DNA from: Ostreococcus lucimarinus
Taxonomy: Eukaryota
Reading direction: 5' to 3' (one strand)
Assembly (NCBI GenBank): GCA_000092065.1
Contig: CP000581.1
DNA: 64,000 bases
A program made the translations under genes and the position numbers. This document shows positions 1 to 64,000 of the stretch, piece by piece; the first letter of the stretch is position 1; the number at the start of each line of letters is the position of its first letter. Under the pieces are notes generated by a model. That model was not told where the DNA came from, did not search any database, and was given only the letters and a program-made list of their open reading frames with translations.

Positions 1-83
1 ACGCGCTCGGGCGCGCGCCTTGCCGAGAGAACAATCAATCAAACGACGCGCTTTCGATCGAAGCCTCGCGTGGCATTACAACA

Positions 84-527
84 TCACGGAAACAACTTTT
101 GCGAGAGCTCGCTCAGCACCGCGTTCACCCCTAACAACACCCCAGCGCTTCCGAAAATACCCGCCATCACCAACGCCGTCGTGCTCAGCGCGCCGCCCGC
201 CGTCGGCCACTCAATCAACCCCACCTCCTCCGCCGCGCCGGCGAATATGTTCGCCCCGTCGTCCGCCTTCGCCTCTTTCGCCGCGCGAATCGCCGCACCG
301 ATGTCTTCGCTCGTCGCCGCGCCGTCGCTCTCCGCCGCCGCGCGTCCGTCGTCGTCGCCGTCGTCGTTCGTCGTCGTCGTCGGCTCGTCGTCGTCCGCGG
401 TCGCCGTCGCGACGCCCGCGCGCGCGCGACGCGCGACGCGCGTCGTCCGCGCGCGCGCCGTCGTCCGCGCGCGCGCCGTCACCGACGCGGTCGTCGGCGT
501 CGCCGCGCGGCTCGGTCGGGCGAGCAT
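84..527 (-). CDS. Candidate small protein (147 aa). The N-terminus is Ala/Thr/Arg-rich and looks like a transit peptide, followed by an acidic stretch and one C-terminal hydrophobic helix (possible tail-anchored organellar protein).
   Basis: ATG-initiated ORF with high third-position GC, typical of coding sequence here. The C-terminal segment ALSTTALVMAGIFGSAGVLLGVNAVL is hydrophobic. No family recognised. Competing ORFs on the opposite strand (20..703, 70..633) are low-complexity. Confidence 0.2.
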   Translation of the reverse strand: MLARPSRAATPTTASVTARARTTARARTTRVARRARAGVATATADDDEPTTTTNDDGDDDGRAAAESDGAATSEDIGAAIRAAKEAKADDGANIFAGAAEEVGLIEWPTAGGALSTTALVMAGIFGSAGVLLGVNAVLSELSQKLFP

Positions 528-709
528 CGCGATGTGCGGCGCCGAGCCGGCGCTCGTGTGGGTTTTCGCGCGCGCGCGGTGGCGGCGAGCGACGGCGCGC
601 GGCGGCGAATTCGATCCTCTTCCTAATCTATGACACTCTTAATCCTGCACTGCGTCGAGTCCACTGGCTCGCTGTAAGAATGATAGTGCCACGACAACGC
701 TAAACGCTT

Positions 710-3556
710 CTAGCCGCTCGCTCCGACGTGGTCGACTTTCAACTGAGATACGCCGGCGCTCAAATGCGCGAACCCAACGCGCAAGACGTTGCGAAGAGAC
801 GAGGATGTGGAATCCGCGCTCGCACCCGCACGCGTGCGAACGAAGACCTCGATGGCGATAGCTGCACACGTGAGAGCGAAAGTGGTGAACGCGAGGGCGT
901 ACAGGAGCGTCATCTGAGCGGCGCCGACGCGAACGCCGAAGAGGCACGGCCAGGCGTCGACGTTGCGACGCTCGACGATGCGCTCGAGCTCTTTCAAGGC
1001 TTCGATTGAGCGTTTGTTTTTGCTCAGGATATCGGCTTTGTCGTTATCCATGCCAGCGTTAAGGATGGTACTGTTGTCGAGGAACAACTTCCATCGCGCC
1101 TCTTGCAAGATGACGACGTCGTGCTCTTGGATATCTCGCGTCTTGGCGGCGGCGGAGGCCATGGTGATGATTGGAACCATCAGCACCGTGGCCACGAATA
1201 GAGGGTAAATCGGCGCAGATGGACTTACTTCGATCACGGATCGAATGTCGTAGAAGAGGTACAGCCGGATCACCTTGAGAAGGCTCACGACGACGGTGCC
1301 CGCGACCAAAACAATCATGTGCGTGAGGTAGTATTGGCACCAGTACTGTTCGAGCTCACGATGGTCCTCGACCACCATACGGATGCGAATCCAAGGCAAC
1401 CACGACTGGCAGAGATTAACGAACGGCAAATCAGACGCCAGGGCCAGCGAAGGGTCGGTGGTCGATTGGAAAAGCAACCAATGCAGCATGTCGTGATAGG
1501 CGCACGAGCATAGCCAGCGAGATATGTTGAACGTCACGAAAAGCGTCAATATGCTCCACACAAACGCGAGGATTACCCCATAGTGCGCGGACGCGCGTTG
1601 CATCAGGGAAACACCGGTGGTGATGACTCCCATCCACCCATCAATGGTCAGTGGTAAAGTCGCTGGACACGTGGTGAAACCCAAATACTCTGGCACAGTG
1701 GCGGCGGCGGTTGGTGCAACGCAAAGGACCGTCGTCTTAGCCTCGCCGAAGGCAGAATATCCAAGAGCGCCACGAATAAAGAATGGTAAGAGCGATATAA
1801 TCGTAGCCAGGATGAGCATAATGCCTTGCTGTAACCATGTACTTTTCTTCGTGCTCAGCCAATACGTCCGCCAGGACTCTGCGTTTGTGCGCTCATGAAG
1901 AGCTAGCAATACGTCCTTCTCCGTCACCGTTCGCAGTTGTAGCAACTTATTCGTCGCGACGATTTCTTCAATGTTATCTTTCAAGTGCATGTCCCCGCGA
2001 GCACCATTCTTACCCATCCCCGCATGAGCGTTCTTCGCGCGTCTCTGTACTTGGACTTCTTTCGAGTCGATATTTTCGGCGAAGTCTTCCATCTCCGCCA
2101 TCCATCGCGGCATTCCACCAGTTTTCCCATTTTTTCCACGCCCGCTATGTTTGTGCTCCGAGCTTGCATTCTCTTCGTGCATTGGCACCGTCTCTTGTCG
2201 AGCAGAAATACTTTTTGCGGACGATTCGATCGGCGCTCGCACGGCAACGCGAACGCCTCGCACGCGCAACGTGTCCACGGTCGGATGCTCCTGCACGAGT
2301 TTACTATCGCCGTCCGGCAGCTCTGTTTTACCACCCGGAAAGTAGAGCGTCACAGCAGACATTTTACTATAGCTTTGCACGTCTGTGGATGCCAGGGACA
2401 TAGCGACGAATGACGTCATCGTAAAGGCGATCGCCGCCGGCACGACACCATCCGCGGCGACGGCGTCTGTGGAGTTGGAAGTGAAATACCACACGATGGT
2501 TATCAGTCCGATGACCCAATACGGGGTGTAATATACAGCCAGTGCGACAAAACTCGCTGAAGCTTCGCGTGTGCGCCACGCGGACGTGGTAAACATGAAC
2601 CGGCTCATGTGAAGCGTCCGTCGCACTGAGCGCGAAAACAATCCAAAAATCGGCGCCGTCGCGGGCAGTGTCAACAACTGAAACAAGAACTTTAAATATT
2701 CTTTCGGTCCGTCGAGGAGCGCGGACGAGTCAGGTAGCCCCCCGAACCTCTCAGGGCCGAGCGGATCGGTATCAGCGATGGCGTACAGCGCGACCGATAT
2801 CCCTGAACACCCGGCAGCGAGCGACTTCTTCATGGCGGCGTCGGCGTACTCGCGCCACAACGTCTCCCACGTCCCGCGACGAACCAGTCTCAACAAATGA
2901 TCCACGGGAATCATTCGCTCGAGCGTCAAGCTTTCGTTCCCCAGGCCTTGCAAACATCTATTAAACAACGTCTGAAACGCCTCCTCGTCCAATCTCTCGA
3001 CGTCGATCCCTCGATGAATGAACCTTCGCATATTGTACTCGTCGATGAGCCGCGTGGCGTCTCTCGGAATCGCCTCTATAAGTCGAGTGTACTTCGTCTC
3101 CTCGTGTCTTCGCCGCCGCGTAAATATCTCATCGATCACCTTCATCGTCTCGTACGCCCTCCGTTTCTCTGAATCGCCCAGCGCGAGCTCGCGGGCCAAC
3201 GCCTCGACCCCGGCGTCGAGCTCGCCGCCGAACTCCACATCCGCCATGGCTTCCAATCGTTCTCTCGGCATCGCGCGTTCTTGGTACTCCAAGCAGCGCA
3301 CGCAGCGTGCTCGCAGCTCCTTCAACTTTTTCACGCTCTTGCGCTCGATCTTCGCGCGATCCCACGCGGGCACGCGGCGCGCGCGCGCGTCCGCGAACGT
3401 GCGCGCGCGGTCGAACAACCAGAAACGGTTACCGCGGGGCGCGGGGTCGTTTTCTTCGCCATCGAGCGCCGGAGCCTCGCGCGCGGCCTCGCGCGAGGAT
3501 GAAGGCACTGATTCGTCTTCGTCGCGTCGCGCGCGCGCTTGCCACGACGCGGACAT
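710..3556 (-). CDS. Large multi-pass membrane protein of unknown family (948 aa): a soluble N-terminal region of about 300 aa, then at least 10 predicted transmembrane helices and a long Lys/Gly-rich internal loop
   Basis: Uninterrupted 948-codon ORF starting at a genuine ATG (3554-3556 on the minus strand). Many hydrophobic helices (e.g. FVALAVYYTPYWVIGLITIVWYF, GIMLILATIISLLPFFI, GVILAFVWSILTLFVTFNI). GC of about 52% and coding-like codon usage. No diagnostic motif recognised. Confidence 0.5.
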   Translation of the reverse strand: MSASWQARARRDEDESVPSSSREAAREAPALDGEENDPAPRGNRFWLFDRARTFADARARRVPAWDRAKIERKSVKKLKELRARCVRCLEYQERAMPRERLEAMADVEFGGELDAGVEALARELALGDSEKRRAYETMKVIDEIFTRRRRHEETKYTRLIEAIPRDATRLIDEYNMRRFIHRGIDVERLDEEAFQTLFNRCLQGLGNESLTLERMIPVDHLLRLVRRGTWETLWREYADAAMKKSLAAGCSGISVALYAIADTDPLGPERFGGLPDSSALLDGPKEYLKFLFQLLTLPATAPIFGLFSRSVRRTLHMSRFMFTTSAWRTREASASFVALAVYYTPYWVIGLITIVWYFTSNSTDAVAADGVVPAAIAFTMTSFVAMSLASTDVQSYSKMSAVTLYFPGGKTELPDGDSKLVQEHPTVDTLRVRGVRVAVRAPIESSAKSISARQETVPMHEENASSEHKHSGRGKNGKTGGMPRWMAEMEDFAENIDSKEVQVQRRAKNAHAGMGKNGARGDMHLKDNIEEIVATNKLLQLRTVTEKDVLLALHERTNAESWRTYWLSTKKSTWLQQGIMLILATIISLLPFFIRGALGYSAFGEAKTTVLCVAPTAAATVPEYLGFTTCPATLPLTIDGWMGVITTGVSLMQRASAHYGVILAFVWSILTLFVTFNISRWLCSCAYHDMLHWLLFQSTTDPSLALASDLPFVNLCQSWLPWIRIRMVVEDHRELEQYWCQYYLTHMIVLVAGTVVVSLLKVIRLYLFYDIRSVIEVSPSAPIYPLFVATVLMVPIITMASAAAKTRDIQEHDVVILQEARWKLFLDNSTILNAGMDNDKADILSKNKRSIEALKELERIVERRNVDAWPCLFGVRVGAAQMTLLYALAFTTFALTCAAIAIEVFVRTRAGASADSTSSSLRNVLRVGFAHLSAGVSQLKVDHVGASG

Positions 3557-3709
3557 GGCGCGCTGAAGGGCGCGAGAGTGGCGAAGTGCGGTCGCGCTCG
3601 GGACGCGAGCGGGACGGAGACGCGTGGTCGAAGTGCGCGCGCGCGCGGTCGCGGCACGCGATGCCCGCGTGGGTGATTACAATGACGATAACGCGAGCGA
3701 GCGGCGCGA

Positions 3710-4420
3710 TTACGCGTCGATCCAAGATTTGACGAATTTGGCGAGCGGCGTGCTCGGTACGCCGTGCGAACCGTCGTGAAACCAAAATTCGCGCCGATTC
3801 GCGTCAAAGTGATCGGCCAACGCTCGCACGCGCTCGCGTGTCACCAAACTATCTTTATCACCGTGCACGTGCAATGATTTTACCGCCAACGGCGTCGTGG
3901 GAACAGGGAAATTCGGATCGCGCGGCTCGAAGCCGGCGACCAAGACGACGAACGACACGCTCGCCCGCAACGCCTCCACATCCGCTATAGCGGCGACCGC
4001 TGCGGTTGCGCCCTGACTAAAGCCGACGATACCATCGAAAGGCCCACATTCCGCGCACATTTTCCGTATGGAAGCCGCGCTGCCTTCCCATCCATCGTAC
4101 GCGGCGCTCAGCGCCGGTCGCGTCCAGCCCGCGTCCGTCGACTTCGTCGCCCCACTCGCCCTATTCTCCCCGCTCAAGAACCACGCCAGCGACGCCGACG
4201 CCTCATCCGTCGCCCCCATCGCTCGTAAATCGCTCGACGACGCCTCAAACGCGCCCGCGACGTCGTGCGTTCCGTCTAAATACACAAACTCACACTTCGA
4301 TTTCAGCGCCTTTCGAATCGCCCCCGTCTTCGCTCGAAACGTCGCCGCGTCCTGCGCGAATCCGTGCAAGCACAGCACGCGCTTCTTCCGCGCGTCGCGC
4401 TCGCTCGTCGCGCGATCCAT
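3710..4420 (-). CDS. FSH1/OVCA2-family serine hydrolase (alpha/beta hydrolase, DUF341-like)
   Basis: Motifs RVLCLHGFAQDAATF and the nucleophile elbow GIVGFSQGA, with a later His-containing segment, are typical of the FSH1 family. The first ATG of the homologous region (MDRATSERDARKKRVLCLHG) is at 4418-4420. The track ORF runs further upstream to 4711 through Arg-rich non-homologous sequence. Confidence 0.65.
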   Translation of the reverse strand: MDRATSERDARKKRVLCLHGFAQDAATFRAKTGAIRKALKSKCEFVYLDGTHDVAGAFEASSSDLRAMGATDEASASLAWFLSGENRASGATKSTDAGWTRPALSAAYDGWEGSAASIRKMCAECGPFDGIVGFSQGATAAVAAIADVEALRASVSFVVLVAGFEPRDPNFPVPTTPLAVKSLHVHGDKDSLVTRERVRALADHFDANRREFWFHDGSHGVPSTPLAKFVKSWIDA

Positions 4421-4492
4421 CGCGCGTCGCGTCGTCGAACGCCGCGCGTCACGATGTAAAGTAACGACCGCGGCGCCACAGCGGGACGCGCG

Positions 4493-6736
4493 ATGCGTCG
4501 CGCGTCCTCCGCCGTCGCCGTCGGGCGCGCGGGCGATCTCGCGTCGTTCGACATCCGCCTCGACGCGTCGGCGGCGCTCGAGACGCGCCATCGCGAGCTC
4601 AGCGGCGTCGGGACGTCGTCGTCGCGGCGATTTCGTCGCGACGGGGACATCGCGCGCGTCGACGCGCGCGCGCGCGACGAGGCGGACGACGGCGACGGGC
4701 ACCGCGCGCACGCGCTCGCGGTCGTCGCCGACGCGTCGGCGCGCGAAGGCGGTCGGGCTGGGACGTGGATGATGGCGGGCGGACGCGGGACGGCGACGGC
4801 GACGCGGGACGCGCCGCGGCCGGGACCGCCGCGACGAGGCGTCGGTTCGACGCTGCGCGCGACGGCGGAGGTGGAGCTCGGAGGGGTGTGCTTGGAGGTG
4901 GACGTGCGAGAGGGCTCGCGGGGGCAGGGACGGGAGCGCACGGCGGATGTGGCGGAGGCGTGCGCGCGGTGGCGGGACGGCGCGGCGCTGTGGCGGTTCG
5001 AGTCGAACGTCGTCGAGAGAGCGGAGACGAAGGCGAAGGCCAAGGCCAAGGCCAAGGCGGGGCGTGATAGGTTTGAGGTAGCTTTAGATGTGATTGAGAT
5101 CGCGCGTGTGGACGAGGGCGCGGGATACGGGGAATTGGCGGCGATTCGGATCCATCCGACGATGGTGGGCGAATGTGCGTTTGTGTCCACGCACGGAGAA
5201 GTCGCGACGATGACGGCAGATGGCGTAAAGCGCGTGCCGTGGCGACCGTTGGGGAGCGAGATGACTGCGGTTGGCGATTGGTACGGGCTCGGTTACGGGG
5301 CGCATCCGCGCACGTTGTTACACGGAAGTCACGTCGGAAGCACCGGGATATCGAGCGTGCACGAGGTGGATTTACGAAGTCGTCGGGGCGAGACGCGGCG
5401 CGCGCACGAAGCCGATCGCGGTGAGACGCTTTGCGCGATATCTACCGCGTTTGAGCACTATTACGCCGTCGCAACGCGTGGGTCGACGTCAGAATCATCG
5501 AACGTTGAGCTGCGCGACGTCAGACGCGCGAACGATCCCGTGCTTCGCTGGGACCATCAAGGACTTGTTCCGCCGACGACGTTGCGAATCGTCGACGTTG
5601 CGCAATGGTGTTCTAAATGTCGCTCGATCGTAATTCAAGCGTTTACGCCAGGCACCAGGGAAGTTTACCTGTACGAGTGCGAGCGTTTCGTGGGCGAGCG
5701 GCGAGGACATTCGGGCGAGCAAGTACGCGCGGTGACGTTCGGCTCCACCATTCCTCTGCCTTCATCGAGCGGTGTACACGGCTTTGCGATGACAAAACTC
5801 GGCGTAGATCGTGGAGGAATGTTTTGGCGCGACGAAGACGGCGTTTGGTGTCAGAATTACGCCATACATGGCGACGTCAACGCGATGCGCTTTCAGCCGC
5901 CGCAATTTAGCGAAGAAGACGCGGCCAGACGCGCGGGGGAGGCGGCAGACTTTTTGTCGCGAAACCCAGTTCCTCTATCACGTTGGCAGCAGAAGCGCGC
6001 GCCTGATGATGCGTTCATAGATCTACCTCATCTGCACGAGTTCATCGCCAACGGCGTCGTACCGGTATCCGATTTCCCTGTCGACGATTCGCTCGAGAGG
6101 GATCGGGATGGCGAACGCGAAACTGTTGCGAGGTTGCACGCCGCGTTTACCGACGGTTGGTGCATGAATGCGAGCGAACTTTTGGAGTGCGCGGAGTATC
6201 TACAAGGCGCATCCAGAGCGTCGGCGTCCATGCGCATCGATGAATGGCGCAATCGTTTCCGTACCCGTTCCGAACCTGCGCCGAACTATGCCGAATTCAT
6301 CGACATCGCTCTGTCCAAACCACTCACGACTGCAACGCCGTTGGACGACGAGCGGACGCGCGAGATTATCGAGCGAGACTTACCGAAGTGGAAGAAGATT
6401 TTCGCCGAAAACTCACTGCCGCAGCCTCTTGAGATGGCTCTCCGGGACTATCGACTCGCGAGGTATCGCGATGCCGACGAGATTCAGCACACGAAGTTTG
6501 CTCGGCGGCTCTTTCACGCGTCTCGGTGCTTGAACGAGACGCAAGACGAGGATTTCGACGGTGCGAGCGCCTCGACAGCGAAGAACGCATCGCAGGCCTC
6601 GACGACTCTCTCGCAAATCGGTGACGACGCGCCGTTTGCTGATAGATTACTGTCGCAATGGACCGACGACGCCGGGGGATCGCATCGCATGCAGTCGCCG
6701 TCGCGATTCATCGTTAGCAACACTCAGGAAATATAA
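4493..6736 (+). CDS. Hypothetical protein (747 aa). The N-terminal third is low-complexity and includes a KAKAKAKA run; the C-terminal two thirds is an unrecognised globular region.
   Basis: ATG at 4493, 72 bp from the divergent FSH1 start. Long ORF with coding-like codon usage. No family recognised by eye. Confidence 0.4.
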   Translation: MRRASSAVAVGRAGDLASFDIRLDASAALETRHRELSGVGTSSSRRFRRDGDIARVDARARDEADDGDGHRAHALAVVADASAREGGRAGTWMMAGGRGTATATRDAPRPGPPRRGVGSTLRATAEVELGGVCLEVDVREGSRGQGRERTADVAEACARWRDGAALWRFESNVVERAETKAKAKAKAKAGRDRFEVALDVIEIARVDEGAGYGELAAIRIHPTMVGECAFVSTHGEVATMTADGVKRVPWRPLGSEMTAVGDWYGLGYGAHPRTLLHGSHVGSTGISSVHEVDLRSRRGETRRAHEADRGETLCAISTAFEHYYAVATRGSTSESSNVELRDVRRANDPVLRWDHQGLVPPTTLRIVDVAQWCSKCRSIVIQAFTPGTREVYLYECERFVGERRGHSGEQVRAVTFGSTIPLPSSSGVHGFAMTKLGVDRGGMFWRDEDGVWCQNYAIHGDVNAMRFQPPQFSEEDAARRAGEAADFLSRNPVPLSRWQQKRAPDDAFIDLPHLHEFIANGVVPVSDFPVDDSLERDRDGERETVARLHAAFTDGWCMNASELLECAEYLQGASRASASMRIDEWRNRFRTRSEPAPNYAEFIDIALSKPLTTATPLDDERTREIIERDLPKWKKIFAENSLPQPLEMALRDYRLARYRDADEIQHTKFARRLFHASRCLNETQDEDFDGASASTAKNASQASTTLSQIGDDAPFADRLLSQWTDDAGGSHRMQSPSRFIVSNTQEI
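5036..5061. repeat. (AAGGCC)n hexamer microsatellite encoding a KAKAKAKA run inside the 4493..6736 ORF
   Basis: aaggcgaaggccaaggccaaggccaaggcgg seen directly. Confidence 0.7.
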
Positions 6737-6788
6737 TAGCAATACTCAATCGACTACTCTGTGAAAATAACTATAGCTGTGTACATGT

Positions 6789-7982
6789 TTAGTTGCGCAT
6801 GACGGCGTTGGAGGATCCGGCGATGCCCGTGTGATTCCTGGTTTGATCGAGCGTCGGACCGAACGTAACGGTGCTAGTCGTTCGACCGGCGGCCCATCCG
6901 TTGTTACGGTTAAATTGGAAGTCCTTCTTCTCCTTCTTTTCCAACGCTTTGCGCTCGCGCTGGAGCACGTACTCTTCGCGAAGCCATCCCTCGACGGTGG
7001 CGAGCAAAGAACCGGGCTCGCGGTCCTTTAAGCCTTCAATATCTTCAAACTTTTTGCAAAATTTCAACTCGCCATTGGCGACAAACGCCACGTGCGACAT
7101 GAAGGATTCGAGGCCATCGAAAATGTGCGTCGCGTACACGATGGTGACCTGACGCTCGATGCACTCGCTTCGCAAGAACGACATTAATTCTGCGCGACCG
7201 AGCACGTCTAAATCCACCGTGATCTCATCGAGCAACAAAACCTTATACGGCAACATCAATCCCCACGCGAGCTGCACGCGTCTTCGCTGTCCGTCGCTCA
7301 CCTTGTGCATTCGCCAGTTCACGTCCACGTCCAGCACTTCGATGATGCGCTGTTTCCGCGCTGGATCGACCCCTGGAATGGAATCCAACATCCGACTCGC
7401 CGGGAAATCCCCCGCGAGCGGAATATTATACCCCGCGAACGCCACGTCCCGCTGCCAGTTTCCGCCGATGAAACTCAAGTCCCCGCTCGACGTCAATCCC
7501 GTATCGTAAAACGCCTCCCGTCCCAGCACCAGCACCCTTTCCCGCGGCACCAAGTGTTTCCCAGCCAAAATCTTCAGCAGCGTCGTCTTTCCCGCCCCGT
7601 TCGCTCCCAACAACAGCGTGCACGTCCCCGGCGCCAGTCGCAGCCGCATGTCCCGAATCAACGGCGTCGTCCCCGCGAGCGGCGACCCGTCCAATCCCGG
7701 ATAACTGAACGTCAGCCCTCGAACCTCGATCCCGGGTCCATCGATCGAGACCACCTCCGCCGTTTTCACCGGCGCCCGCTCCGCGCGTTCGGTGGCGTCG
7801 CGACCGGGTTTTCGCAGCCACGGTTTCGGCGCGTCGGGGTCGGCGTCCGCCTTCGCCTTCGCGTTCGCCATGGATGCCCACCAATCCGCGCCGCTCGCGA
7901 TCGGGGCGTCGACGTGCGCGGACGCGGTGGCGTGCTCGGTGTTCGTTCGCGCGAAGCCGGTCTCGCTGACCGGGACGGGCAT
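6789..7982 (-). CDS. Single-NBD ABC ATPase, CAF16-like (CCR4-NOT-associated ABC protein; plant ABCI19-21 type)
   Basis: Walker A GANGAGKTT, ABC signature VSDGQRRRVQLA, Walker B LLLDEITVDLD and an H-loop ATHIF. No transmembrane domain. The ORF starts at ATG 7980-7982. Confidence 0.75.
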   Translation of the reverse strand: MPVPVSETGFARTNTEHATASAHVDAPIASGADWWASMANAKAKADADPDAPKPWLRKPGRDATERAERAPVKTAEVVSIDGPGIEVRGLTFSYPGLDGSPLAGTTPLIRDMRLRLAPGTCTLLLGANGAGKTTLLKILAGKHLVPRERVLVLGREAFYDTGLTSSGDLSFIGGNWQRDVAFAGYNIPLAGDFPASRMLDSIPGVDPARKQRIIEVLDVDVNWRMHKVSDGQRRRVQLAWGLMLPYKVLLLDEITVDLDVLGRAELMSFLRSECIERQVTIVYATHIFDGLESFMSHVAFVANGELKFCKKFEDIEGLKDREPGSLLATVEGWLREEYVLQRERKALEKKEKKDFQFNRNNGWAAGRTTSTVTFGPTLDQTRNHTGIAGSSNAVMRN

Positions 7983-8115
7983 CGCGCGCGCGGCAGCGTC
8001 GACGAGTGCGGCGCGGTGGAGGTCGGCGAAAAAGTGCGCGAAATGACGTCACGGCATCGCCCGGGCGGTGCAGGCGCGGGTACGGGTACAGGCGTCGGCG
8101 TTACAATTTTTACGA

Positions 8116-9501
8116 TTAGACGGACGCGAAGGCGTCGATGGCGACGCGGATGCGCAGGAGCTCGTCGTGTAAACCGTCGAAGACGTCGCGCATGGCGGCG
8201 TAACGCTCGCGACGGAGCGAGGCGAAACGAGGGAGAAGGGCGGCGGCGTCGTCGCCGCGGCGAAGCGCCTCGTACTCGTCCGCGTTGGCGGCGAGCCGGG
8301 CGTGGAGGGAGACGTAGGTGTCGTACTTGGTGTCGTACGTCGCCTTGAGGGCTTCGCATTCGTCGTGGGATTCGATGACGTCGACGGTCGGGGATGGTGT
8401 GAGGTGCCGCCAGTCGTCGTCGTCGTCGCCCGCGGCGCGAGGAGCGATTTCCCGCGTCTTCGCCGGGGGCCGACGCGCGAAGACGTGGGCGTGGGGGTCT
8501 AAATCTATGCTCGGCGATCGGTCACCTAAGTCCACGGTGATGCCGTTGCGAAGGACGCGAGGCGGTTCTTGAAGCGGTGGCGTCGGCACCGAGGTCCCGT
8601 TCGTCGCCTGCGTCGAAGTCGGCTGCGACGGCGCGCACGGCGGCGCCGCCGCCGCTTTTTCCTTCTTCGGCAGCTTGATATGTTTCGCCGCCGCCGTGAG
8701 CTGAGCGTGGGACTTTTGTGCGTCCCGTCTCTTTCCATCGACTAACTCGTACCGACCCGGAGGCCGCAGCTGCGCCACGTGCTTGATGGTCTCTCGCACC
8801 ACGCGCTGATTCGGCGGCGGTTTGCACGCCAACGCGAACCCTTTGGCCACGCAATCCCGGATCGCGTTCTCCGACAACGGACGCTCAAACAACAGCGACA
8901 TCACCGCCGCCTTAACTCGCGAGAATTCGCTTCCCGAACCGTCGAGCATCGCCGCCGCGACCACGCGCGACCACCGCTCCAAGTCTCTCCGCAACCCGTC
9001 GCTCGTCGCCGCGCTCGCGCCCTCCCTTCCCGCCACCTCATCCACCTCGACCACCTTCAGGTGTCGCTCTCGCTTCTCTCGCAGCTCCTCCTCCCCTCGC
9101 ATCTTCACCCTTCGCGCCGTTCCATCCTCCAGCGATCGCTTCGGTCGCAATTTTTCCCTCGCCGTCCCCACCGTCTCCAGCGCCCGTCCCTCGTTCGCGC
9201 TCTCGAATCGCACCTCCCCTCGCACCACCGTCGCCCGTCCCTCGTCCGCGATCGAGTGAAACACGTCCACGACGCCGTCCGCTTCGATCGTCCACGTTTT
9301 TTCGCCCCCTCCCGAGCGCGCGCCGCGCGTCGTCGCGTTCGCGCGCGTCAACGGCGATCCGCCGCCGCCGTCGTCGACGCGCGCGCGCACGCCGTCGGCG
9401 CTCGCGATCCATCGCGCGAGCTGCGCGCGCGTGCACCGCACGAGCGCGACGTACCGCTCGGCGCTCGGCGCGACGGGATCGAGCGCGAGCGCGCGCGACA
9501 T
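8116..9501 (-). CDS. ELL-like RNA polymerase II elongation factor (C-terminal occludin/ELL domain)
   Basis: The C-terminus YDTKYDTYVSLHARLAANADEYEALRR...LHDELLRIRVAIDAF lines up with the ELL occludin-homology domain (YxxxFxxEYxEYRDLHAR). A central region resembles the ELL winged-helix region. First ATG of the homologous part taken at 9499-9501; the track ORF extends to 9636. Confidence 0.5.
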   Translation of the reverse strand: MSRALALDPVAPSAERYVALVRCTRAQLARWIASADGVRARVDDGGGGSPLTRANATTRGARSGGGEKTWTIEADGVVDVFHSIADEGRATVVRGEVRFESANEGRALETVGTAREKLRPKRSLEDGTARRVKMRGEEELREKRERHLKVVEVDEVAGREGASAATSDGLRRDLERWSRVVAAAMLDGSGSEFSRVKAAVMSLLFERPLSENAIRDCVAKGFALACKPPPNQRVVRETIKHVAQLRPPGRYELVDGKRRDAQKSHAQLTAAAKHIKLPKKEKAAAAPPCAPSQPTSTQATNGTSVPTPPLQEPPRVLRNGITVDLGDRSPSIDLDPHAHVFARRPPAKTREIAPRAAGDDDDDWRHLTPSPTVDVIESHDECEALKATYDTKYDTYVSLHARLAANADEYEALRRGDDAAALLPRFASLRRERYAAMRDVFDGLHDELLRIRVAIDAFASV

Positions 9502-9778
9502 CGCGCGAAGTGTCGCGCGCGAACCGCCGCGACGCGATTGGCGCGCGGCGAAAAAGAACCCTCGGTTGGCGACGCCTCGAACGGTCGGTCGCCGCGTTGA
9601 CGATTCGTATCCCGCGCGCGCGCGACGGACGCACACGGCGTCGCGCGAGGCGGCGAGGCGACGACGGCGCGACGAGGGACGCGCGCGTCGTCGCGCGAGC
9701 GTCTCGGCGCGCGGGACGGCGAACGCAGGGACGCGCGACGGACGGCGCGACGACGCGCGACGACGCCGCGCGCGAGAG

Positions 9779-9790
9779 GATATATATAGC
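9779..9790. promoter_or_regulatory. TATA-like element (TATATATA) in the 465-bp divergent spacer between the ELL-like and channel genes
   Basis: ggatatatatagcgg lies about 180 bp upstream of the channel ATG at 9967. This is the only AT-rich octamer in an otherwise more than 75% GC spacer. Confidence 0.3.
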
Positions 9791-9966
9791 GGCGCGCGCG
9801 AACGACGACGACGAGGACGATGGTGGAACGAGCGGAGGCGCGAGCGGAGAGGGAGGGGCGACGCGGGCGTGGGAGGTTGCGGTTTCGCGCGGCGGCGGCG
9901 CGAGTGGCGCGGGAGCGGCGAGAGGCGCGGAAGGCGTTGAGGTCAGACGCGGGGCCGGGCGCGACG

Positions 9967-12900
9967 ATGGGCGGGACGGCGCTCGGGATGTTTAGGGTGG
10001 ATAATCGCGCGCGCGTCGCGGTTTTTCGAATCATGCACTCGCAAGCGATGGAATATGTTGTTTTCGTGGTGATATTGGCGCACTTCGTCACGCTCGTGCT
10101 GCTGGCGACGAGCGGGGAGTCGACGCGGGCGATATCGAGCTTGAGCGAGTTGGCGAAGTCGCCGCTTCGCGCGATCGACGCGGCAATCTTGTGCGTGTAC
10201 TCGATCGAGGCCGCGGCGCGGATTTTCAGTCTTGGATTTATAGGGCACAAGCACGCGTACATGTCGAGCGTGTACAACCAGGTCGATCTCGCCATCATCG
10301 CCGTGAGTTGGCTTTCGATGACGATGCAGTGGCACGGGAGCGATTCGCTGTTCACGCGCGTGCGCGTCGGACAATTGCGATTCTTTCGCGGGGTGCACGC
10401 GCTCAAACGGTTCAAGCTCGCGACTTCCGTGGTTTTCATCGCGGAATCGCTTCAGAAGTCCATCGTGCTTTTACGCGATGTCGCCGCCATTACTGTGATT
10501 TGCGCCGTGTTTTACGCGCTCATGGGTATGGGTATCTTCGGCGGTTCGCTTCGACGGCGATGCGTGGAGACGACTTCGGCGGAGACCGCGCGCATGTTTT
10601 ACACTGCGGTGAGCGATCCACCGTTATTTTGCGGGGACGTCGGCAATTTACCGAATCATAAAGGCTACGTGTGCCCGGGGGTGTACGATTCCAACTCTTC
10701 GTTATTTTGCAGCGATTTGGTCGGCAATCCACAGCACGGTTATCAATCGTTCGATAGCTTCGGGTCAACGCTGCTCGTGATGTTTCAAACAATCACGATT
10801 GAGGCGTGGCAGGATGTGATGTACCCAATCGTCAACGCCGAGTATAAAGCGTCGGCGGCGTACTTTGTGACACTCATCATCGTGGGGACGTACTTCATCG
10901 TCTCTGTCTTCGTCGCCGCAGTGAGCGGAGTGTTCCTCCGGCTCCGACGCGAGCACCAGATGATGCTGCGAAGTAAATCAAGAAACGGGGCATCGTCCGA
11001 TGATGAGCTCGAAAGCGAGCTCGCGATTCGAAAACTTATTCGAAGGTTAAACGGCGGCACGGGCGAAACGTTAGCCTCGATCGCGGAAGCGGCGTTGACG
11101 AGAAAGCGAATGCTGGAAGAAGGAGACAACGATCAAACTCGAGCAATACCGAGCGGTGTTGCGCGGCCAAAACGCGATCGGTTATCAGAGCGCATTAATC
11201 ATCCGTATTTTGACAAGATGGTGAGAATTTTAATCGCTGCGAACATCGCCGTCATGGCACTGTATCGATTCGATTTGGACGACACAAAGAAAGAATATCT
11301 CGTCATCGCCGAAGGTTTTTTCGTGTCTGCGTTCATGCTTGAAGTGATATTACGGGGACTTGCGGCGAAGGACATCGGTCGACGTATCGTGACGTTCAAG
11401 CCGACGAATGAGGATTTGATGCTGGTTTTCGACACGGGCGTCGTCGCAATTAGTGCAACGGTGATGTGGGGCAAAGGCATGAATTTGACTTCGCTGCGCA
11501 TCCCGCGGCTATTCAAGACTTTCGGACCTGCAAAGTCGCAAACAGGCGTGGACACCATAAATCGTGTCTTCAAGTCGCTCGGCTCCCTTCTTTCCTTGTT
11601 TTTATTCTACGTCGCAATTCTCGCCATGTACGCCGTGCTCGGTATGCAACTATTCGCGAATCGTGATGCTGGTTTGGAAGACATGCCACGTCTGCACTAT
11701 AATACGTTTCCACAAGCCATGTTGGCGTTGTTTGTCGCCAGCACGGGTGAGGGTTGGACAGATTTGATGTTTCACGGCGTGCAGATCACAAATGCGGCGA
11801 TTCCGTTTTATATTTCGTTCTTCGTGCTCGTCAACTACATCGTTCTCAACCTCGTAATCGCCGTAGTTCTCGAGAACTTGGAGTTGCGAGACGTTGAAAA
11901 GACAATTGTCCAATCCGAGGAATTGGTGAAACGAACGGTGAAGATGGCGATGCGAGATCAAAAGTTTGTAGATTTCATGGAGCGCGCTCGCGTGAAATTC
12001 AAGTTAACGCTCAGCGGACGCCGTTGGACGGTCGAACGCGCACATCGACTTTCACCGTGGCTAGAGCTTCGTTCGGAGACGGAACGGCGTATATCTAAAG
12101 CTATTGAGCGAGAGATTGCGGTGTCGCTTGTGCAAAAGGCGACGTCAGATACAAAGGTTGGTGGCGAATTTGTACTGTGCGAGTCCAAGTTCGTCCAAGT
12201 CGCGCCAAACTCAGTGGGAGACGACATGGCGCCAGCCGGCGCGGATGCCGGCGGGCTGACCGTGTGCATGAAAGTTCGTGTAGACAACGATAGCGCGCAC
12301 GCCTTAGGAAATAGTACAACGGGGAAAGCGGCATCGCGACACAATCCCATCGCTAGAGGCGGCGACGACGACGGGCGCGTGGAGATTATCTTTGAAGACG
12401 CTGTCTCCAAAGCTACTGACTTCGCGGCGTGCCCAGCTCTACCGTGGTACATATCCGACGACGCATTGTGTATATTTCCTTCGTCGGGTAAATTACGAAC
12501 AACCTTACGCAGAGTGCTTCGATCGCGATGGTACGAGCGCATAAGTTTTTCTTTCGTCGTCGTATCCGTCCTCGCGGTTTTGGCGACCAAGCCTGTGGAT
12601 CAAATAAACGAGCTTCAAAAACATGTCGATACTGCAAACTACGCCGTTTGTGGATTCTTCTTGGTTGATTTCATCATGAATATCATCGCACACGGGCTCA
12701 TACTCACGCCGGCGCCGTTCGTCGGCAGGGTTTGGAATGTATTTGACATGGCCATCTTGATCATCGACGTGATGATTGTGGCCTGTCCCCTAATACTCGG
12801 TGACGCATACACGAGGTACTGGCGCCGCGCATTTAATATGGCGGCACCCATGCGACCGATTCGAATCATGACGCGGGTGACGTCGATGCAGCGACTCGTG

Positions 12901-14688
12901 AAAACGCTTGTGGTGACGCTTCCAACGATCAGTGGGATCATCATGCTCACGGGGGGGATGTTCCTGGCGTTCGCGATCGTCGCCATTCGCGAATACGGCG
13001 GGACCTTTTACAGCTGCAACGATTTAATGGTGATGACAAAGATCGAGTGCGTCGGTACATTTGTCTCTACTGGAGGCGACATCATCGCTCGCGAGTGGAA
13101 TAGAAATCTGTTCGAGTTTGATTGGATAGGCAGTGCCATGCTCACATTGCTCGAAACGGCGTCTTTGGACGGTTGGATCGAAGTCATGTTTGCAGCGATG
13201 GATAAAACTGGCGTAGGCATGCAACCTCGATTTGAACGCAACTGGCCCGCGGCATTCTTTTTCGTCGCGTTTATATTGATTGGCTCGTTTCTCATGATTC
13301 GTACGATCATCGGTGTTTTCATTCATCAGTTTGGTTTGATATCAGGTCGCAAGCTTCTCACTGAGAGGCAAAAATTGTGGCACGACATGCACAAGGTGGC
13401 GCTTTCGCTCAAACCGATGCGAATGAAATTTCTGCCACCTCGAGGTCTTCGTAGAGTGTGTTTTCACATAGTCAACCATCGAAGCTACCGAGCGTTCGTG
13501 TTGATCGGAGTCGGCTTGAACGCGGCTTTAATGGCGACTGAGCGCTACGGCGACGGCGAAAGCGTTTTGGCTCACGTTCGTTCGATTGGTGAAATTTGCT
13601 TCGTCGGTGTGTATTTGATAGAGGTGTTGTTGCAAGTCAGCGCGGCGTACCCGAGCGTGCGCCACTACTTCTCGAATAAGTGGAATGCTTTCGAGCTCAC
13701 GCTCGCGGTCGGTTCTGCGGTGACGTTACAAAGTAAAGCTGGATCGTTGCGCGATCAAATAGGTAGGCCGTTTAGGTTCCTGCGCGTCTTTCGCATCATT
13801 CGCCATGTTCAGTCTTTGCAGATCCTGGCGAGCACACTCTTACTGGCGATTCCGAGTATATTAAGTGTCATGGGTTTGATGTTGATTTGGATGTTCATGT
13901 ACGCCGGCATCGGAACACAGATTTTCCCTAACGTAAAGTTTGGCGAAGCTTTGAACAAGGATGCGAATTTCCAAACGTTCACTAGTTCTTTCCTCTTGCT
14001 GTTTCAAGTCATCACGGGCGAAGGGTGGCGGCAATACATGTATGATCTCATGGTCACCACACCTGATTGCACGCACTCGGAGGCGTCGTCGGATTGTGGA
14101 TTTCCCGACGGTGCGGTGCTGTACTTTGTCACGTACGTCATCGCCATGGGCTACGTTTTCACCAACCTCTTCGTTGCGTCCATTTTAGACCACGTCACCT
14201 TTGGTGTCCTACGCGAGGCCGCCATCATTACCCCAAAACACCTTTACGACTTCCAACAGGTCTGGAGCAAGTACGACCCGCTGGCAACCGGTTTCATCGG
14301 TGCGCACAGACTCGGCGAGCTGTTACGAGATCTCAGCCCACCGCTCGCCGTCGAATTCCGCGGCGCGCTCCTTGAGAAATCACCCGTCTTTCGCGAGCAA
14401 GCGGAGCGTGCCGCGGCTTTATGGCGCCGCCGCATCATGTACGAATCTATATCGATTCACGTCCCTGGTCGCGGGATCCCCTTCACCCCTCTCCTAGAAT
14501 CCCTCCTCGCAACCAAGCTCGGCGCCGCCGCCCTATCGCTCGCCGAGCGACTCGCCCGTCAAAAACGTCTTCGCGACGTCGAAGCCTGGGGCGCCGCCGT
14601 CGTCGCCCAGTCCTACATTCGTGGTCACATCACTCGCAGACGCTTGCGAATCGAGCGTTCGAAGCGCATCGCCGCCTCGCGCGCGTGA
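9967..14688 (+). CDS. Four-domain voltage-gated cation channel (Cav/Nav superfamily, 24 TM). The pore-loop selectivity positions read E/E/D/E. C-terminal IQ-like motif.
   Basis: Four repeats, each with an S4 helix carrying Arg/Lys at every third position: RVRVGQLRFFRGVHALKRFK, LRIPRLFKTF, RPIRIMTRVTSMQRLVK, RPFRFLRVFRIIRHVQ. Pore loops are TIEAWQD, TGEGWTD, SLDGWIE and TGEGWRQ. C-terminal motif AAVVAQSYIRGHITRRRLRI. First ATG after the Arg-rich leader is at 9967; the track ORF begins at ATG 9820. Confidence 0.85.
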   Translation: MGGTALGMFRVDNRARVAVFRIMHSQAMEYVVFVVILAHFVTLVLLATSGESTRAISSLSELAKSPLRAIDAAILCVYSIEAAARIFSLGFIGHKHAYMSSVYNQVDLAIIAVSWLSMTMQWHGSDSLFTRVRVGQLRFFRGVHALKRFKLATSVVFIAESLQKSIVLLRDVAAITVICAVFYALMGMGIFGGSLRRRCVETTSAETARMFYTAVSDPPLFCGDVGNLPNHKGYVCPGVYDSNSSLFCSDLVGNPQHGYQSFDSFGSTLLVMFQTITIEAWQDVMYPIVNAEYKASAAYFVTLIIVGTYFIVSVFVAAVSGVFLRLRREHQMMLRSKSRNGASSDDELESELAIRKLIRRLNGGTGETLASIAEAALTRKRMLEEGDNDQTRAIPSGVARPKRDRLSERINHPYFDKMVRILIAANIAVMALYRFDLDDTKKEYLVIAEGFFVSAFMLEVILRGLAAKDIGRRIVTFKPTNEDLMLVFDTGVVAISATVMWGKGMNLTSLRIPRLFKTFGPAKSQTGVDTINRVFKSLGSLLSLFLFYVAILAMYAVLGMQLFANRDAGLEDMPRLHYNTFPQAMLALFVASTGEGWTDLMFHGVQITNAAIPFYISFFVLVNYIVLNLVIAVVLENLELRDVEKTIVQSEELVKRTVKMAMRDQKFVDFMERARVKFKLTLSGRRWTVERAHRLSPWLELRSETERRISKAIEREIAVSLVQKATSDTKVGGEFVLCESKFVQVAPNSVGDDMAPAGADAGGLTVCMKVRVDNDSAHALGNSTTGKAASRHNPIARGGDDDGRVEIIFEDAVSKATDFAACPALPWYISDDALCIFPSSGKLRTTLRRVLRSRWYERISFSFVVVSVLAVLATKPVDQINELQKHVDTANYAVCGFFLVDFIMNIIAHGLILTPAPFVGRVWNVFDMAILIIDVMIVACPLILGDAYTRYWRRAFNMAAPMRPIRIMTRVTSMQRLVKTLVVTLPTISGIIMLTGGMFLAFAIVAIREYGGTFYSCNDLMVMTKIECVGTFVSTGGDIIAREWNRNLFEFDWIGSAMLTLLETASLDGWIEVMFAAMDKTGVGMQPRFERNWPAAFFFVAFILIGSFLMIRTIIGVFIHQFGLISGRKLLTERQKLWHDMHKVALSLKPMRMKFLPPRGLRRVCFHIVNHRSYRAFVLIGVGLNAALMATERYGDGESVLAHVRSIGEICFVGVYLIEVLLQVSAAYPSVRHYFSNKWNAFELTLAVGSAVTLQSKAGSLRDQIGRPFRFLRVFRIIRHVQSLQILASTLLLAIPSILSVMGLMLIWMFMYAGIGTQIFPNVKFGEALNKDANFQTFTSSFLLLFQVITGEGWRQYMYDLMVTTPDCTHSEASSDCGFPDGAVLYFVTYVIAMGYVFTNLFVASILDHVTFGVLREAAIITPKHLYDFQQVWSKYDPLATGFIGAHRLGELLRDLSPPLAVEFRGALLEKSPVFREQAERAAALWRRRIMYESISIHVPGRGIPFTPLLESLLATKLGAAALSLAERLARQKRLRDVEAWGAAVVAQSYIRGHITRRRLRIERSKRIAASRA

Positions 14689-14958
14689 TGGTGCGTCGCT
14701 TGACTCGGCCGCTTCGTCGCCGTATGAAATTTAAACACAAACCAACAGCCACGCCTCGATTGACCGTCGCGCCAGTCACTCGCGCGCGTCACCGCGCGAG
14801 CACACGCGCGTCGGGCGAGCGCACACACGCGAGCGGCGCGATTTAGCCCGAGCGAACGACGCGAACACGCCGCAGTCAACGCGCACGGCGCGGCATTCGA
14901 TTTGATTTTATTCAAACGCGCGTCGTCGCATTCGGACGAAGATCGCAGTCGTGACGCG

Positions 14959-15030
14959 ATGGACGAGTTTGCGCAAGAGAACACGCGGGGTGCGAACGTC
15001 AAGCGCGATGCGGTAAAGCTGCTGGACGAG
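14959..15030 (+). CDS. Candidate 5' exon of the downstream coiled-coil gene (MDEFAQENTRGANVKRDAVKLLDE)
   Basis: The downstream ORF begins on TTG. An upstream ATG ORF ends in the donor-like site gag|GTGCGCG (15031) and an acceptor-like cgcag| sits at 15131-15133. Joining them keeps the reading frame and the heptad character. Confidence 0.3.
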
Positions 15031-15133
15031 GTGCGCGGGCCGTGGAAGCGATGCGAACGACGCGCGAGGTCACATTCGGTCGTCAGACGGTTGAGCTCGA
15101 GACTGACGGCGTCCCGGCGACACGCGAACGCAG

Positions 15134-18100
15134 GCGTTGAAGTCTTTGCGGGATAAAGCGGAAGAAAATCAAGTATTAGGAGATGCACTGGAGGCAACGC
15201 GGCGCGCGTTGGCGAAGTCGGAGCGTGAGGGTGCGAAATTGAAGGAAGGGTTGAACACGGTGCTCGCAGGGGGCGACAAAGACGACAAGATGACGCTCAT
15301 CGAGTCGCTGTTTGAGAAGCTTGATGGCATGGCGACGCGGTATTCGAGCGTGATCTCTACGCCAACGATTCAGATCCCGCAGTCTCCACAAGCGGGGGAT
15401 GTGGGCGAGATGTCGGCGCTTCGGAGAGAGCTGGACGATATGTCGAACGAGTTGCAGCGAGCGTCGGCGAGTTCGGGCGACTCGGATAAATTAAGAAAGC
15501 AACTAAAAGCGGCGCAAGACGCAAAAATTGCCGCACTGGCGGACGCTGAAGCCTTTCAAACCGAACGCGACGATGCCATAGCAGAGGTTGAAAGGTTGCG
15601 ACAGGCCTTGAAGACGACAAGCGCTGGCGGCGGAGGTGAACCGTTTCTCAACAACGAACGCATGCGTGAACTCGAAGGCTTGCTTGTGGAGGCGCAAAAT
15701 GCGATTGGTTTACTCTCTGATGACAATGAATCTCTTCTTGTGAAGCTACGACGTTACGAAGAAGCCGGCTCTGGGAGTGACGGGTCGGATTCGAAGCACG
15801 TCAGAGCGGCGCAGCAAGCTGCCAGAGACGCGGCAACGGCGGCGAACGAAGTCGCGCAAGAAGCCGAGCAAGCCATCTTGGCGGCGTATTCTCGCAATGG
15901 TTCCAACGCCGAGTTGCAACAAGAGCTGGATACGCAACGCGAACTCGCAGCACGAAGGGCCGATGAGGTTGAAAAGCTCAAATCGATAATTGGCGACATC
16001 GACGCTCAGCGAGAAGGCTTGTCTCAAAAGCTTCGAGTGGCGTACGCGAGTCTGCGTGAAGTAGAAAGCAAGAAGGATAGTAGCGGTCAGTTCGAAGGTT
16101 CCACGGCGGAAAAGATTATGGCACTAGAGAACGAGTGCATGCGCCTTCAGGATGAAGCCGACGCTGCGGCCGAGGCTTTGGAAGAGGCGAGAGAACGGGC
16201 CATGCGCGAAGGCGCCGCCGCGGAAGCAGCTCGTCGTCTCGGTGCGACAGCTGAAGCGAAGGTATACAGCGCCGTGCAAGCGCGGGACGCGGCGCTCGCA
16301 CGGGTACGCACGCTCGAGGAATCCATCCAACACGCCGTCGATAAAGAAAAGCACATCGCGATGGAGACGGCGCAATATCGCCAAGAGCTCGCCGTCGTGT
16401 CAGACGATTTGATGGCGATGACAAAAGAGCAACAGGTGGTCAATGCCGAGCTGTTGCGTGCGACGAGCGAGCGCGACAACGCGTGGTCAGAACTTCGAGA
16501 GGCGAAAGCAGCGCAGCAAGCGGCCGAAGCGAACGCGAAAGCAAAGCAGAAGGAAGTGGACGACGTTGTTAACGCCTACCAAGAACTTGGCGTCGAAAAT
16601 CGTCGAGTTGTCGCGGACATGGACGACATGGAACGCGATTTGCGCCGAGCAAAGGTTGCGCTTGACTCATCAGAAGCCACCTTAGCGCAGGCGACTGAAA
16701 GGGCGAAAGCGGCTGAAGCTGAAAATAAGGCGTATGCGAGTGACTTGCAAGCGTATCAGCGTCAAGTCGATAATCTGACGCATCTACTGGAAAACTCTGT
16801 GCGTGACAAGGGAGACGACACGGGTTCGTACGAAGCGCTGACGACAAAGCTCGAAGCGTCAAAGGCGATGTTATTCGATATGGAACGCGCGAGAGAGATG
16901 TCGCGACGCGAAACCGCCGCGGCGGAAGCAAACTTGCTCGTCACTCGAAGCCGGCTCACCGATGCACAAGGAGATAATGAGACTCTCAAGCACAAGTTAA
17001 GGTTGGAGACAAATCGTGTGCGAGAGCTCGAAAGTCTCGTTTCTGCACTTCGCACCCACGAACATCAAGCGGTTGTCGAAAGTGGTGACAGTTCTCAGCG
17101 CTCGGAGCTTTTGAGGGAGCGCGTGAGCGCACTGCAGGAGCAAAATCACGGATTATCACGTCAACTCGAGGCTCTCAAGCAGGATAAGAAATCGTTTGAA
17201 ACCGAGGTCGAGCGCCTTCGCAACTTGATTGAGGATGCGGCTGCAGGTGGATCGACTACGAGCCAGTCCGGTCGCACGGTGACGAGCGCTTTGGTTCACG
17301 CTGAAGCGCAAGCAAAAGAGAGAGAGCACGAAGTCGAGAGACTCACCGCATTATTGCAGCAAGCTCAAGAGAAATGCGCAACTCTTGAAAACAGCGTTCG
17401 GGAGGCTGAATCAACTGCGAACGATGCGAAGCGAGAAGCGCTCGCGATTGCTCGCCGCGAAGCTGAAGCGCGCGCCGAACTAGGTGGTTTGCGCAGCGAA
17501 CTCAGCATCGCAAAGGACGCGCTGCGAGACGCGATGGAAGATGGTTATTCGAACAACGATTCGCAGGTGTTGCAAATGCGCGTAACGGACGCTGAGCGCC
17601 GAGCGGCGGCGGCGGAATCGGCACTCTCGAGCATGGAGCGTGCGAATCCAGTGTCCGCAGCTTCCGCTGAAGAGGTGAAGGTACTTCGCGAGGAGAATCA
17701 ACGTTTACTCCATTTGTTGTCAAAGGCGAACGATGATCTGAACTCGGCGCGAAAGATCATTGACGAGCAAGGTTACGCCGACGGCGCGACTGCTTTGCTC
17801 GTAAACGAAAGGGTACAGGCGGCAGAAGAGGCGCGCCGACGAGTCGAGCAAGATTTCCAGCGACTTGTCGAGCAAATGCAGCAAATGGAATCCGGCGCTG
17901 GTGGCGAGCTTTTAGATAGGTTGCGAGAACTCGAAGAAGTGAACACCGAGCTCGAATATGAGAACGACGCGCTTCGAGAATCGCTAGCGGGGACTGAAGA
18001 AGCGATTGCGGTGATGCAACAAGACCTCGCGAGAACCGTGGACGAGTACGCCAAGCTCGGCTCGCTTGTGGAGACAATAAGCGACGATAGCGACGCGTAG
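15134..18100 (+). CDS. Long coiled-coil protein (about 990 aa), myosin-tail/SMC-like heptad repeats throughout
   Basis: Continuous ORF rich in E/K/R/A/L/Q with no globular domain. The first in-frame ATG inside the ORF is at 15290. It may instead begin in the 14959..15030 exon. Confidence 0.5.
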   Translation, partial: ALKSLRDKAEENQVLGDALEATRRALAKSEREGAKLKEGLNTVLAGGDKDDKMTLIESLFEKLDGMATRYSSVISTPTIQIPQSPQAGDVGEMSALRRELDDMSNELQRASASSGDSDKLRKQLKAAQDAKIAALADAEAFQTERDDAIAEVERLRQALKTTSAGGGGEPFLNNERMRELEGLLVEAQNAIGLLSDDNESLLVKLRRYEEAGSGSDGSDSKHVRAAQQAARDAATAANEVAQEAEQAILAAYSRNGSNAELQQELDTQRELAARRADEVEKLKSIIGDIDAQREGLSQKLRVAYASLREVESKKDSSGQFEGSTAEKIMALENECMRLQDEADAAAEALEEARERAMREGAAAEAARRLGATAEAKVYSAVQARDAALARVRTLEESIQHAVDKEKHIAMETAQYRQELAVVSDDLMAMTKEQQVVNAELLRATSERDNAWSELREAKAAQQAAEANAKAKQKEVDDVVNAYQELGVENRRVVADMDDMERDLRRAKVALDSSEATLAQATERAKAAEAENKAYASDLQAYQRQVDNLTHLLENSVRDKGDDTGSYEALTTKLEASKAMLFDMERAREMSRRETAAAEANLLVTRSRLTDAQGDNETLKHKLRLETNRVRELESLVSALRTHEHQAVVESGDSSQRSELLRERVSALQEQNHGLSRQLEALKQDKKSFETEVERLRNLIEDAAAGGSTTSQSGRTVTSALVHAEAQAKEREHEVERLTALLQQAQEKCATLENSVREAESTANDAKREALAIARREAEARAELGGLRSELSIAKDALRDAMEDGYSNNDSQVLQMRVTDAERRAAAAESALSSMERANPVSAASAEEVKVLREENQRLLHLLSKANDDLNSARKIIDEQGYADGATALLVNERVQAAEEARRRVEQDFQRLVEQMQQMESGAGGELLDRLRELEEVNTELEYENDALRESLAGTEEAIAVMQQDLARTVDEYAKLGSLVETISDDSDA

Positions 18101-18110
18101 GTGCTGTGTT

Positions 18111-21100
18111 TTATTTATATACTAGCTTTTCCCCATCGAGTTGCTCCAGACTTCTGCAGCACGTCGTCACGAACTCGACATATCTCTGATATTCGCTTGA
18201 AACTTTGTTACGCGCGAGGGACAAAATCCGTAGGCGCGTCAGATACGCCAACCAACTAATCTCCTCCAAGTCGTCCACTCGATTTTCGTCAAGATGTAAC
18301 TCGCGCACGTAGGCAAGCTTTGTTACGTGTTTCAGAGTTCGAAATGCGTTCTTACGCATGCATAAAACCCGCAAACTTTCACAGCCATCGAATGTGCTTG
18401 AGTCGATCCTACTTAATTTGTTTTTGTCAACCTTGAGTACTCGCAAAGACTTGAGCTGATTTATGCCGTCGAGCCTGGTGAGAAAGTTGTCGCTTAAAAG
18501 AAGCGTTTGAAGACTTGAGCACGAACCGAGCGCGAGCACGCTGAGCGATGATATGTAGTTCCCGCTCAAATCAAGATATTTGAGTTTGCTGAAAGAACTG
18601 GCGCGACCGAACTTGGCATTAACCCTATTGTTGCGCAATTCGAGCCGCGTGAGTCGTGGCAAACTAGCCAGCGCGGAAACATCGCTGAGATTATTGTTTT
18701 CCAAATTCATGCGTTTGATTCCTTGGAAGCGCGCGTTCACGACATTATGATCAAGATGAAACAATCCGAGTGCGACCAATGAGATTTCATCTCCTCCCGC
18801 GGCGTGTTCACCGGAAACAATCATGTCCTCCGTGAGACGACCAGAGTAAATTTTTGTCGCATCCGCTCGCGCTGCCTCGCTGATATAATCGGTATCCAAT
18901 ATGGACAATTGATTGAATTTGAATATCACGTAGTGCGGGTACGTTTTCAAATCACACATGACGTTCCCGTACAACGTGAGTAACCTGAGGTTGGGAAGTG
19001 CGGCGAGCGCGACGACGCTACTCGTTTCCGCCAACATGTTGTGCGACGCGTATATTTCGCGAATTGAGCGACACTGTTCAAGTCCACTGAGCGATTGGAG
19101 TTCGTTTCGCTCGACGTTGATGAAGAGTAACTTTATCAATGGCTTGAACCAGGATGGGGAAAGAATTTTGATCATGCAGTTGCGCACGTTGAGGAATTTC
19201 AATTCCTTCAGCAAACTCAAACCGTCCAAACGTATCATCGCATTTCCCTCCACGGATAAGTGCCTCAGGTGGCGGCAGGTGACGCCGAAACTTTTGATCG
19301 ATTTAAGGCAGTTATTCATGAGGTATGCGACGATGAGCGTGTTGAATTCTCCGCACAGTTCTACTTTCCTGAGAGATTCATCTTCCAAGCTGAATTCGAC
19401 GATTTCCGACGCGGACTGCGCGGCGTCACGGTACAGTTTACCACGACGTCTCACTGCGCGTGCGTTCAGTCTGCATCCAACGACGCGATAATGCGCTCGC
19501 ATACGAGATGTGACTTCGATGCCGTCCAAGTGTGTCAAGGTTGGCGAGCGTTTGACCAGAATTGGGGCGTAGAATTTACTCTTTGCCAACCACTTGCGAT
19601 TACCTCGAAGAATCAACGAGGTGACGTTTCGCGCACGCGTCGTCAAGACGTTCAAATCCTCCGAATTCCACAAGTGATTGTTCCCGAGATCCAACCATTT
19701 TAGACTGTTCATTTGAGGGAGACCTTGAAGCCGTTTGATTGCATTATCGCTCAGAATCAATGTTTGTAGGTTTACACACTCGCCGATTTCCTGTGGAATG
19801 CCGCGGAGCTCAGCGGAGTGCAGATTGATCTCAGTCATGTTCGATGCGATCACAATGTCGCTTATCCTTCGCGTCAAAATCCACGCGCTTTTACGTTTTT
19901 GAGGCGCACGTTTTTTACGAACACGTCCGAATTTACCGAAGATCTCGATGAAGACGTCGTCTACGCTCTGTGCAGCTGATTCGGCTTTCGCGAATGCGAA
20001 TCGTTCTTCGCGCGCCGTCTCTGCGACAATTTCCGCATCTTGAAAAACGCGCGCGATCAGCACGAGCGACGCCTCGCGTGCTCGACGCTCGATTTTCGTG
20101 AAAGAGATTTCGAAGTGACTTATGTCGGAAAGATCGCGCTCAACATCAAGCCATCTTCCTTCGGCTCTGGCGCGCAACAAATCGCGTTCGACGGAAGCCG
20201 TGAGTATACGCAAATGTTCCAGAGCGACATCACGCGCGTCATCAAACGATTTGCGAATCCTCGCGCATCGCATATGATACCATAACTCTCTTTCTGCGTG
20301 TTCATCGCTCGCTCTCGCTCGCTCGTCTTCCGATATATCGACTCCGTCCAGCACGCGCAAATTGGACACGGCTCGCAAGATGTACGAGCGATACCATCGC
20401 CCTCGACAAAAGTCACACGCGCCGTGTACGTCGTCCTTAAACGTGATCGAATGTATGAAACGAGTCACCCCAACGTACGCGAGCGACTTGATGGGATTAC
20501 CAGCGATGTTGAGGTGATTCAGCTCGCGCAACGCATCGGCGTCCGGAACGCTTTCGAGTCGGTTGCGCGCGACGTTCAGATCCCGCAGCGCCATCAACGT
20601 CTCGATCCCATCGAGCGACATTAAACGATTATCGTTCAACCAAAGCGTGTGCAGCCGCTCAAGCCGTCCATCCGCGAGCCCATCGAGCGAATCAATCGCG
20701 TTCCCGTACGCGTACAACGCCTCCAACCCGCGACACTCGCTCGCGCCTTCCAAAGACCTCAGGCCGCACTCCGCCACCGTCACGTTCCGCAGACTCTCGC
20801 ACGCCCCCAATCCGATCAACGACACCACATCACCGCACTTCACCACGCGCAGTGTCGTCAAGCGCGCGTACTTTTCCAAATCCAACTCGGTCAACGCGCC
20901 TCGCGCGACGTCCCCCATAAAGTACTCCAACGTCTCCGCGTCGTCACCGCGCCCGTTTCCCTCTCCCTCGTCCGCCTCGTCCCGGCGCTCTTCTTCGTCA
21001 TCGTTCGCTTCATCGCGTCGTCCCGCGCCGTCGTCGCCTCCACGCGTCGCCGCGGCGCGCATTAAAGTTGGGTCAACCGCGCGCCGCCGAATCAGAAATT

Positions 21101-21113
21101 CCAGAAATTCCAA
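18111..21113 (-). CDS. Leucine-rich-repeat protein (about 1000 aa) with multiple SDS22-like LRR blocks and an acidic N-terminus
   Basis: Recurrent LxxLxLxxNxIxxLxxL units (e.g. LRELNHLNIAGNPIKSL, LQTLILSDNAIKRLQGL, LKYLDLSGNYISSLSVL). ATG at 21111-21113. The stop lies 10 bp from the convergent coiled-coil gene stop. Confidence 0.65.
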   Translation of the reverse strand: MEFLEFLIRRRAVDPTLMRAAATRGGDDGAGRRDEANDDEEERRDEADEGEGNGRGDDAETLEYFMGDVARGALTELDLEKYARLTTLRVVKCGDVVSLIGLGACESLRNVTVAECGLRSLEGASECRGLEALYAYGNAIDSLDGLADGRLERLHTLWLNDNRLMSLDGIETLMALRDLNVARNRLESVPDADALRELNHLNIAGNPIKSLAYVGVTRFIHSITFKDDVHGACDFCRGRWYRSYILRAVSNLRVLDGVDISEDERARASDEHAERELWYHMRCARIRKSFDDARDVALEHLRILTASVERDLLRARAEGRWLDVERDLSDISHFEISFTKIERRAREASLVLIARVFQDAEIVAETAREERFAFAKAESAAQSVDDVFIEIFGKFGRVRKKRAPQKRKSAWILTRRISDIVIASNMTEINLHSAELRGIPQEIGECVNLQTLILSDNAIKRLQGLPQMNSLKWLDLGNNHLWNSEDLNVLTTRARNVTSLILRGNRKWLAKSKFYAPILVKRSPTLTHLDGIEVTSRMRAHYRVVGCRLNARAVRRRGKLYRDAAQSASEIVEFSLEDESLRKVELCGEFNTLIVAYLMNNCLKSIKSFGVTCRHLRHLSVEGNAMIRLDGLSLLKELKFLNVRNCMIKILSPSWFKPLIKLLFINVERNELQSLSGLEQCRSIREIYASHNMLAETSSVVALAALPNLRLLTLYGNVMCDLKTYPHYVIFKFNQLSILDTDYISEAARADATKIYSGRLTEDMIVSGEHAAGGDEISLVALGLFHLDHNVVNARFQGIKRMNLENNNLSDVSALASLPRLTRLELRNNRVNAKFGRASSFSKLKYLDLSGNYISSLSVLALGSCSSLQTLLLSDNFLTRLDGINQLKSLRVLKVDKNKLSRIDSSTFDGCESLRVLCMRKNAFRTLKHVTKLAYVRELHLDENRVDDLEEISWLAYLTRLRILSLARNKVSSEYQRYVEFVTTCCRSLEQLDGEKLVYK

Positions 21114-21168
21114 CGACCACTTCGCGTGTCACCCACACTCTCGGTCTCGGACCGACCGCGCGCCCGCG

Positions 21169-22629
21169 ATGGCGTCCCTCGCGCGCGTCGCGCGTCGCGC
21201 GTCCGGCGACCTCGCGCGATGCGCGCGCGCGGCGCTCGCGCGACCGCGCGTCGCCGCGCGCGGCGTCGGGTTCGGTTTCGTCGACGACGCGCGCGGGACG
21301 GGCCCGCGGCGTGGATTCACGAAACGCGCGTTCGCGGGCGACGCGCGCGCGCTCGGCGCGCCGTTCGCGGCGCGAAGAGAGGAAGACGCGGTGAGAGACT
21401 CGCGCGGGGACGCGCGCGCGCGGGCGTCGCTGGTGTTCGCGCGAGGGTTGCGCGCGAGCGCGCGCGCGGCGCTGGACGTCGGGCGGCGCGGGCACCGCGA
21501 GACGAAGACTGGCGTCGGCGGCGCGCGAAAGGTGAAGGAAGAGAACATGGGCGAGTACGAGGAAATACCGCGCGCGGCAGCGTCGGAGGCGATGGACGCG
21601 GCGAACGATCAGAGGGCGCTGAAGGCGGTGCACACCGCCATCGGATGCAACGCGGCGATTTTGGTGTGCAAATTGGGAGCGTACGGCGCGAGTGGGTCGC
21701 CTTCGATGCTCGCGGAGAGCATTCACAGCGTGGCAGATATCGTTAATCAGATGCTGTTGCAAGTGGGGATCACAAATAGTAATAGAAAGCCCGATGCGAC
21801 GTTCAATTACGGTTATCGACGCGAGCGGTTCGTGTATTCGTTGATTTCCGCGGTGGGAATTTTCTTTCTCGGTGCTGGGTTTAGCGTGATGCACGGGATG
21901 CACGGGTTGATGGACCCGATGCCGTCTGAAAACATACGTATTGGGATCGCGGTGTTGGGCGCGTCGGCGTTGTTGGAAGGATTTTCGTTAAAGGTGGCGT
22001 ACGAGTCGTTGCGCGACAACGCCAAGGCGCAAGGAATGACGCTGAGGGAATTTATCAAATCTGGTAAAGATCCCACCAGCGTGGCCGTGCTCGCAGAAGA
22101 TGCTGCCGCGGTGTTGGGTTGTGGCATCGCGGGTACGGCGCTCATCGCGTGCGAAGTGACGGGGAGTCCGATGTACGACGCGATGGGCTCGATTGCTGTC
22201 GGTGGCCTTCTTGGGGTGACGGCAATGTACCTCATCAACAGTAACCGACTGCTCCTACTTGGCCGATCTCTCGGTGCAGATAAGATGCAAGTCATCACGG
22301 AGCACATGCGCCGCGATCCAGTCGTCGAAGAGGTTTACTTTGCTAAGAGCGAAGAGCTTGGCGCTGGGACGTATCGTTTCGCCGCCGAAGTTGAATTTAG
22401 CGGCAAAAAGATTGTCGAGCGATATCTCGCGAAGAAAAATCGTCGCATGGAGCTGCACTCGAAGTTTAACGAGGCGTCAATATCGGCGGATGCGCAAGCT
22501 ATGGACGGTGCGCTGTCTTTTTACGGTGAAGAAATCGTTCAAGCCGTCGGCGACGAAGTCGATCGCATGGAGAAGGAAATCGTCAAGATTGAACCCTCCA
22601 TCCATTACGTCGACATCGAGACGAATTAG
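21169..22629 (+). CDS. Cation diffusion facilitator (CDF) transporter, ZnT9/SLC30A9-like, with an N-terminal organellar (probably mitochondrial) presequence
   Basis: Starts MASLARVARRASGDLARC (Arg/Ala-rich presequence). Then AAILVCKLGAYGASGSPSMLAESIHSVADIVNQ, about 6 TM helices and a C-terminal cytoplasmic domain. The track ORF starts 606 bp upstream, antisense to the LRR gene. ATG at 21169. Confidence 0.7.
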   Translation: MASLARVARRASGDLARCARAALARPRVAARGVGFGFVDDARGTGPRRGFTKRAFAGDARALGAPFAARREEDAVRDSRGDARARASLVFARGLRASARAALDVGRRGHRETKTGVGGARKVKEENMGEYEEIPRAAASEAMDAANDQRALKAVHTAIGCNAAILVCKLGAYGASGSPSMLAESIHSVADIVNQMLLQVGITNSNRKPDATFNYGYRRERFVYSLISAVGIFFLGAGFSVMHGMHGLMDPMPSENIRIGIAVLGASALLEGFSLKVAYESLRDNAKAQGMTLREFIKSGKDPTSVAVLAEDAAAVLGCGIAGTALIACEVTGSPMYDAMGSIAVGGLLGVTAMYLINSNRLLLLGRSLGADKMQVITEHMRRDPVVEEVYFAKSEELGAGTYRFAAEVEFSGKKIVERYLAKKNRRMELHSKFNEASISADAQAMDGALSFYGEEIVQAVGDEVDRMEKEIVKIEPSIHYVDIETN

Positions 22630-22804
22630 GCACACATGACGTTCACCGCCCGCTCGATTGCCCGACCGAGGTAACGCGCTCATCTTGTTGTAAAATTAAC
22701 TTAATCGTGCAGAACCGACCGTCAGGTCAACCTCGCCCACTCGAAGTGAGTCTTCACTATAGAGCGCGCCGATATTCGTGTACGCCATGCAGACGTAACG
22801 CGCG

Positions 22805-24151
22805 ATGCGCACCGCGATGCATGACACGGCGTCGCGTAAGCCGACATCGCGCGTTCTCGATCGCGCGCCGTGCGAGAGCGCGGAGTCGCTCTTTGAAAAT
22901 TTGTGCCAAAATTGGGCAAAGCGAGCCGATGAGTTGGCGCGTTTTGAGCGTGAACTGTGCGCGACGCGGGAAGCTGTGCGACTGTCGAGCGATGGATCGG
23001 ACTTGGACATGGTGGAAAAAGATACCAGGCCGTGTTCACGTGCATGTGGTGAAGACACGCGCGATACTCCCGCTCGCCCTCGGAGAACTGAATCGACTTT
23101 TTCTGCCGAGCCTCCGGCAAAGCGACGTGCGAAGCAACGTATTAAGTCTTTCGTGACTGAAGAGAGTGACGAAGACGAAGATACAGAGGTTTCATTGCGC
23201 GAGCTCCTTAGTCGCGCGATCGAAGAATCAGTCGCGGTGCGGCGTCGACGCGTGGAGAAGGAGACAGAACGCCGCAAAATCGTCGACACGGCACGCGTAC
23301 GACGAGACGCTGGTCGCACGATCGCGAGAAGCTTGAAGCGCTGGCACACACGCCGAATGCGTACAATTTGTGTCGTGCAAAGTATCTGCCGCCGATGGCT
23401 CGCTCTTCGTAGAGTAAGAGCGGTTCGAGACCGTCGCGAGCGATTGACGCGGATGTTTTGGATCTGGCGCTCGACGCTCATCAGAGCGCGTCGACGTCGT
23501 GCGTGCGTGCGAATACAGTCATCGTGGCGCGGGTACGCGACACGACGCGCGCTTCGTGAAGATAAGGGTAGACGCGAACGCGTGAAGAGATGCGTCGAAG
23601 AAATAGTCAAGCGCTACATTCAGCGCCATGAGAGAGCAAAGCGAGCGTGCGCTGCACAACGGATCCAGCGCGCATGGCGCGCGTTTATTCGATTCTCAAC
23701 GTTGCGGCGAATGAACGCCGCCACATTACAAATACAACGCGTGTGGCGAGGCACGCGCACGCGGAGAGCTGTGCGGAGTTACCGAGAGTCGACCGTGCGA
23801 AGAAACGCGGTCGAATTCGATTTAGAAAGCGCCGACGAAGACGATTTCATGGACGACGACGACGACGAAAACGCGGCACTTCGCGATGTCTTCGACAGCG
23901 TCACCTGTTCTACCGCAGAGCGCATCGCCGAGTCCACCGAACGCGCACGCGCAACTTCATCGCGCGCACCAGCTGCTTCGGCGCGCCAAAGCGACGATTC
24001 GGCTTCGACGGCGTCGCGCGAGCACTACAATCGACGCCATACACGGCACATCCGCGAGCAATCGAAACGCCGCCGCCGTGAGGCGCTTCAAACGAGCTCA
24101 ACGGCACGGTTCGCTGCGTTTCGATCCAACGCCGCGCGTTCCACGCGTTGA
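22805..24151 (+). CDS. IQ calmodulin-binding-motif protein
   Basis: At least three IQ motifs: IQSSWRGYATRRAL, AAQRIQRAWRAFIRF, ATLQIQRVWRGTRTRRAV. The acidic C-terminus is Arg-rich. ATG at 22805. The overlapping minus-strand ORF 22696..23610 has no motifs and is rejected. Confidence 0.5.
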   Translation: MRTAMHDTASRKPTSRVLDRAPCESAESLFENLCQNWAKRADELARFERELCATREAVRLSSDGSDLDMVEKDTRPCSRACGEDTRDTPARPRRTESTFSAEPPAKRRAKQRIKSFVTEESDEDEDTEVSLRELLSRAIEESVAVRRRRVEKETERRKIVDTARVRRDAGRTIARSLKRWHTRRMRTICVVQSICRRWLALRRVRAVRDRRERLTRMFWIWRSTLIRARRRRACVRIQSSWRGYATRRALREDKGRRERVKRCVEEIVKRYIQRHERAKRACAAQRIQRAWRAFIRFSTLRRMNAATLQIQRVWRGTRTRRAVRSYRESTVRRNAVEFDLESADEDDFMDDDDDENAALRDVFDSVTCSTAERIAESTERARATSSRAPAASARQSDDSASTASREHYNRRHTRHIREQSKRRRREALQTSSTARFAAFRSNAARSTR

Positions 24152-24186
24152 CGTCTTCAACCGTGCCCGCGCAACTGTCCCGCACA

Positions 24187-24903
24187 ATGAGGCTCGCCGT
24201 CGCCGCCACCGCGCGCTCGCCCACCGGCGCCCTGACGCCACGCGCGAGCGGTAAGTTCCGCCGTCGCGACGCGTTGCTGACCGCCGGTTTGTTCGCTTGC
24301 GCGTCGCCGCGACGCGCGCGTGCCGAAGGTTTCCTCCCGCTCGACGTGTACCTCGAGCGTCTGGAAGAGTGTCGCCGCGCCCTCGACGCCGTCGCCACCG
24401 AGCTCGAGACGCGCGAGGACCTCACCGCGAAAGATTTCGCACGCCTACGCGCGTCGCTGCACACCGGGGAGATCGGGCGGTTTTGGGTCACCGCGCGTGG
24501 GTGCGACAAGTACACCGCCGGCGTGGAGCGGAGCCCGTTTGCTCGCGAAAAGGAGGACATGTGGACGCTGATTCCAGAAAAATCCGGCCCGCTCGGCAGG
24601 GCTCTGAAACCAAACTTCGATAACCCCGACGACAAGTTGTGCCTGATATATTCGTGCGTGAACGATCCCACGGCGCCGGCGTCGATCGATACGCTGTACT
24701 CGTTGAAGTTGTTCGACGAGGGGTTGCGGATCGGCGCCAAGGGCGACGCGGTGACGGCGGAGGGGCTTAGTTTCGTCGCGCGCGATGTTTTGGAGAAACT
24801 CGCGACGTACAGAACGCTCGTGGTTGAAAAAGCGGACTCGAGCTTGATGGACGCGAGTTGGGTGAACCCGTCACCCGCCTCGTGGTCGGGAGTCGGAATT
24901 TAG
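24187..24903 (+). CDS. Small protein with a bipartite transit peptide (stroma-targeting segment plus a twin-arginine lumen-targeting segment): putative thylakoid-lumen protein of unknown function
   Basis: MRLAVAATARSPTGALTPRASGKF, then RRRDALLTAGLFACASPRRARA|EG (RR, a hydrophobic core, and an AxA cleavage-site motif). The mature domain of about 190 aa has no recognised family. The track ORF starts on TTG at 24148. Confidence 0.45.
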   Translation: MRLAVAATARSPTGALTPRASGKFRRRDALLTAGLFACASPRRARAEGFLPLDVYLERLEECRRALDAVATELETREDLTAKDFARLRASLHTGEIGRFWVTARGCDKYTAGVERSPFAREKEDMWTLIPEKSGPLGRALKPNFDNPDDKLCLIYSCVNDPTAPASIDTLYSLKLFDEGLRIGAKGDAVTAEGLSFVARDVLEKLATYRTLVVEKADSSLMDASWVNPSPASWSGVGI

Positions 24904-24983
24904 AAATTGGATTTGTTGTAGTCTTCGCGCGCGCTTGCGCTTGTTGTTTAATACTTACATTCTTTCTCATTCGTACACATTTA

Positions 24984-26369
24984 TTAACGCGGCGTGAAAT
25001 CGGCCCAAAGCGGGCCGTGGTCGGATAAATCAAACTCTTCCGACGTCGGCCATCGACCCTCTAACATTGAGGTTGGCAGCGTCGCGCATTCTATTTGCAA
25101 GTCGCCCTCGCCGAAGACGTTGTCGTCCCAGGACTGCGACACGACGACTTGATCAGCCGCAGAAGACGCCATGAAGTCGCCGATATCGAGTGAAAGATTT
25201 GGATCACTCGTCAAGTCAGCCATGCCTTTGATATCCATACGCTGAACGAATTCTTGAAAGTCGATTTCGCCGTTGCCATCCTTATCGCACGCTTCGTAAA
25301 GAGCCTCCAATTCCGCGGTAAGGAGCCCCGGACTCTTCTCGCCGCACAAACCTATCTTATTCGCGAATTCGATGAACTCATCCTTCGTCAGAGACCCATC
25401 GGAGTTTGCGTCGAACTCCTTGAACGCCGCGACATCGTCCACGATGCCTTGTTGAACGATCTTTGCCCGCATCATCGCGAAAACCGCCTCTTTCCACGAC
25501 GCTCCGATCTCGAGCACTTGCTTCGACGGGTTAAGCAAAAACATGTGATCGACTCCGACGCACTCACCATGATGATTCAAGTGCGAAACCCACGAAGTGG
25601 CGCAACCTTCCCGGCCCTGACACACGTCCAACGCGTTCGTGAATCCTTGCGACGTCAAAAAGCGATACACCCGACCCGAACTTGACCCGTTAAAATCCCC
25701 CGTGATGACGATCGGTAACTTTTTCCCTCCGATCGCCGGCTCTCGCTGAAGCTCTCGCAAGAACTCTAAAATCTTAAACACCTCTCTCAGCCGAATCAGG
25801 CTTGAATTTTCATTGTGCGGAAACAACAAGTGCGTGTTCACGACCAGCGTCTCGCGTCCGTTCGCCTTCGACGCCACCCGCGCCACGTGCGCCACGCGAT
25901 CGCCGCAATCGTTAAACAACACGTCCCTAGCGTCTTTCACCTCCAATCTATCTCGTTTTACCGCCGTGAGCAACCCATCGCACCTTCCGCTCGTCCTCGG
26001 CGTCACCGCGGCGTCGTACGACGCCTCGCGCAGCCTTCGCGTCCACAGCTCGCGCATCGCCTCGTTCGCGTGCCAAAACTCCTGCACGCACAGCACGTCC
26101 GGCGACGCGTCGAATATCAAATCAAGTATCTTTTCGTTGCGTCTCAGCGCGTCCTCGACGTTCGCCGACTCGCGCGCGTCGTCGTTTTCCTTCGTCCCCG
26201 CGCGCTTGTACTCGGGACACAGCACGTTGAACGTCATCACGCGCACGCTCGCGTCGCCTCGCGCGTCGGCGCGCGCGCGCGTCGCGATCGTCCTCGCGCG
26301 CGTCGTCGCGAGGCGGCGCGTCGGCGCGCGCGACGGCGCGCGCGCGCGAACCGCGGTCGATGACGGCAT
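24984..26369 (-). CDS. Endonuclease/exonuclease/phosphatase (EEP, CCR4/nocturnin-type fold) protein with a C-terminal EF-hand pair
   Basis: N-terminal part has VRVMTFNVL, LCVQEF, VNTHLL and GDFN. The EEP-type C-terminal block SDHGPLWADF closes the protein. In between are two canonical EF loops: DANSDGSLTKDEF and DKDGNGEIDFQEF. ATG at 26367-26369. Confidence 0.7.
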   Translation of the reverse strand: MPSSTAVRARAPSRAPTRRLATTRARTIATRARADARGDASVRVMTFNVLCPEYKRAGTKENDDARESANVEDALRRNEKILDLIFDASPDVLCVQEFWHANEAMRELWTRRLREASYDAAVTPRTSGRCDGLLTAVKRDRLEVKDARDVLFNDCGDRVAHVARVASKANGRETLVVNTHLLFPHNENSSLIRLREVFKILEFLRELQREPAIGGKKLPIVITGDFNGSSSGRVYRFLTSQGFTNALDVCQGREGCATSWVSHLNHHGECVGVDHMFLLNPSKQVLEIGASWKEAVFAMMRAKIVQQGIVDDVAAFKEFDANSDGSLTKDEFIEFANKIGLCGEKSPGLLTAELEALYEACDKDGNGEIDFQEFVQRMDIKGMADLTSDPNLSLDIGDFMASSAADQVVVSQSWDDNVFGEGDLQIECATLPTSMLEGRWPTSEEFDLSDHGPLWADFTPR

Positions 26370-26431
26370 CGCGCGACGCGCTGTGACCGCACCGCGACGA
26401 CGACGCGACGCTCGACGCGGCGGCGACGACG

Positions 26432-27832
26432 ATGGCGCTCGGGGCGACGCTGACGACGCTCGGCGCGCGCGCCGGCGCGCGCGCGCGCGACGGCGCGCGC
26501 GGGGAAGGGAATCGTCGCGCCGCCGCCGGAACGCGTGCGCGCGTTCGACGCGGCGGCGCGGTGACGCGCGCGCGCGACGACGACGGCGCGGACGACGGCG
26601 ATGCGATCGCGACTGAGCCGTCGTTCGTGCCGCGCGCGCCGGGCGTGCGCGATGGACCGTGGGAGAAGGCGGACGCGGCGGCGGTGGTGGCGAGCATTCG
26701 CGACGCCGACGCGACGGCGAAGAGGGCGGGAAGAGTGGTCGAGGACGAAGCGTTTTCGTTGCTCGGACTCACGGCGAGTGAGTTGAAAGAGTTCGCGGTC
26801 GAGCGCGGGATGCCGGCGTTTCGAGGGAAGCAAATCGCGGATCACCTGTACGCGCCGAACGGGGCGAGCGCGCGGTCGGTGGACGATTTTACGACGCTGT
26901 CGAAAAAGCTGCGCGAGGAGCTGAAGAGCGCGAATGTGCGCGTCGGGCGGTCGAGGCGACATCACGTCGCGGCGGCGAGCGATGGGACGGCGAAGTTGTT
27001 GCTTCGATTGGATGACGATAGAGTCGTCGAGACGGTGGGTATTCCCGCCACGGAGAACGGAAAGAATAGGCTCACGGCGTGCGTGTCGAGTCAGGTCGGT
27101 TGTCCGATGCGCTGCACGTTCTGCGCGACTGGCAAAGGTGGATTCGCCCGTAATTTGGCCCCGCACGAGATCGTAGATCAAGTATTGGCGCTCGAGGAGT
27201 ACTTCGGTCAGCGCGTGAGCAACGTCGTCTTCATGGGCATGGGAGAACCGCTGCTGAACGTGCCCAACGTTCTCAAGGCGCACGAGGCGTTGAACAAGGA
27301 GATTGGAATCGGTGCGAGGCACATCACGATTTCCACAGTTGGCGTCAGAGGGTCGATCGAAAAGCTCGCGCACGCGCAACTGCAATCCGTGCTCGCGGTC
27401 AGTTTGCACGCGCCGAATCAAGAGTTGCGAGAAACCATCATCCCGAGCGCCAAGGTGTACCCGATGGAAGACTTGCTGCAAGACTGCGAACAGTACTTCG
27501 TCGCCACCGGTCGACGCGTGACGTTTGAGTACACGCTGCTCGGAGGAATAAACGATCAACCAGAGCACGCGAAGGAACTCGGCCGATTGCTGTACGCTCG
27601 CAACCTGGCGTCGCACGTCAACTTGATTCCGTACAACCCCGTGGATGATTCCGACTACCAGCGCCCGAGTCGGGCGACGGTGTACGCTTTCCGCGACATT
27701 CTTGAAGGTCTCAACGTCCCAGCTTCGATTCGCCAAACCAGAGGTCTCGAGGCGGCGGCGGCGTGCGGACAGCTGCGTAACGCGTTCCAAAAGAACGCCA
27801 TCGTCGGCGACTTGGCGCCGGCGACGACGTGA
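26432..27832 (+). CDS. rlmN: Radical-SAM dual-specificity RNA methyltransferase RlmN (23S rRNA m2A2503/tRNA), organelle-targeted
   Basis: Radical-SAM CxxxCxxC (CPMRCTFCATG) plus the conserved RlmN blocks NVVFMGMGEPLLN, HITISTVG and LIPYNP. Ala/Arg-rich N-terminal extension. ATG at 26432, 62 bp from the divergent EEP start. Confidence 0.8.
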   Translation: MALGATLTTLGARAGARARDGARGEGNRRAAAGTRARVRRGGAVTRARDDDGADDGDAIATEPSFVPRAPGVRDGPWEKADAAAVVASIRDADATAKRAGRVVEDEAFSLLGLTASELKEFAVERGMPAFRGKQIADHLYAPNGASARSVDDFTTLSKKLREELKSANVRVGRSRRHHVAAASDGTAKLLLRLDDDRVVETVGIPATENGKNRLTACVSSQVGCPMRCTFCATGKGGFARNLAPHEIVDQVLALEEYFGQRVSNVVFMGMGEPLLNVPNVLKAHEALNKEIGIGARHITISTVGVRGSIEKLAHAQLQSVLAVSLHAPNQELRETIIPSAKVYPMEDLLQDCEQYFVATGRRVTFEYTLLGGINDQPEHAKELGRLLYARNLASHVNLIPYNPVDDSDYQRPSRATVYAFRDILEGLNVPASIRQTRGLEAAAACGQLRNAFQKNAIVGDLAPATT

Positions 27833-27895
27833 CGCTAGTATTTTTGCGGTAAATTACACGACTATTGTAAACGATACAGTAAAGTAGGCTATTCT

Positions 27896-28420
27896 CTATT
27901 TCTTTTTGCGAAACAACCCGCGCACCATCTGCCCTAATCCCTTCGCGAGCGGATTCTTAAAGTACACGACTTCGTAACCATCCGCCGCGCACGCCCACTG
28001 CTTTCCGTAGGTGTGCACTCTCTTCGTCTCCAGTCCCGTGCTCGGCTCGACCAACGTCCCACCCTCGTGCGTCCACGCCAAGATGGAACCGTACATGTTA
28101 AAATATTTCGCGTCCCCATCATTCGCGCGCTTCGCCATCTTCTCCGCGTACTTCCCGCTCCGGTACCCAATCGTGCAGTAACAAATCGCGTCGTGCGCGC
28201 CCAGTCCCTCCCGCGCGCGCTCGTACGCCTCCGCGTCCATCGCGCCCTCGATCACGCTCACCGCGCGCTCCTCCGCGTCGCGCACGTCCACGAGCACGCA
28301 CGCGCGTCCTCCGCGCGCGCCGTTCGCGACGCGCGCCATCGCCTCGCGCGCGGTGACGTGCGGGACGTCAAAGTCATCCCTGAACGCGTCCGCGAGCGCC
28401 GTCACGCGCGCGTCGCCCAT
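27896..28420 (-). CDS. Rhodanese-domain protein (single rhodanese/Cdc25-like domain)
   Basis: Active-site loop CYCTIGYRSG (Cys, then Arg five residues later). First ATG at 28418-28420 (MGDARVTALADAF). The track ORF runs to a TTG at 28705, overlapping the OTC start. Confidence 0.55.
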   Translation of the reverse strand: MGDARVTALADAFRDDFDVPHVTAREAMARVANGARGGRACVLVDVRDAEERAVSVIEGAMDAEAYERAREGLGAHDAICYCTIGYRSGKYAEKMAKRANDGDAKYFNMYGSILAWTHEGGTLVEPSTGLETKRVHTYGKQWACAADGYEVVYFKNPLAKGLGQMVRGLFRKKK

Positions 28421-28686
28421 CGATCGCGCGCGCACGCGCGCGCGCGCGACGCGCGGCGCCGGCGCGCGCGCGCGCGCCGACGCGAACGCGATGGCGAGAC
28501 GCGCGACGCGGATTCGACGCGTCGCGGAGTGCGACGCGGCGTCGGCGCGCGACGCGTCACACGCACGCGCGCGCGCGAGCGAACCGAGCGCCGACGGCGA
28601 GCGCGGGAGAAGAGGCGACGAACGATCGAACGATCGCGCGCGCGAGGACGGACGACGCGCGACGACGACGCGCGAACGACGCGTGA

Positions 28687-29763
<1,077 letters not shown>

Positions 29764-29878
29764 ACGAACCGTTGTGTCCATACGAACATTGGGCTTATTT
29801 ATTGTTGAATAAGAAAACCAAGCTTCTTTCCACTTTCGACTCCCGCGCCTCAGTCCTCGCCTCGCCGCGTCGCTCGCG

Positions 29879-30995
29879 ATGTCCGCCCCCGACGCGATCT
29901 CGAGCGGTGTCGAAGTCGAATACTTATTACAACAGGTCGCCGAGGTGCGAGGCCTCGCTGCGAGCGCGGCGCGTCTCGTCCCGCGTGTCCCGCTCGAAAA
30001 GTACAATTGACTGACGGCGACGTCCCGCGCAGGCTGTGCGCCGCGAGCGCGCCTTGTGTGATACTCTTCGCGAGTACGACGAACAATACGCCAGTCTACA
30101 GCGCCTCGTGCTGTCGCTGCCCGAAAAACCAAAGCATGAGATCATGATTCCGTGCACAAAGTTTGCAATGTTCGAGGGCGAGCTCGACGGCGAGGCCGAC
30201 GTCTTCGTCGGCATTGGTGGTGATTTGCTCATCGAGCGCACGGCTAAACAGGCAAGCGAGATCATTGGCCGACGGCGGGATCTTCTTCAGGCGAAGATGC
30301 GGGACGCGGAGCAGAACGCACGGGCTATGGAGAGTCGTATAGAGGCGGCGGCGGCGTTGCGGGAAAGCGGCGTCGGCGCGTCGGCGTTGGAGGAGGAAAC
30401 GGTCGAGGATGGACGCGCGCGGATCGCGCGACGAGGTGATGGAAGCGTAGAGATTACGGAAGTGTACGAGGCGGATGATGAGGGCATGATCGCATCGATC
30501 TCGACCCTTGCGCCGAGTTCGGAGAGCGAACGCGTGAATGCAAACGACGCGCGCGGCGATTTGGACTCGTTCATCTCTCGCTTGGAGGCTATGGAGTTGA
30601 ACGAGAGTGGAGCACAGGACGTGGCGGCGAGCGATGACTACATCGATATCGAGAGCGACGACGAGAGCGACGTAGACGTGGATGGGGGTGAGCCACCGAC
30701 GATTGAGTGCCCCGAAGACTTTGTGAAATACGAGCGATGGAAAGCCAAGCGAGACGCCAAAGACGCCGAGCTTCGAGCTGAGTCCGATCGTGTTCGACGA
30801 CGTGCGGAAGAAGAAAGACTGAGAATCGAAGAAGAGATGCGCCGTAAGCACCCGCCCTTGAAAGATACGGTGATCGAGCGGATTCCAGGGGAAGGTGGCG
30901 CGTCGTCTTCGCGAGACGACGCCAACGTTGACGTGACTCGCAAGCTGTCGCGGTACCAGATGAAGAAACTCGGCCTGGCACCGGATTCTCGATGA
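29879..30995 (+). CDS. Prefoldin-alpha-domain protein, URI1-like (unconventional prefoldin RPB5 interactor), with an acidic C-terminal half. Two exons: 29879..29944 and 30033..30995.
   Basis: The main ORF starts on GTG at 30036. The upstream ATG exon MSAPDAISSGVEVEYLLQQVAE ends at gag|GTGCGAG. The acceptor cgcgcag| sits at 30030-30032. The joined product is a clean prefoldin-type coiled coil (REYDEQYASLQRLVLSLPEKPKHEIMIP...). Confidence 0.5.
29945..30032 (+). other. Putative 88-bp spliceosomal intron (GTGCGAG...CAG), phase 0, in the URI-like gene
   Basis: The donor matches the GTGCGTG motif seen at other introns in the window. Frame and homology continuity across the join. Confidence 0.45.
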
Positions 30996-31073
30996 TGATT
31001 AGAGATCTTTGAAAACAACGCACGATGTTGTTGTACAAGTATAGATACATAATAGTACTAGGACGACGCGCTT

Positions 31074-32471
31074 TTAGTCGAAGCGATCGAACTCATCTAA
31101 CGCTTCTCCAGCCTTGACGAAGGAAAACGCATCGCGATCGAGCGTCTTCTTCGGCGACGGTGGAATCGCAACTTCCTCGCCATCGATCGAGGTGCAGAAT
31201 TCGGGGAGAGTTTTTGCGACTAAAGCCGAACGTCGCGCGTGCTTTTTCGCAAAATTCGTAGCGTAAGCCCCCGCCTCGGACGCTAAAAACTCGGGCGTTC
31301 CTCGACAGTCGTGCTCGGCGAATTCCGGAAACGGCGCGGCTTCGGGTAGGACACCGTTTTCGATAATCATCGACTTGATCCACGATTTCTTCGCCTTGGC
31401 CACGGACCACATCTTGCGATTCATGCTCATCTCCGTCACGAGCCACTTCGTGGTCTCTTCGCTAAAAAACTCCCGAAACGTCGCCTCGCAGTTCGCCCCC
31501 CCCCCTTTGCCGTGCGGCCCCTTGACGAATCGAAGCTTCTGCACCGTCACCGGATCCACGAACGCGCGCAACATGGTGTAAAGCCCGTTAAATATCTTCG
31601 GCGCCTCGACGAAAATCATCATCTCCAATCGTTCCGGGTACGATCTCGCGAACAACGACATGCACTTCGTCGCCACGCTCGGCGCCATGTTCCCCGCGCC
31701 GAAGCGATGAAAGTCGCACACCCACACGTATTGATCGTACGGATACGCCGGCAAGAACGACTCCAACAGTTCCAACACCTGCACGCAGTGTTCCACGTTG
31801 CTCGCCGCCTTATGATCCATCGCGAGTCCGATGTCCGAGTACACGATCGCCCGTCCGCACGCGTCGAACCCGATCTGCTGCATGTAGTGGCTCCGAAAGT
31901 CTCCCTCGAAGCATCGCTCGCATCGCACGTCTCCCGGCCGCGCCGCGGCTCGCCACGCGATCGTCTTTCGCAGCCGTTTTGTCGCCTTCGCGACGTCTCC
32001 CTTATCCGCCCTCAGGAACCGCTCGCACGTCTCGCGCGTGCACCACGCGTCGACGTCGTCGTCGCGCGCCGCCGCGAGCGCATCCGCGACGCGTCGTCGC
32101 ACGGCGTCGACCGCCTCGGGCGCGATCGCGGTTCGCATGCGCGCCGTGATGGACACCTTATCGCGAAGCGCGACGTCGCGACTCGTCGTCGACGTCGACG
32201 CGTCTTCCGCCCGCCGCGTCGCGCGCGCGCCGTTCGCCATCGCGCGCCGCGCTCCGACGCGCGCGACGCCGAGCGCGACGACGCCGGCGCGATCGCGACG
32301 CGTTTCAGTGCGTTTCAGTGAGACGTCATTTATACACCCGGTCGCAACGCACATAGCGATATCGCGCGTGGTGTACGTACATGCGTACATGCGCGCGCGT
32401 CGCACGCCCCGCACGCGCGCGTCGAACGTGGGGCAGCGCGGCGTCGCGGACGTCACAAATACGCACCCCAT
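31074..32471 (-). CDS. SEC14/CRAL-TRIO lipid-binding domain protein
   Basis: CRAL-TRIO N-terminal helix region (WCTRETCERFLRADKGDVAKATKRLRKTIAWR), then the lipid-binding core (YVWVCDFHRFGAGNM...MIFVEAPKIFN). The ORF starts at ATG 32471. An alternative start at 32240 is possible. Confidence 0.65.
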   Translation of the reverse strand: MGCVFVTSATPRCPTFDARVRGVRRARMYACTYTTRDIAMCVATGCINDVSLKRTETRRDRAGVVALGVARVGARRAMANGARATRRAEDASTSTTSRDVALRDKVSITARMRTAIAPEAVDAVRRRVADALAAARDDDVDAWCTRETCERFLRADKGDVAKATKRLRKTIAWRAAARPGDVRCERCFEGDFRSHYMQQIGFDACGRAIVYSDIGLAMDHKAASNVEHCVQVLELLESFLPAYPYDQYVWVCDFHRFGAGNMAPSVATKCMSLFARSYPERLEMMIFVEAPKIFNGLYTMLRAFVDPVTVQKLRFVKGPHGKGGGANCEATFREFFSEETTKWLVTEMSMNRKMWSVAKAKKSWIKSMIIENGVLPEAAPFPEFAEHDCRGTPEFLASEAGAYATNFAKKHARRSALVAKTLPEFCTSIDGEEVAIPPSPKKTLDRDAFSFVKAGEALDEFDRFD

Positions 32472-32912
32472 GTCCGCCGCCGTTAAGGTGCGCGATCGAC
32501 GCGCGAGACGACGCGATCGGACGACGACGGCGCGATCGCGACGTCGCGACGTCGCGACGCGCGGTCGCGACGTCGGCGACGGCGCGATGACGGACGCGGG
32601 ACGAGCGATCGCGGATAATCATCTCATCGACGCCATCGGCGACGACGATCGGGGACCGCGGGCGTCGAGCGCGGACGCGCGCGCGCGCGAGGACGCGAGG
32701 GACTGACGGAAAGAATTTTGTGCGTCGCGATCGCAGACCGTCGAACTCACCGCCCGCACCGCGCTCGCGGGTAACTTCCGCAAGGCGACCGCGCCGCGCG
32801 CGGCCGCGAAGGTGCGTGACCGCGCGGAACTCGGCGCGCGCGCGACGCGCGAGCGCGCGCGACGTCGACGGGGGTGCGCGGAGACTGACGAATGGGGTGT
32901 TTGCGCGTCTAG

Positions 32913-32976
32913 GCCAACGTGAACGTGGTGACCGAGGCGAAGGTTAAGGTTGCCATCAACGGTTTCGGCCGCATCG
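32913..32976 (+). CDS. gapB: GAPDH internal 5' exon (ANVNVVTEAKVKVAINGFGRIG)
   Basis: Encodes the NAD(P)-binding GxGxxG start of GAPDH. Preceded by the acceptor tctag| and followed by the donor G|GTGCGTG at 32977. A further upstream exon probably ends near 32811 (…ALAGNFRKATAPRAAAK|GTGCGTG); its ATG exon was not located. Confidence 0.6.
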
Positions 32977-33290
32977 GTGCGTGCGATCGCGGATAAGGGT
33001 CGCGATGCGATTGTCGCGATGTCGATGCGTTTCGCGCGTCGTGTGCGCGGTGTTCGCGCGATGTGAGGCGAACGAGGGCGCGCGGTGATTGGGAGAATAT
33101 GCGCGCAGCGCTCGTGCGTCGAGGGAGGGCGCGCGCGAGGCGCGCGAGGCGCGCGAGGGTGCGATCGACGCCGGGGTGCGCGCACGTGGCACCCTGGGGA
33201 TTTTTATGACTTTTAGCTCGCGCGCGTGGGCACGACTCGAACGACGCGACTGACGATGAAATGAACGCTTGTGGGCGATTTAAAACACAG
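32977..33290 (+). other. Spliceosomal intron (314 bp, GTGCGTG...ACAG) splitting GFGRIG|RNF in GAPDH, phase 1
   Basis: The GAPDH N-terminal motif is interrupted exactly at a GT. Homology resumes after aaaacacag| at 33291. Confidence 0.7.
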
Positions 33291-34354
33291 GCCGCAACTT
33301 CGTGCGATGCTGGAAGAGCCGTGGCCCGGACTGCCCGCTCCAAGTCGTGTGCGTGAACCAATCCGGCGGCGCCAAGCCGGCGGCGCACTTGCTCAAGTAC
33401 GACTCCATCTTGGGTACGTTCAAGTCTGACGTCAAGGTTGTCGACGACGCCACGATCTCCGTCGATGGTGACATCATCAAGGTTGTGTCCGATCGCGACC
33501 CGCTCAACTTGCCGTGGAAGGAAATGGGCATCGACATCGTCATCGAAGGTACGGGCGTCTTCCTCGACGGCCCGGGCGCGGGCAAGCACATCCAAGCCGG
33601 CGCCAAGAAGGTTGTTATCACCGCCCCGGCCAAGGGCTCCGACATCCCGACCTACGTCGTCGGTGTGAACGCCGACCAATACGACAACTCTGCCAACATT
33701 GTCTCCAACGCGTCGTGCACCACCAACTGCTTGGCGCCGTTCGCCAAGGTGATCGACGACAAGTTCGGCATCGTCAAGGGTACGATGACCACCACGCACT
33801 CTTACACTGGTGATCAACGCATCTTGGATGCGTCCCACCGTGACTTGCGCCGTGCTCGTGCCGCCGCCTTGAACATCGTGCCGACCTCCACCGGTGCCGC
33901 CAAGGCTGTTGCGCTCGTCTTGCCGCAACTCAAGGGTAAGCTCAACGGTATCGCGCTTCGCGTGCCGACGCCGAACGTGTCCGTCGTCGACCTCGTCGTC
34001 AACGTTGAGAAGAAGGGCGTCACCGCTGAAGAAGTCAACGCCGCGTTCAAGGAAGCGCAAGATGGCCCGATGAAGGGTGTTCTTGCGATCACCGATGTCC
34101 CGCTCGTGTCTGTCGATTTCCGGTGCACCGACGTGTCCACCACCATTGACGCGGCTCTCACCATGGTGATGGGCGATGACATGGTCAAGGTTGTCGCGTG
34201 GTATGACAACGAATGGGGTTACACCCAACGCGTCGTCGACCTCTCCCTCATCGTCGCCAACGGCCTCATCAACGAAGGTGTTGCCTCCGCCGACCCGATG
34301 GACCAACTCTGCGCGGATGATCCCTCGGCGGACGAATGCAAGGTGTTCGATTAA
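33291..34354 (+). CDS. gapB: Glyceraldehyde-3-phosphate dehydrogenase, plastid GapB-type (main exon) with a CP12-like C-terminal extension
   Basis: Canonical GAPDH blocks: [10 protein letters not shown] (catalytic Cys), [10 protein letters not shown] and WYDNEWGY. Then a roughly 30-aa tail ending [20 protein letters not shown], with the two Cys of the GapB/CP12 redox tail. The track ORF begins on GTG at 33302. Confidence 0.85.
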
Positions 34355-34692
34355 ACCATTTTTTCGATCAACTTCATCGAGCGATGTTGGCGAGTGGACG
34401 AGGCGTGAGACGTAATTATTACGTCGTTGCGCCCTTGATTTCTCGCGCGATTTACCAGCGTATTAACACACACTTCTGTAATCAGAATCTAGAGACAGAT
34501 TTGAAAGAACCGCGTTCGCCTCGACGTAATTTTTCCGTCTCGACTCGAAAGCGCTGTACTTAACGTGGCGTCCTGCAAAGTTGCATTACAAATATATTGA
34601 ATCAATGACCTGTCGTCGATGAAAGAATATCACGAAATGAAGACGAGCGCGCGTCTCGATTGTCGTGTGCGCGTGCGAGAGGATGGGGATGG

Positions 34693-35715
34693 TCACAGGA
34701 TTGGATTTTCGCCCGAGAAGGACATTTGAGCGGTTATGGCGCTCAGCTTTTGGGTGAGCAGATAGTTGGCCATCTGTACGCCTTCTGCGCTACCCGAGAT
34801 GACGACTTTTCGATTGCGCGTGCCTTCGAAGAAGTCGTCGCGGTCACTGACTTTGATGCGGCACCCGCTCGCGACTTGAACCTCGGCAATGGTGCGGCCG
34901 CCGCGACCGAGCACGGCGCCGATGAGCGAGTCGGGGATGGTGACGAGGATGGAAGTCTCGTCATCCCTCCCACCGCCCTGACCGGCGCCATAACGTCGTG
35001 GCGTGGCGCGATTAAATTCGCCGCTTCTCCGTCCGCCTCCACCACCTTGCAACGAAAGCGGCGATTGCACGCTGTACGTACTCTGTCGATGCACGAGGGT
35101 GGCGTACGCGGGATCTTCGCACAGCGTCGTCGCCACGAGAGCCACCGCTCGTAAAACGCAATCAATCGTTCCAGTGATCGTCAGCGTGCGATCATTACAC
35201 CCGGGAAGCATCCGATCTTGATTACTCAGCTTAATGTCCGCCTGCGAATCCTCCACAAAGCTTCGTATCTTCGATCCGCCCTTCCCGATGATGCACCCGC
35301 ACGAGCTGTTGGGCACCACCAGCGCCACCTGAGGCTGTCCCATGCGATCGATGCCCTCGCCGTCCGCCACCAGCTTCGTGATGATCAAGTGCAACACCTG
35401 CAATATCGCGCTCAGATCCCCGCTCACGATCACCACGCGATCATTCGTCCCCGGAAACACCTCGCGATTCCTCGACAACTGAATGCGCGCCCCCGTGAGC
35501 GCCTGAAACTCGTTGATCGTCGCCCCTCCCTTCCCGATCACGCTCCCCGCCGCGCTCGGCGAGATCAAAAACTTGAGCGTGAACGATCCATCGTCGATCG
35601 GCGCCGCGCTCTCCCCGCCGTCGTCGCTCGCGTCACCGCCCGCGTCGTCCGCGTCGCGCGCCGCGTTCCCATCGTCGCCGCGCGCGTCGCGCGCGCCGTC
35701 GTCGTTCGACGACAT
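34693..35715 (-). CDS. Triple KH-domain RNA-binding protein (PCBP/hnRNP-K/Nova-like)
   Basis: Three KH cores: VIGKGGATINEF, IIGKGGSKIRSF, VLGRGGRTIAEV. ATG at 35713-35715 (MSSNDDG). A longer form from ATG 35907 is possible; the track ORF extends to 36042. Confidence 0.7.
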   Translation of the reverse strand: MSSNDDGARDARGDDGNAARDADDAGGDASDDGGESAAPIDDGSFTLKFLISPSAAGSVIGKGGATINEFQALTGARIQLSRNREVFPGTNDRVVIVSGDLSAILQVLHLIITKLVADGEGIDRMGQPQVALVVPNSSCGCIIGKGGSKIRSFVEDSQADIKLSNQDRMLPGCNDRTLTITGTIDCVLRAVALVATTLCEDPAYATLVHRQSTYSVQSPLSLQGGGGGRRSGEFNRATPRRYGAGQGGGRDDETSILVTIPDSLIGAVLGRGGRTIAEVQVASGCRIKVSDRDDFFEGTRNRKVVISGSAEGVQMANYLLTQKLSAITAQMSFSGENPIL

Positions 35716-35956
35716 CCGCCGCGCGCGCGACGCCGCGACGCCGCGACGCCGCGGTCCGACCGTCCGACCGTCCGACCGTCCGGTCGCGCGGTCGCGCGGT
35801 CGCTCGGTCGCGCGTCGTCGACGCGTCGCCGTGTCGCGCGCGCGCGCCGACGTGCTGACGCGACGCTGACGCGGACGCGCCGCGGGCGATCCGCACGCGG
35901 GTCTCATCACATGGGCCCGAACGCGCGTTAAACGCGGGGAAATCTTCGTAAAGGAG

Positions 35957-37716
35957 TGCGGGTGACATAACAAGTTGGAGTGATCAAAGCATCGTCTAGT
36001 CCAAAGCGAGCACGGTGATATCCGAGCAATCGCGGCCGTCATCCGCGAGGACGCACTCGAATCGAGCCAACATCGTCTTCATTTTACTCCTCGTGATGCT
36101 CGCGGGCGTGAGTTTCTTGAGTCTTTCCTGGTCGCCGAGACTCGCCCCGCGTTCTTCTTTCATCTTCTCCCAGTCCTCGGCGGAACGAATTCCAACACAC
36201 AACTCTTCGGAGTTATACTTCGCGAGGCATTCTAAACGAGCTTCAATCATTATCATACCAGGCGACTTGCCTAAGCCACAGTCGCAGTGCAGCGTCGTCC
36301 AGGATCGCATGTGACGCAAGACTTCTGGGCTCCCGAAATCCCAAGTCTCGCCCGGGAGCTTGTTGACATCGGCACACCCTGAACCGTAGTCATCGTATGA
36401 CAGTGCGAACGCATGCGCTTCGCCTTTCATACTGAGTTCGTTGATGGCCTGCGCTACACGTTCTTGTTCCATCGGGTGAGGACCGTAATTCAAAGCGAGC
36501 CGCTGGATTTTCAGCGTCGTCGGCGACGCGCGCCAGAAGACTTGGCCCGAGTTGAAATTCCAAGCGTCTTGATGGTGTTGTTTAGCGTTCTCATTCTTTT
36601 GCATATATGGGTAGCGTCCACGGTACAGCGCGTTATATCCGATCCAGTCTTGTTGATAAAACACATTTGTGCGCGGATGTTCGCGGACTAAACGCCCCAA
36701 GTCTGGGACTTTAAAAAGGAGAACATCCGTGTCGAAGATGAAAAAGTCCACATTCGCGGCGAGCAATCCGAGAGTGACTTTTTGTTTGAACCAAGTCAGC
36801 TGTTTGTATTTGAGGTCGTCGGCGTGCCCGCCCGAGTGCACCAAGCCGTCGAACGCGTGCCCGTCGGCGTATTGCAAGCAGTGAAACAGCTTCTCGCTTT
36901 CGCACTTCCTCGTCGCGTCGGCGTCCAGCGTGATCAAAATGTACCGCTCAATGAAGCACGTTTGATTCACAACGCGCTGCGTCGATAATTTGGCGGTCTC
37001 ATAGTTTTCCGAATCCGCGATGGAGACAAAGAGCGTGTTCGCCGGCGCGCACGACGACGGCGTCTTCGCGCGCTGCTGCGCAAACGGGTGCAACTGTTTA
37101 TACCACGAGCAATCCCTCGGCGTGATCTTGTGTTCGGTCTCGTGTGCCCTGTCATCGTCTCCGTTCATCGCGTTCGGGTAGTCGCTCGTCATCGCCGGCA
37201 GGCACGACAAGTTGCCGCCGACGCGCTCGAAGTCGTAAAAGTCGCCGCCGAGCGTGGCGGCGTCCCCTTCCAAATCCATCGCGTCCGCCTTCGCCGAGCG
37301 CGCGCGCGCGCCGAGCGGTTGGACGGACGCATCGCGCGCGGAGTTGACGCTCGAGACGATCGCCGCCCCGACGAGGAGCGCGCACGCCGAGCCGACCGCG
37401 AGCGTCGTCTTCAGGCTCAGGCTCGAGCGTCGACTTTGGTGTTGCGCGCGATCCGTCGCGGTCAACGACGCCGGCGCGTCGACCAAGGGCGCGGACTCCT
37501 CGAGCGAGCCCGACATGGTGATCTCTTGGATATCCTTGGATCTCTTGACTTAGAGTCGACGGACGAGCGAGCGATGTGCCGAACTGTGCCGCTCGCTCGC
37601 GGAGGGTGTTCAGACGGAGTGCTCGTCGAAGCGGTTCGCGAAGCAAACAGCCGCGTCGGCGGAAACGAACGAGCGAAGTCACCGCTCAGCTCGAGACACG
37701 CCTGGATCTGACGATA
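35957..37716. repeat. Tandem segmental duplication, copy 1 (about 1760 bp). Contains glycosyltransferase gene copy 1 plus about 40 bp of 3' flank and about 200 bp of 5' flank.
   Basis: About 99% identical to 37822..39581 (period 1865 bp). The copies are separated by a unique spacer of about 105 bp (37717..37821). Confidence 0.9.
35996..37516 (-). CDS. Type-II membrane glycosyltransferase, copy 1 (N-terminal signal anchor plus a lumenal nucleotide-diphospho-sugar-transferase-like domain with a DxD motif)
   Basis: 506-aa ORF from ATG. Single TM near the N-terminus (LAVGSACALLVGAAIVSSV). DxD in FIFDTDVLLF and Cys-rich C-terminus. The family (GT77-like, Nucleotid_trans) is inferred by eye only. 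Confidence 0.6.
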   Translation of the reverse strand: MSGSLEESAPLVDAPASLTATDRAQHQSRRSSLSLKTTLAVGSACALLVGAAIVSSVNSARDASVQPLGARARSAKADAMDLEGDAATLGGDFYDFERVGGNLSCLPAMTSDYPNAMNGDDDRAHETEHKITPRDCSWYKQLHPFAQQRAKTPSSCAPANTLFVSIADSENYETAKLSTQRVVNQTCFIERYILITLDADATRKCESEKLFHCLQYADGHAFDGLVHSGGHADDLKYKQLTWFKQKVTLGLLAANVDFFIFDTDVLLFKVPDLGRLVREHPRTNVFYQQDWIGYNALYRGRYPYMQKNENAKQHHQDAWNFNSGQVFWRASPTTLKIQRLALNYGPHPMEQERVAQAINELSMKGEAHAFALSYDDYGSGCADVNKLPGETWDFGSPEVLRHMRSWTTLHCDCGLGKSPGMIMIEARLECLAKYNSEELCVGIRSAEDWEKMKEERGASLGDQERLKKLTPASITRSKMKTMLARFECVLADDGRDCSDITVLALD

Positions 37717-37821
37717 TTAAACATGGACACAGGCTTAGCCGAGGCGAGAGGCGTAGCTCGAGCGTCTAGACCTCGGCGACGATCGCTTTCGCCACCGCCG
37801 CGCTCGGAGGCGCTTTCCCGG

Positions 37822-39581
37822 TGCGGGTGACATAACAAGTTGGAGTGATCAAATCATCGTCTAGTCCAAAGCGAGCACGGTGATATCCGAGCAATCGCGG
37901 CCGTCATCCGCGAGGACGCACTCGAATCGAGCTAACATCGTCTTCATTTTACTCCTCGTGATGCTTGCAGGCGTGAGTTTCTTGAGTCTTTCCTGGTCGC
38001 CGAGACTCGCCCCGCGTTCTTCTTTCATCTTCTCCCAGTCCTCGGCGGAACGAATTCCAACACACAACTCTTCGGAGTTATACTTCGCGAGGCATTCTAA
38101 ACGAGCTTCAATCATTATCATACCAGGCGACTTGCCTAAGCCACAGTCGCAGTGCAGCGTCGTCCAGGATCGCATGTGACGCAAGACTTCTGGGCTCCCG
38201 AAATCCCAAGTCTCGCCCGGGAGCTTGTTGACATCGGCACACCCTGAACCGTAGTCATCGTATGACAGTGCGAACGCATGCGCTTCGCCTTTCATACTGA
38301 GTTCGTTGATGGCCTGCGCTACACGTTCTTGTTCCATCGGGTGAGGACCGTAATTCAAAGCGAGCCGCTGGATTTTCAGCGTCGTCGGCGACGCGCGCCA
38401 GAAGACTTGGCCCGAGTTGAAATTCCAAGCGTCTTGATGGTGTTGTTTAGCGTACTCATTCTTTTGCATATATGGGTAGCGTCCACGGTACAGCGCGTTA
38501 TATCCCACCTGGCCTTGTTGATAAAACACATTTGTGTGCGGATGTTTGCGGAGTAAAAGCCCCAAGTCTGGGACTTTAAAAAGGAGAACATCCGTGTCGA
38601 AGATGAAAAAGTCCACATTCGCGGCGAGCAAACCGAGAGTGACTTTTTGTTTGAACCAAGTCAGCTGTTTGTATTTGAGGTCGTCGGCGTGCCCGCCCGA
38701 GTGCACCAAGCCGTCGAACGCGTGCCCGTCGGCGTATTGCAAGCAGTGAAACAGCTTCTCGCTTTCGCACTTCCTCGTCGCGTCGGCGTCCAGCGTGATC
38801 AAAATGTACCGCTCAATGAAGCACTTTTGATTCACAACGCGCTGCGTCGATAATTTGGCGATGTCATAGTTTTCCGAATCCGCGATGGAGACAAAGAGCG
38901 TGTTCGCCGGCGCGCACGACGACGGCGTCTTCGCGCGCTGCTGCGCAAACGGGTGCAACTGTTTATACCACGAGCAATCCCTCGGCGTGATCTTGTGTTC
39001 GGTCTCGTGTGCCCTGTCATCGTCTCCGTTCATCGCGTTCGGGTAGTCGCTCGTCATCGCCGGCAGGCACGACAAGTTGCCGCCGACGCGCTCGAAGTCG
39101 TAAAAGTCGCCGCCGAGCGTGGCGGCGTCCCCTTCCAAATCCATCGCGTCCGCCTTCGCCGAGCGCGCGCGCGCGCCGAGCGGTTGGACGGACGCATCGC
39201 GCGCGGAGTTGACGCTCGAGACGATCGCCGCCCCGACGAGGAGCGCGCACGCCGAGCCGACCGCGAGCGTCGTCTTCAGGCTCAGGCTCGAGCGTCGACT
39301 TTGGTGTTGCGCGCGATCCGTCGCGGTCAACGACGCCGGCGCGTCGACCAAGGGCGCGGACTCCTCGAGCGAGCCTGACATGGTGATCTCTTGGATATCC
39401 TTGGATCTCTTGACTTAGGGTCGACGGACGAGCGAGCGATGTGCCGAACTGTGCCGCTCGCTCGCGGAGGGTGTTCAGACGGAGTGCTCGTCGAAGCGGT
39501 TCGCGAAGCAAACAGCTGCGTCGGCGGAAACGAACGAGCGAAGTCACCGCTCAGCTCGAGACACGCCTGGATCTGACGATA
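37822..39581. repeat. Tandem segmental duplication, copy 2
   Basis: See copy 1. Same flanks (gtgcgggtgacataacaagttggagtgatcaaa... at the 3' side; ...cgcctggatctgacgatat at the 5' side). Confidence 0.9.
37861..39381 (-). CDS. Type-II membrane glycosyltransferase, copy 2 (paralogue of 35996..37516)
   Basis: 506 aa. Differs from copy 1 at roughly 11 residues concentrated in three patches (ENYETAKL/ENYDIAKL and QTC/QKC; GRLVREHPRT...QQDWIGYN/GLLLRKHPHT...QQGQVGYN; ENAKQ/EYAKQ), plus a few synonymous changes near the 3' end. Confidence 0.6.
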   Translation of the reverse strand: MSGSLEESAPLVDAPASLTATDRAQHQSRRSSLSLKTTLAVGSACALLVGAAIVSSVNSARDASVQPLGARARSAKADAMDLEGDAATLGGDFYDFERVGGNLSCLPAMTSDYPNAMNGDDDRAHETEHKITPRDCSWYKQLHPFAQQRAKTPSSCAPANTLFVSIADSENYDIAKLSTQRVVNQKCFIERYILITLDADATRKCESEKLFHCLQYADGHAFDGLVHSGGHADDLKYKQLTWFKQKVTLGLLAANVDFFIFDTDVLLFKVPDLGLLLRKHPHTNVFYQQGQVGYNALYRGRYPYMQKNEYAKQHHQDAWNFNSGQVFWRASPTTLKIQRLALNYGPHPMEQERVAQAINELSMKGEAHAFALSYDDYGSGCADVNKLPGETWDFGSPEVLRHMRSWTTLHCDCGLGKSPGMIMIEARLECLAKYNSEELCVGIRSAEDWEKMKEERGASLGDQERLKKLTPASITRSKMKTMLARFECVLADDGRDCSDITVLALD

Positions 39582-39715
39582 TACGCAACGCTATCGCGCG
39601 ATCGCCCGCCCGGCTCGACCCGTCGTCGCGCGGCGCCAACGTGTGCGGCGGCGATGAAACCACGCGCGAGCGCGGCGCGCGCGCGAGAGCGGCGCGCGCG
39701 GCGCGCGCGCGGGCG

Positions 39716-40387
39716 ATGAAGCGACCCGGGATCGCGCGCGCGGACGCGCGCGACGCGCCGTCGACGTCGTCGGACGCGATCGACGCGCGCGCGGCGAAAA
39801 AGGCGCGCGCGAACGCCGCGGGTGGACTGCTCGCGAGCATCCTCGGCGACGTGAAGCGATCGAACGCGCAGCGCGCGAAGACGGTCGTCGCGAGCGGCGG
39901 ACGCGCGATCACGAGGGATGACGTCGTGTCTCGGGAGACGAAAGCGATGGAGGCGCGAAGGAAGTTTGAGAGGGAGGTGCGGGAGAGGATCGAGCGAGAG
40001 GTGGCGGGGAGCGAGAGCGCGGAGGCGTTTTGCGAGTTTGAGACGATGGAGAAGCAGTGGAGGAACATCGTGCACGAAATCGCGGCGGAGATGAAGTTGT
40101 TTTCGGAGAGCGTGGAGGTAGGGGCGACGGGGGAGGAGAAGTTTGTGATTGTGCATAAGAAGGCGCCGGAGGTGGAGCGAGACGCGGAGTCGTTGCGAAA
40201 CGAAATCGCGGCGAGAGAGCGGGCGGGAAAACACGGTAAAAAGGGAGAGGGGTTGAGCGATAAAGCGCCGACGTACGCGGCAGATGCGGTTGAGTTGACA
40301 GTTGTGGGTACGGTGAAGCGAGACTTGCGGTCGGTGGAGGAAACGATTGCGGATATGCGCAAAGCTCGCGAGAAGACGGACGCTTGA
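39716..40387 (+). CDS. SPAG7-like R3H-domain protein
   Basis: Collinear with animal SPAG7: GLLASILGDVKRS, EARRKFEREVRERIEREV, R3H core WRNIVHEIAAEM (R-x3-H) and KFVIVHKK. First ATG at 39716; the track ORF starts on GTG at 39641. Confidence 0.6.
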   Translation: MKRPGIARADARDAPSTSSDAIDARAAKKARANAAGGLLASILGDVKRSNAQRAKTVVASGGRAITRDDVVSRETKAMEARRKFEREVRERIEREVAGSESAEAFCEFETMEKQWRNIVHEIAAEMKLFSESVEVGATGEEKFVIVHKKAPEVERDAESLRNEIAARERAGKHGKKGEGLSDKAPTYAADAVELTVVGTVKRDLRSVEETIADMRKAREKTDA

Positions 40388-40433
40388 GTCGAGACCCTTC
40401 TAATAACAAATCGCTACGACGTATTAGGCTTAT

Positions 40434-43400
40434 TTACAGCTCATCTTTCACGTCTTCTGTTTTATCGCCGACGCGCATGCGTTCTTCGACTCGTTCGGTG
40501 AACGCGCGAACCTCCGCGTCCAAACCTGGCCACTCTTGAACGATGCGTCGCGCGCCTTCAAGTTTTGGCTCCTTCGTGAGCGGGTTGTTACACAAATCGA
40601 TCGTCTTCGCCGCAGATTTGGTCTCATTCCCACACCACGATTCGCACCACAGCCAGGGCTGCGGTAACGAAAAGATTGGCACGTCGTGCTGCGCGTAGTT
40701 TGGCAAGTCTTGATCGAGGTTCGCCAACGAACCCGGATCTCGCGAAAGTTGGTCGTACATAACTCTCAATCTATCGCCAGCCGCCATAGCGCGAAAACGA
40801 TCGAGATCCACGACGTACAGCGCACTAATATGGTACGGCCTACCTCGTAAGTGATCTCGCCAGAAGCCCTGTTTCCAAAATCTAAAGCCTTCCATTTCTT
40901 TGTTGTTGTCGCACATCGGCGTGTACCCGTACGGCGCACCGTGAAGATCCATGGTCCAAAGTTCGCTCATATCCGCTCGAACAATTTGATCGGCATCGAC
41001 AAAAATAACTTTGTTGAGCTCGAGTGGGAACAGTACGTCGAGGAACAGAATCTTATACGCCCAGATGATTCTTTGCTTCTCCGTTTGCTTGTTCAGCCAC
41101 GTCGGCCACTTGTAGCTCACGAGCTCATACTCAAAGTCGTACTCCTTTGCCATGTACGGTAAGAAATCTTTAAAGGACGGCGAAAGCCAGTTTTTGATGA
41201 ACCAGAATTTCACCGGATTCTTCGTCGAGCGCTTGACGGATGCCATCATAATTTTCAAGAATCGCTCGTACAGATGACCGGAGGCAACGCTAAAGATGTG
41301 AATACGGTCTGCCTCCTTCGTCCTCTTGAATACACTCGACAACCATCCACTATTGTCTGAGGTTGAAACTTCGTCGAGTACGTCAAGATCTTCCTTACCT
41401 TTCCGTCTCGCAAGAGATACGTCAAGTTGCCGCCCTCTGAAAGAGTCCACTAATACGTCGACGGTGGATTCGTCGTGCGAAAGCGTCAAGTCTCGCGCCT
41501 CCGAGTCGAGAAGATCTTTCACCTGAAGAAATGCGAATATGTCCGACGATCTACCAGCTCGAAGTGACAACTTGTGCATTCCAGGTGAGGCTGGAAGCTG
41601 AAAATAACCCAAGTTCGACATCACGATTGTGCCTGGATTCACGGCCACGCTCTTATCCTCGAGCACGAACTGTGTCCCTCTCGCCGGTTGACCCGTGTTG
41701 TGATCACTTGCGTGGCCAGTGACTAGCAGAGACTCGAGCAAGTACTCTGCGTGCACAGTCTTCTCCTTGATGTCTTTGAGAATCAGGTTATCCAAATCAT
41801 ATGCCGCCCTGTGAGTCGTCACCATCCACGCTTCTGGGAAATCTACGTGCATCGTGAGCGTCTTGTGGGTCGGAACATTGGTGATGAATGCACGAGGTGA
41901 TTCCGTCATCGACGACGGTGGCGCAACATAGCGGTAGTACGACTTCAACGGTAAATCCTGCAAATTCGTCATGGGATTAAGGACGACTCGAATGGTCACC
42001 GCTTCTGGCAATCGGTCTCGAAGTAGCGCGAGCACCGGCGCGACGCGTTGCGCCTCCTTACTCAAAGGATCGAGAATGGCCTCAATCTGAACGATAGTTC
42101 CGGAGCCAGTGACAAAACTTGTTGCTTTCGCGTCGTTAATGATTTCCTCCAAACTTTCCACCGTTCGCTTCGTGGATGCGCCGGCTTGTTTCATCGCAAC
42201 AATTGCTGCGGCGTCTGAGATGATGGTCGACAACAAAGCCGGTTCCATCTCCTCGGCGTCTGAGAGGATTTCTTCTTTCACCACGTCGAATACCATTTTA
42301 GATGTTTTTGTCATCTCGATGGCGGCGAGAACGTCCAGGTCTTCGGCATCCATTTGACATTGTCTGGCCATCAGATCCAGGACCCTTCCATTCGCAATAA
42401 CGGCGCACTTCGATGTCAAGTCGTAATGAGCCAGTAGTCGAAGACTTTGCGTCGCGACGTCGGCAAAAATCGTCTCGTCGCTATACAGTCGCTTAAAATC
42501 GACCAAATTCAGCCCCATTCGCTCCGCCGCATCCTCGGGCTTCACATCTTCTGCCAAGAGTTGCTCAACGAAATTGGCAATCTTAGCCCGTCGCGTAGGC
42601 AGATGCAACGCGGCTTGAATCGCGCGCGAGCGCGCTCCCATCGTCGCAGCTGCCGATGGATGAACTACTGTAAATCGCGAAAGCGAACCAGATTCGGACA
42701 ACACGTGCTTTGCAGCCGCCAGGATCAAAAGTGCGCCCCTATCACTGTCAGCGTTGGCTACGACGACGATGGACATACCTTTCACTTCGTCTGCATCGCC
42801 GCCTTGAGCGTACTTGAGCGAAGCGATTGACGAACGGTCGATGGGTAATCGATACACCGGTGCGACATCATCCTCATCCAATATCCAAGGAACATACTTA
42901 GAAACCGCTCCTTCTTGCATGAACTTCGCCACATTTTCGAGCAGGGCGCCGGCAAGTTTTCCCGCAACAACGAGTCTTCGAACTTTCTCCATCTCCTGGC
43001 GCAAGTGGTGCGATACCATTTGCTCCAACGATGCGCGATACGCCATACCTTGCGATTCATCGACGTACACACCGTTCAATACGAACGACTGTGTCATCAA
43101 GCCTTTCGCCTTCACGGCGGCGCGGACTTCGTCGATGTACTTGTCGATGCTCGTTGACGAACGAGATGCGAACTCTTCGAGCAACGTCACCGCATCAAAT
43201 TCGAGATCATCGGCAAATTCTGACAGTGTTTTCTCGAACGCATCCATCGCACCTTCCCAAGACGGCGGAGAATATACCGCGGGCGCGAAGTACGACGGTG
43301 GTCTTTCTTCCGTACGACTTTGCGCTACGTAAGACATGAAATTGTGCTGTGCGACAGGCCCATATTCGCGCAATAAGTAATTTGCGGCACGTGCAACGCG

Positions 43401-45071
43401 ACGTCCGAAAACTAGGTCCGTTTGCTTCGCAAACGTCTGAGCGAGGACGGGATCAGGGTTATCTAACCCTGTGACGACGACTTGAGCCATTCGCACCGGT
43501 ACTTTGTGATCGTAGAAATGGGACATCATCCCAACCATATCCCACGTCGACATGTCTGACGGATCCAGGAAAACGGCCATATTGTAGAGATTGTACCTCA
43601 CTTTCGGAAATCCGCCTCGCGAAGGTTCGAGCAACGTTTTCAAATTCCTAGTCCACGAAGCGAACTTCGCGTCGGCCTCGATGTCGTTGTAAAACAGGAT
43701 TGCCGGGTTCGTCACGTCAATCTTGACCTCAGAGCTTCGCTGCTTTTTGGGCAAGCGAAGAAGCCTTGAAACGCTCGATTGCGGCAACCCAAGACGACGA
43801 AGCGCAGCGGCGTGCTGTACCTCCTTTGATATGGTCTCCGTCAAGGTGTAGATGTCGATGGTGTCGAGTTCTAAATTCTCGCCGTTGAGCGACATGATCA
43901 ACCCTCCGGGACGCATGTTTTTGCGATTTTTCGTCACTTCATTAACGATTGTCGAATTCAGTTTCATGCGAGACAATGAGTTCGCTAAAGAAGGGAAATT
44001 TTGCGAGAGCTCGACCAGGGCTCGGAGAGGATCGTCGGAGAGCGAGATGCGCTGCGTCGCCTGCAAGCCTAAATCCTTGATATCCCACAATTTCAGAGGC
44101 GCATCCGAGGTCAGCTCCGACTTTCCAACCATCGCGTCGCGAAATGCGCGTAGACCATCGACTTCGTTCGGATATCTCTTTGCTAATGTAGCGAAATTAA
44201 ATCCCGACACGCTCTCGTCTGCGAGCTCGTCGCCGAGCGGCGCCGACGCGTCGTCGTCCGCATCAGCCTCTTCGGCCTTGACCTTGCTATCATCAATCGC
44301 CTTGTACTCCATATTTTTCACCGCGAGCTCGACACCGAATCCGGCCAGGCGCAAGTTGGCGTCGTCAGACGCCCCGAACGCAGCGCACGAATCTCTTCTC
44401 GCGCACGCCGTCTCGAACAGTACCGGTCTTAAAACGTAGTTCACCAGACCGGACTCGCTCGCATCGACTAAAACGCGGTGCATCGAGTTAAAACACGCCG
44501 TCCCGGGCGCGGCGTACGCGAAAGCCGTCGGCAACGTCGCATTGAGCGCACCGCCGTACGTCGCGTCGCGTTCCGTCGCGCTCCCGCTCGCGCTCGCCGC
44601 GCCCGCGCGCACCGCCCCCTCCAGCGCCCCCGTGTCGTCATACACCGCCCCCCCCAACTCCACGCGACAGCATCCACCGCTCGCATCGCTCAGCGCCGCC
44701 GCCATCGTCCGAAAACTCGCCAGTCTCGGCGAGTACGCTCGCGCGCCGCGCGCCAATCCCAACGCCCGCGCGCGTCCATCGTCCCCGAGCGCCCGTCGTC
44801 CCGCCTCGTCCACGCGCGCCTCGCACGTCGCGTCATCGCTCGCGTCGCCATCGATCGGCGCGTCCAGATCGTCGACGAGCGTCCAGAACGCCGCGCCATC
44901 GACGTCCGCGACGCCGACCAGCGTTTCCAACGCGAACGACGTCGCGCGCCATCCCGCGCGCAGCGCGACGTCGATCGATTTCGCGCCCGCCGCGCCGCGC
45001 GCGAGCGCGCACGCGACGAGCAGCGACGCGATCGCGCGGCGCGCGCGCGCGCGCGGCGTCTCGACGCGCAT
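40434..45071 (-). CDS. UDP-glucose:glycoprotein glucosyltransferase (UGGT, ER folding sensor) with a signal peptide and a C-terminal KDEL
   Basis: 1545 aa. N-terminal signal (MRVETPRARARRAIASLLVACALARGAAGA). C-terminal GT8-like catalytic domain (FVDADQIVRADMSELW...LWCESWCG). The last four residues are KDEL. Confidence 0.85.
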   Translation of the reverse strand: MRVETPRARARRAIASLLVACALARGAAGAKSIDVALRAGWRATSFALETLVGVADVDGAAFWTLVDDLDAPIDGDASDDATCEARVDEAGRRALGDDGRARALGLARGARAYSPRLASFRTMAAALSDASGGCCRVELGGAVYDDTGALEGAVRAGAASASGSATERDATYGGALNATLPTAFAYAAPGTACFNSMHRVLVDASESGLVNYVLRPVLFETACARRDSCAAFGASDDANLRLAGFGVELAVKNMEYKAIDDSKVKAEEADADDDASAPLGDELADESVSGFNFATLAKRYPNEVDGLRAFRDAMVGKSELTSDAPLKLWDIKDLGLQATQRISLSDDPLRALVELSQNFPSLANSLSRMKLNSTIVNEVTKNRKNMRPGGLIMSLNGENLELDTIDIYTLTETISKEVQHAAALRRLGLPQSSVSRLLRLPKKQRSSEVKIDVTNPAILFYNDIEADAKFASWTRNLKTLLEPSRGGFPKVRYNLYNMAVFLDPSDMSTWDMVGMMSHFYDHKVPVRMAQVVVTGLDNPDPVLAQTFAKQTDLVFGRRVARAANYLLREYGPVAQHNFMSYVAQSRTEERPPSYFAPAVYSPPSWEGAMDAFEKTLSEFADDLEFDAVTLLEEFASRSSTSIDKYIDEVRAAVKAKGLMTQSFVLNGVYVDESQGMAYRASLEQMVSHHLRQEMEKVRRLVVAGKLAGALLENVAKFMQEGAVSKYVPWILDEDDVAPVYRLPIDRSSIASLKYAQGGDADEVKGMSIVVVANADSDRGALLILAAAKHVLSESGSLSRFTVVHPSAAATMGARSRAIQAALHLPTRRAKIANFVEQLLAEDVKPEDAAERMGLNLVDFKRLYSDETIFADVATQSLRLLAHYDLTSKCAVIANGRVLDLMARQCQMDAEDLDVLAAIEMTKTSKMVFDVVKEEILSDAEEMEPALLSTIISDAAAIVAMKQAGASTKRTVESLEEIINDAKATSFVTGSGTIVQIEAILDPLSKEAQRVAPVLALLRDRLPEAVTIRVVLNPMTNLQDLPLKSYYRYVAPPSSMTESPRAFITNVPTHKTLTMHVDFPEAWMVTTHRAAYDLDNLILKDIKEKTVHAEYLLESLLVTGHASDHNTGQPARGTQFVLEDKSVAVNPGTIVMSNLGYFQLPASPGMHKLSLRAGRSSDIFAFLQVKDLLDSEARDLTLSHDESTVDVLVDSFRGRQLDVSLARRKGKEDLDVLDEVSTSDNSGWLSSVFKRTKEADRIHIFSVASGHLYERFLKIMMASVKRSTKNPVKFWFIKNWLSPSFKDFLPYMAKEYDFEYELVSYKWPTWLNKQTEKQRIIWAYKILFLDVLFPLELNKVIFVDADQIVRADMSELWTMDLHGAPYGYTPMCDNNKEMEGFRFWKQGFWRDHLRGRPYHISALYVVDLDRFRAMAAGDRLRVMYDQLSRDPGSLANLDQDLPNYAQHDVPIFSLPQPWLWCESWCGNETKSAAKTIDLCNNPLTKEPKLEGARRIVQEWPGLDAEVRAFTERVEERMRVGDKTEDVKDEL

Positions 45072-45085
45072 CGCCGCGCGGATGA

Positions 45086-45733
45086 GTGACGCGCCGGCGC
45101 GCGCGGCGTCATCTCTCGACGCGCGACGCGTCGCGCGGACGCGCGCGCGCGCGACGCGACGCGATGGTGCTCGGCGTGTCCACGACGACGCTCGTGCTCG
45201 CGATCGGCGCCGGCGCGCTGGCGCTCGGGCCGAGAGACGTCCCGGTGGCGGCGAAATTCTTGGGAAGACTCACGGGACGCGCGGTGGCGCACGTCGGCGG
45301 CGTCGCGCGCGCGATCGAGCGCGCGACGAACGAGCGGGAGCTGCGAGGGATACGCGCGGAGGTGCGAGCGTCGATGAAGGACCTGCGAGGGGTGGCGCGG
45401 GAGATCGAGCGGGAGTTGACGCCGTCGGGACGGCGCGGCGAGGACGAGGGCGAGGGCGAACGCGAGGGCGGGACGAGCGCGACGGCGACGACGGCGACGT
45501 CGAGGGACGATTCGAGGACGTCGACGTCGGCGAGATACGAACGGGTGATTCCGGTGAGCGCGCGCGCGGTCGGGGCGACGCCGGCGAGCGGCGGGTTCGG
45601 CGTCGCCGGTTCCGAAGTGCTCGCGGCGAGTTTTAAAGAGCGCGAGGTCGCGCTCAAGGCGGCGCGGTTGATGGAGAGCGGCGCGATCGATGACTATTTA
45701 GCGAAGCGCGAGCGCGAGGGGGGCACCGAGTAG
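45086..45733 (+). CDS. TatB/Hcf106-family protein (twin-arginine translocase component) with an Arg-rich N-terminal presequence
   Basis: MVLGVSTTTLVLAIGAGALALGPRDVPVAAKFLGRLTGRAV matches the TatB TM/hinge/amphipathic-helix signature (…LGPxxLPxxxKxxG…) and is most like proteobacterial/mitochondrial TatB. The presequence is MTRRRARRHLSTRDASRGRARARRDA. The start lies 14 bp from the divergent UGGT start. Confidence 0.5.
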   Translation: MTRRRARRHLSTRDASRGRARARRDAMVLGVSTTTLVLAIGAGALALGPRDVPVAAKFLGRLTGRAVAHVGGVARAIERATNERELRGIRAEVRASMKDLRGVAREIERELTPSGRRGEDEGEGEREGGTSATATTATSRDDSRTSTSARYERVIPVSARAVGATPASGGFGVAGSEVLAASFKEREVALKAARLMESGAIDDYLAKREREGGTE

Positions 45734-45838
45734 AGACGCGGACGAAGCGCGCTGCGGTAGTAGGGACTTAGACGAATAGCAAAGAAACGGTGTGGTAAAA
45801 ACATACTTGCCAGTATCAACGAAAATCAACTCCGCGCT

Positions 45839-46579
45839 CTAAAGCTTGTCGAGAATGTGCTCGGTGACTTGCTTGCGAGTGTCCTCGGGCGACGTCACGG
45901 TGTGCCCGATCGTCTTCGGAGACTCGAAAATCTCGTGGTCGTTACCGCCCGGGTACGTCTTGTCGCCGAAGAAGTGAATGACGTCGAAGTCGTTCTCCAC
46001 GAATTGCAAGCAGTACGTCTTATCCCATCCCTGCGGGAACACGTCGAACGAAATCTGTCCCCCGATGGAGTACGTCAGCCCGTAATCCGCGAATTCTTTG
46101 CGCAGAGTCTCCACCATCGCCTTGCGCACGCCCGCCTTTTCGTCAAAGCGCTCGAACTCGTCCCGCTCCTCCTGACTGCAATTTCTCCCGATCGGCGACA
46201 CGTTCAGCATCCCCGCCCTGAACTCGATGAACGTCCCCCGCTTCACCGGGACGTCCAAATCCGCCACGTAGTGCAGCACAAAGTTAATAAACCGCTTCAA
46301 CTTGTCCTCGCCCAGAAACGCCTTGAGCGACTGCTTCGCCAGGAGCGCGCCATCCTTGTACGCCACCAGCCCGTTCTCCGAGAACAAGTACGCGTACTCC
46401 CGCTCCACGCCCTCGCCGAGCTGTTCGGAGATCTTCACCAGATCCGACCCGCCCACGATCCCGACCGTCACCCTCGACCGCAGATCCTCCATGAAGCGCT
46501 TCATGACGTCGTCCGCCTCCTTTCGCGGCACCGTCAGCGTGCCGTCGACGTCGAACAGCGCGAGCACGCGCGGCGACAT
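45839..46579 (-). CDS. PMM: Phosphomannomutase (eukaryotic PMM, HAD superfamily)
   Basis: [20 protein letters not shown] (HAD motif I DVDGT) through HILDKL. 246 aa collinear with PMM1/2. The track ORF continues upstream to 47278 through microsatellite DNA. ATG at 46577-46579. Confidence 0.85.
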
Positions 46580-46617
46580 GTCGCGGTGCGTTCGCGCGTT
46601 CGCCGTATCTCTCGCTC

Positions 46618-46666
46618 GCTCGCGTCGCGTCGCGTCGCGTCGCGTCGCGTCGCGTCCACGTGTGCG
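46618..46666. repeat. (CGCGT)n pentanucleotide microsatellite, about 9 units, immediately upstream of the PMM start
   Basis: cgcgtcgcgtcgcgtcgcgt... seen directly. Confidence 0.8.
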
Positions 46667-46740
46667 GCGCGCGGACGGCCGCACCGCACACCGCACGCCG
46701 CACGCCGTCGTCGTCGTCGTCGCCGATCGGTCGCCCGCGC

Positions 46741-46767
46741 GTCGGTCGGTCGGTCGGTCGGTCGGTT
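46741..46767. repeat. (GTCG)n tetranucleotide microsatellite, about 6 units
   Basis: gtcggtcggtcggtcggtcggtcgg. Confidence 0.8.
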
Positions 46768-46800
46768 TCGTTTCCGTCGCGCGCGCGTCGTCGTCGCGGC

Positions 46801-46846
46801 CGCCGGACCGCCGGACCGCCGGACCGCCGGACCGCCGGTCCGCCGG
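46801..46846. repeat. (CCGGACCG)n octamer repeat, 4-5 units
   Basis: ccggaccgccggaccgccggaccgccggaccgccggtccgccgg. Confidence 0.8.
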
Positions 46847-47152
46847 TCGCGCGCGCGGTCGCGTCGGCATCTTGCGCGCCACCGCGCGCGCGTCGACGCG
46901 CGGCGCCTCGGCGAGGTCCCGCGCGCGACGCGGACGCGCGCGCGTCGTCGACGCGCGTCCGACGCGCGCCGTCGCGCCGTCGCGCCGTCGCGCGCGTCGT
47001 CGCCGTCGCCGTCGCGCGCGGCGTCGCCGTCGGCGACCGACCGCGCGTGGTCCGACCGACCGCGCGGATAAGCCGGAAAAACCCACCGACCGAGGGTCGC
47101 GACTCGATCGAGACCCCCTCGGGGTGACGACGTATGCGCGCCAGTGCGAACG

Positions 47153-47162
47153 CATATATACC
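47153..47162 (+). promoter_or_regulatory. TATA-like element (CATATATAC) about 140 bp upstream of the candidate first enolase exon
   Basis: cgcatatatacctccc is isolated AT-rich sequence in a GC-rich region. Position fits a core promoter for a transcript starting before 47299. Confidence 0.3.
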
Positions 47163-47298
47163 TCCCGCGCGCGCCCCACACGGGCGAAACGCGCGCGCAG
47201 TACGCCCCCGCGCGCCGCGGTCGCGCGCGGCGCGTGAGGGCTTGCGCCGGCGCGCCGTCGCGGCGCCCGACGCCGCACACGACGACGCGACGCGCGCG

Positions 47299-47403
47299 AT
47301 GAGCGTTCAGGAGTACATCGAGAAGCACGATCTCACGAAGAAGATCGAGGAGGCGCTCAACGCCGCGGTCAAGGCCAAGGCGGATGAGCCGCTCGCGTTC
47401 GTG
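47299..47403 (+). CDS. Candidate 5' exon encoding a DPY-30/RIIa-like dimerisation-docking motif ([35 protein letters not shown]), proposed to splice onto the enolase exon
   Basis: ATG ORF on the enolase strand. It ends at a donor-like site (ttc gtg|GTGCGCG). An acceptor-like gcgcgcag| sits at 47806-47808, 10 nt before the enolase ATG, and the junction is in-frame. The sequence resembles the DPY-30 motif (xYLxxxVxPxLxxGLxxLAKxRPxxPIxFLAxYL). Confidence 0.35.
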
Positions 47404-47587
47404 GTGCGCGCGACGCGACGCGATTGACGCGCGAACGCGATGGATGCGCGCGACCGCGGCGCGACGTCGAGGGCGAAGGGCGACGCGCGCGAAGGCGCGC
47501 GAAGGCGCGCGAGCGATGCGTTCGATGGCGTGGAAAACGTGCGGGCGAATGGGACGGGACGCGGGATCGGTGCGAGCGCGCGCGCGC

Positions 47588-47597
47588 GGGGGGGGGG
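47588..47597. repeat. G10 homopolymer inside the candidate enolase intron
   Basis: cgcgcgcggggggggggtcg. Confidence 0.7.
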
Positions 47598-47817
47598 TCG
47601 TTACGATCGCGGGAGGCGATCGGGTGTCTGGATAAAAGCGCGCGGCGCGCGCGGGCGATCGCGCTCGCGGAGGGGTGGGCGGGGCGAACGCCGTCGCCGT
47701 TCGGGATCGGGCGTGGAGGATTCGGGCGCGAAGATGCGTCGCGCGGCGACGCGGCGCGACGAAAAGACGATTGACTGACGATTCGACGAATGCTTACGAC
47801 GCGCGCAGAGCGAGTAC

Positions 47818-49137
47818 ATGAAAAAGCGCACGACGCCCGCCATCACGAAGGTCGTCGGTCGCCAAATTTTTGACTCTCGCGGTAACCCGACGGTTGAAGC
47901 CGATGTGTACACGCACAAGGGTATGTTCCGCGCCATGGTGCCGAGTGGTGCGTCCACGGGTATCTACGAAGCCGTGGAACTTCGCGACGGCGGCAAGGAA
48001 TACATGGGCAAGGGCGTCATGCAAGCCGTGAAGAACTTGAACGAAATCATCGCCCCGGCGCTCATCGGCAAGGACCCGCGCGACCAAAAGGCGATCGATG
48101 ATTTCATGTGCAAAGATCTCGACGGTACGGACAACAAGGGCAAGCTCGGCGCCAACGCCGTGCTCGCGGTTTCCATGGCCGTCGCCAAGGCTGGCGCCGC
48201 CGAGAAGGACGTGCCGCTCTACCAACACATCGCCGACCTCGCCGGTAACGGCAAGTTGGTGCTCCCGGTGCCGGCGTTCAACGTCATCAACGGTGGTTCC
48301 CACGCTGGTAACAAGCTCGCCATGCAAGAGTTCATGATCTTGCCGGTCGGGGCTTCCTCCTTCAAGGAGGCGATGCAAATGGGCTCCGAAGTCTACCACA
48401 ACTTGAAGTCGGTCATCAAGAAGAAGTACGGCCAAGATGCGTGCAACGTCGGTGACGAAGGTGGCTTCGCCCCGAACATTCAAGACAACAAGGAAGGTCT
48501 CGACCTCCTCGTTGAAGCGATCGAAAAGGCTGGCTACACCGGTAAGATGAAGATCGGTATGGACGTCGCCGCGTCTGAATTCTTGACCGAAGACAAGTGC
48601 TACGATCTCGACTTCAAGACCGAAGGCAACGACGGTTCCATGAAGAAGACTGGTGCCGAGATGATCGACTTGTACCAAGAGTTCATCAGCGAGTACCCGA
48701 TGATCTCCATCGAGGATCCGTTCGACCAAGACGACGCTGAAAACACCGCCGCGCTCACGGCGAAGAACAACTGCCAAATCGTCGGCGACGACTTGTTGGT
48801 GACCAACCCGAAGCGCGTGCAAGCCGCCATCGACGGCAAGTGGTGCAACGCCCTCTTGCTCAAGGTGAACCAAATCGGCACCATCTCCGAGTCCATCGAG
48901 GCCGTCGGCATGTCCAAGAAGGCTGGCTGGGGTGTCATGGCTTCCCACCGCTCCGGCGAAACCGAAGATTCCTTCATCGCCGATCTCGCCGTGGGCTTGT
49001 CCACCGGTCAAATCAAGACGGGCGCCCCGTGCCGCTCCGAGCGTTTGGCCAAGTACAACCAGCTCTTGCGCATCGAAGAAGAACTCGGTGACAAGGCTGT
49101 CTACGCCGGCGCGTCGTACAAGCACATTGCTTGGTAA
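47818..49137 (+). CDS. ENO: Enolase (2-phospho-D-glycerate hydro-lyase)
   Basis: [27 protein letters not shown], the metal/substrate blocks [14 protein letters not shown] and SHRSGETED, and a C-terminal [13 protein letters not shown]. 439 aa from ATG 47818. Confidence 0.9.
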
Positions 49138-49436
49138 ACGCGCGTTAGGACACGCTCGGCACAATTACGTTTGTGCGCGCGTCGAGCGCCCCAGTCGCTC
49201 GTCGCGCCCCGCGATCGCGCTTTGCTTTGCCTTTGCTTGCATTAGAGCCACACCTTTCATATAATCCAACACAATTAGAAAAGCAACTCTACGCGTCGCC
49301 GTTCCCGAAAACGCGGGGGCAGGGTGCCGTTTTCTGTCCCGATGGAGGCCCCCAAGATGACGTTTCGCCCAATCGCGTCGACGCGACCGCACAGCGCGAC
49401 GCGACCGCGCAGTGCGAAGGCGCGCCGGCGGTGGAA

Positions 49437-50198
49437 ATGTCCTCGCTCGAGCGCGCGTCGCGCTCGAGCGCGCGCGCGGCGTCCGCGCGCGAGGACGCGA
49501 CGCGCGACGTCGCCGCGACGATTCAAGACAAAGATATTTTCGTCAAAGAATCCGCGTCGAAGGCGGCGTCGAACGCGCGCGACGGCGCGCGCGAACGCGA
49601 GTACGCGCGCGCGATGAAAGCAGACGTCGTCTGCGGCGGCGACGGACGCGCGGGAAAGAGTCGAAGCGCGCGCGGACGGGGACGGCGACGCGGCGCGAGG
49701 CGGTTGCTCGACGAGGCGTCGGCGTCGACGTCGCGATCGAGCGATCCCGGCGCGGACGCGCGATCGATGGTGAAGAACGAGGCGTTACTGGCGAGAGAGC
49801 GCGAATGCGCGGTGCGCGACGAGATCTGGGCGACGAGACTCGAGGACGACGAGACGACGGGGTACGACTTCGAAGCCACGCTCGAAGAACTTTGGATGGA
49901 TTGGTGGTGGAAGATGAGTCGAGGCGAGCGTCTGAGCGCGGAAAAGGCGTCCGTGATGGACATGCTGACGGCGATCGTCAACGGCACGAGCTCGAGGGAC
50001 ATCGAAACCGGCGTGCGTCGCGTGAGCGTCGCCGAGGCGTCCGAGTCCTCCGACTGCCCGGTGTGTCTCGAAGACGACGACTCTCGCGCCGACATCGTCC
50101 GACTCACGCGCTGCGAGCACACGTTTCACATCGACTGCATCGCCCCGTGGCTCCAACGACACAAAACCTGCCCGAAATGCCGCGCGCGCGTGCGTTGA
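49437..50198 (+). CDS. RING-H2 zinc-finger protein (probable E3 ubiquitin ligase)
   Basis: C-terminal CPVCLEDDDSRADIVRLTRCEHTFHIDCIAPWLQRHKTCPKCR is a C3H2C3 RING-H2. First ATG at 49437; the track ORF starts on GTG at 49173. Confidence 0.55.
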   Translation: MSSLERASRSSARAASAREDATRDVAATIQDKDIFVKESASKAASNARDGAREREYARAMKADVVCGGDGRAGKSRSARGRGRRRGARRLLDEASASTSRSSDPGADARSMVKNEALLARERECAVRDEIWATRLEDDETTGYDFEATLEELWMDWWWKMSRGERLSAEKASVMDMLTAIVNGTSSRDIETGVRRVSVAEASESSDCPVCLEDDDSRADIVRLTRCEHTFHIDCIAPWLQRHKTCPKCRARVR

Positions 50199-50471
50199 CG
50201 CCGCCCGCTCGCCGCTCGCCGCCGTCGCCGACGCGTCGTCGACGCGAATAATTCATTGTAACGCTGTACCGCTATCCACCTCGTCTCTCGTTGTCATCCC
50301 TCGTCTTCCTTCGTCTTCACTCGCCCGCCGTTCGCCGTCGTCTCGCGCGTCCCTCGCCCTCGCCTCGTCTCGCTCGGACGCGCCGCGCGCCGCGCTCGCG
50401 GTTTCGAATGCCCGGCGCGCGTCCACCAGATTTCTCTCGCTCGCGTCCGCCGCACACCGCCCCGTCGCGAG

Positions 50472-50594
50472 ATGTCGCGCGCGCGCGCGCGCGACGACGC
50501 GCGCGCTGTCGACGTCGCCCTCGCGTCGCGCGCGCGCCTTCGCGCGGGCCTGTACAACGCGTCGAACACGTGTTACCTGAACGCCATCCTCCAG
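50472..50594 (+). CDS. Ubiquitin-specific protease, exon 1 (Cys box)
   Basis: MSRARARDDARAV...GLYNASNTCYLNAILQ is the USP catalytic Cys box. It is in a different frame from the long downstream ORF, which implies an intron or a frameshift after LQ. Confidence 0.6.
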
Positions 50595-50719
50595 GCGCGT
50601 CCGCGCGCGCGATCGCTCGCCGCGCGATGGCGCTCGCGCGGCCGCTCGGCGACGACGGCGACGACGACGACGACGACGCGCGACGCGAGCGACGACTGAC
50701 GACGACGACGCGCGCGCAG
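50595..50719 (+). other. Candidate 125-bp GC-AG intron in the USP gene (cag|GCGCGT...gcgcgcag|gcg)
   Basis: This is the only junction that joins ...NAILQ to ALRHVRAFREYLLG... in frame. No GT donor in the interval gives a usable phase. The donor otherwise matches the local GTGCGT consensus with a T-to-C change at position 2. Confidence 0.35.
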
Positions 50720-52606
50720 GCGCTGCGACACGTGCGCGCGTTTCGAGAATATCTGCTCGGCGACGAGGCGGCGGCGTTTTTATCGGCGCGCGCGACGCGA
50801 GGACGCGCGCGCGCGCGGTCGTTCGACGCCGGCGATGAGGTGCTGACGTTCGACGCGTCGCTGAAACGGAAGCGACGGACGGAGGGACGGTCGGGACGAG
50901 GGACGAGCGAATCGACGGCGAGCGAGGGCGACGCGGGACGAGACGACGCGGGGACGACGAGCGCGAGCGAGCGGGGAGGGGCGAAGAGGAGGTTCGCGAT
51001 GCGACCGCCGGCGATGACGCGAGAGAGGCGGGCGGATATGGCGAGCGCGGAAACGCTGGACGTGGGGGCGGAGATGCGGTGCGTGATGCGGACGCTGATG
51101 GATGGAGAGTACGAGGCGTTTCCGCCGCACGATTTGTTGCGAAGCGTGTGGAGGCTCGTGCCGTCGTTCGCGGGGAACGAACAGCAGGACGCGCACGAGT
51201 TCATGCGGTTCTTGTTGGATAGGTTGAGAAAGGAGTTGAGTAGTGGGAAACACGCGGTGAAAATGCGAGGGACGCTGACGCCGCGGCGGAAGGAACACTC
51301 GCCGTGCGAAAACGGCATTCCGAATCCTCCAACGCGAGCGAGAAGCGTGAGAAGCCGCAGCGGAAGATCGAGCCCGAGCCCGAGCTTTTTGAGAAACGAC
51401 GACGACGACGACGACGACGAGACGAAAAGTAGCGGCGCTGCACGCGGCTCGTCGCCGGTGAATGGGCTGTTGTCGAACGAAGATAGGCGAGTGGACGACG
51501 GCGACGAAGACGGAGGATACATCATCATGTCTCGTTGGGGGCCGAAGAGACACGACAAGGGTTGTATTTGCCGTCCTTGCAAGGCGCAGGCGAAGAAGGA
51601 AGCGCAAGAAGGGGTGCGCTGCGAAAAGTCCAAGACTACCACCGCCGATGCGAGCACGCATTTGAGTTCGCCTTCGAGCACGTTTGCGTCGCCGTCGCGG
51701 CTGTCGCGCGGGGTCACGGCGAGCGAGGTGAAGAGGCAACTCGAGGAGTCGCTTAAGGGATCTCAAACGAACGGATTGAAGGGTGGATTGTCACCCACGT
51801 CGCCGAAGACACCACAGGGGAAATGTGAACAAGATGACGGCGTGACGGGTGATAAAATCATGGAAATCTTCGGCGGCGTTGCGGTGACGACGGTGACGTG
51901 CATGAAGTGCGAGCGATCAAGCGAACGTCGAGAACCATTCATGGATCTTTCGCTTCCCATCCCTCCTGTCGTCGGGAAAAACGGCTCCGTGCCGTCGACC
52001 CCGGTTTCACCTTCGGTGGAGATCGAAGAAGGCGAAGGTCCTAACGGAGAGGCCACCCTGCAGCAATGTCTCGCGGCGTTTGTGCGCAACGAAACCCTCA
52101 GCGGACACGGGCGATACTTTTGCGACGGATGCGGTAAAGTTCAGAGTGCGACGAAATCTACGCGGATCGCCAAGCTCCCGCCTGTTCTGTGCTTGCACTT
52201 GAAACGTTTCACGTGGAAAGGTCACGCGATGCGCACCAAGCTCACGCACGACGTGGACTTCCCTTTGGATGATTTAGACTTAGCTCCTTACTGCGAGACC
52301 AACGGCGAAGCGGTGCAAAAACCTGAAAAGGTGCCGGCTTCGACGGGAAAGTCTCGTCGCACACCGAGGAAGAGCGCCATCCCCCCTGCGCAGGTTATGC
52401 GCAGCGATAAGATGTATGATCTCGTGGCTGTCGTCACGCATCACGGTTTGAACGCCGGTAGTGGGCACTACACCGCTTGCGCGCGAGAGTTCACCGCTGA
52501 AGGAAACAGCGACTGGCAGCACTTCAACGACGATGATGTCAACTCACTCACCGCGGAAGAAGTTCGAACGGGTCAGGGATATATCTTTTTATACGCGCGT
52601 AAGTAA
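50720..52606 (+). CDS. Ubiquitin-specific protease (peptidase C19), main exon with His box
   Basis: Post-Cys-box region DAHEFMRFLLDRL. C-terminal His box YDLVAVVTHHGLNAGSGHYTACARE...GYIFLYARK. Long low-complexity insertions in between. Confidence 0.7.
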   Translation, partial: ALRHVRAFREYLLGDEAAAFLSARATRGRARARSFDAGDEVLTFDASLKRKRRTEGRSGRGTSESTASEGDAGRDDAGTTSASERGGAKRRFAMRPPAMTRERRADMASAETLDVGAEMRCVMRTLMDGEYEAFPPHDLLRSVWRLVPSFAGNEQQDAHEFMRFLLDRLRKELSSGKHAVKMRGTLTPRRKEHSPCENGIPNPPTRARSVRSRSGRSSPSPSFLRNDDDDDDDETKSSGAARGSSPVNGLLSNEDRRVDDGDEDGGYIIMSRWGPKRHDKGCICRPCKAQAKKEAQEGVRCEKSKTTTADASTHLSSPSSTFASPSRLSRGVTASEVKRQLEESLKGSQTNGLKGGLSPTSPKTPQGKCEQDDGVTGDKIMEIFGGVAVTTVTCMKCERSSERREPFMDLSLPIPPVVGKNGSVPSTPVSPSVEIEEGEGPNGEATLQQCLAAFVRNETLSGHGRYFCDGCGKVQSATKSTRIAKLPPVLCLHLKRFTWKGHAMRTKLTHDVDFPLDDLDLAPYCETNGEAVQKPEKVPASTGKSRRTPRKSAIPPAQVMRSDKMYDLVAVVTHHGLNAGSGHYTACAREFTAEGNSDWQHFNDDDVNSLTAEEVRTGQGYIFLYARK

Positions 52607-52713
52607 GAATAGCACGATTTGCTTTGCTGTTATATCGAAACGACATTCATTGAAATTGCGATTTCCCGCGACGCGTGTCAAGGTTAAGTTTGATTACAAC
52701 AAGTACCGCGCTT

Positions 52714-54879
52714 TTAAAGCGTTCTGTAAAGGTCAATATATGACTGAGCCGGTTCCGTCCACGTGTTGTCGACGTTCATCGCGCGCTTCTGGTACTCCTC
52801 AAACGTGGAGCGTTTGGATTTGTACAGATTGAATGCTCGCGAGAGCGCGACGTCGATGTCTTCAGCACCCGTGCCATCAAACACGAAACCGTTTCGTTCG
52901 TTTTCGTCGATCGAAGCGTCATCGATGTCGAATACGGTATCCGCGAGACCGCCCGTGCGACGGACGAGCGGAAGTGCGGCGTAGCGCAACGCGATCATTT
53001 GCGTAAGTCCGCACGGCTCGAACATCGAGGGCACGATGACAATGTCCGCTGCGGCGTAGAGTAAATGGCTCAATGCGTCGCTGTACATGAGCATAAGCCG
53101 CGTCGAGTCGGAATTTTCTCCGAACTCTTCCGTTTCAGCCATTTTGCGGAAAACGCCGTCTGAATGGCCGGTGCCGAGAAGCACGAATTGACCGCCGTTA
53201 AAGCGCGTCGTGCGAATCGCTTGCTCGATGAGATTTACTCCCTTTTGCGGCACGAGGCGCGACACGCACACGACCAGCGGCGCGTCGGGGTCTTCCTTCA
53301 TACCTAATCCGCGCTGCAGATACTTTTTGCACAACGCCTTTTGCGACTTGACGTTGGTAGAGTCATAGCCGTACGGTATGAACGGATCGTCGCTCGGGGT
53401 CCAACTCTCCGGATCGATTCCGTTGAGAATCCCGCTAAACTTGTGCTTGTTTCCAACGAGATTCTTCCCCGTGAATCCGCCACCGCCGGCGAGAATTTCC
53501 GTCGCGTACGTCGGAGACACCGTGGTGACGTGATTCGAATACACGATGCCCCCCTTGAGCAAGCAAAGCCTTTCTGGGTTGTGCCCGATGGTGCGTTCGT
53601 CCAAAGCCTTGTCGACGGTGGCGAACATGGAGGCGTCCACGCCCGTGGCGCAGAACTCTTCCTGTCTCGCTTCGCCGTTGGAGTCCAAGTTATGAATCGT
53701 CAGCATGATTTTCGCGTTGGACATACCGTCGCAGTCTTGCCCGTACGCATCGCGAAGTCCCCAAAAGATCATAGGAAATCCGCACGCTTGCCACTCGTGA
53801 CAGTGAATGATGTTTGGATTCTCACCAGAGGCGATTAAAAATTCGCGCGCCGCGCGACAAAAGTACAAGTACGCCTCACGTTCATCGTACGATCCGCCGT
53901 AAATCTTCGAACCTTGAAATATATTCGAGCGCTCGTCGTCGTGTGGCTTGAGAAGTATCACGTCGATGCCGTTCACTCGCCCTCGCATCGCCGTCGTGCG
54001 AAAGTTGAAATATCGCGTCTCGCCGTCTTGATAACGACCCTTGGTGACGTCGTAATCCATCACGTGCGTCAAGCCGTCGATCTTGTCCGTCGGTAAACAC
54101 GAGTAAAATGGAAGAATCACAGTCACCGCGTGTCCCATCTTCCCGTGCGCGCGCGCCAGTCCTTCGACGACGTCGCCCAAACCGCCAACCTTGGCGATGG
54201 GCGCCAACTCGGCGGTGATGTGCACCACGCGCAACGGCGACGTCGTCTTCGTCACTTCCGCTTCTCGAGCGTCCGCTCTCGTCGCCCGCGGCATCGCGTT
54301 CCAAAACGCCGTGCCCGGCGTCGGCGCGCGCGCCTCGTCCCATCCCTCGACGACGCTCGCGCGCCGTTCGACCGGCGCCGCCGTTTCCGCCGGCGCGGCG
54401 TCCGCGCGCGTCTCCATCACCGTCTCCGCGACACCACCCTCCTCGCGCGCCTCCGCGAACGTCGCCTCCGCTTCTTCCACCGCGCGTCCCTCGACCGTCG
54501 CCTCCACGACCGCCTCGATCGTCGCCGTCGCGTCTTCGTCTTCGTCTTCGTCTTCGCCTTCGCCTTCGCCGCGCGCCGCCAGCGCCTCCTTCACCCGCGC
54601 CGCGAGATCCGCCTTCCGCCCGCTCACCGGCAGCGCCATCGTCCGCAGCACGTCCTTCAGTTCGTCCACCTTGAGCCCGTCGACGTCGTCCTCGCGCAGC
54701 GCGCGCGTCGTCGCCGCCGCGCGTCGCCGCAACGGTTTCGAACCATCGCCCATCGCATCTTGCGCCCTTCTCGCGCGCGCGACGCGCGTCGTCGCGCGTC
54801 GCGCCCCCCCGCGCGCGGTCGACGCCGTCGCGCGCGCCGTCGCGCGCGCCGTCGCGACGCGCGCGCGCGCGAGCGACAT
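52714..54879 (-). CDS. Soluble starch synthase (GT5, SSIII/SSIV-like KVGGL type), plastid-targeted, with a SAP-like motif and an (ED)n acidic run in the N-terminal extension
   Basis: KVGGLGDVVEGLARAHGKMGHAV (ADP-glucose binding KxGGL). GT-B C-terminal domain through ...NGFVFDG. Transit-peptide-like start MSLARARVATARATARATAST (ATG 54877-54879). SAP-like motif GLKVDELKDVLRTMALPVSGRKADLAARVKEAL. The track ORF continues upstream to 55893 through Arg-rich sequence. Confidence 0.8.
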   Translation of the reverse strand: MSLARARVATARATARATASTARGGARRATTRVARARRAQDAMGDGSKPLRRRAAATTRALREDDVDGLKVDELKDVLRTMALPVSGRKADLAARVKEALAARGEGEGEDEDEDEDATATIEAVVEATVEGRAVEEAEATFAEAREEGGVAETVMETRADAAPAETAAPVERRASVVEGWDEARAPTPGTAFWNAMPRATRADAREAEVTKTTSPLRVVHITAELAPIAKVGGLGDVVEGLARAHGKMGHAVTVILPFYSCLPTDKIDGLTHVMDYDVTKGRYQDGETRYFNFRTTAMRGRVNGIDVILLKPHDDERSNIFQGSKIYGGSYDEREAYLYFCRAAREFLIASGENPNIIHCHEWQACGFPMIFWGLRDAYGQDCDGMSNAKIMLTIHNLDSNGEARQEEFCATGVDASMFATVDKALDERTIGHNPERLCLLKGGIVYSNHVTTVSPTYATEILAGGGGFTGKNLVGNKHKFSGILNGIDPESWTPSDDPFIPYGYDSTNVKSQKALCKKYLQRGLGMKEDPDAPLVVCVSRLVPQKGVNLIEQAIRTTRFNGGQFVLLGTGHSDGVFRKMAETEEFGENSDSTRLMLMYSDALSHLLYAAADIVIVPSMFEPCGLTQMIALRYAALPLVRRTGGLADTVFDIDDASIDENERNGFVFDGTGAEDIDVALSRAFNLYKSKRSTFEEYQKRAMNVDNTWTEPAQSYIDLYRTL
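54527..54575. repeat. (GAAGAC)n-type hexamer repeat (minus-strand sense) encoding the EDEDEDED run in the starch synthase N-terminus
   Basis: gtcttcgtcttcgtcttcgtcttcgccttcgccttcgcc on the plus strand. Confidence 0.7.
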
Positions 54880-54939
54880 CGCGCGCGAGTCTGACGCCGG
54901 CGGACGCGACCGACAGGCTGGCGCCACATCTCGTCGCCG

Positions 54940-56637
54940 ATGCGCGTCGCCGCGCGCGCCGCGGCGCTCGCGCGCGACGCGGACGACGCGGCGACGTCGC
55001 GCGGGGCGTCGCGCGCGCCGCGCGCGACGGCGTTCGCGGCGCGCGGCGACGTCGTCGTCGTCGGGTTCGACGACGGGTCGTTGGCGCGCTTCGACGCGGC
55101 GCCGCGGCGCGACGGCGCGCGCGACGGCGATCGCGCGCGCGCGACGTGGACGTCGATCCCGCGCGACGCGCGCGCGCGGGCGGACGACGCGCGCGACGGC
55201 GGAGGCGGGGCGGTGGACGCGTGCTGCGTCGGGACGGCGGCGGCGGCGGGACGCGTCGCGCGGTGCCGCGGCGATCCGACGTGCGCGGTCGACGTCCTGG
55301 ACGGGGCGACCGGAGACGTCGTGAAGACGCTGACGATGCCGACGGCGTGGCCGGCGACGGGACGGTGCGCGGTCGGCGGGTGCGGGACGGCGGGGGAGTA
55401 CGCGTGGGCGCGCGCGGCGACGAAGTGGAACCACTCGGGCGACGAGTTCGCGGGAAACGGGTCGTGCTTGGCGATATGGCGGCTGCGTGGGGATGAAGCG
55501 ACGGCGTGTGCGGTGTTCACGGCGAACGCGGACAGGCGAAGCGCGCGGGGAGGGATGGAGGAGGAGAAGACGCTCGCGCCGTTCGCTCGCGTGCGCGCGC
55601 TCGACGGCGGCGAAGGATTGGAGTACGTGACGATTGCGATTAATTTCGACGAAGAGTACGCGGTGCTGGAGCGAAAGGCGTGCGCGTTCACGTTGGATGA
55701 GCGTGGGCGGACGCGCGTGCGCGCGATCGAGGCGACATCGTTGAGGGTGGATTTGGGATGGATGCCGCGATTCGGCGCGGTGCGAGGTCGAGCGCTCGAG
55801 CTGGCGGCTCGAGCGATGCCTACCGTGCCGTCGTGCGCGATTTCGAGTCAATTCATCGTCGTCGTTTGGCTCGACGGCGAGCGCCCGGTGCACGTGATCG
55901 ACTCCAGGGCTGAGGGGTCGACAGACTCGCGACGGGGCTTGCTCGAGGCGTTGCGCGTCAACGTGGAGGCGTGCCTCGCGAATCCCGACGCGAAGACGTC
56001 GAGAACGGTTTTAGACGTCACCACGTACGACGGCGATGCGTACGTCATTGTGGTCACACGCGATGCGCCGACGCCGCAGAAATACGCACCGACGCCGCGC
56101 GAGGAGGATATACATTGCAAAGTCTTCGCGATTCCCACCGGTTTTCGCAGCGCCAAGCCGTCCGAGACGACGACGGAGACGACCCCGTTGATTGATTTAG
56201 ACGACGAACTCGTGACGCGCGATGAGTCGTGCACGATTTGCCTTGATGTGTTATCGGGCGAAGCCGCTCGCGCGCCGTGCTGCGGGGCGTCTTTCTGCGA
56301 AGACTGTCTCGCGTCGTACGTCGCGCTCTCAGCGGCGAAAGGGTGTCCGATGTGTCGCGACGTCGACGTCTTCTTGACGTCTCGTCGACCGCATTCGGCG
56401 TGGGGGCGGGCGTTGACCTCGTTCGAGCTCGACCTCCCGTTCCGCGCGCGTCAGCAATTGAAAAAGTATCGCGTTCTCGAACAAGTTTTAGATGGAGACT
56501 ACGCGACGCTCGACGATTTCCACCTCACGGGCGACCGGACACCGTTCGCGCTCGAAAACGGGCGCGCGCTCACCTTAGCCACATCCTCCGACTCAAACTT
56601 CGAAGGCGTCGAAGTTCGCGAGCTCGTGATCGATTAG
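54940..56637 (+). CDS. Hypothetical protein with a C-terminal C3HC4-type RING finger
   Basis: CTICLDVLSGEAARAPCCGASFCEDCLASYVALSAAKGCPMCR. ATG at 54940, 60 bp from the divergent starch synthase start. The N-terminal 150 aa are low-complexity. Confidence 0.5.
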   Translation: MRVAARAAALARDADDAATSRGASRAPRATAFAARGDVVVVGFDDGSLARFDAAPRRDGARDGDRARATWTSIPRDARARADDARDGGGGAVDACCVGTAAAAGRVARCRGDPTCAVDVLDGATGDVVKTLTMPTAWPATGRCAVGGCGTAGEYAWARAATKWNHSGDEFAGNGSCLAIWRLRGDEATACAVFTANADRRSARGGMEEEKTLAPFARVRALDGGEGLEYVTIAINFDEEYAVLERKACAFTLDERGRTRVRAIEATSLRVDLGWMPRFGAVRGRALELAARAMPTVPSCAISSQFIVVVWLDGERPVHVIDSRAEGSTDSRRGLLEALRVNVEACLANPDAKTSRTVLDVTTYDGDAYVIVVTRDAPTPQKYAPTPREEDIHCKVFAIPTGFRSAKPSETTTETTPLIDLDDELVTRDESCTICLDVLSGEAARAPCCGASFCEDCLASYVALSAAKGCPMCRDVDVFLTSRRPHSAWGRALTSFELDLPFRARQQLKKYRVLEQVLDGDYATLDDFHLTGDRTPFALENGRALTLATSSDSNFEGVEVRELVID

Positions 56638-56721
56638 ACTTTAGTTTAGTTTCACTACGGACGTTTCTGTCTGGATTAAATGTCTTTCTATGCGTCCCGC
56701 CGCGCGCGTTCGAGTCCTCGA

Positions 56722-57369
56722 TCACTTTAGCTCCGTCGTCGCCGCTCCGAAATCCGGCATCGCGGGCGACCCGCTGGACTCTTCTTCGGCTTTTCGTCCA
56801 CCGCCGAACACGTTCCCCCAGATCGACCCGCTCTCCTGCCCCCCCGCGTTCGCGTTCGCGTTCGCGTTCGCGTCCCCGCTCGCGTCCCCGCTCCCGCGCC
56901 CGCTCCCCGTCTCCGGTCCTCCCGCCATCGCCATCACCGGCGGCGGCGGCGGCGGCGCCGTCAACCGCGTCAACATTATGCTAATCCCTTCGATCACCGC
57001 CAACAGGAACCCTCCGAACGCCGCCGATCGCGCCGCGCTCGGCAATCCGTACCTCAGCTGCAGCGCGCCGCCCGTCGCCGCGCCGCTGATGATCGGATTC
57101 CACGGATCTTCCTTCCTTCGCGCCGCCACCAGCGCGCAATCGAACGCGCTGAACAGTCCCCCCCAGACCGCGAACGAGCCACCGATTCGCGGCGCCTCGC
57201 GTCGGATCGCCTCGGCGGCGCTCGCGAGCGCGAATCCTCTCGGCGCGTTGTACGCACCCTTGACGAGATTGACGACGCCGCCGCCGACGGCGCCCATCGC
57301 GAACGCGCCGCCGACGTCGTCGAAGATTCTGTGCGGGCACGGCTCGCGCCCGTGGTCGACGGACGCCAT
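56722..57369 (-). CDS. TIM17: Mitochondrial inner-membrane translocase subunit Tim17, with a plant-like Pro/Gly/Ser/Asn-rich C-terminal extension
   Basis: MASVDHGREPCPHRIFDDVGGAFAMGAVGG...GGSFAVWGGLFSAFDCALVAARRKEDPWNPIISGAATGG is near-collinear with Tim17 (REPCPxRIxDDxGGAFxMGxxGG; GGxFAVWGGLFS; KEDPWN). The (ANANANA) tail comes from a (GCGTTC)n repeat. ATG at 57367-57369. Confidence 0.85.
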   Translation of the reverse strand: MASVDHGREPCPHRIFDDVGGAFAMGAVGGGVVNLVKGAYNAPRGFALASAAEAIRREAPRIGGSFAVWGGLFSAFDCALVAARRKEDPWNPIISGAATGGALQLRYGLPSAARSAAFGGFLLAVIEGISIMLTRLTAPPPPPPVMAMAGGPETGSGRGSGDASGDANANANANAGGQESGSIWGNVFGGGRKAEEESSGSPAMPDFGAATTELK

Positions 57370-57486
57370 GGCGACGCGCGCGTCGCGCTCTGCGGGCGAT
57401 CGCGTGACGTCGGCGGCGACCCTAACGCGCGCGAGCGACAGAGGGCGACGCGCGGCGCGCGACGCGAGCGACGGAGGGCGCGCGCG

Positions 57487-59682
57487 ATGGCGGACGCGAC
57501 GCAGCGCGACGCGAGCGACGCGAGCGCGGGCGAGACGTCGATGAGCGCGGCGAAGAAGGCGCTGAAGGCGGCGGAAAAGGTGACGAAAAAGCGACCGGAT
57601 CCGAGCGCGCTCGACGCGATCGCGCGCGGGATGGCGGCGATGCGGGTGAAGGCGTACGGCGAGGCGAAGGCGGCGTTTGAGAGCGCGGAAGCGATATGCG
57701 CGACGACGACGGTGCGGGCGGAGGCGAAGGCGAAGGAGGGAGGAGAGGGGGGGAAGGCGAAGGCGAAGACGAAGGCGAAGGCGAACGCGGCGGAGACGCA
57801 GGACGCGCTGGACGCGACGCATTTACCGAAACCGGGGAGCGAAGGACACGTGACGGCGAAACAAAAGGAAAATTTGCCGCCGGGGGCGAAGAATTACGCG
57901 ATAAACTCAGTGGCGGCGATGGCGGATCACTTGGCGGCGACGGGTGGGAAGTGGCGAACGCGATTTCCGCCCGAGCCGAACGGGTATTTGCACATCGGAC
58001 ACGCGAAGGCGATGTACTTTGACTTTGGAGTGGCGAGAAAACGAGGCGGTGAGACGATTTTGAGGTTTGACGACACGAATCCCGCGGCGGAGAAGCAAGA
58101 GTACATCGATAGCATTATTAGTTCGGTAAAGTGGTTGGGACACGAACCGGCGGCGACGACGTACTCGAGCGATTATTTCGACAAGTTGTACGAGTTTGCG
58201 GTAGATTTGATCAAGTCTGGCAACGCGTACGTGTGCTTTCAGAACAAAGAGCAGACGTTCAACTCGCGAAAGCTACTGCAGTCGTTTCAAAAGATGTGCG
58301 CCGACGGCGGCTTGCCGCGTTACGAGACGCCGCTTCCCGAGGGCGCGGAAAGTCCGTGGCGAAACACGAGCGTCGAAGAGAACTTGTCGCTTTTCGAGAA
58401 GATGAAAAATAGAGAGTTCAAGGAGGGCGAGTGCTGCTTGCGAATGAAGGGGGATTTGCGAAGCGACATTCCGAGCATGTGGGATCTCGCGGCGTATCGC
58501 ATCAAGTACGAGACGCACCCTCACTCTGGCGACAAGTGGTGCATTTACCCGACGTACGACTACACGCACTGCTTAGTGGACAGCCTAGAAAATATCACGC
58601 ACTCATTGTGCACGCTCGAATTCGAGTCTAGACAAGCGCCGAACGGGTCGTACTATTGGCTGTTGGACGCTCTCGACACGTACAAGCCGGTGACGTGGGA
58701 GTTTTCTCGATGCAACATCACTTACAACGTGATGAGCAAGCGCAAGTTGAACACGCTCGTGACCAAAGGATACGTCAACGGTTGGGACGATCCGCGTTTG
58801 CTCACTCTCGAGGGCCTTCGCCGGCGCGGTTACACGCCGAGCGCCATCAACAAGTTTTGCGCGTCGCTCGGTGTGACACGTCACGACAACACGCAACCCA
58901 TCAGCCGTCTCGAGAACGTGGTGCGGGATGAGATGAAAGATTCGGCGTCTAGATATTTCGCAGTATTAGATCCTGTGAAGGTGAATATCACGAACCATCC
59001 CGGAGGTGAGTTGATGTGTGAAGCTCCGGTGCATCCGTCGTTTGCCGAGCGCGGCATGCGTCGCATCGATTTGAAGCCAACCATTTTCATAGAACGTTCT
59101 GACTTCAAGACGGAAGACGTGGACGGATACTTTGGTTTGGCGCCTGGTAAGACGGTTCGATTGCAGTTCGGGTATAACATCACGTGCACGGATTTTAAGA
59201 CGCACGACGATGGCTCGGTATCGGAAATCAACGCAACGATAGACATGGAGTCTCGCGCGGCAAAGCCGCCAAAGGGAATTCTTCACTGGGCAACGCCGGA
59301 CTTCGTCAAGGGTGAGTGCAGATTATACAACAATCTTTTCACCGTAGAGATCCCCGGTAAAGTTGACGCGAACGCCGAGCAAAGTAACGCACCGACGGCG
59401 ACGGCGACCGACGCTGTTGAAGGCGACGCCGAAGAAGACGAAGAAGACGATGGAAGCGTGGACTGGTTGACTCAAATCAACCCCGAGTCGCTCGTTGTCC
59501 ATAGAGATGCGCTCCTCGAACCGGGCCTAATTGAATTCGCCTCCAAACCATTGGAAACGCAAGTGCAGCTGCAGCGTCTGGGTTTCTTCACCTTTGACAA
59601 CGATAGCACCGCGGACGCCCCGGTGCTGAATAGAATCGTCACGCTCAAGGAATCTGCGTCGAGGAAAACGCTCGGAAAATGA
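57487..59682 (+). CDS. GlnRS: Glutaminyl-tRNA synthetase (class I)
   Basis: TRFPPEPNGYLHIGHAKA (HIGH) and VMSKRKL (KMSKS). GlnRS-type anticodon-binding beta-barrels at the C-terminus. Lys/Ala-rich N-terminal appended domain. First ATG at 57487; the track ORF starts on GTG at 57331. Confidence 0.85.
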   Translation: MADATQRDASDASAGETSMSAAKKALKAAEKVTKKRPDPSALDAIARGMAAMRVKAYGEAKAAFESAEAICATTTVRAEAKAKEGGEGGKAKAKTKAKANAAETQDALDATHLPKPGSEGHVTAKQKENLPPGAKNYAINSVAAMADHLAATGGKWRTRFPPEPNGYLHIGHAKAMYFDFGVARKRGGETILRFDDTNPAAEKQEYIDSIISSVKWLGHEPAATTYSSDYFDKLYEFAVDLIKSGNAYVCFQNKEQTFNSRKLLQSFQKMCADGGLPRYETPLPEGAESPWRNTSVEENLSLFEKMKNREFKEGECCLRMKGDLRSDIPSMWDLAAYRIKYETHPHSGDKWCIYPTYDYTHCLVDSLENITHSLCTLEFESRQAPNGSYYWLLDALDTYKPVTWEFSRCNITYNVMSKRKLNTLVTKGYVNGWDDPRLLTLEGLRRRGYTPSAINKFCASLGVTRHDNTQPISRLENVVRDEMKDSASRYFAVLDPVKVNITNHPGGELMCEAPVHPSFAERGMRRIDLKPTIFIERSDFKTEDVDGYFGLAPGKTVRLQFGYNITCTDFKTHDDGSVSEINATIDMESRAAKPPKGILHWATPDFVKGECRLYNNLFTVEIPGKVDANAEQSNAPTATATDAVEGDAEEDEEDDGSVDWLTQINPESLVVHRDALLEPGLIEFASKPLETQVQLQRLGFFTFDNDSTADAPVLNRIVTLKESASRKTLGK

Positions 59683-59786
59683 CTCAACTTGGACTTTGGC
59701 GAATAATAGGGTGATTATTAATACCGAAAACTCTTTCGTTCGCTTCGCTATCGCTACTGCGCGTACTTCATATTACGTGTCGGTTA

Positions 59787-61346
59787 TTACTTGCTGAAAA
59801 ATTCAGAGTGAATCGCTCGCACGGCGTCGCTCCCTTGTTCTTGGTCGACTAAAAGAGAGATGTTCGTTTTCGACGCCCCTTGAGAAACCATCTTCACTTT
59901 GATATCCTCGGAGCCAAGAGCGCGGAACGATCGCTCCATGATTTCGTTGTTTCTTTCCACGTTACCGATGAGAGAAATGATGGAATGTCCGCTGCTCACC
60001 GTCACGTGCGCGATGCCCTCGTTTTCGAAATCTTGCACGAGTTTTTCCAGTTCCTCCTTGGCCAAATCTCGGCTCCACAACTTGGATGGGTCGAGCGTGA
60101 GCGACACGCTCACCTCTGATGTCGCGACGACGTCGACAGAAATTCCATTGGACGCCATGACGCTGAAAACCTTGGCCAAAAAACCGTATTGGCCGAGCAT
60201 GCGCGTCGACGTAATGTCGAGCATGGTGACGTTTTTCTTTTGCACGATGGATGTAAGAAGCCAATTTTTGTGCTCGTCTTCGTCGCGCACGTGCCCAATA
60301 ACGGTGCCGGGCGCTCTAATGTTATACGAGTTTTTCACGCGCACGCACAAGTCACTGGAATCCATCGCCGGTCGCATCGAGTGCGGGTGAAGCACCTGCG
60401 CGCCAAAGTACGCCAACTCGGTCGCTTCTTGAAAACTCAAAAACGGCATGGGAACCGTGCCCTCAACCTCGCGCGGATCCGCGGAGAGCACGCCGTCGAC
60501 GTCTTTCCAAACCTGGACCTCTTTTAACCCGAGCGCCTTGCCGATCACCGTCGCCGTTAAATCACTACCTCCCCGTCCGAGCGTGCACACCGCCCCCGTC
60601 TTTTCGCCTCTACCGAGAAATCCCGTCACCACGCGCACGACGGGTTCGTCCCCCGGCCCCAACGTCAATCGCGCCTTCGTCTTTGAAAACGTCGCGTCCA
60701 GAATCATCCCATTTTCAAACTCATCCGTCGTGACGAACATGTCGTCGATCGTGTCCACCTGCTCGGTTCGAGCTCCCAACGACCGCAGATACGACGCGAA
60801 GATTCTCGTGCTCATTCGCTCGCCGAAACTCACCAGCAGCGCCCGCGTCCGCGACGTCACCTCTTGCATCAGCGCGATCCCCGTGCACACTTGCTCCAGC
60901 TTCTTCAACAACTTTTGCACCTCCGCCTTCGTCACCGCATCCGTGCCCAGCGCTTCCATCGTGTCCTCGTGCAGCCTTCGTATCGCGCGCAGCGGTTCCA
61001 GCGCCTCGACGCCCTCCTCCGCGCGCATCGCCATCTCCCCCGCCGCCAGCAGATTATTCGTCGTCTTACCCATCGCCGACAGCACGAGCACCGGCATCTC
61101 CTCCGGAAACGACAGCACGATCTGCGCGACCTCTCGCACGCGCGCCGCGTCGGCGACGGACGAACCGCCAAACTTCATGACGACCGAGTGCTGATGAAGC
61201 CCTCGACCGGGCGTTTTATTCGCCGCGTCCGTCGCGATCGCCGCGCGCGTCGCGCCCGCGCGCGCGCCGCGACGGACGCGACCGACCGCGCGTCGATCGA
61301 GCGCGCGCGCGGGCGCGCGCGCGGGCGAGGCGACGCGCGACGCCAT
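59787..61346 (-). CDS. AK: Aspartate kinase (monofunctional, with C-terminal ACT domains), plastid-targeted
   Basis: VVMKFGGSSVADAARVREVA (amino-acid kinase N-terminus), GRGGSDLTATVIG and two ACT-like repeats at the C-terminus. Transit-peptide-like MASRVASPARAPARALDRRAV. First ATG at 61344-61346; the track ORF starts on GTG at 61397. Confidence 0.85.
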   Translation of the reverse strand: MASRVASPARAPARALDRRAVGRVRRGARAGATRAAIATDAANKTPGRGLHQHSVVMKFGGSSVADAARVREVAQIVLSFPEEMPVLVLSAMGKTTNNLLAAGEMAMRAEEGVEALEPLRAIRRLHEDTMEALGTDAVTKAEVQKLLKKLEQVCTGIALMQEVTSRTRALLVSFGERMSTRIFASYLRSLGARTEQVDTIDDMFVTTDEFENGMILDATFSKTKARLTLGPGDEPVVRVVTGFLGRGEKTGAVCTLGRGGSDLTATVIGKALGLKEVQVWKDVDGVLSADPREVEGTVPMPFLSFQEATELAYFGAQVLHPHSMRPAMDSSDLCVRVKNSYNIRAPGTVIGHVRDEDEHKNWLLTSIVQKKNVTMLDITSTRMLGQYGFLAKVFSVMASNGISVDVVATSEVSVSLTLDPSKLWSRDLAKEELEKLVQDFENEGIAHVTVSSGHSIISLIGNVERNNEIMERSFRALGSEDIKVKMVSQGASKTNISLLVDQEQGSDAVRAIHSEFFSK

Positions 61347-61435
61347 GCTCGCGACGGTTTGTGACGCGCGCGCTGTGTTTTGAATCGCGCGCGTCACATC
61401 GGGACGGCGCGACGCGCCCGTCGAGGGCGCGCTCG

Positions 61436-62470
61436 ATGGTGGGACTGCTCGGCGAGTTCACCGAGGACGTCATCCATCGCGCGCGGGCGTCGGAGAGCGA
61501 TTCCGACGCCGATTCCGACGGCGCGGCGTCGAAGCGGGCGCTGCTGGCGAAACAGCGCACGCTCGAGGAGGTGCTGCGAACGCTCGGCGCGCGGGCGACG
61601 AGGCTCGAGGACGACGCGCGACGCGCGGATAAGGAGGCGAGAGCGGCGAGGCACGCGCTGGAGGACGCGCGACGAGAGAACGCGGCGCGAGAGAGAGATG
61701 TGGGCGCGCTGGAGGAGGCGCGGGACGCGGCGGACGGCGCGGCGCGCGCGGCTGCGAGCGAAAGGGACGACGTCAAGGCGACGCTCGCGCGCGCGGAGCG
61801 GGATTTAGCGCGCGTTCGTGAAGAGCGTAATGCGCTGCGGAAAGATTTAGAGGCGAAGGCGAAGGCGTGGAGGGATATGGAGGAAGAGCATCGACGACGG
61901 GAGCGCGCGGCGAGCGACAACGCGGCGTCGGCGAGAGCCGAGTCGGCGAAGAAAGACGTCGAGTTAGAATCGCTTCGTCGGCGGTGTGAGAGTGCAGAGG
62001 CGTACGCGAACAGTGTGAATGCGCGCGTAACCGAGGCGGAGCGCGAAATCGATGCGTTCAACGAGGTTGTGGTGTCGAGCGGCGACGGTTTGTCGCGAGA
62101 ACTACGCGAACAGCTCGCGCGCGCCGAAGAAACGCGCGTGGCGCTGGAGAACGAACTCGCGCGCGTCACGGCGAACGCGATCGCGCAAGAGGGCGAGCTC
62201 AAAAAGCTGCGCGTGATGGTCGAACACGATGCGCCAGGAGTTGCGGAACTTCGCGCGCGAGTGGACGCGATGGACGTTCGCGAGCGAGACTTGGTCTCGG
62301 CGTTGCGATACGAGGAAACCAAAAAAGATGAAGCCATTCGCGAAATGTATCGCGCGCGCGCGGCCGCTGCAAAAGCTGAAGCTCACGCATCGCGTCTCTC
62401 CGCGAAATCTTCGCACAGTCAAGCTTTGGCGACGGTGATTGAGTCTCTCGGAGACAGCTTGTTCGATTAA
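61436..62470 (+). CDS. Coiled-coil protein, unknown function
   Basis: About 345 aa of continuous heptad-rich E/R/A/L sequence. First ATG at 61436 (the track ORF starts on GTG at 61361), 89 bp from the divergent aspartate kinase start. Confidence 0.4.
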   Translation: MVGLLGEFTEDVIHRARASESDSDADSDGAASKRALLAKQRTLEEVLRTLGARATRLEDDARRADKEARAARHALEDARRENAARERDVGALEEARDAADGAARAAASERDDVKATLARAERDLARVREERNALRKDLEAKAKAWRDMEEEHRRRERAASDNAASARAESAKKDVELESLRRRCESAEAYANSVNARVTEAEREIDAFNEVVVSSGDGLSRELREQLARAEETRVALENELARVTANAIAQEGELKKLRVMVEHDAPGVAELRARVDAMDVRERDLVSALRYEETKKDEAIREMYRARAAAAKAEAHASRLSAKSSHSQALATVIESLGDSLFD

Positions 62471-62515
62471 CAGCCCGCAATGTTACATAATATTTGTACT
62501 CTACTGGTAACGCCC

Positions 62516-63310
62516 TCATCGCTTAGCCTTTTCGGCGATCGCGTCGTAATGCACAGGGGAGACGTACGAGATGAAGCACATCCGTTTACTTTTAAGTTCT
62601 TCGGGTTCGTACAGCAAGTACCAATTGCTCTGCGTGCTCTGGACGCAGTGAATCTTCTGTCCCAACGCGTCGCACGCCGCGCGAAGCGTCAACTCATCCC
62701 CCCACGTCCTATCGCGTTTCATCTCCCGCAGCCACTTATCCAAGGCGCGCGGTCCATCAAAATAAATCTCAAAGTCCTCTCGTCTCTCCTCCACGCGCGT
62801 CGTCGCCAACTCCCTAATCTCCGCGTGGCGCTCCTGGTCGCGCAACGCATTCGCCGCCAACGCTCGAAACTGACAATTCCCATCCCCGACCATCGGCACT
62901 CGCGTCATTCCGAGTCGTCCCAACCGCGCATCCAGCGCTTTATTCCCGCTCTCCAACCGCGCCTCGCGTTCGCTTTCGCTCGCGAGCTCGAGTCCCACGC
63001 GCTCCGTCAGCATCGCCGCCAACCGCTCGCTCGTCGTCGTCGTCATCCGGCGCACCACGGCCAACTTCGCGTTCGCCGCGCGCCATCGCGCGTTCGCCGA
63101 CGTCGAAGGGTTCACCGCGCGCCGCGTCGCCAGGCTTTCCGGCCGCATCACGGTCGGTTTCGTGTTTTCCAATTTCGCCAACTTCGAAAACTTTCGCGTG
63201 AGCGCGCGCTCGATCGTCGTCGTCGAGCGCGCTTCGTCGTCGTCGTCGTCGGCGCGCGGCGTTTTACAGCACGCGGCGGCGCGCGCGCGCTTGCGCGGCG
63301 TCGCCGCCAT
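62516..63310 (-). CDS. OTU-domain deubiquitinase
   Basis: Cys motif PMVGDGNCQFRALA and C-terminal His motif VSPVHYDAI. First ATG at 63308-63310; the track ORF extends to a TTG at 63724 through (RP)n low-complexity sequence. Confidence 0.7.
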   Translation of the reverse strand: MAATPRKRARAAACCKTPRADDDDDEARSTTTIERALTRKFSKLAKLENTKPTVMRPESLATRRAVNPSTSANARWRAANAKLAVVRRMTTTTSERLAAMLTERVGLELASESEREARLESGNKALDARLGRLGMTRVPMVGDGNCQFRALAANALRDQERHAEIRELATTRVEERREDFEIYFDGPRALDKWLREMKRDRTWGDELTLRAACDALGQKIHCVQSTQSNWYLLYEPEELKSKRMCFISYVSPVHYDAIAEKAKR

Positions 63311-63403
63311 CGATTCGATCGGCGCGCCGCGCTCGGCCGCCGCGCCGAGAAATGCCGACGCAGTCGTCACTCCGCGCGCCGTCGTCGCGCGACGAACGAC
63401 GCC

Positions 63404-64000
63404 ATGCCGCCGCGATCGACCGCGCGCGATGCGTCTCGACCGCGCGCGCGCGCGCGCGAGTCTCGATCGCGGTCGCGGTCGCGGTCGCGGTCGAGGCGTC
63501 GAGCGCGAACGACGAAGGCTGGCGACGAGCCGACGACGAAACGATCGACGACGACGCGCGCGACGACGGCGGACGCGCGCGCGTTCGCGTTCGGACTGCC
63601 GTACGATGACTTTCGCGCGGTGTGCCTGCTGCTGCTGCTGTACACGCTGCAGGGCGTGCCGATGGGGCTGTCGTCGTCGGTGGGATTCATCTTGCAGGAG
63701 CGCGGCGCGTCGTACGGCGACCAAGGCGTGTTTTCGTTGGCGTCGTGGCCGTTCTCGTTGAAGGTGCTCTGGGCGCCGGTCGTGGACGCGGTGTACGTGA
63801 AGTCTTTCGGACAGCGACGGACGTGGGTGATGCCGCTGCAGGCGATCGTCGGATGCACGCTGTTGTTTTTGGCCAACGCGCTCGGGGAGTTGATTAGCGC
63901 CGACGGGAGCGACGTGAAGACGCTGACGTGGACGTTTTTTTGGTTGTATTTGTTGCTGGCGAGTCAGGATATCGCGGTTGATGGGTGGGCGCTGACGATG
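63404..64000 (+). CDS. Acetyl-CoA transporter (SLC33A1/AT-1 family), 5' part only; runs off the window end
   Basis: LLLLLYTLQGVPMGLSSSVGFILQERGASYGDQGVFSLASWPFSLKVLWAPVVDAVYVKSFGQRRTW...ASQDIAVDGWALTM is near-collinear with AT-1 (LLLLLYVLQGIPLGL...WPFSLKLLWAPLVDAVYVKNFGRRKSW...ATQDIAVDGWALTML). In-frame ATG at 63404. Not in the ORF track because there is no stop inside the window. Confidence 0.7.
   Translation, partial: MPPRSTARDASRPRARARESRSRSRSRSRSRRRARTTKAGDEPTTKRSTTTRATTADARAFAFGLPYDDFRAVCLLLLLYTLQGVPMGLSSSVGFILQERGASYGDQGVFSLASWPFSLKVLWAPVVDAVYVKSFGQRRTWVMPLQAIVGCTLLFLANALGELISADGSDVKTLTWTFFWLYLLLASQDIAVDGWALTM
63469..63493. repeat. (GCGGTC)n hexamer microsatellite in the 5' region of the AT-1 gene. 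It encodes RS repeats in this frame and the (RP/RS)n-like run on the opposite-strand track ORF.
   Basis: gcggtcgcggtcgcggtcgcggtcg. Confidence 0.8.

Follow-up and report, generated by a model that had tools for sequence, protein, structure and literature searches.

A single-exon gene for a four-domain Cav/Nav-type channel with an E/E/D/E selectivity filter in the picoalga Ostreococcus lucimarinus

Known systems close to the channel considered here include the four-domain Cav and Nav channels, whose filter residues read EEEE in Cav1 and Cav2, EEDD in Cav3 and DEKA in Nav1, together with NALCN, whose filter carries a Lys (EEKE or EKEE). For filters of the algal kind, the first account is likely that of Verret et al. 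2010 (New Phytol 187:23). The combination EEDE is listed among the natural calcium-like filters of non-animal channels (Fux et al. 2018, PMC6259924), and Cav3.1 engineered to carry it is a working Ca2+ channel with altered Ca/Ba selectivity, Cd2+ and H+ block and activation range (Talavera 2001/2003; PMC2217349). No functional data for any Ostreococcus four-domain channel were found in the searched literature.

The window analysed here is a stretch of 64,000 nucleotides from O. lucimarinus chromosome 1. It contains an uninterrupted plus-strand open reading frame closing at a TGA that ends at 14688, in which the first ATG after an in-frame TAG at 9787 lies at 9820. The homologue search returned a protein that matches exactly (P0001) and a contig that is likewise identical (L001). 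Judged from its sequence, the gene is most likely that of XP_001415426.1, named 'Ostrel2' by Pozdnyakov et al. 2018 (Sci Rep 8:3539): its S4, KLLT, pre-IQ and IQ strings equal the Ostrel2 entries in their Tables S2/S3, with no sequence-level difference seen, the sole mismatch falling in the domain III S4, which is garbled in the machine-read table. The gene is real and intact, but it is no novelty, being already in RefSeq and in that published comparative table; its voltage-sensor and IQ motifs are in the literature, and its EEDE pore type is covered there in a general way. Synteny is conserved at the orthologous loci, and the O. tauri orthologue (XP_003074195.2 / CEF96560.1, 'Ostret3', UniRef A0A090LXD9; 72% identity) agrees with the O. 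lucimarinus gene in synteny, E/E/D/E filter, KLLT, S4 pattern and IQ. The features of the locus are as follows.

9781..9788, plus strand: TATA-like TATATATA, 32-39 nt upstream of the ATG at 9820 (read from the sequence)
9820..14688, plus strand: complete coding sequence of the four-domain channel, single exon, 1622 aa and then a TGA stop (open reading frame list)
9967..9969, plus strand: Met50, the start in the original prediction and an alternative initiation site, matching the start of the O. tauri RefSeq model
10048..10938, plus strand: domain I, S1 to S6 (aa 77-373), with S4 at 10357-10416, TIEAW at 10795-10809 and Glu328 at 10801-10803
11209..11880, plus strand: domain II (aa 464-687), with S4 at 11485-11535, TGEGW at 11743-11763 and Glu644 at 11749-11751
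12532..13332, plus strand: domain III (aa 905-1171), with S4 at 12820-12876, SLDGW at 13162-13176 and Asp1117 at 13168-13170
13351..13380, plus strand: III-IV linker motif KLLTERQKLW (alignment to Nav1.6; Pozdnyakov Table S3)
13486..14196, plus strand: domain IV (aa 1223-1459), with S4 at 13762-13806, TGEGW at 14014-14034 and Glu1401 at 14020-14022
14227..14352, plus strand: EF-hand-like/GPHH region directly after IVS6 (Pfam GPHH)
14491..14643, plus strand: putative calmodulin-binding region, with pre-IQ LLESLLATKLGAA at 14491-14529 and IQ AQSYIRGHITRRR at 14605-14643

The gene had originally been read as a complete channel of about 1570 aa in one frame; the intact single-exon frame stands, and the start most likely moves from 9967 to 9820. 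The 49 codons upstream of Met50 hold the motif GRLRFRAA...RSxxGPGA, which is conserved at the protein level in all orthologues, as far as Bathycoccus, Pycnococcus and Prasinoderma, and this stretch shows pN<pS with an excess of third-position changes. In the alignment, Met50 is replaced by Leu in six Ostreococcus lineages. Because codons 17-49 evolve as coding sequence and Leu occupies the Met50 position elsewhere, Met50 is disfavoured as the only start. Nevertheless, the start is not fully settled, since the O. tauri RefSeq model (1600 aa) begins at the Met50 equivalent and so lacks the conserved motif at the N-terminus. As a by-product for annotation, that model is probably short of about 57 conserved residues at its N-terminus. 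An organellar location, suggested by the Arg/Ala-rich N-terminus, found no support, the segment being also acidic and conserved as a cytoplasmic motif in deep relatives.

The TATA-like element, predicted about 180 bp upstream of 9967, is indeed present, as a single copy in the 64 kb window (0.00 expected by chance). It sits in an intergenic region of ~320 bp and ~75% GC, which is shared with a divergent minus-strand gene whose ATG is at 9501. Of four orthologous loci that were examined, L002, L004 and L006 do not have TATATATA, which was rejected as a conserved promoter feature on that account; the TATAAA matches at the fourth locus (L005) are unrelated to it. A scan for sigma-70 promoters and terminators found nothing, such signals being inapplicable to a eukaryote.

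Four Ion_trans repeats (Pfam, E=5e-141) lie in one polypeptide, which places the protein in the four-domain superfamily, and the repeats align with domains I-IV in solved structures of Cav and Nav channels. In the full-length PDB search the best solved relative was Cav1.2 (E=6e-116), with Cav1.1 and Cav2.x also at the top, and domain II searched alone aligned to domain II of Cav2.2, Cav1.1 and Cav3.2. A single polypeptide forms the pseudo-tetrameric pore, and the picoalga does encode a complete Cav/Nav-type channel, as had been proposed. Eukaryotic 4x6TM channels have a 4-0-2-2 framework of extracellular cysteines with asymmetric turrets (Fux et al. 2018, PMC6259924). The same framework is found here, with four Cys in the domain I S5-P turret (Cys248/271/285/297), none in domain II, two in domain III (Cys1066/1077) and two in domain IV (Cys1417/1426).

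The pore loops read TIEAW, TGEGW, SLDGW and TGEGW exactly as first described, and the ring E328/E644/D1117/E1401 falls in the filter columns of the reference channels, which were Nematostella Cav1 (EEEE), mammalian Cav3.1 (EEDD) and fish Nav1.6 (DEKA). This high-field-strength ring carries four negative charges and no Lys, and in all four domains the filter residue stands two positions before the conserved Trp. The filter is common to the orthologues of Ostreococcus, Bathycoccus, Pycnococcus and Prasinoderma and 16 of 17 clade members retain it, even at 31-33% identity. An outer acidic ring of D332, D648 and E1121 can be read from the sequence. None of the residues directly after the filter positions (n+1; A/G/G/G) is acidic, and domain II has Gly645 where Cav1/2/3 have Asp (GEDW in Cav1 and Cav3).

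The algal channel shares with Cav1/Cav2 the filter Glu of three domains (I, II and IV), the 4-0-2-2 cysteines and, behind an EF-hand-like/GPHH region, a putative pre-IQ and IQ tail, but it differs in having Asp1117 in domain III of the filter, no domain II n+1 Asp and no AID. The S4 segments of its domains I-III also carry fewer charges, and its III-IV linker resembles that of Nav. The domain III Asp, to which the original prediction had drawn attention as unusual, is not new. It is the T-type state (ASLDGW in the algal channel, ASKDGW in Cav3.1), EEDE being among the natural filters already listed (PMC6259924), and the engineered Cav3.1 (PMC2217349) has the same four filter residues. Natural Cav3, however, has an Asp in domain IV, four Arg-rich S4 segments and no aligned IQ. 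A Cav3 orthologue was rejected, with Glu1401 as the domain IV filter residue and a placement outside Cav3 in a neighbour-joining (NJ) tree of limited taxon sampling. With Nav1 the channel has in common the homologous III-IV linker region, the IQ alignment (Nav1.6) and a fully charged domain IV S4, but Asp1117 aligns with the filter Lys of Nav1.6 and DEKA is absent.

The original prediction gave all four S4 segments regular Arg/Lys, but those of domains I-III are depleted of charge and only that of domain IV fits. The S4 of domain IV is canonical, a ladder of five Arg spaced three residues apart (R1316, R1319, R1322, R1325, R1328), and reads RRRRR in every clade member. The domain I S4 is G-R-R-H-K (G184/R187/R190/H193/K196), thus retaining R2, R3 and K5, and R187 and R190 are invariant, animal channels included. 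In domain II (R560/R563/K566/G569/K572, with Pro562 and Gly569-Pro570) two conserved Arg are followed by a variable Gly/Pro stretch, and in domain III (R-N-A-R-R-R; R1003/N1006/A1009/R1012/R1015/R1019) the R2 and R3 positions are neutral. The acidic counter-charges of S2 and S3 are present in all four sensors. Domain II is the least conserved voltage-sensor module, with 55% identity and a rate of evolution as fast as that of the linkers, and Bathycoccus has an insertion of ~25 aa following the domain II S4.

The III-IV linker contains KLLTERQKLW, a motif conserved throughout the clade. In the alignment it lies opposite Nav1.6 DIFMTEEQKKYY, and it is the positional homologue of the Nav inactivation-gate region IFMT-EEQKK. 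The 'KLLT' of Ostrel2 is tabulated as its inactivation-gate motif, and its docking site as T/S/S, not A/F/N (Pozdnyakov 2018 Table S3). Nav-type fast inactivation is doubtful, because the gate starts with a Lys where Nav1 has three hydrophobics and Thr, and because the docking site is T/S/S in place of the A/F/N of Nav1. Downstream of IVS6, GPHH scored above threshold (36 bits against a Pfam cut-off of 26.8). The IQ-like tail that had been proposed was borne out: VAQSYIRGHITRR aligns with the Nav1.6 IQ and with the IQxxxRGxxxR of deeper relatives, and the IQ motif (AQSYIRGHITR) stands at the homologous position. The Pfam IQ match itself was below threshold (E=0.0023, 18 bits against 20.3), and both the pre-IQ and the IQ are tabulated for Ostrel2 (Pozdnyakov 2018 Table S3). 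No GY..WI-type AID motif was seen in the aligned I-II linker, the AID being confined to the HVA clade (Pozdnyakov et al., PMC5824947).

The NJ tree, in which taxon sampling is limited and NALCN and Cch1 are not represented, recovers the algal clade as monophyletic with 100% bootstrap and distinct from the animal channels of the Cav1/2, Cav3 and Nav types. Outside this clade, Cav3.1 joins animal Cav1 and an unrelated sequence with an EEEE filter. The clade is recognised by E/E/D/E, KLLT, the domain IV S4 GRPFRFLRxFRxxRH and charge-poor S4 segments in II and III, and the window protein shows this signature of the green-algal Ostrel2 / Ostret3 / Bathyp2 clade (Pozdnyakov 2018). Two homologues (P0016/P0465) belong to a lineage sister to the Bathycoccaceae (assembly GCA_977009765.1, 61% GC). 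The dN/dS of the whole gene is 0.08-0.2 and pN is well below pS in every region; among five Ostreococcus lineages the pore modules are 75-85% identical, and even between lineages with saturated synonymous sites the filter and the domain IV S4 show no change.

An all-acidic E/E/D/E filter under purifying selection makes a Ca2+-permeable or mixed cation channel the natural prediction, as had been proposed originally. The channel would most likely be a Ca2+-permeable, depolarisation-gated, calmodulin-regulated entry channel. The E/E/D/E ring would bind and pass Ca2+ preferentially, as do the EEEE/EEDD rings of Cav channels and the engineered EEDE of Cav3.1; this selectivity may be reduced, as domain II has no n+1 Asp. 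Depolarisation would be sensed mainly by the domain IV S4 and partly by domain I, and the sensors of domains II and III, having lost charges, would probably have a smaller part. Through the EF-hand-like, pre-IQ and IQ tail, Ca2+/calmodulin could feed back on gating. As an AID is lacking, a Cav-beta subunit would not be expected. In a cell of ~1 um that has no flagella, the channel may let Ca2+ in across the plasma membrane and carry electrical signals, for instance when the cell responds to stress or to its environment, rather than control flagella. By our own estimate, 1 pA for 1 ms would shift the potential of such a cell by ~30 mV and raise total Ca2+ by ~10 uM, so that whole-cell signalling by one or a few channels is possible.

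A different role, which we consider unlikely, would be that of a leak or 'sensor' channel with little or no voltage dependence, like NALCN or fungal Cch1, setting the resting potential or a slow Ca2+ influx and not fast excitability. NALCN and Cch1 have charge-poor S4 segments, a likeness the algal channel shows in part, with II and III depleted and Arg/Lys-poor or interrupted, I intermediate and IV fully charged, and among its modules the domain II sensor is under the weakest constraint. Pozdnyakov et al. apply criteria by which S4 segments of this kind are typical of voltage-insensitive channels, and link them to NALCN, Cch and Nax (PMC5824947); UniRef, moreover, automatically names the O. 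tauri orthologue A0A090LXD9 'Calcium-channel protein CCH1'. However, the filter is all-acidic and has no Lys in the manner of EEKE or EKEE, the five Arg of domain IV, R2, R3 and K5 of domain I and the counter-charges are intact, the solved NALCN matches with 233 bits, far under the 392 bits of Cav1.2 (PDB search), and published trees place the protist clades outside NALCN/Cch.

A comparably small chance attaches to a channel that in seawater carries mainly Na+ or is non-selective among cations, so that depolarisation would be its main effect and Ca2+ entry a minor one. Ca2+ selectivity in high-Na+ seawater is uncertain because the n+1 residue of domain II is Gly (background in PMC5824947), and the A/G/G/G series without the domain II Asp of Cav, the Nav-like III-IV linker and the passage of both Na+ and Ca2+ by related algal single-domain channels (PMC6509283) all fit this alternative. 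Nevertheless, the four acidic filter residues with the D332, D648 and E1121 ring resemble Cav and not Nav1, EEDE Cav3.1 remains a Ca2+ channel (PMC2217349) and EEDE is classed as calcium-like (PMC6259924).

Flagellar signalling, which the original prediction had also offered, does not apply, since Ostreococcus is non-motile and has no flagella, and the literature singles out the genus as one that departs from the usual association of Cav/Nav channels with flagella (PMC4685582, PMC7935092). A Ca2+ channel of flagella or cilia, like CAV2 of Chlamydomonas, is accordingly very improbable here, even though across eukaryotes the occurrence of four-domain Cav/Nav channels is correlated with that of flagella (PMC4685582) and the Pycnococcus orthologue is also present in its flagellate relative Pseudoscourfieldia; Bathycoccus is likewise non-flagellate (PMC4685582, PMC7935092). 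CAV2 (BAH15384.1, 'Chlamr2'), also a green-algal four-domain channel with an IQ-like motif, acts in flagella and belongs to a different lineage, because it has four canonical S4 segments, a VFVT gate and a different IQ. Pozdnyakov et al. tabulate 13 Micromonas channels, and the S4 signature of the clade occurs in none of them. Least probable of all is a decaying, non-functional relic of flagellar loss, for which the charges lost from three S4 segments and the recent flagellar loss in Ostreococcus suggested by Brunet and Arendt (PMC4685582) could speak, but the 1622-codon frame is intact, pN is everywhere well below pS, the filter and the domain IV S4 are invariant despite saturated synonymous sites, and the charge loss is ancient rather than recent decay, because Bathycoccus, Pycnococcus and Prasinoderma have the same pattern.

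The sequence finding itself adds little, as the gene is in RefSeq, its motifs are in the 2018 survey and its filter type is in reviews; the remaining interest is physiological, no prasinophyte four-domain channel being known to have been recorded. A speculative view, to which we give a low probability, is that the E/E/D/E and KLLT clade is an ancient Viridiplantae-wide subfamily, from Prasinoderma to Mamiellales, kept preferentially in coccoid, non-flagellate picoalgae. With only the domain IV sensor fully charged, its members would be 'one-and-a-half-sensor' Ca2+ channels with a Cav-type pore and a Nav-type III-IV linker, whose single openings would be all-or-none whole-cell Ca2+ and voltage signals in a cell of ~1 um. 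If true, such all-or-none single-channel signalling would explain why an alga without flagella has a Cav/Nav-type channel. Ostreococcus is the smallest free-living eukaryote, and O. tauri is genetically tractable. Because of this tractability and because the gene is intronless, the channel lends itself to asking what an EEDE filter selects in seawater when domain II has no n+1 Asp, how a channel gates with charges lost from three of its four S4 segments, and what role electrical or Ca2+ signalling may have in the smallest free-living eukaryote.

The single uninterrupted four-domain channel frame was confirmed by the extent of the ORF and by Pfam, in which four Ion_trans stretches (E=5e-141) were matched together with a GPHH domain. 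The frame and the TATA-like element next to it are located as follows:

9820-14688, + strand: channel ORF, ATG 9820 to TGA 14686-14688, 1622 codons, uninterrupted
9781-9788, + strand: TATA-like element TATATATA, 32-39 nt before ATG 9820

A PDB search ranked Cav1.2 as the top solved relative (E=6e-116, 392 bits), followed by Cav1.1, Cav2.x, Nav1.7 and Cav3.x, with NALCN far below (233 bits), and domain II alone retrieved domain II of Cav2.2, Cav1.1 and Cav3.2. Judged from the sequence, a chance origin of a 1622-codon frame with such scores is far beyond expectation. The end and strand of the original prediction were retained, whereas its start at 9967 corresponds to Met50 of the ORF opening at 9820. 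The start at ATG 9820, with the frame closed upstream by an in-frame TAG at 9787, is favoured and would yield a 1622-aa protein. The 49 codons before Met50 encode a segment (GRLRFRAA...RSDAGPGA) whose amino-acid sequence is kept in all Ostreococcus lineages and can still be recognised in Bathycoccus, Pycnococcus and Prasinoderma, and the Met50 position is Leu in six lineages. Codons 17-49 have pN<pS in all ten pairs, and the upstream codons show an excess of third-position changes (91/86/138 by codon position), with synonymous swaps among Arg, Leu and Phe codons. Contrary to this start, the O. tauri RefSeq model XP_003074195.2 (1600 aa) opens at the Met50 equivalent. That model omits ~57 upstream codons (3001-3171 of the O. 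tauri-type locus L002 versus 9820-9966 of the window) and is probably truncated; these codons have a coding-type pattern of substitution and include a motif whose conservation extends to Prasinoderma. Over 10001-14000 the channel CDS has a GC of 54% and a GC3 of 65%, versus 60% GC for the whole window and up to 70% in the flanks, in keeping with a membrane protein that has many Phe, Ile, Leu and Met residues; the same dip was seen over the UGGT gene (40434-45071).

The TATA-like element is present and unique in the 64-kb window (0.00 copies expected), but was not found at the orthologous loci L002, L004 and L006. If it is a working TATA box, its distance from ATG 9820 implies an extremely short 5′ leader. 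The in-frame TAG overlaps the 3′ end of this AT-rich run. The intergenic region (9501-9820, ~320 bp, ~75% GC) separates the channel from a divergent 461-aa gene (ATG at 9501, - strand) with a weak, sub-threshold Occludin_ELL match. Long antisense ORFs of 150-360 aa (9348-10439, 9943-10398 and 11958-12590, - strand) overlap the channel CDS and its upstream region; they translate into low-complexity sequence rich in Arg, Ala and Ser, and appear to be a side effect of the high GC content and not genes.

The filter was aligned among the window protein, 12 orthologues, Nematostella Cav1 (EEEE), mammalian Cav3.1 (EEDD) and fish Nav1.6 (DEKA). The motifs TIEAW, TGEGW, SLDGW and TGEGW, and the E/E/D/E reading first made from them, held against all three references, with Glu328, Glu644, Asp1117 and Glu1401 as the exact positions. 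The predicted pore is clearly pseudo-tetrameric, and its ring consists of four acidic residues, without Lys. E/E/D/E was found in 16 of 17 members of this green-algal clade, including Pycnococcus and Prasinoderma at only 31-35% identity; the exception, a Bathycoccus-like lineage (P0014), has E/D/D/E, with Asp for Glu in the domain II filter. EEDE has been listed among the calcium-like filters of non-animal channels (Fux et al. 2018, PMC6259924, citing Verret et al. 2010). Cav3.1 engineered to EEDE by replacing its domain IV Asp with Glu is still a Ca2+ channel, but its Ca/Ba selectivity is altered, Cd2+ and H+ block it more strongly, and its activation is shifted to the right (Talavera et al., PMC2217349). 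The residues following the filter are Ala/Gly/Gly/Gly (domains I-IV), and the algal channel thus differs from Cav1 and Cav3, which have Asp at this position in domain II (GEDW). The missing Asp speaks for a mainly Na+ or non-selective channel, which we regard as an unlikely reading beside Ca2+-preferring conduction.

The S4 segments had been described as regular in Arg/Lys throughout, which applies only to domain IV (five Arg, one per third position, invariant across the clade); those of domains I-III are charge-depleted. At the positions of K-R-R-R-R in Cav1, domain I has G-R-R-H-K; in domain II two Arg remain, followed by a non-conserved Lys and a Gly-Pro stretch, and domain III has R-N-A-R-R-R, with R2 and R3 neutral. 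The predicted ladders are clearly one complete and three reduced, and the acidic counter-charges of S2 and S3 are kept in all four sensors. Comparison of five Ostreococcus lineages gave 75-85% identity in the pore modules but only 55% in the domain II sensor, a level not above that of the cytoplasmic linkers. In four Bathycoccus proteins (P0012, P0013, P0014 and P0015), a ~25-residue Ser/Thr/Lys-rich insertion directly follows the domain II S4 (RLFD...). A degenerate or non-functional repeat was looked for and no repeat is dead; pN<pS in every region of the channel clearly indicates purifying selection at the sequence level. The S4 charge loss would suit a leak channel of the NALCN/Cch1 type, but the filter and the domain IV sensor, together with the similarity scores, make this rather improbable compared with a voltage-gated channel.

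In the alignment, the III-IV linker GRKLLTERQKLW corresponds to the inactivation-gate region of Nav1.6 DIFMTEEQKKYY. Nav-type fast inactivation may be possible but is doubtful, because the gate motif has Lys in first place and the docking site has Ser where an Asn is widely conserved elsewhere, substitutions that argue against it according to Pozdnyakov et al. 2018 (PMC5824947). No AID was found in the I-II linker of the alignment. The extracellular cysteine pattern is 4-0-2-2, typical of eukaryotic 4x6TM channels (PMC6259924). The predicted protein ends in a GPHH/IQ-like tail: downstream of IVS6 lie an EF-hand-like/GPHH segment, which at 36 bits exceeds the Pfam threshold, then a pre-IQ and a candidate IQ. 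The IQ-like tail is supported by alignment of VAQSYIRGHITRR with the IQ of Nav1.6 and with the IQxxxRGxxxR of Bathycoccus, Pycnococcus and Prasinoderma; its Pfam score is 18 bits, just under the 20.3 cut-off.

Orthologues were identified in the following algae:

O. tauri (XP_003074195.2 / CEF96560.1): 72% identity
Bathycoccus prasinos: 42% identity
Pycnococcus and Pseudoscourfieldia: 33% identity
Prasinoderma coloniale: 31% identity

In a bootstrapped NJ tree of limited sampling, from which NALCN and Cch1 were absent, the E/E/D/E clade was monophyletic (100%) and outside animal Cav1, Cav3.1 and Nav1.6, with internal branching following the species tree. Longer orthologues (P0016 and P0465, 1853-2014 aa; L007 2337-8381 and L009 2001-7562), from metagenome contigs and GCA_977009765.1 (~61% GC), carry E/E/D/E, KLLT/KLIT and RRRRR; their lineage branches as sister to Ostreococcus + Bathycoccus and may therefore be a Mamiellaceae-type alga. 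The gene order ABC/CAF16, 461-aa protein, channel and ~980-aa coiled-coil protein is kept in five Ostreococcus lineages. The last of these (15137-18100, + strand; ~940-990 aa, syntenic in all Ostreococcus lineages examined) has only faint matches to CCDC39, CCDC89 and CENP-F, which are probably unspecific coiled-coil resemblance in an alga that lacks cilia.

Elsewhere in the window, a tandem duplication (35800-39565, - strand; ~1.75-kb unit) holds two 506-aa genes (35996-37516 and 37861-39381) with a Nucleotid_trans (nucleotide-diphospho-sugar transferase) domain. Over their aligned length the two units share ~97% identity, and the match extends beyond the ORFs by ~185 bp upstream and ~40 bp downstream before falling off. 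The protein of the first copy (35999-37516) matches XP_001415782.1 of O. lucimarinus CCE9901 exactly, and further window proteins share 90% clusters with XP_001415432.1, XP_001415777.1 and XP_001415778.1 (1.15-Mb chromosome). The enolase gene (47818-49137, + strand) encodes 439 aa; several metagenome members of its 90% cluster have 612-614 aa, suggesting that the gene model is extended or fused in related strains.

The sequence of the channel is already known, as Pozdnyakov et al. (PMC5824947) list Ostrel2 as O. lucimarinus XP_001415426.1, with S4 strings GQLRFFRGVHALKRFKL, TSLRIPRLFKTFGPAK and IGRPFRFLRVFRIIRH (Table S2) and gate KLLT, docking T/S/S, a pre-IQ and IQ AQSYIRGHITR (Table S3). 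The window protein equals these strings except for the domain III S4, garbled in the machine-read table, and their differences from O. tauri Ostret3 fall where they are expected. In those tables the signature is common only to Bathyp2, Ostrel2 and Ostret3 (none of 13 Micromonas sequences). The core observation of the original prediction is correct, its start coordinate and S4 statement need correcting, and its interpretation is partly supported. The proposed flagellar signalling is contradicted by Ostreococcus being non-motile (Wan and Jekely 2021, PMC7935092) and a named exception to the Cav/Nav-flagella correlation (Brunet and Arendt 2016, PMC4685582); this reading is effectively excluded, as is that of a pseudogene. 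On the most likely reading, depolarisation, for which domains IV and I would be the main sensors, would gate Ca2+-preferring conduction with calmodulin feedback and no beta subunit, and the channel could serve plasma-membrane signalling unrelated to flagella. No electrophysiological recording from an Ostreococcus four-domain channel emerged from our literature search, and the remaining interest of this one rests on physiology. For a 1-µm sphere (about 31 fF, 0.5 fL), we estimate that 1 pA for 1 ms would shift the membrane by ~30 mV and add ~10 µM total Ca2+, so that a very small number of channels would be enough.

Follow-up and report, generated by a model that had tools for sequence, protein, structure and literature searches.

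The GapB locus of Ostreococcus lucimarinus: a transcript-verified gene model, a two-cysteine C-terminal extension and possible conversion with GapA

Among solved structures, the closest to the protein described here is GapB of spinach A2B2/A8B8-GAPDH (PDB 2PKQ, 7Q54–7Q57). According to one account (PMC3838966), a disulfide between Cys349 and Cys358 of the spinach subunit gives its C-terminal tail the shape of a hairpin, close to the coenzyme site, lowering NADPH activity and enabling A8B8, and thioredoxin f reverses this inhibition. Mann et al. 2026 reported GAPB from Prasinodermophyta and from many non-core chlorophytes, recovered a supported GAPB clade, Ostreococcus included, in an ML tree in which chlorophyte GAPA is not one clade, and, using the GapBs of Ostreococcus and other prasinophytes, placed the GapA/GapB duplication before the Chlorophyta–Streptophyta split (PMC13491260). 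The discovery of GapB in Ostreococcus tauri and O. lucimarinus, with CP12 absent, is credited to Robbens et al. 2007 (J Mol Evol 64:601).

That Ostreococcus has a GapB with a CP12-like tail has been on record since 2006–2007, and the finding here is correct but not new. The timing of the GapA/GapB duplication was reportedly discussed by Petersen et al. in 2006. A first-pass annotation of the DNA considered here, a 64,000-nt stretch of O. lucimarinus (hereafter, the window), suggested that the gene bears on the date of that duplication; this point has already been answered in print, in 2006–2007 and again in 2026. Our contribution is a complete, transcript-verified gene model, whose first coding exon, 18 nt long, is apparently missed in the deposited O. 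tauri model. Only the hypothesis of conversion between GapA and GapB, set out below, merits further work.

Gene model and transcript support

The gene spans 32470–34354 on the plus strand of the window and encodes a 406-aa plastid GAPDH that ends in a two-cysteine CxxxPxxxxC tail. Its 1221-nt spliced coding sequence joins 32470–32487, 32737–32811, 32913–32976 and 33291–34354, the last of which holds an open reading frame (33302..34354, plus strand) that translates to GAPDH with the two-Cys ending. The features of the locus are as follows.

31074..32471, minus strand: divergent upstream neighbour, a 465-aa mechanical ORF with a CRAL_TRIO/Sec14-like gene (ORF call; CRAL_TRIO in the same place in O. 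tauri, Bathycoccus and contigs L010 and L012)
32449..32469, plus strand: 5′ UTR, minimum extent (L001 begins at window 32468; the transcript-derived ORF P0002 has MGTNTHP before the ATG, equal to acaaatacgcacccc)
32470..32487, plus strand: coding part of exon 1, MSAAVK (ATG TCC GCC GCC GTT AAG), 6 codons or 18 nt, start of the transit peptide (L001 bases 1–20 are window 32468–32487; the O. tauri counterpart is MSAAVQ at L002 3766–3783)
32488..32736, plus strand: intron 1, 249 nt, phase 0, GTGCGC...CTGAC...CAG (gene model and L001 alignment)
32737..32811, plus strand: exon 2, TVELTARTALAGNFRKATAPRAAAK, transit peptide (gene model and L001 alignment)
32812..32912, plus strand: intron 2, 101 nt, phase 0, inside the transit peptide (L001; position common to O. 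tauri and Bathycoccus)
32913..32976, plus strand: exon 3, end of the transit peptide and mature N-terminus, ANVNVVTEAKVKVAINGFGRI-G (first base of the Gly codon) (gene model and L001)
32977..33290, plus strand: intron 3, 314 nt, GTGCGT...ACACAG, phase 1, splitting the last Gly codon of GxGxxG (G/GC; GFGRIG/RNF) (gene model and L001)
33291..34354, plus strand: coding part of exon 4, residues 53–406 and TAA, containing the tail, the catalytic domain and the greater part of the NAD(P)-binding domain (L001, Pfam, structure alignment)
33995..34261, plus strand: GapB-diagnostic catalytic part, codons ~288–376, with N290 (equivalent to N247) and the one-residue insertion KKG-VT (GapA/GapB comparison)
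34262..34351, plus strand: C-terminal extension (CTE), residues 377–406, with Cys393 at 34310–34312, Cys402 at 34337–34339 and Asp406 as the last residue (alignment to spinach GapB)
34355..34498, plus strand: 3′ UTR, minimum extent (the L001 alignment reaches window 34498)
34693..36042, minus strand: convergent downstream neighbour, a 449-aa mechanical ORF with a KH-domain protein gene (ORF call; KH in the same place in O. tauri, Bathycoccus and Micromonas contig L013)

L001, a 1368-nt intronless environmental transcript contig (JGI sample 3300026420), encodes the protein P0003 with an uninterrupted coding sequence. It aligns with the window in four blocks, 32468–32487, 32735–32812, 32911–32977 and 33290–34498, which meet exactly at the modelled junctions. 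P0003 and a second 406-aa protein, P0001, both from JGI contigs of ~1.36 kb, cover 100% of the model with one substitution each. The gene is transcribed and spliced, with all four exons confirmed (L001, P0001–P0012), and because L001 runs from the ATG into the 3′ UTR with the frame intact, the tail is present in the mature mRNA; the refuting outcome named in the first-pass annotation, a mature transcript lacking the tail, is not what is seen.

The three introns (249, 101 and 314 nt) all lie within the first 160 coding nucleotides. Each begins with GTGCG (3/3) and has a CTGAC branch-like motif 5′ of its AG, and the 3′-most 1064 nt of the coding sequence, up to the stop, are intronless. Two of the introns had been recognized in the first pass, a 314-bp one in GxGxxG and a 101-bp one in the transit peptide, and both agree to the nucleotide with the model (32977–33290, phase 1, junctions matched by L001; 32812–32912, phase 0). 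The accompanying claim that introns occur only at the extreme 5′ end, with the rest of the gene intronless, was right about location but overlooked the 249-nt first intron, and the proposed gene start at 32700 falls inside that intron (32488–32736). The ATG exon that could not be found then is the MSAAVK exon, which the L001 alignment confirms. The deposited O. tauri model starts with MQTVEL..., from an ATG supplied by the 3′ end of intron 1 (aatATGCAG/ACC), without the MSAAVQ micro-exon; judged from this arrangement, it probably lacks exon 1. Intron 1 of the window gene also contains a 29-nt tandem repeat of ~2 copies at 32525–32598.

GapB assignment and the C-terminal extension

We are highly confident that the window gene is nuclear GapB, encoding the B subunit of the chloroplast NADP(H)-dependent GAPDH of Ostreococcus (Mamiellales), vertically inherited and carrying a putative redox switch. 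First, the Pfam profiles Gp_dh_N (E = 5e-30, 104 bits) and Gp_dh_C (E = 8e-67, 224 bits) both score above threshold and far beyond chance, marking a complete phosphorylating GAPDH, and a ~40-residue Ala/Arg/Thr-rich presequence, a predicted transit peptide, lies ahead of KVKVAING. Second, the nearest named protein is ‘chloroplast glyceraldehyde-3-phosphate dehydrogenase subunit B [Ostreococcus tauri]’ (P0013, 94% identity), an ortholog from a separate Ostreococcus lineage with ~90% nucleotide identity in the coding sequence and with the same neighbours, the same three intron positions and the same tail motif. Third, spinach GapB is the top solved structure (7q54_Q, E = 4.9e-190; 2pkq_O, 4.6e-188), against 1.9e-174 for the best natural GapA chain (7q54_R), and its alignment extends to the last residue of both proteins, whereas GapA chains end at residue 376. 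Identity to streptophyte GapB is ~74–76%. Together with the GapB markers described below, the O. tauri match and the structure ranking bear out the first-pass reading of a GapB-type plastid GAPDH.

The window protein and spinach GapB are alike in catalytic, NADPH-discriminating and GapB-marker residues, in the CxxxPxxxxC motif and in the acidic C-terminus. Aligned identically are SNASCTTNC (Cys149), TTHSY (His176), SDRDP (Arg77), DASHRD (Ser188) and the S-loop arginines, Arg77 and Ser188 being the binders of the NADPH 2′-phosphate. The two differ in the transit peptide (~80 residues in spinach, ~40 here), in the tail linker, which is two residues longer in spinach, and at position 32, where the window protein has Gln (VNQSGG) rather than Asp. 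Although chloroplast GAPDH and Gap2 are said to conserve Asp32 (PMC3728087), Gln32 is common to most of the Mamiellales GapA and GapB seen and to some other prasinophyte GapB; it is a lineage peculiarity and no ground for excluding membership of the plastid GAPDHs. Given Gln32, coenzyme behaviour, NADH use, may differ from that of spinach.

The list of GapB markers from Petersen 2006, as given in Mann et al. 2026 (103G, 104P, 247N, 252G and 253T; PMC13491260), is found complete in the window protein, in which the G252/T253 region carries one extra residue relative to VVQVSKKT-FAEEVN of GapA. G103/P104 also occur in Mamiellales GapA and are not diagnostic in this order. The insertion and the Q-to-N change are present in all streptophyte and prasinophyte CTE-bearing sequences examined, except mosaic Micromonas forms, and are missing from all GapA; among cyanobacterial sequences, the insertion occurs in 0/4 and N at position 247 in 1/4. 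An NJ tree of codons 284–376 (93 columns) groups the window gene with GapB, with 18% bootstrap for strict GapB monophyly.

The 30-residue acidic tail contains C393-ADD-P-SADE-C402, followed by KVFD and the stop, with its cysteines nine positions apart. The Cys spacing equals that of spinach, as do the four residues after the second Cys, the last one acidic, and in a full-length alignment 11 of the 25 final residues are identical to the spinach CTE by manual count, both Cys and the Pro among them. Against Pfam CP12 (PF02672), the tail alone scores 17.3 bits (E = 0.0086, HMM positions 49–70 of 70) and the whole protein 12.5 bits, with a gathering score of 22.7; the tails of Riccia, Chlorokybus, Nephroselmis and another prasinophyte GapB reach 33–38 bits. 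The aligned part is the last 22 model positions with the GAPDH-binding Cys pair, the C-terminal third only, as expected for a GapB tail. CP12 itself has an AWD_VEEL core and an N-terminal Cys pair; the window tail is without both, a search for the core having found none, and because they are missing the tail cannot bridge PRK. Judged by sequence, the window tail is a diverged member of the same family as the streptophyte and Nephroselmis GapB tails. Its original description as a two-Cys CP12-like tail fits the CxxxPxxxxC motif and the alignments to the spinach CTE and to the end of CP12, albeit below the Pfam threshold.

By homology to spinach A2B2-GAPDH, Cys393 and Cys402, which correspond to spinach Cys349 and Cys358, would form a disulfide in the dark. 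The oxidised hairpin would dock near the coenzyme site and draw Arg77 off the NADPH 2′-phosphate, lowering NADPH-dependent activity and favouring higher oligomers. On illumination, thioredoxin f in its reduced form would open the disulfide and make the enzyme active again. Every sequence element needed is present, and a redox switch of the spinach type is the most likely function of the tail, with an auto-inhibitory mechanism that is probably the same. Unlike the spinach system, the Ostreococcus lineage is without a CP12 partner, and a search of the 64,000-nt window yielded no CP12-like ORF. Because Mamiellophyceae are reported to lack CP12 (PMC13491260), the tail is probably their sole built-in GAPDH redox switch.

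Relation to GapA in Mamiellales

GapA and GapB were compared in metagenomic contigs and transcriptomes from outside the window. Mamiellales GapA (P0036 of O. mediterraneus; contigs L006, L007 and L015) is near-identical to GapB from the transit peptide to ~codon 288, with the same introns, Gln32 and G103/P104. Past that codon, the GapA sequences differ, with 72–77% nucleotide identity, no insertion, Q at 247 and no tail, and their 3′ neighbour is an SQD1-like epimerase rather than the KH gene that follows GapB. Mamiellales proteins of the CTE-less GapA type are 90–93% identical to window GapB and have the transit peptide, even the translated 5′ UTR, in common with it. The GapB (P0032) and GapA (P0058) of a single MMETSP culture transcriptome are 100% identical to residue ~283 and 65–80% thereafter.

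The break is sharpest within one Ostreococcus lineage. Between GapA contigs L006 and L007 and GapB contigs L008 and L010, nucleotide identity is 98.4–98.7% over codons 54–288, with synonymous third positions 97–100% identical up to codon 233, and 75.5–77% over codons 289–376. GapB orthologs (the window gene against L008, L010 and O. tauri) have 89.8–92.6% identity in the first of these intervals and 85–90.5% in the second. The similarity of the paralogs extends beyond exons: GapA contig L006 aligns with the GapB locus L010 over 2.1 kb at 93%, upstream region and all introns included. Introns 1 and 3 of the window gene give no alignment to L010. The window represents neither the O. tauri lineage (94% amino-acid identity) nor that of L008–L011 (92.6% at the nucleotide level). 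L015, a GapA contig from a third lineage, is 92.3% identical to the window at the nucleotide level.

In an NJ tree of residues 41–283, all Mamiellales A and B sequences form one clade with 99.5% bootstrap, inside which A and B pair by lineage (96–100% for three lineages, 71% for Bathycoccus), and in the tree of residues 284–376, A is separated from B. Micromonas has CTE-bearing proteins (P0059, P0065, P0067 and P0069) that resemble GapA to ~residue 350 (QTEKK-CT, no insertion) and GapB only from there on; these mosaics suggest that the ends of conversion tracts vary.

A possible explanation, which we advance tentatively and hold at somewhat less than even chances, is that recurrent gene conversion keeps Mamiellales GapA and GapB nearly identical, with a tract that would begin 5′ of the ATG, take in the transit peptide and all three introns and end at ~codon 288, and with selection keeping A and B distinct in the last ~90 catalytic residues and the tail alone. 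If so, the two subunits would have promoter and targeting sequences in common, G103/P104 would be meaningless as GapB markers in Mamiellales, N247/G252/T253 would have been overwritten in some Micromonas GapB, and whole-length GapA/GapB trees, including those that date the duplication, would be confounded for this order. Confirmation in finished genomes would make this a clean case in which the genes for two subunits of the same heteromeric enzyme undergo partial conversion, and might account for chlorophyte GAPA not forming one clade in the published tree. The searchable literature, which excluded Robbens 2007 and Petersen 2006, where it may have been described, contained no mention of GapA/GapB conversion in Mamiellales.

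A repeat common to both paralogs invites chimeric assemblies, and one contig, L012, whose upstream genes are of the GapB type and whose 3′ end is that of a GapA adjoining SQD1, is suspicious on this count. Pure chimerism is disfavoured because both GapA contigs are set apart from GapB contigs at five synonymous sites in codons 54–288 (four GapB contigs compared) and at nine upstream or intron sites (two GapB contigs compared). Alternative 3′ exons of a single gene were rejected as the cause of the identical 5′ parts: in the window, exon 4 runs unbroken into the tail, and in L006, L007 and L015 it runs unbroken to a stop of the GapA type. A Mamiellales GapA with a divergent N-terminal part was found in none of the searches, and when the 107 C-terminal residues specific to GapA were used as query, the matches were mainly short fragments, with no named GapA from Ostreococcus or Micromonas among them. 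The ‘merc’ unigenes were dropped as a second GapA type (QVEKKTF); the C-terminal part of one of them, P0017, groups with the foreign GapA P0129 (82% bootstrap), and these unigenes may be chimeric assemblies.

The same data bear on a different origin for the gene, in which a Mamiellales GapA copy gained a CP12-derived tail independently and came to mimic streptophyte GapB. Such a convergent fusion would fit the clustering of the N-terminal 243 mature residues with Mamiellales GapA and not with other GapB (the 99.5% clade of Mamiellales A and B), the low Pfam CP12 score of the tail and the weak support for strict GapB monophyly in the C-terminal part. Gene conversion, however, explains the N-terminal signal better, paralogs in one lineage being 98–99% identical at the nucleotide level and orthologs between lineages 90–93%. 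Beyond codon ~288, moreover, the gene has the GapB-specific Q-to-N change and one-residue insertion, and streptophyte CTEs match its tail over the full length. A de novo origin was also rejected by Mann 2026 and, as cited there, by Robbens 2007 (PMC13491260). We regard an independent fusion as very unlikely.

The N-terminal two-thirds of the window protein groups with Mamiellales GapA, probably because of concerted evolution, and its C-terminal part and tail are those of a GapB. The clustering test put forward in the first pass is thus answered differently by the two parts of the protein, and the whole-domain phylogeny it proposed would mislead in this order, where paralog signal resides only in codons ~288–376 and the tail.

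Locus, introns and inheritance

The gene order OTCase–prefoldin–CRAL_TRIO(−)–GapB(+)–KH(−) is kept in O. tauri (L002) and Bathycoccus (L003). Partial synteny is seen in Ostreococcus contig L010 for the upstream part and in Micromonas L013 for the KH side. The GC content of the coding sequence is 0.615, against 0.604 for the window.

Bathycoccus has both transit-peptide introns and lacks the intron in GxGxxG. This intron is present in O. tauri, in other Ostreococcus GapB and GapA contigs and in Micromonas (L012 shows both splice sites, L013 a 3′ splice site that matches in position), and is absent from Bathycoccus and from Cucurbita and Riccia GapB. Because it is present in O. tauri and Micromonas and absent in Bathycoccus, its distribution indicates an intron that is Mamiellales-wide and was precisely lost in Bathycoccus. 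In contrast to the three 5′ introns of the window gene, Cucurbita and Riccia GapB have 7–8 spread introns, none in GxGxxG, and the number of mature-region positions shared with the window gene is 0. Homology of the transit-peptide introns to streptophyte GapB introns was dropped from consideration, as transit peptides do not align reliably. In intron-poor genomes, surviving introns are usually biased to the 5′ end.

Synteny, a single GTGCG/CTGAC set of intron signals and host-like GC together argue that the gene is vertically inherited, with no recent transfer. That Ostreococcus acquired a streptophyte GapB by horizontal transfer is an idea that Mann 2026 ascribes to Robbens 2007 (PMC13491260); in its favour, GapB was for years known only in streptophytes and Ostreococcus. 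CTE-bearing sequences occur, however, in many non-Mamiellales prasinophytes, the locus is syntenic over Ostreococcus, Bathycoccus and Micromonas, the intron signals and GC are typical of the host, and 0 of the 7–8 mature-region intron positions of streptophyte GapB are shared; Mann 2026 likewise argued against transfer (PMC13491260), which we consider most improbable. That the tail is an annotation artefact, whether untranslated read-through, a pseudogene or an assembly error, has practically no probability: nothing was seen that speaks for it, it is refuted by the alignment of spliced L001, and the same tail is encoded by dozens of environmental transcripts and contigs and conserved in three genera.

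On the upstream side, the mechanical ORF of the CRAL_TRIO gene reaches 32471 and overlaps the GapB ATG, which makes an internal Met near 32240 the probable true start of that gene.

Possible exchange between GapA and GapB

The GapA and GapB genes of Mamiellales, encoding the two chloroplast GAPDH subunits, look as if they have been homogenised through gene conversion, judging from nucleotide identities, over a tract running from 5′ of the ATG across the introns to around codon 288. We compared the GapA loci of three Ostreococcus contigs (L006, L007 and L015) with the GapB genes of four Ostreococcus GapB lineage contigs (L008–L011) and of the window (32470–34000). Within one lineage, the two paralogs share 98–99% nucleotide identity in the tract up to around codon 288, versus 90–93% for orthologs across lineages over the same tract; beyond codon 288, GapA and GapB are only 72–77% identical.

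Four Micromonas-type database proteins bearing the GapB C-terminal extension (CTE), P0059, P0065, P0067 and P0069, are mosaic GapB sequences: they are GapB-like in the tail and one 12-residue stretch and GapA-like across residues ~284–350, with Q247 and without the G252/T253 insertion. Retention of the tail thus does not depend on these supposed GapB markers. In three metatranscriptome unigenes (P0017, P0025 and P0031; source ‘merc’), a 5′ part of Ostreococcus type is joined to a GapA 3′ part with QVEKKTF. Because the C-terminal part of P0017 clusters with a non-Mamiellales GapA (P0129), these unigenes may represent no third paralog but chimeras assembled across species.

Glutamine at position 32

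Position 32 (Geobacillus numbering) is described as a conserved aspartate in chloroplast GAPDH and Gap2, whereas the window GapB has glutamine there (codon 75, 33356–33358, in VNQSGG). QS occurs at this position in 104 of the 199 motif-matching sequences, the bearers including Mamiellales of both GapA and GapB type and a few other prasinophyte GapB. The glutamine may affect NADH use.

GapB gene ends in O. tauri and Bathycoccus

In O. tauri, the start ATG of the GapB model as deposited (P0013, MQTVEL...) appears to come from the final bases of intron 1 (aatATGCAG|ACC). The micro-exon ATGTCCGCCGCCGTTCAG|gtgcgc (MSAAVQ), which is conserved and is the counterpart of window exon 1, lies 235 nt 5′ of that start.

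O. tauri GapB locus (L002), start features:
3766–3783, micro-exon
4001–4006, deposited start

Separately, the GapB locus of Bathycoccus prasinos (L003; GCA_964199445.1) carries a local duplication of the GapB 3′ end at 4777–5463. The second copy of QRVVDLTLIVAKALVTGVENFSD, ~480 nt further downstream, is intact, CTE included, and the deposited 446-aa model spans both 3′-end copies by read-through.

Bathycoccus GapB locus (L003), first copy:
end at 4851, first copy of QRVVDLTLIVAKALVTGVENFSD
4853–4903, following stretch 70% identical to the CTE

Gene neighbourhoods

An SQD1-like NAD-epimerase gene lies tail-to-tail 3′ of GapA in Ostreococcus and Micromonas (L012, L007 and L015). Despite its GapA and SQD1-like gene, L012, a 53.5-kb Micromonas-like contig, has upstream genes of GapB type (prefoldin and CRAL_TRIO), reflecting either an assembly chimera via a shared repeat or a truly duplicated upstream region.

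In the window, the CRAL_TRIO gene and GapB are divergent (32240–32470), with likely start codons only ~230 nt apart; a mechanical minus-strand ORF on the CRAL_TRIO side reaches 32471, overlapping the GapB ATG. GapB intron 1 contains ~2.1 copies of a 29-nt unit (CGACGGCGCGATCGCGACGTC...; 32525–32598), a low-complexity, GC-rich repeat typical of intron and intergenic DNA in the window. Further downstream is a tandem duplication (35956–37717 and 37821–39582; 1865-nt period, 98.8% identity over 1762 nt), unlike the equivalent O. tauri interval (L002), where an R3H gene takes its place.

Near-identical 506-aa ORFs in the window tandem duplication:
35996..37516, minus strand, DTD-containing segment
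37861..39381, minus strand, DTD-containing segment

Follow-up and report, generated by a model that had tools for sequence, protein, structure and literature searches.

The long- and middle-wave opsin genes of primates are tandem paralogues that undergo concerted evolution, with their spectral-tuning sites remaining distinct. The glycosyltransferases of CAZy family GT77, which carry the Pfam domain PF03407, include the plant extensin arabinosyltransferases RRA and XEG113 and the RGXT xylosyltransferases. There are GT77 clades with prasinophyte members, and clade D is of unknown activity (PMC3797821). The small outlier chromosome of Ostreococcus tauri has 6–13 tandem copies of a 2.5-kb glycosyltransferase unit with PF04572 (PMC5498103). 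For lines of the same species that resist viruses, changed expression of glycosyltransferases has been reported from chromosomes 19 and 2 only (PMC5082852).

We describe here a tandem pair of glycosyltransferase genes in O. lucimarinus CCE9901, using a window of 64,000 nucleotides (the whole stretch of DNA that was analysed). All of the features below are on the minus strand. An ungapped comparison at an offset of 1865 showed two direct repeats at 35956–37717 and 37821–39582, each 1762 bp long with a period of 1865 bp, and identity collapses beyond these bounds. Unit A (35956–37717) is the downstream copy; it adjoins a KH-domain gene and is made up of a 201-bp 5' flank, the CDS and a 40-bp 3' flank. 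Unit B (37821–39582) is the upstream copy, has the same three parts of the same lengths, and adjoins an R3H-like gene and UGGT. Both CDSs (35996–37516 in copy A, 37861–39381 in copy B) are intact open reading frames of 506 amino acids. An exact-sequence look-up identified the copy B protein as XP_001415783.1 / ABO94075.1 of CCE9901, and the exact copy A protein is also encoded on metagenome contigs. The duplicated 5' flank (37517–37717 in copy A, 39382–39582 in copy B) differs at two positions between the copies and is presumed to contain the promoter and 5' UTR. The initial annotation had the tandem pair, its period, the intact genes and the roughly 200 bp of shared 5' flank right, with bounds within about 1 bp. 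The unique spacer at the duplication junction (37718–37820) is 103 bp rather than the 105 bp it gave, and matches neither flank nor the rest of the window. We found no third paralogue when we searched the window.

Both proteins are glycosyltransferases with a GT-A fold, putatively single-pass in the membrane, and belong to PF03407 (GT77-type), which bears out the glycosyltransferase identity first assigned from the sequence. PF03407 (Nucleotid_trans) matches aa 188–377 (36386–36955 in copy A) with scores of 50.8 and 50.0 bits, where the cut-off is 22 (E = 2.8e-13 for copy A and 4.8e-13 for copy B), and it matches 30 of the 30 members of a wider family alignment. It was the only Pfam family reported, with no match to GT8 (Glyco_transf_8) at E <= 1, and no relative of solved structure was found by sequence search. 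The GT-A (Rossmann-like nucleotide-diphospho-sugar transferase) fold is present with its DxD motif, the presumed metal and nucleotide-sugar site, D262-T-D264 (36725–36733 in copy A, 38590–38598 in copy B). In the 30-sequence alignment, D262, D264, Q288 and G324 are invariant and N322, Q325, Q351 and H410 are nearly invariant; G324, N322 and Q325 belong to an FNSGQ motif (aa 321–325, 36542–36556 in copy A). With low confidence (probability 6–10%), hhalign aligns FNSGQ to CFNSG and E350-Q351 to D163-Q164, both in glycogenin. The fold is putatively metal-dependent, and the enzymes that resemble the family in structure are retaining ones.

A hydrophobic segment at aa 37–57, TTLAVGSACALLVGAAIVSSV (37346–37408 in copy A, 39211–39273 in copy B), is a putative signal anchor. 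It is the sole and highest Kyte-Doolittle 19-residue window (2.16), is preceded by basic residues in ...SRRSSLSLK, and has 13 cysteines and two sequons on its C-terminal side; a type II-like topology is proposed for both copies. The structure model is disordered over residues 1–91. Past the Pfam match there is a Cys-containing C-terminal extension of about 130 residues (aa ~380–506). The subfamily is narrow: only 51 of 1.84 billion representatives matched in a profile search at E <= 1e-3.

The repeats differ at 21 of 1762 positions, of which 18 are in the CDS. The resulting identity of 98.8% agrees with the estimate of about 99% made initially, while the count is higher than the roughly 15 differences reported then. 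The 11 amino-acid differences are exactly those listed at that time (A to B: E173D, T174I, T186K, R275L, V277L, E279K, R282H, D290G, W291Q, I292V, N310Y), and five codons (2, 250, 471, 472 and 483) differ only synonymously. In the CDS comparison, the last three of these lie at 36068–36106; the codon 471 state is private to copy A of CCE9901, and the states at codons 472 and 483 are common to other wild haplotypes. Among the minor differences, E173D, T174I and T186K are at 36959–37000, with T186K abolishing the N184-Q-T sequon in copy B, and N310Y (36587–36589) is in a low-confidence loop of the model (mean pLDDT of 64 for residues 301–310).

Nine of the differences fall within 36641–36693, which is 53 bp covering codons 275–292. 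None of 200,000 uniform placements of 21 differences gave this result (mean 3.2, maximum 8). The clustering is real and tighter than the stretch of about 80 bp first described. In copy A this patch (36641–36694) reads RLVREHPRTNVFYQQDWI, of type RLVREHPRT...DWI, and in copy B (38506–38559) it reads LLLRKHPHTNVFYQQGQV, of type LLLRKHPHT...GQV; 8.5 of its nine differences are counted as nonsynonymous. Its 18 residues sit between the DxD and FNSGQ motifs in the sequence, and in the structure model they take in a helix (273–279), a loop, a strand (285–289) and then three residues. The A form has V277, R282 and D290-W291-I292, and the B form has L277, H282 and G290-Q291-V292. Most of the 30 family members have Asp or Glu at position 290, and of the nine subfamily sequences besides copy B, eight have Trp at position 291 (Tyr in P0008), so the B form swaps an acidic residue that is widespread in the family, together with a conserved tryptophan, just after the invariant Gln288. 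Residues 275–283 vary freely between species, and part of the patch may therefore be weakly constrained. By comparison with outgroup codons, each form carries derived changes, with the path GAC TGG ATC to GGC TGG GTC to GGC CAG GTG.

Nei-Gojobori counts between the copies gave 12.5 nonsynonymous differences over 1178.5 sites and 5.5 synonymous differences over 339.5 sites. The earlier description of the differences as mostly nonsynonymous is right as a count, but this is roughly the neutral expectation, as the whole-gene dN/dS of 0.65 does not depart significantly from 1 (Fisher p = 0.26). Outside the patch the nonsynonymous and synonymous counts are 4/1136 and 5/328 (omega about 0.23), and inside it they are 8.5/42.7 and 0.5/11.3. 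The point estimate for the patch is about 4.5, from only 54 nt and with a neutrality p of 0.41–0.67, and its N:S rejects an omega of 0.35 or less (p <= 0.05) and nothing higher. The patch is too short to prove a dN/dS above 1. The idea of a special region is upheld insofar as the patch lies beside catalytic motifs and alters conserved residues, but the diversifying selection proposed for it is not established, as 8.5 N to 0.5 S is indistinguishable from neutral. Compared with the rest of the gene, the patch is nevertheless strongly enriched in nonsynonymous differences (odds ratio 65, p = 7e-10), and the gene's own synonymous rate predicts 0.65 nonsynonymous changes in it (P = 4.5e-7). An old retained haplotype could be an alternative cause of the nonsynonymous excess over neighbouring neutral sites, and we treat the locus as a candidate, unproven, for selection on cell glycans.

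The same gene order (UGGT / R3H / GT / GT / KH / GAPDH), with identical 344-bp intergenic sequence and spacer, is found in L011, a 1.13-Mb JGI contig, and on several metagenome contigs. The CCE9901 spacer/junction sequence is also in L011, L013, L017, L019, L020 and L023; the duplication has a single origin and is common to the lineages compared. L011 is a different strain from CCE9901, with 4–5 differences per copy; its upstream copy is B-type in the patch and its downstream copy A-type, just as in CCE9901, and these two are the assemblies in which the assignment of patch to copy is resolved. Near-identical repeats of 1.8 kb are error-prone and short metagenome contigs end at the repeat edges, so one might suspect that a mis-assembly of CCE9901 made the pair or its differences. 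However, the junction and both outer flanks recur in many independent assemblies, and in L011 each patch type occupies the position that it has in CCE9901. This excludes an assembly artefact for practical purposes; we give it next to no credence and consider the duplication genuine and shared by wild genomes. Some metagenome pairs have identical copies (both A-type in L013, both B-type in L020–L024 and L032), possibly from loop-collapse by the assembler. If these are real, then the patch can be homogenised.

Outside the patch, the CDSs of the paralogues differ at nine positions in CCE9901 and at three in L011. The L017 lineage has the same junction and differs from either CCE9901 copy at at least 17 sites outside the patch plus a 6-bp indel, with the caveat that the two copies on this metagenome contig may be collapsed. 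Outside the patch, the paralogues of one genome are thus closer to each other than are counterparts of the gene in different lineages with this junction, and this points to gene conversion. Both recent duplication and ongoing conversion had been suggested initially; conversion with one segment spared appears to fit better than a simple recent duplication. We found six patch haplotypes in the wild, including one (LLKH with GWV) that is intermediate between DWI and GQV. Between the L017 lineage and CCE9901, the glycosyltransferase has 18 substitutions in 1515 bp (N 14.8 : S 3.2) and four flanking genes have 11 in 7461 bp (N 5 : S 6). For this single pair of haplotypes, uncorrected for demography, the glycosyltransferase is about 8-fold more divergent than its flanks, mostly at nonsynonymous sites (Fisher p = 6e-8; p = 0.048 for the N:S contrast of 15:3 with 5:6), an excess of diversity over linked neutral sites in an HKA/MK-type contrast, and its nonsynonymous divergence of about 15 compares with 4.2 expected from the flanking genes as a neutral yardstick (P = 3e-5).

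We lean, with somewhat better than even confidence, towards concerted evolution of a tandem pair in which selection keeps one patch distinct. One 1.87-kb duplication that included the 201-bp presumed promoter region would have made the pair, before the present wild O. lucimarinus lineages split. Gene conversion between the paralogues, probably with unequal crossing-over too, would hold the copies at about 99% identity, and one 53-bp segment (residues 275–292) would have stayed different. The two forms A and B of this segment would have arisen by stepwise point substitutions on both lineages. Selection would then preserve the distinction in the patch while conversion wipes out other differences, and the most likely reading is that the copies encode isoenzymes that differ in sugar or acceptor recognition.

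The same pattern could come about without selection or any change in function, if a surface element under weak constraint gathered clustered (multi-nucleotide or repair-associated) mutations, and the density of mismatches there then kept heteroduplexes from forming and halted conversion tracts. The N:S of the patch is what neutrality predicts, residues 275–283 and also residue 310 vary freely between species, and gene-wide omega is already 0.63–0.66 against the nearest other species. Multi-nucleotide codon changes elsewhere in wild haplotypes (codons 239, 348 and 391–392) suggest a clustered mutation process, and in the tandem pair of another species the boundary between homogenised and diverged sequence is at about nt 880, beside the patch, which fits a conversion breakpoint more than it fits selection. 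However, half of the patch changes are at conserved residues (D/E290 in the family, W291 in the subfamily) beside the invariant Q288, and both forms keep their positions in two strains and are widespread in the wild. The intermediate haplotype means that the same three codons changed in two or more successive rounds, and the nonsynonymous divergence is well above what the flanking genes predict. We regard neutral patchiness as doubtful, though to be taken seriously.

We also considered that one form was imported, with a diverged paralogue or another Ostreococcus species as its source and ectopic gene conversion or introgression as the route. The differences come in multi-nucleotide clusters, the B-form G290 and V292 are also in P0005 and P0006 of another species, and several L017-lineage states match the 82%-identical species of P0002 (e.g., codon 348 ATC, codon 505 TCG). 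We think an import quite improbable: no donor was found, with no third paralogue in the window and no CCE9901 family match outside the 90% cluster, and the GWV intermediate favours stepwise change in place. In addition, the interleaved synonymous sites are the same in A and B and differ in the G-W-V species (TTG TTC ... GGA TGG GTC GGT TAC), so a donor tract from such a species would be at most 8 nt. Copy B, which shares the presumed promoter and is otherwise redundant, has lost the conserved acidic residue and tryptophan, and if D290G and W291Q harm the active site then the patch could mark the onset of pseudogenisation. This is very unlikely in our view, as the reading frame is intact in all of the wild haplotypes and omega is low outside the patch. 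The index of the collection lists the B-type protein (P0012) in 60 blocks (24 contigs read), B is the sole type on some contigs that are apparently single-copy, and G at position 290 in both copies of another species shows that glycine is compatible with a retained gene.

Compared with the described systems, the pair is like PF03407/GT77 enzymes in its Pfam domain, DxD motif, GT-A fold and putative single N-terminal anchor, but it forms a narrow subfamily and has the C-terminal extension. Retaining GT-A enzymes of GT8/GT24 (glycogenin, LgtC, GlyE, XXYLT1 and the UGGT catalytic domain) resemble it in structure only, with 8–16% identity, and in the Ostreococcus pair a long insert (aa 293–320) separates the strand from FNSGQ. 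The outlier units of O. tauri are also tandem glycosyltransferase units of about 2 kb in the same genus; in both cases copy number has changed recently or is still changing, and variability within the species is high. However, they are from a different Pfam family, and the pair in O. lucimarinus has only two copies and is on a standard chromosome. The chromosome record is 1,152,508 bp long, the local GC of 0.58–0.61 is that of the rest of the window, and the neighbours (UGGT, GAPDH, KH protein) are housekeeping genes, so the locus does not lie on a GC-atypical outlier chromosome and the link to virus resistance raised initially gets no direct support. A balanced, recombining polymorphism is unlikely but worth stating: a cell-surface or scale glycan epitope in wild O. 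lucimarinus would depend on the patch form and on whether a cell has one gene or two, and frequency-dependent selection, e.g., through prasinoviruses or grazers that recognise the glycan, would maintain the forms. If true, the pair would determine host range from outside the known outlier "immunity" chromosome.

For the preferred reading of concerted evolution with a selected patch, a close comparison is with opsin-type pairs. Unlike in the opsins, the retained differences of the Ostreococcus pair are only putatively functional, and the assignment of patch to copy comes from two genomes. The two systems are alike in near-identity that includes non-coding flank, in a short coding segment specific to each paralogue, in recombinant haplotypes and in copy-number variants, and we see the locus as a good new case of a familiar mode of evolution, in which concerted evolution goes together with a retained, dimorphic and probably functional patch.

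The tandem glycosyltransferase pair is conserved and appears homogenised save for a dimorphic patch by the putative active site, in an unusually variable gene. It is more structured than the initial annotation could see from the sequence. We found a direct repeat with a period of 1865 bp, and in an ungapped comparison its two units are 1762 bp each (unit A, 35956-37717, and unit B, 37821-39582, both on the minus strand), separated by a 103-bp unique spacer. Each unit carries an intact 506-aa ORF, copy A on the KH-gene side (CDS 35996-37516, minus strand) and copy B upstream of it (CDS 37861-39381, minus strand), with 201 bp of flank at the 5' end and 40 bp at the 3' end. The units differ at 21 positions, and the 18 that fall in coding sequence give 11 amino-acid changes and 5 purely synonymous ones. 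Nine differences are packed into 53 bp (36641-36693, codons 275-292, hereafter the patch); when 21 differences were scattered at random 200,000 times, no trial was as dense. The earlier description of a near-identical pair with clustered differences is borne out, including all 11 amino-acid changes it listed; the repeat, the genes and the clustering stand, and what needed correction was small numerical details and the strand (the genes are on the minus). Outside the patch, T186K turns an N-Q-T N-glycosylation sequon in copy A (36959-36967, codons 184-186) into N-Q-K in copy B (38824-38832), and this site is polymorphic in the wild. There was no third paralogue within the 64-kb window, and a search of the window found no tRNA and no notable tandem repeat near the pair.

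The initial annotation had raised the possibility of an assembly error. We retrieved independent assemblies by exact-protein look-up, and the same gene order, spacer and flanks in many of them exclude an artefact. The order UGGT, R3H-like, two glycosyltransferases, KH-domain, GAPDH is the same in L011 (a 1.13-Mb JGI contig) and in several metagenome contigs, and a 344-bp intergenic sequence that includes the spacer is common to CCE9901, L011 and several metagenome contigs. Short metagenome contigs stop at the repeat boundaries, with both kinds of flank represented. With the same junction recovered in L011 and the metagenome contigs, we consider the duplication genuine; it arose once, before the lineages sharing the junction split. 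At its longest, the ORF of the KH-domain gene (34693-36042, minus strand, 449 aa) overlaps the 3' end of the copy A CDS by 47 bp. Gene callers begin this gene either at the 449-aa start or internally (340 aa, start 35715), and if the 340-aa call holds, the promoter region of the KH gene is probably the stretch that forms copy A's 3' flank.

XP_001415783.1 / ABO94075.1, annotated as "predicted protein" in O. lucimarinus CCE9901, has exactly the copy B sequence. Both copies match Pfam PF03407 (Nucleotid_trans, a GT77-type domain) with about 50 bits at a cut-off of 22, which confirms the proposed glycosyltransferase domain, and all 30 of the 30 aligned relatives match it as well. The family is narrow: among 1.84 billion representatives searched with its profile, only 51 relatives came up at E <= 1e-3. 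Searching PDB sequences with the family profile gave no relative, NCBIfam had no match for the glycosyltransferase, and literature searches, by protein accession and on diversity or gene conversion at the locus, found no paper on the protein or the locus. We regard the pair as putative GT77-type enzymes of an uncharacterised subfamily. The sole hydrophobic segment is aa 37-57, with basic residues before it, and both copies fit putative signal-anchored lumenal enzymes.

In the family alignment, D262 and D264 (the DxD motif), Q288 and G324 are invariant, and N322, Q325, Q351 and H410 are nearly so. A weak profile alignment with human glycogenin (sequence identical to 3t7m) places FNSGQ (321-325) on CFNSG and E350-Q351 on D163-Q164, and is too weak around the patch for residue mapping. 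The patch has the DxD motif on one side and FNSGQ on the other, and in the predicted model it consists of a helix (273-279), a loop, a strand (285-289, VFYQQ) and the next three residues. Residues 275-283 are variable among species, and the subfamily is invariant at F286, Y287, Q288, Q289, G293 and Y294. Most of the 30 family members have Asp or Glu at position 290. Leaving copy B aside, 8 of the 9 subfamily sequences have Trp at position 291, and the ninth, P0008, has Tyr. Immediately after the invariant Gln, copy B has Gly-Gln-Val instead of the conserved Asp-Trp-Ile. In GT8 enzymes an Asp at what we take to be the equivalent end of strand 285-289 lines the sugar pocket. The A and B enzyme forms differ directly beside catalytic motifs. 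The best structural match of the model is to solved UGGT homologues, and a gene for UGGT (UDP-glucose:glycoprotein glucosyltransferase; 40434-45071, minus strand, 1545 aa) is the next-but-one gene. Derivation from this neighbour is ruled out by BLASTP, which found no similarity between the window proteins; the likeness is a coincidence of fold, with no local duplication involved.

Another strain, L011, whose copies each show 4-5 differences to CCE9901, has the same arrangement of a B-type patch upstream and an A-type patch downstream. There are six patch haplotypes among all loci (written as residues 275, 277, 279 and 282, then 290-292). RVER/DWI occurs in the downstream copies of CCE9901 and L011, in L013 and in others; LVER/DWI, in L017-L019, is nearest to the outgroup. 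LLKH/GWV is found in the single-copy contigs L027-L031, LLKH/GQV in the CCE9901 upstream copy, LLEH/GQV in the L011 upstream copy, and RLEH/GQV in L020-L025 and L032, the one contig added by a metagenome search with the patch sequence pattern. The patch is a dimorphism common to strains and is not private noise. Polarised with outgroup codons (from the P0002 species, 82% identical, and from others), V277L, D290G, W291Q and I292V are derived on the B form, and L275R and H282R on the A form. The codon path GAC TGG ATC to GGC TGG GTC to GGC CAG GTG is stepwise. Import of the B form from a donor like the other species with G-W-V is argued against by the interleaved synonymous sites, which are the same in A and B and different in that species.

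Outside the patch, the paralogues have 9 CDS differences in CCE9901 and 3 in L011, and the L017 lineage, with the same junction, differs from either CCE9901 copy at at least 17 sites and by a 6-bp indel. Paralogues within a genome are closer than the same gene in another lineage with the junction, which points to homogenisation after the duplication. Of the two options in the earlier proposal, gene conversion sparing one segment suits the data better than a simple recent duplication. L027, a haplotype with one copy, combines L017, CCE9901-upstream and CCE9901-downstream site types in a mosaic, evidence of frequent exchange. Three synonymous differences inside 39 bp of copy A (codons 471-483, 36068-36106) look like another short exchanged tract; the codon 471 state is private to CCE9901 copy A, and those of codons 472 and 483 are common to other wild haplotypes.

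Copy-specific sequence can be read from CCE9901 and L011 alone. In the identical-copy metagenome pairs (L013, L020-L024, L032) interior differences are unreliable, since an assembler may collapse the variants into one and still pass through an a-b-a loop, and with such collapse possible we dropped L013 and L020-L024 as proof of complete homogenisation. L017 and L019 keep within-pair differences only near the repeat end, no further than about 100 bp from it, which is the pattern expected of collapse. Several contigs from different samples (L022, L025, L027-L031) have one glycosyltransferase gene only between the R3H-like and KH genes. These may reflect a real one-or-two copy polymorphism (the ancestral state, or a deletion by unequal crossing-over), or they may be assembly collapse; L027-L031 carry the intermediate GWV patch and the mosaic haplotype.

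Over the whole gene, dN/dS between A and B is 0.65, which is not significant. Outside the patch omega is about 0.23 (nonsynonymous differences over sites 4/1136, synonymous 5/328), and inside it the values are 8.5/42.7 and 0.5/11.3. Nonsynonymous change is concentrated in the patch relative to the remainder of the sequence (odds ratio 65, p = 7e-10), and it exceeds the 0.65 changes expected at the gene's own synonymous rate (P = 4.5e-7). The N:S ratio of the patch is indistinguishable from neutrality (p = 0.41-0.67) and rejects only omega <= 0.35. Diversifying selection, suggested by the initial annotation, may account for the nonsynonymous excess in the patch, as may an old retained haplotype. 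If the patch were an old relic under the long-term constraint of the family, omega 0.3 would predict about 7.5 synonymous differences, and at most 1 is seen (P = 0.005); a relic at omega 0.65 survives the same test and is not rejected.

We also compared CCE9901 with wild haplotypes (L011, L017, L020, L023, L027). UGGT, R3H-like, KH and GAPDH are 99.8-100% identical (33302-35715, 39641-45071), and the glycosyltransferase (35956-39582) is up to 1.2-1.6% different, mostly at nonsynonymous sites. Against the L017 lineage, the glycosyltransferase has an indel and 18 substitutions over 1515 bp (N 14.8 : S 3.2), and the four flanking genes together have 11 over 7461 bp (N 5 : S 6), with Fisher p = 6e-8 and p = 0.048 for the N:S contrast; about 15 nonsynonymous changes are observed in the glycosyltransferase where the flanks' synonymous rate predicts 4.2 (P = 3e-5). 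Because of these contrasts, the gene is a local island of mostly amino-acid-changing diversity. The island fits diversifying or balancing selection acting on an old recombining polymorphism. It could also come from recombination-associated clustered mutation with weak constraint; codons 239, 348 and 391-392 have multi-nucleotide changes (2-3 nt at once).

In a related species (proteins 65% identical; loci L007-L010) there is a tandem pair flanked by TrmE-like and DnaJ/Sec63 genes (L007, 8188-9687 and 10001-11506) that looks to have arisen independently. In it, 245 bp of promoter and the first ~880 bp of CDS are nearly identical (2 differences), and the last ~620 bp of CDS are about 11% divergent. 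Tandem pairs that are partly homogenised are thus a recurring feature of this glycosyltransferase family. Identity switches at about codon 295, just past the O. lucimarinus patch position, so the paralogues once more differ in the region that follows the DxD-proximal strand. The loop 298-322 has the highest density of differences, and position 290 is Gly in both copies. Across four species or lineages, family members occupy four different gene neighbourhoods: Sulfotransfer_2/DUF8234, TrmE/DnaJ-Sec63, R3H/KH and HAD-like (contigs L006, L007, L011, L026). Family paralogues seem to have been relocated or differentially lost, in a genus usually called syntenic.

Ostreococcus is a model of the adaptive variation retained by tiny, nearly clonal-looking phytoplankton, and its known hypervariability is concentrated on outlier chromosomes. 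The short diversity island here is on a standard chromosome, with almost invariant housekeeping genes around it. The pair is on a 1,152,508-bp record with a local GC of 0.58-0.61, like the rest of the window, and by record size, GC and neighbour genes the locus is not on an outlier chromosome. Of the 11 residues that separate A and B, 7 are within the 18-residue patch. If the two forms differ in specificity, they are a compact natural experiment in an uncharacterised GT77-type subfamily, in which those 11 residues could reveal determinants of acceptor or donor choice, and a testable candidate for virus interactions that depend on glycans. If they are alike, the pair cleanly illustrates where conversion tracts end and how mutations cluster in a compact algal genome.

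For the virus-resistance theme of the initial annotation we found no tie: the chromosome is a standard one, and in O. tauri the glycosyltransferases responsive in virus-resistant lines are reported only on chromosomes 19 and 2 (PMC5082852). The diversity island keeps a virus link alive as a hypothesis only. The tandemly duplicated glycosyltransferase units of the small outlier chromosome of O. tauri differ from this pair in belonging to another Pfam family (PMC5498103). The class of phenomenon is already well known, as concerted evolution in which the retained differences are probably functional.

What the first reader, a model, noticed from the sequence alone, without database searches (positions are those of the whole stretch)
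47150..49137. Enolase may carry an upstream exon encoding a DPY-30/RIIa-like docking motif, which would suggest axonemal targeting
An ATG ORF lies 400-520 bp upstream of the enolase ATG on the same strand. It encodes [35 protein letters not shown]. This resembles the DPY-30/RIIa dimerisation-docking helix pair (…YLxxxVxPxLxxGLxxLAKxRPxDPIxFLAxYL), which tethers enzymes to the flagellar axoneme and other scaffolds. The ORF ends at GTG|GTGCGCG, which matches the donor motif of confirmed introns in this window. An acceptor-like gcgcgcag| lies 10 nt before the enolase ATG and is in-frame with it. A TATA-like element at 47153..47162 sits about 140 bp upstream of the small ORF. If spliced, the roughly 406-bp intron would contain a G10 tract and GC-rich repeats. 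The product would be a glycolytic enzyme with a built-in axoneme or scaffold docking domain. That fits reports of flagellum-localised enolase in green algae.
Basis: inference. Interest (0 to 1): 0.6.

Follow-up and report, generated by a model that had tools for sequence, protein, structure and literature searches.

The report
Enolase with a spliced docking-domain exon
The small upstream ORF is a real first exon that gives this alga's enolase a PKA-type dimerisation/docking domain, but the gene model and the domain are already on record, and the alga (Ostreococcus lucimarinus) has no flagellum for the enzyme to be tethered to.

Summary
Exon 1 (47299-47403, 35 codons) is spliced through a 405-nt GT-AG intron (47404-47808) to exon 2 (47809-49137). 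Five independent intron-less transcript contigs carry exactly this junction. The 477-aa product is identical to the RefSeq protein XP_001415437.1 of Ostreococcus lucimarinus CCE9901.

About 90 orthologous enolases carry the same N-terminal extension. They include green algae, bryophytes, lycophytes, Ginkgo and angiosperm 'cytosolic enolase 3'. Haptophyte fragments and Naegleria enolase carry a related one.

The extension is a D/D (dimerisation/docking) domain of the RIIa clan. Its nearest solved relative outside enolases is the PKA RI-alpha D/D domain. Helix II is complete only after splicing. The window's own copy gets no Pfam hit, but 38 of 73 orthologues hit Dpy-30 and 9 hit RIIa. Dahlin et al. 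2021 already list algal enolase as an RI-type D/D protein. In Chlamydomonas the orthologue sits in the C1b projection of the flagellar central pair.

The exon is nevertheless under purifying selection, as in flagellum-less angiosperms, so a non-axonemal docking or dimerisation role is likely. Verdict: real, well read, already known.

The parts
47153..47162 (+). TATA-like element (CATATATACC) about 140 nt upstream of the start codon. Promoter role unverified.
   Evidence: Present in the sequence. No counterpart within 260 nt upstream of exon 1 in the syntenic relative L007. The transcript contigs do not reach it, so the transcription start is undefined.
47267..47298 (+). Minimum 5' UTR covered by transcript contigs.
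   Evidence: L004 aligns from 47267 and L005 from 47286, each preceded by adapter sequence. The 5' ends of L001 and L002 are unrelated AT-rich sequence joined at CGCGCG, which I read as assembly chimeras.
47299..47403 (+). Exon 1 coding part, 35 codons: [35 protein letters not shown]. It holds the short N-terminal helix, helix I, the loop and the first half of helix II of the D/D domain.
   Evidence: transcripts. (about 90 orthologues). (D/D relationship). (dN 0.08-0.19 with synonymous sites saturated or near 1 against three of four relatives).
47404..47808 (+). Phase-0 GT-AG intron of 405 nt and 73% G+C. Donor GTGCGCG, acceptor GCGCGCAG. It splits helix II of the D/D domain.
   Evidence: Absent from all five transcript contigs. 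Relatives L007, L009 and L012 have an intron at the same position (396, 367 and 332 nt) with donor GTGCG[TC] and acceptor CAG. The introns do not align with each other. No Rfam family was found inside it.
47588..47597 (+). G10 homopolymer inside the intron.
   Evidence: No function indicated.
47809..49137 (+). Exon 2. It begins SEYMKKRT..., which completes helix II of the D/D domain, followed by a linker and the full enolase (Enolase_N and Enolase_C). The stop codon is 49135-49137.
   Evidence: Pfam Enolase_N E=3.5e-56 and Enolase_C E=2.6e-148. The alignment to RI-alpha D/D runs across the exon junction, PLAFV|SEYMKK against [11 protein letters not shown].
49138..49387 (+). 3' UTR, minimum extent.
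   Evidence: Transcript contig L001 aligns to 49387 and L003 to 49356. No poly(A) tail is in the contigs.

Best explanation
This is the two-exon enolase gene of Ostreococcus lucimarinus. A 35-codon first exon is spliced across a 405-nt intron. Together with the first six or so codons of exon 2, it encodes a roughly 42-residue RI-type D/D domain of the RIIa clan fused to the N-terminus of a complete enolase.

Shown here:
- the splice
- identity of the product with the annotated RefSeq protein
- conservation of the extension across Viridiplantae, with related extensions on haptophyte and Naegleria enolases
- its sequence and predicted-fold relationship to solved D/D domains
- purifying selection on the exon

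Inferred by homology: the two N-termini of the enolase homodimer pair into an X-type four-helix bundle, and its groove binds an amphipathic helix of a scaffold protein. In Chlamydomonas the orthologue is part of the CPC1-organised C1b projection of the flagellar central pair, and its N-terminal domain is built in that structure.

Inferred for this organism: Ostreococcus builds no axoneme, so the domain must be kept for a non-axonemal reason. The most likely reason is docking of the enzyme to some other helix-bearing partner. Reinforcement of the dimer is the alternative. The partner is unknown.
For: Splice:
- Five intron-less contigs from five samples join 47403 to 47809.
- The product is identical to XP_001415437.1.

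Orthology:
- 89 of the 120 best hits carry the extension. They include transcriptome-derived sequences and Chlamydomonas, Micromonas, Chloropicon, Coccomyxa, Selaginella, Sphagnum, Marchantia and Ginkgo.
- Angiosperm 'cytosolic enolase 3' and haptophyte fragments also carry it.
- The metatranscriptome protein P0007 reads [13 protein letters not shown] across the junction.

Gene structure:
- The intron lies at the same phase-0 site in three related genomic contigs.
- Judged from read-through gene models, it also lies there in angiosperms (P0145, P0154).

Domain:
- The orthologue profile hits Chlamydomonas enolase of PDB 7N6G/7SQC (7e-26), AK7 (2e-4), Naegleria enolase 7UGH (4e-4), the PKA RI-alpha D/D domain 2EZW (7e-4), and DPY30 and NME5 (0.03-0.4).
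- The single window sequence hits 2EZW at E=0.011.
- Pfam Dpy-30 is hit by 38 of 73 orthologues and RIIa by 9 of 73.
- The AlphaFold2 model has pLDDT 85 with helices 3-9, 12-25 and 31-41.
- The Foldseek top hit is the N-terminus of Chlamydomonas enolase in 7SQC (rmsd 1.7 A over 44 columns). The rest of the list consists mainly of D/D domains.

Selection: exon 1 has dN 0.08-0.19 against relatives, with dS saturated or about 1 in three of four comparisons, while the introns are unalignable.

Literature:
- Algal enolase is listed as an R1D2 D/D protein (PMC8339350).
- Enolase is a C1b subunit (PMC6548120, PMC9113940).
- Ostreococcus is non-flagellated (PMC6851583).
Against: - The window's own N-terminus gets no Pfam Dpy-30 or RIIa hit even at E<=10.
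- It lacks the first of the two loop prolines that Dahlin et al. give as the RI-type hallmark: KAKADEP against the consensus KAKPxEP.
- Individual Foldseek E-values are weak (0.13-9) because the domain is so short.
- dN in exon 1 is 1.5-2 times that of the enolase body. The estimate rests on 35 codons with saturated dS, and the comparison with L012 gives dN close to dS (0.19 vs 0.21).
- Dimerisation, helix binding and the existence of any partner in Ostreococcus were not and could not be tested here.
- I could not read Gui et al. 2022, so I do not know which central-apparatus helix, if any, the Chlamydomonas domain contacts.
Confidence: 0.85

Rival explanations
1. The domain is an evolutionary leftover in Ostreococcus. 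It was inherited from flagellate ancestors in which it tethered enolase to the central pair. It now has no docking partner and at most adds a second dimer contact.
For: - Ostreococcus has no flagellum.
- The first loop proline is lost in the window copy.
- The window copy gets no Pfam hit of its own.
- dN in exon 1 is higher than in the enzyme body, and dN is close to dS against L012.
Against: - dN remains far below the saturated dS in most comparisons, and the reading frame, length and hydrophobic pattern are intact.
- The same extension is kept in other lineages without flagella. These include angiosperm cytosolic enolase 3, and Chloropicon and Coccomyxa (their non-flagellate status is from my own knowledge). 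That is hard to reconcile with neutral decay.
Confidence: 0.25
2. Two products are made. Besides the spliced 477-aa form, transcripts starting within the intron give a 439-aa enolase from ATG 47818 without the D/D domain, so the docking domain marks only a sub-pool of the enzyme.
For: - An in-frame ATG lies 9 nt into exon 2.
- The intron is long for this genome and G+C-rich like the intergenic DNA.
- The 439-aa ORF is the form called on hundreds of environmental contigs. That reflects intron-blind gene calling rather than transcripts.
Against: - All five transcript contigs found are spliced.
- The Met is not conserved: Leu in Micromonas (AEYLRK) and in the P0005 group (ADHLRK).
- I did not search for any contig with an intron-internal 5' end.
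Confidence: 0.1
3. The extension is an organelle-targeting or signal peptide rather than an interaction domain.
For: It is an N-terminal extension relative to animal, fungal and plant ENO2 enolases.
Against: - It is predicted as three confident helices.
- It is rich in Glu, Asp and Lys rather than Ser, Thr and Arg (visible in the sequence).
- It is conserved at 50-90% identity from algae to seed plants, unlike transit peptides.
- It is homologous to solved D/D domains.
- It remains on the mature Chlamydomonas protein in the axoneme structure.
Confidence: 0.02

Closest known systems
Chlamydomonas reinhardtii enolase, a subunit of the C1b projection of the flagellar central pair (PDB 7N6G, 7SQC)
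   Same: - Same architecture and length (477 aa), about 76% identity over the full length.
- The N-terminal 50 residues align without gaps at E=6.7e-12.
- The predicted fold of the window's domain superposes on the built N-terminus of the Chlamydomonas chain (rmsd 1.7 A).
   Different: Chlamydomonas has a 9+2 axoneme and the CPC1-organised C1b arm that holds the enzyme (PMC9113940). Ostreococcus is non-flagellated (PMC6851583), so that docking site cannot exist here.
Micromonas commoda enolase (XP_002507278.1), listed by Dahlin et al. 2021 as an R1D2 (RI-type) D/D domain protein
   Same: Closest published case. It belongs to the same order (Mamiellales) and has the same extension. A genomic contig whose protein belongs to the 90%-identity cluster that contains XP_002507278.1 (L012) has the intron at the same site.
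   Different: Micromonas is flagellate. Its loop reads KAKAPEP where the window has KAKADEP.
PKA regulatory subunit RI-alpha D/D domain (PDB 2EZW, 3IM3, 3IM4)
   Same: - Best non-enolase sequence match of the window's own domain (E=0.011, residues 4-42, ungapped).
- Shared Y-[IV]-x-K-H-[DN]-[LI] start and P-[LM]-A-F-[VL]-x-E-Y-[MF] in helix II.
- Same arrangement of a short N-terminal helix followed by a helix-loop-helix.
   Different: - The domain is attached to a glycolytic enzyme, not a cAMP-binding regulator.
- It lacks the two RI-alpha cysteines (my own knowledge of RI-alpha) and the first loop proline.
- AKAP binding is untested.
DPY-30 and Dpy-30-domain proteins (DPY30, AK7, NME5)
   Same: Same clan. 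The Pfam Dpy-30 model is the one most orthologues hit (38 of 73). Helix II matches AK7 at E=2e-4. Foldseek TM-scores to DPY-30 D/D structures are 0.63-0.67.
   Different: The matches cover mainly helix II (query 20-44), whereas RI-alpha matches the whole domain. Dahlin et al. place DPY-30 as an outgroup to the PKA-R-like set that contains enolase.
Angiosperm cytosolic enolase 3 (ENO3/ENOC, At2g29560 group)
   Same: - Same N-terminal extension, for example MSVQEYLDKHMLSRKIEDAVNAAVRAKTPDPVLFISNHMRK.
- Apparently the same intron position.
- Also found in organisms without flagella.
   Different: In land plants it is a paralogue beside the housekeeping ENO2. Arabidopsis ENO3 is reported to lack enolase activity (PMC7479207). 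The Ostreococcus protein keeps the canonical SHRSGETED and other enolase motifs.
Naegleria fowleri enolase (PDB 7UGH)
   Same: This enolase also has an N-terminal extension that matches the profile (E=4e-4).
   Different: It is distant, from Heterolobosea. The crystallised construct is N-terminally truncated, and its authors treated the N-terminus as disordered (PMC11321563).

Membership tests
Enolase (phosphopyruvate hydratase) | Enolase_N and Enolase_C (TIM barrel) domains, full length | tested here: met
   PF03952 E=3.5e-56 (residues 47-176) and PF00113 E=2.6e-148 (185-473). The SHRSGETED and [11 protein letters not shown] motifs are visible in the translation.
RIIa-clan D/D domain (Pfam Dpy-30 PF05186 / RIIa PF02197) | The sequence itself matches the curated family profile | tested here: not met
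   The window's N-terminus as 35 aa, as 49 aa, and within the full protein gets no Dpy-30 or RIIa hit at E<=10.
RIIa-clan D/D domain (Pfam Dpy-30 PF05186 / RIIa PF02197) | Orthologues of the sequence match the family profiles | tested here: met
   Of 73 orthologous extensions, 38 hit Dpy-30 (best E=6.6e-8), 9 hit RIIa (2e-5), 14 hit Tex55 and 15 hit DUF5586. P0095 carries a precomputed PF05186 hit.
RIIa-clan D/D domain | Sequence relationship to D/D domains of solved structure | tested here: met
   Orthologue profile: RI-alpha D/D 2EZW 7e-4 over query 6-42, AK7 2e-4, DPY30 0.025-0.17, NME5 0.04-0.4. Single sequence: 2EZW 0.011.
RIIa-clan D/D domain | Helix-loop-helix protomer of about 40 residues | tested here: met
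   AlphaFold2 pLDDT 85 with helices 3-9, 12-25 and 31-41. Foldseek neighbours are mainly D/D domains with TM 0.6-0.7, although their E-values are weak.
RIIa-clan D/D domain | Homodimerises into an X-type four-helix bundle | not testable with these tools
   Only monomer prediction is available. This is inferred from homology and from enolase being a homodimer.
RIIa-clan D/D domain | The groove binds an amphipathic helix of an anchoring protein | not testable with these tools
   No partner is known in Ostreococcus. Binding assays would be needed.
RI-type (R1D2) subgroup of PKA-R-like D/D domains (Dahlin et al. 2021) | [quoted passage not shown] | tested here: not met
   The window has KAKADEP: Ala28 replaces the first Pro, and Pro31 is kept (invariant in the family). 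The orthologue consensus is KAKPxEP. The hallmark is as stated in PMC8339350.
Axonemal (central-pair C1b) enolase, Chlamydomonas type | Orthologous enolase with the N-terminal D/D domain | tested here: met
   76% identity at 100% coverage to Chlamydomonas-clade enolases. The N-terminus aligns 1-50.
Axonemal (central-pair C1b) enolase, Chlamydomonas type | The organism builds a 9+2 axoneme with a central apparatus | tested here: not met
   The window is from O. lucimarinus. Ostreococcus is described as non-flagellated (PMC6851583). [quoted passage not shown] This rests on literature, not on a genome search of my own.
Axonemal (central-pair C1b) enolase, Chlamydomonas type | Presence of the C1b scaffold partners (CPC1/SPEF2, FAP42, FAP69, FAP246) | not tested
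   I had no query sequences for these proteins and no O. lucimarinus genome search.

The most novel reading that the evidence does not exclude
In a green alga with no flagellum, the RI-type D/D domain on enolase is kept by selection because it docks the enzyme to a non-axonemal, AKAP-like amphipathic helix. The same may hold for angiosperm ENO3. If so, the ancient D/D-enolase fusion would have a general role in placing a glycolytic enzyme on a scaffold, and ciliary tethering would be only one use of it.
Probability: 0.35. Interest if true: 0.45.

Novelty: already known. Interest (0 to 1): 0.2.

Why it matters
As a check on the scan, it shows that a reader working from raw sequence predicted a splice to the exact base and recognised a 40-residue interaction domain that Pfam misses on this copy.

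Biologically, little is new. The two-exon model is in RefSeq, D/D-bearing enolase of green algae is published, and the Chlamydomonas orthologue has been built into central-apparatus structures.

The one point worth keeping is that organisms that cannot use the docking domain for flagella still retain it under constraint. These are Ostreococcus and the angiosperms, and (non-flagellate status from my own knowledge) Chloropicon and Coccomyxa. This suggests an unidentified non-ciliary partner or role for a domain usually discussed only in a ciliary context. It also warns that intron-blind gene callers routinely truncate this protein to 439 aa.

Tried and rejected
- Pfam scan of the 35-aa, 49-aa and full-length sequences for Dpy-30 or RIIa found nothing for the N-terminus. 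I therefore moved to family-level tests.
- An Rfam scan of 46600-49500, looking for an intron-hosted RNA such as a snoRNA, gave only a sub-threshold mir-2071 hit outside the gene (19.8 bits against a gathering score of 100). I treat it as chance.
- Aligning the intron with the introns of L007, L009 and L012 gave only short CG-rich matches, so there is no conserved intronic element.
- The TATA-like element has no counterpart in L007 or L008, and the transcript contigs do not reach far enough 5' to define the start site.
- The 5' ends of L001 and L002 looked at first like a further upstream exon. They are unrelated AT-rich sequences joined at CGCGCG and match nothing in the window, so I read them as assembly chimeras.
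- I tried to read Gui et al. 2022 (source of 7SQC) to learn what the Chlamydomonas domain contacts. It is not held, and two literature searches for that point found nothing.
- The supplement of Dahlin et al. holds no species list mentioning Ostreococcus.
- A targeting-peptide reading was rejected on composition, predicted helicity and homology.
- dN/dS on 35 codons is only indicative. NG86 returned undefined dS (saturation) for most pairs.
Full report
**What is in the sequence.**
- An ATG at 47299 opens 35 codons that read [35 protein letters not shown] and end at 47403.
- The following bases are GTGCGCG.
- GCGCGCAG ends at 47808, and the next bases, AGC GAG TAC ATG, are in frame with the 439-codon enolase ORF that the ORF listing reports at 47818-49137.
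- Removing 47404-47808 (405 nt, 73% G+C, with a G10 run at 47588-47597) gives a 477-aa protein.
- CATATATACC sits at 47153-47162.
- The gene lies 719 bp from a divergently transcribed phosphomannomutase gene.

**Is the splice real?** Yes, on three independent lines.
- The 477-aa product is identical, residue for residue, to XP_001415437.1 / ABO93729.1 / A4RQS6 of Ostreococcus lucimarinus CCE9901. This names the organism and shows that the two-exon model is already the reference annotation.
- The exact protein is encoded as one uninterrupted ORF on five short contigs from five different samples (two JGI, three Logan). They match the window at 97-100% identity, with the exon-1 pieces at 97.1-100% and the exon-2 pieces at 99.3-100%. 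Each reads ...TTCGTG^AGCGAGTACATG..., that is 47403 joined to 47809. Intron-less copies with exact GT-AG excision are best explained as mRNA-derived.
- Genomic contigs from related Mamiellales carry the same exon followed by an intron at the same phase-0 position (396, 367 and 332 nt). These are L007, which is syntenic (PMM-enolase-RING-UCH), L009, and L012, whose protein belongs to the 90%-identity cluster that contains Micromonas commoda XP_002507278.1. Their donors are GTGCG[TC] and their acceptors CAG.
- The introns themselves do not align, so the exon is a conserved island.
- The donor heptamer alone would be weak evidence, since it occurs 32 times on this strand of the window.

**The extension across other lineages.**
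- Of the 120 best database hits to the spliced protein, 89 distinct N-termini carry MSVQEY[IL]-x-KH-x-L-x-K-x-[VI]E-x-x-[IVL]N-x-x-VK-x-KP-x-EP-x-x-F[MI]A. The spacing to the enolase core is the same in all.
- They include transcriptome-derived sequences of prasinophytes and chlorophytes, and Chlamydomonas, Chloropicon, Coccomyxa, Ostreobium, a pedinophyte, Selaginella, Sphagnum, Marchantia and Ginkgo.
- The metatranscriptome protein P0007 reads [13 protein letters not shown] across the junction, the same residues as here.
- A second search seeded with the Ginkgo N-terminus found the same extension on angiosperm 'cytosolic enolase 3' (Punica, Acorus, Morella, Cucumis, Castanea and others) and on haptophyte fragments (Prymnesium, Pleurochrysis).
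- Two plant gene models (P0145, P0154) read through an intron right after ...PVLFI and resume at SNHMKK, the same site as in this window. The intron therefore seems to predate the split of chlorophytes and land plants.

**What the extension is.**
- Family-level tests say otherwise. Scanned one by one, 38 of 73 orthologous extensions hit Dpy-30 (best E=6.6e-8), 9 hit RIIa, and 14 and 15 hit Tex55 and DUF5586, two further small Pfam families.
- A profile of the 73 sequences searched against all PDB chains finds the following:
  - Chlamydomonas enolase of the central-apparatus structures 7N6G/7SQC (7e-26)
  - the Dpy-30 domain of AK7 (2e-4)
  - Naegleria fowleri enolase 7UGH (4e-4)
  - the D/D domain of PKA RI-alpha, 2EZW (7e-4, covering query 6-42)
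  - DPY30 and NME5, more weakly
- The window's own 50 residues find 2EZW as their best non-enolase hit: E=0.011, ungapped, [39 protein letters not shown] against [39 protein letters not shown].
- That alignment runs across the exon junction, so helix II is complete only in the spliced product.
- AlphaFold2 on the alignment gives pLDDT 85 with helices 3-9, 12-25 and 31-41. Foldseek against the PDB puts the N-terminus of Chlamydomonas enolase in 7SQC first (rmsd 1.7 A over 44 columns). After it come mainly D/D domains: axonemal chains, DPY-30 with Ash2L or Bre2, AK7, and RII-alpha with AKAP18. Their TM-scores are 0.6-0.7, but their E-values are weak, as expected for 50 residues.
- The domain is thus an RIIa-clan D/D domain nearest to the RI type.
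- One RI hallmark named by Dahlin et al., a proline at each end of the inter-helix loop, is only half met here: KAKADEP against the family consensus KAKPxEP.

**What is already published.**
- Dahlin et al. 2021 (PMC8339350) list enolase, using the Micromonas commoda sequence, among PKA-R-like D/D proteins of the R1D2 clade. [quoted passage not shown]
- In Chlamydomonas, enolase is a subunit of the C1b projection of the central pair, organised by CPC1 with FAP42, FAP246 and HSP70A. It is thought to support local ATP supply (PMC6548120, PMC9113940, PMC7999657).

**Why the axonemal conclusion does not transfer.**
- Ostreococcus is non-flagellated (PMC6851583).
- Even so, exon 1 is not decaying. 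Against four relatives, dN is 0.08-0.19, while synonymous sites are saturated or near 1 in three of the four comparisons. For the enolase body, dN is 0.09-0.10 and dS about 0.7. Against L012, dN and dS are about equal (0.19 and 0.21). The sample is only 35 codons, so this is indicative.
- Angiosperms, which have no flagella at all, keep the extension on ENO3, a cytosolic paralogue reported to lack enolase activity (PMC7479207).
- I infer that the domain has a use outside the axoneme. Docking to another amphipathic helix is the most likely. A second dimer clamp is the main alternative.
- Nothing here identifies a partner.

**Mechanism: shown and inferred.**
- Shown: the gene structure, the splice, the protein's identity with the annotation, its conservation, its homology and predicted fold, and the constraint on the exon.
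- Inferred from homology: dimerisation into a four-helix bundle and helix binding.
- Inferred from organismal biology: a non-axonemal role in this species.
- Not excluded: a minor D/D-less isoform from ATG 47818. That Met is not conserved (Leu in Micromonas) and every transcript found is spliced.

**Verdict.** The feature is already known. Interest is low, apart from the open question of what a docking domain on enolase does in cells without flagella.

Noticed in passing
window 46800-46850: Tandem run of the octamer CCGCCGGA (about five copies, then CCGCCGGT variants). Further short GC-rich repeats (GTCGCGCC, CGTCGC) extend to about 47040. All lie in the 719-bp divergent intergenic region between the phosphomannomutase and enolase genes.
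   Followed up: no
window 45839-46579 (-) and 49173-50198 (+); L007 1-6320: The neighbours are a phosphomannomutase gene (247 aa, minus strand, start codon at 46579) and, by synteny with L007, a RING-finger ORF downstream. The order PMM-enolase-RING-UCH is the same on the environmental contig L007, which marks that contig as a close relative.
   Followed up: partly
P0145 and P0154 (angiosperm fragments): Two plant gene models read through an intron immediately after ...PVLFI and resume at SNHMKK. This is the same phase-0 site inside helix II as the Ostreococcus intron, which suggests that the intron predates the chlorophyte-streptophyte split.
   Followed up: partly
L001 1-101, L002 1-100, L004 1-32, L005 1-19: The 5' ends of the transcript contigs are not genomic. 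L001 and L002 carry unrelated AT-rich sequence joined at CGCGCG, which I read as assembly chimeras. L004 and L005 start with Nextera adapter remnants (AGATGTGTATAAGAGACAG). They cannot be used to place the transcription start.
   Followed up: yes
cluster of the window's protein: P0121, P0123, P0124 and others: Intron-blind gene calling on environmental contigs reports this enolase as 439-440 aa (481 contigs) or as 612-614-aa read-through products. Only the RefSeq and transcript-derived entries have the true 477-aa form. One cluster member of 394 aa is labelled 'ubiquitin C-terminal hydrolase', probably a name carried over from the neighbouring gene.
   Followed up: no
P0056 (376 aa, ENA contig of 22.8 kb): Roughly the first hundred residues resemble the Micromonas enolase. 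From about [17 protein letters not shown] onward the protein looks identical to the O. lucimarinus sequence by eye. It is either a chimeric metagenome assembly or an unsampled Ostreococcus lineage.
   Followed up: no
PDB 7UGH (Naegleria fowleri enolase); P0162 and P0174 (haptophytes): Enolases outside the green lineage also carry an N-terminal extension that matches the profile. The Naegleria crystallography paper treated that region as disordered and truncated it, apparently without recognising a D/D domain.
   Followed up: partly
window 46654-46703 (-): Sub-threshold Rfam match to mir-2071 (19.8 bits against a gathering score of 100, E=0.39) in GC-rich intergenic DNA. Almost certainly chance.
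   Followed up: no
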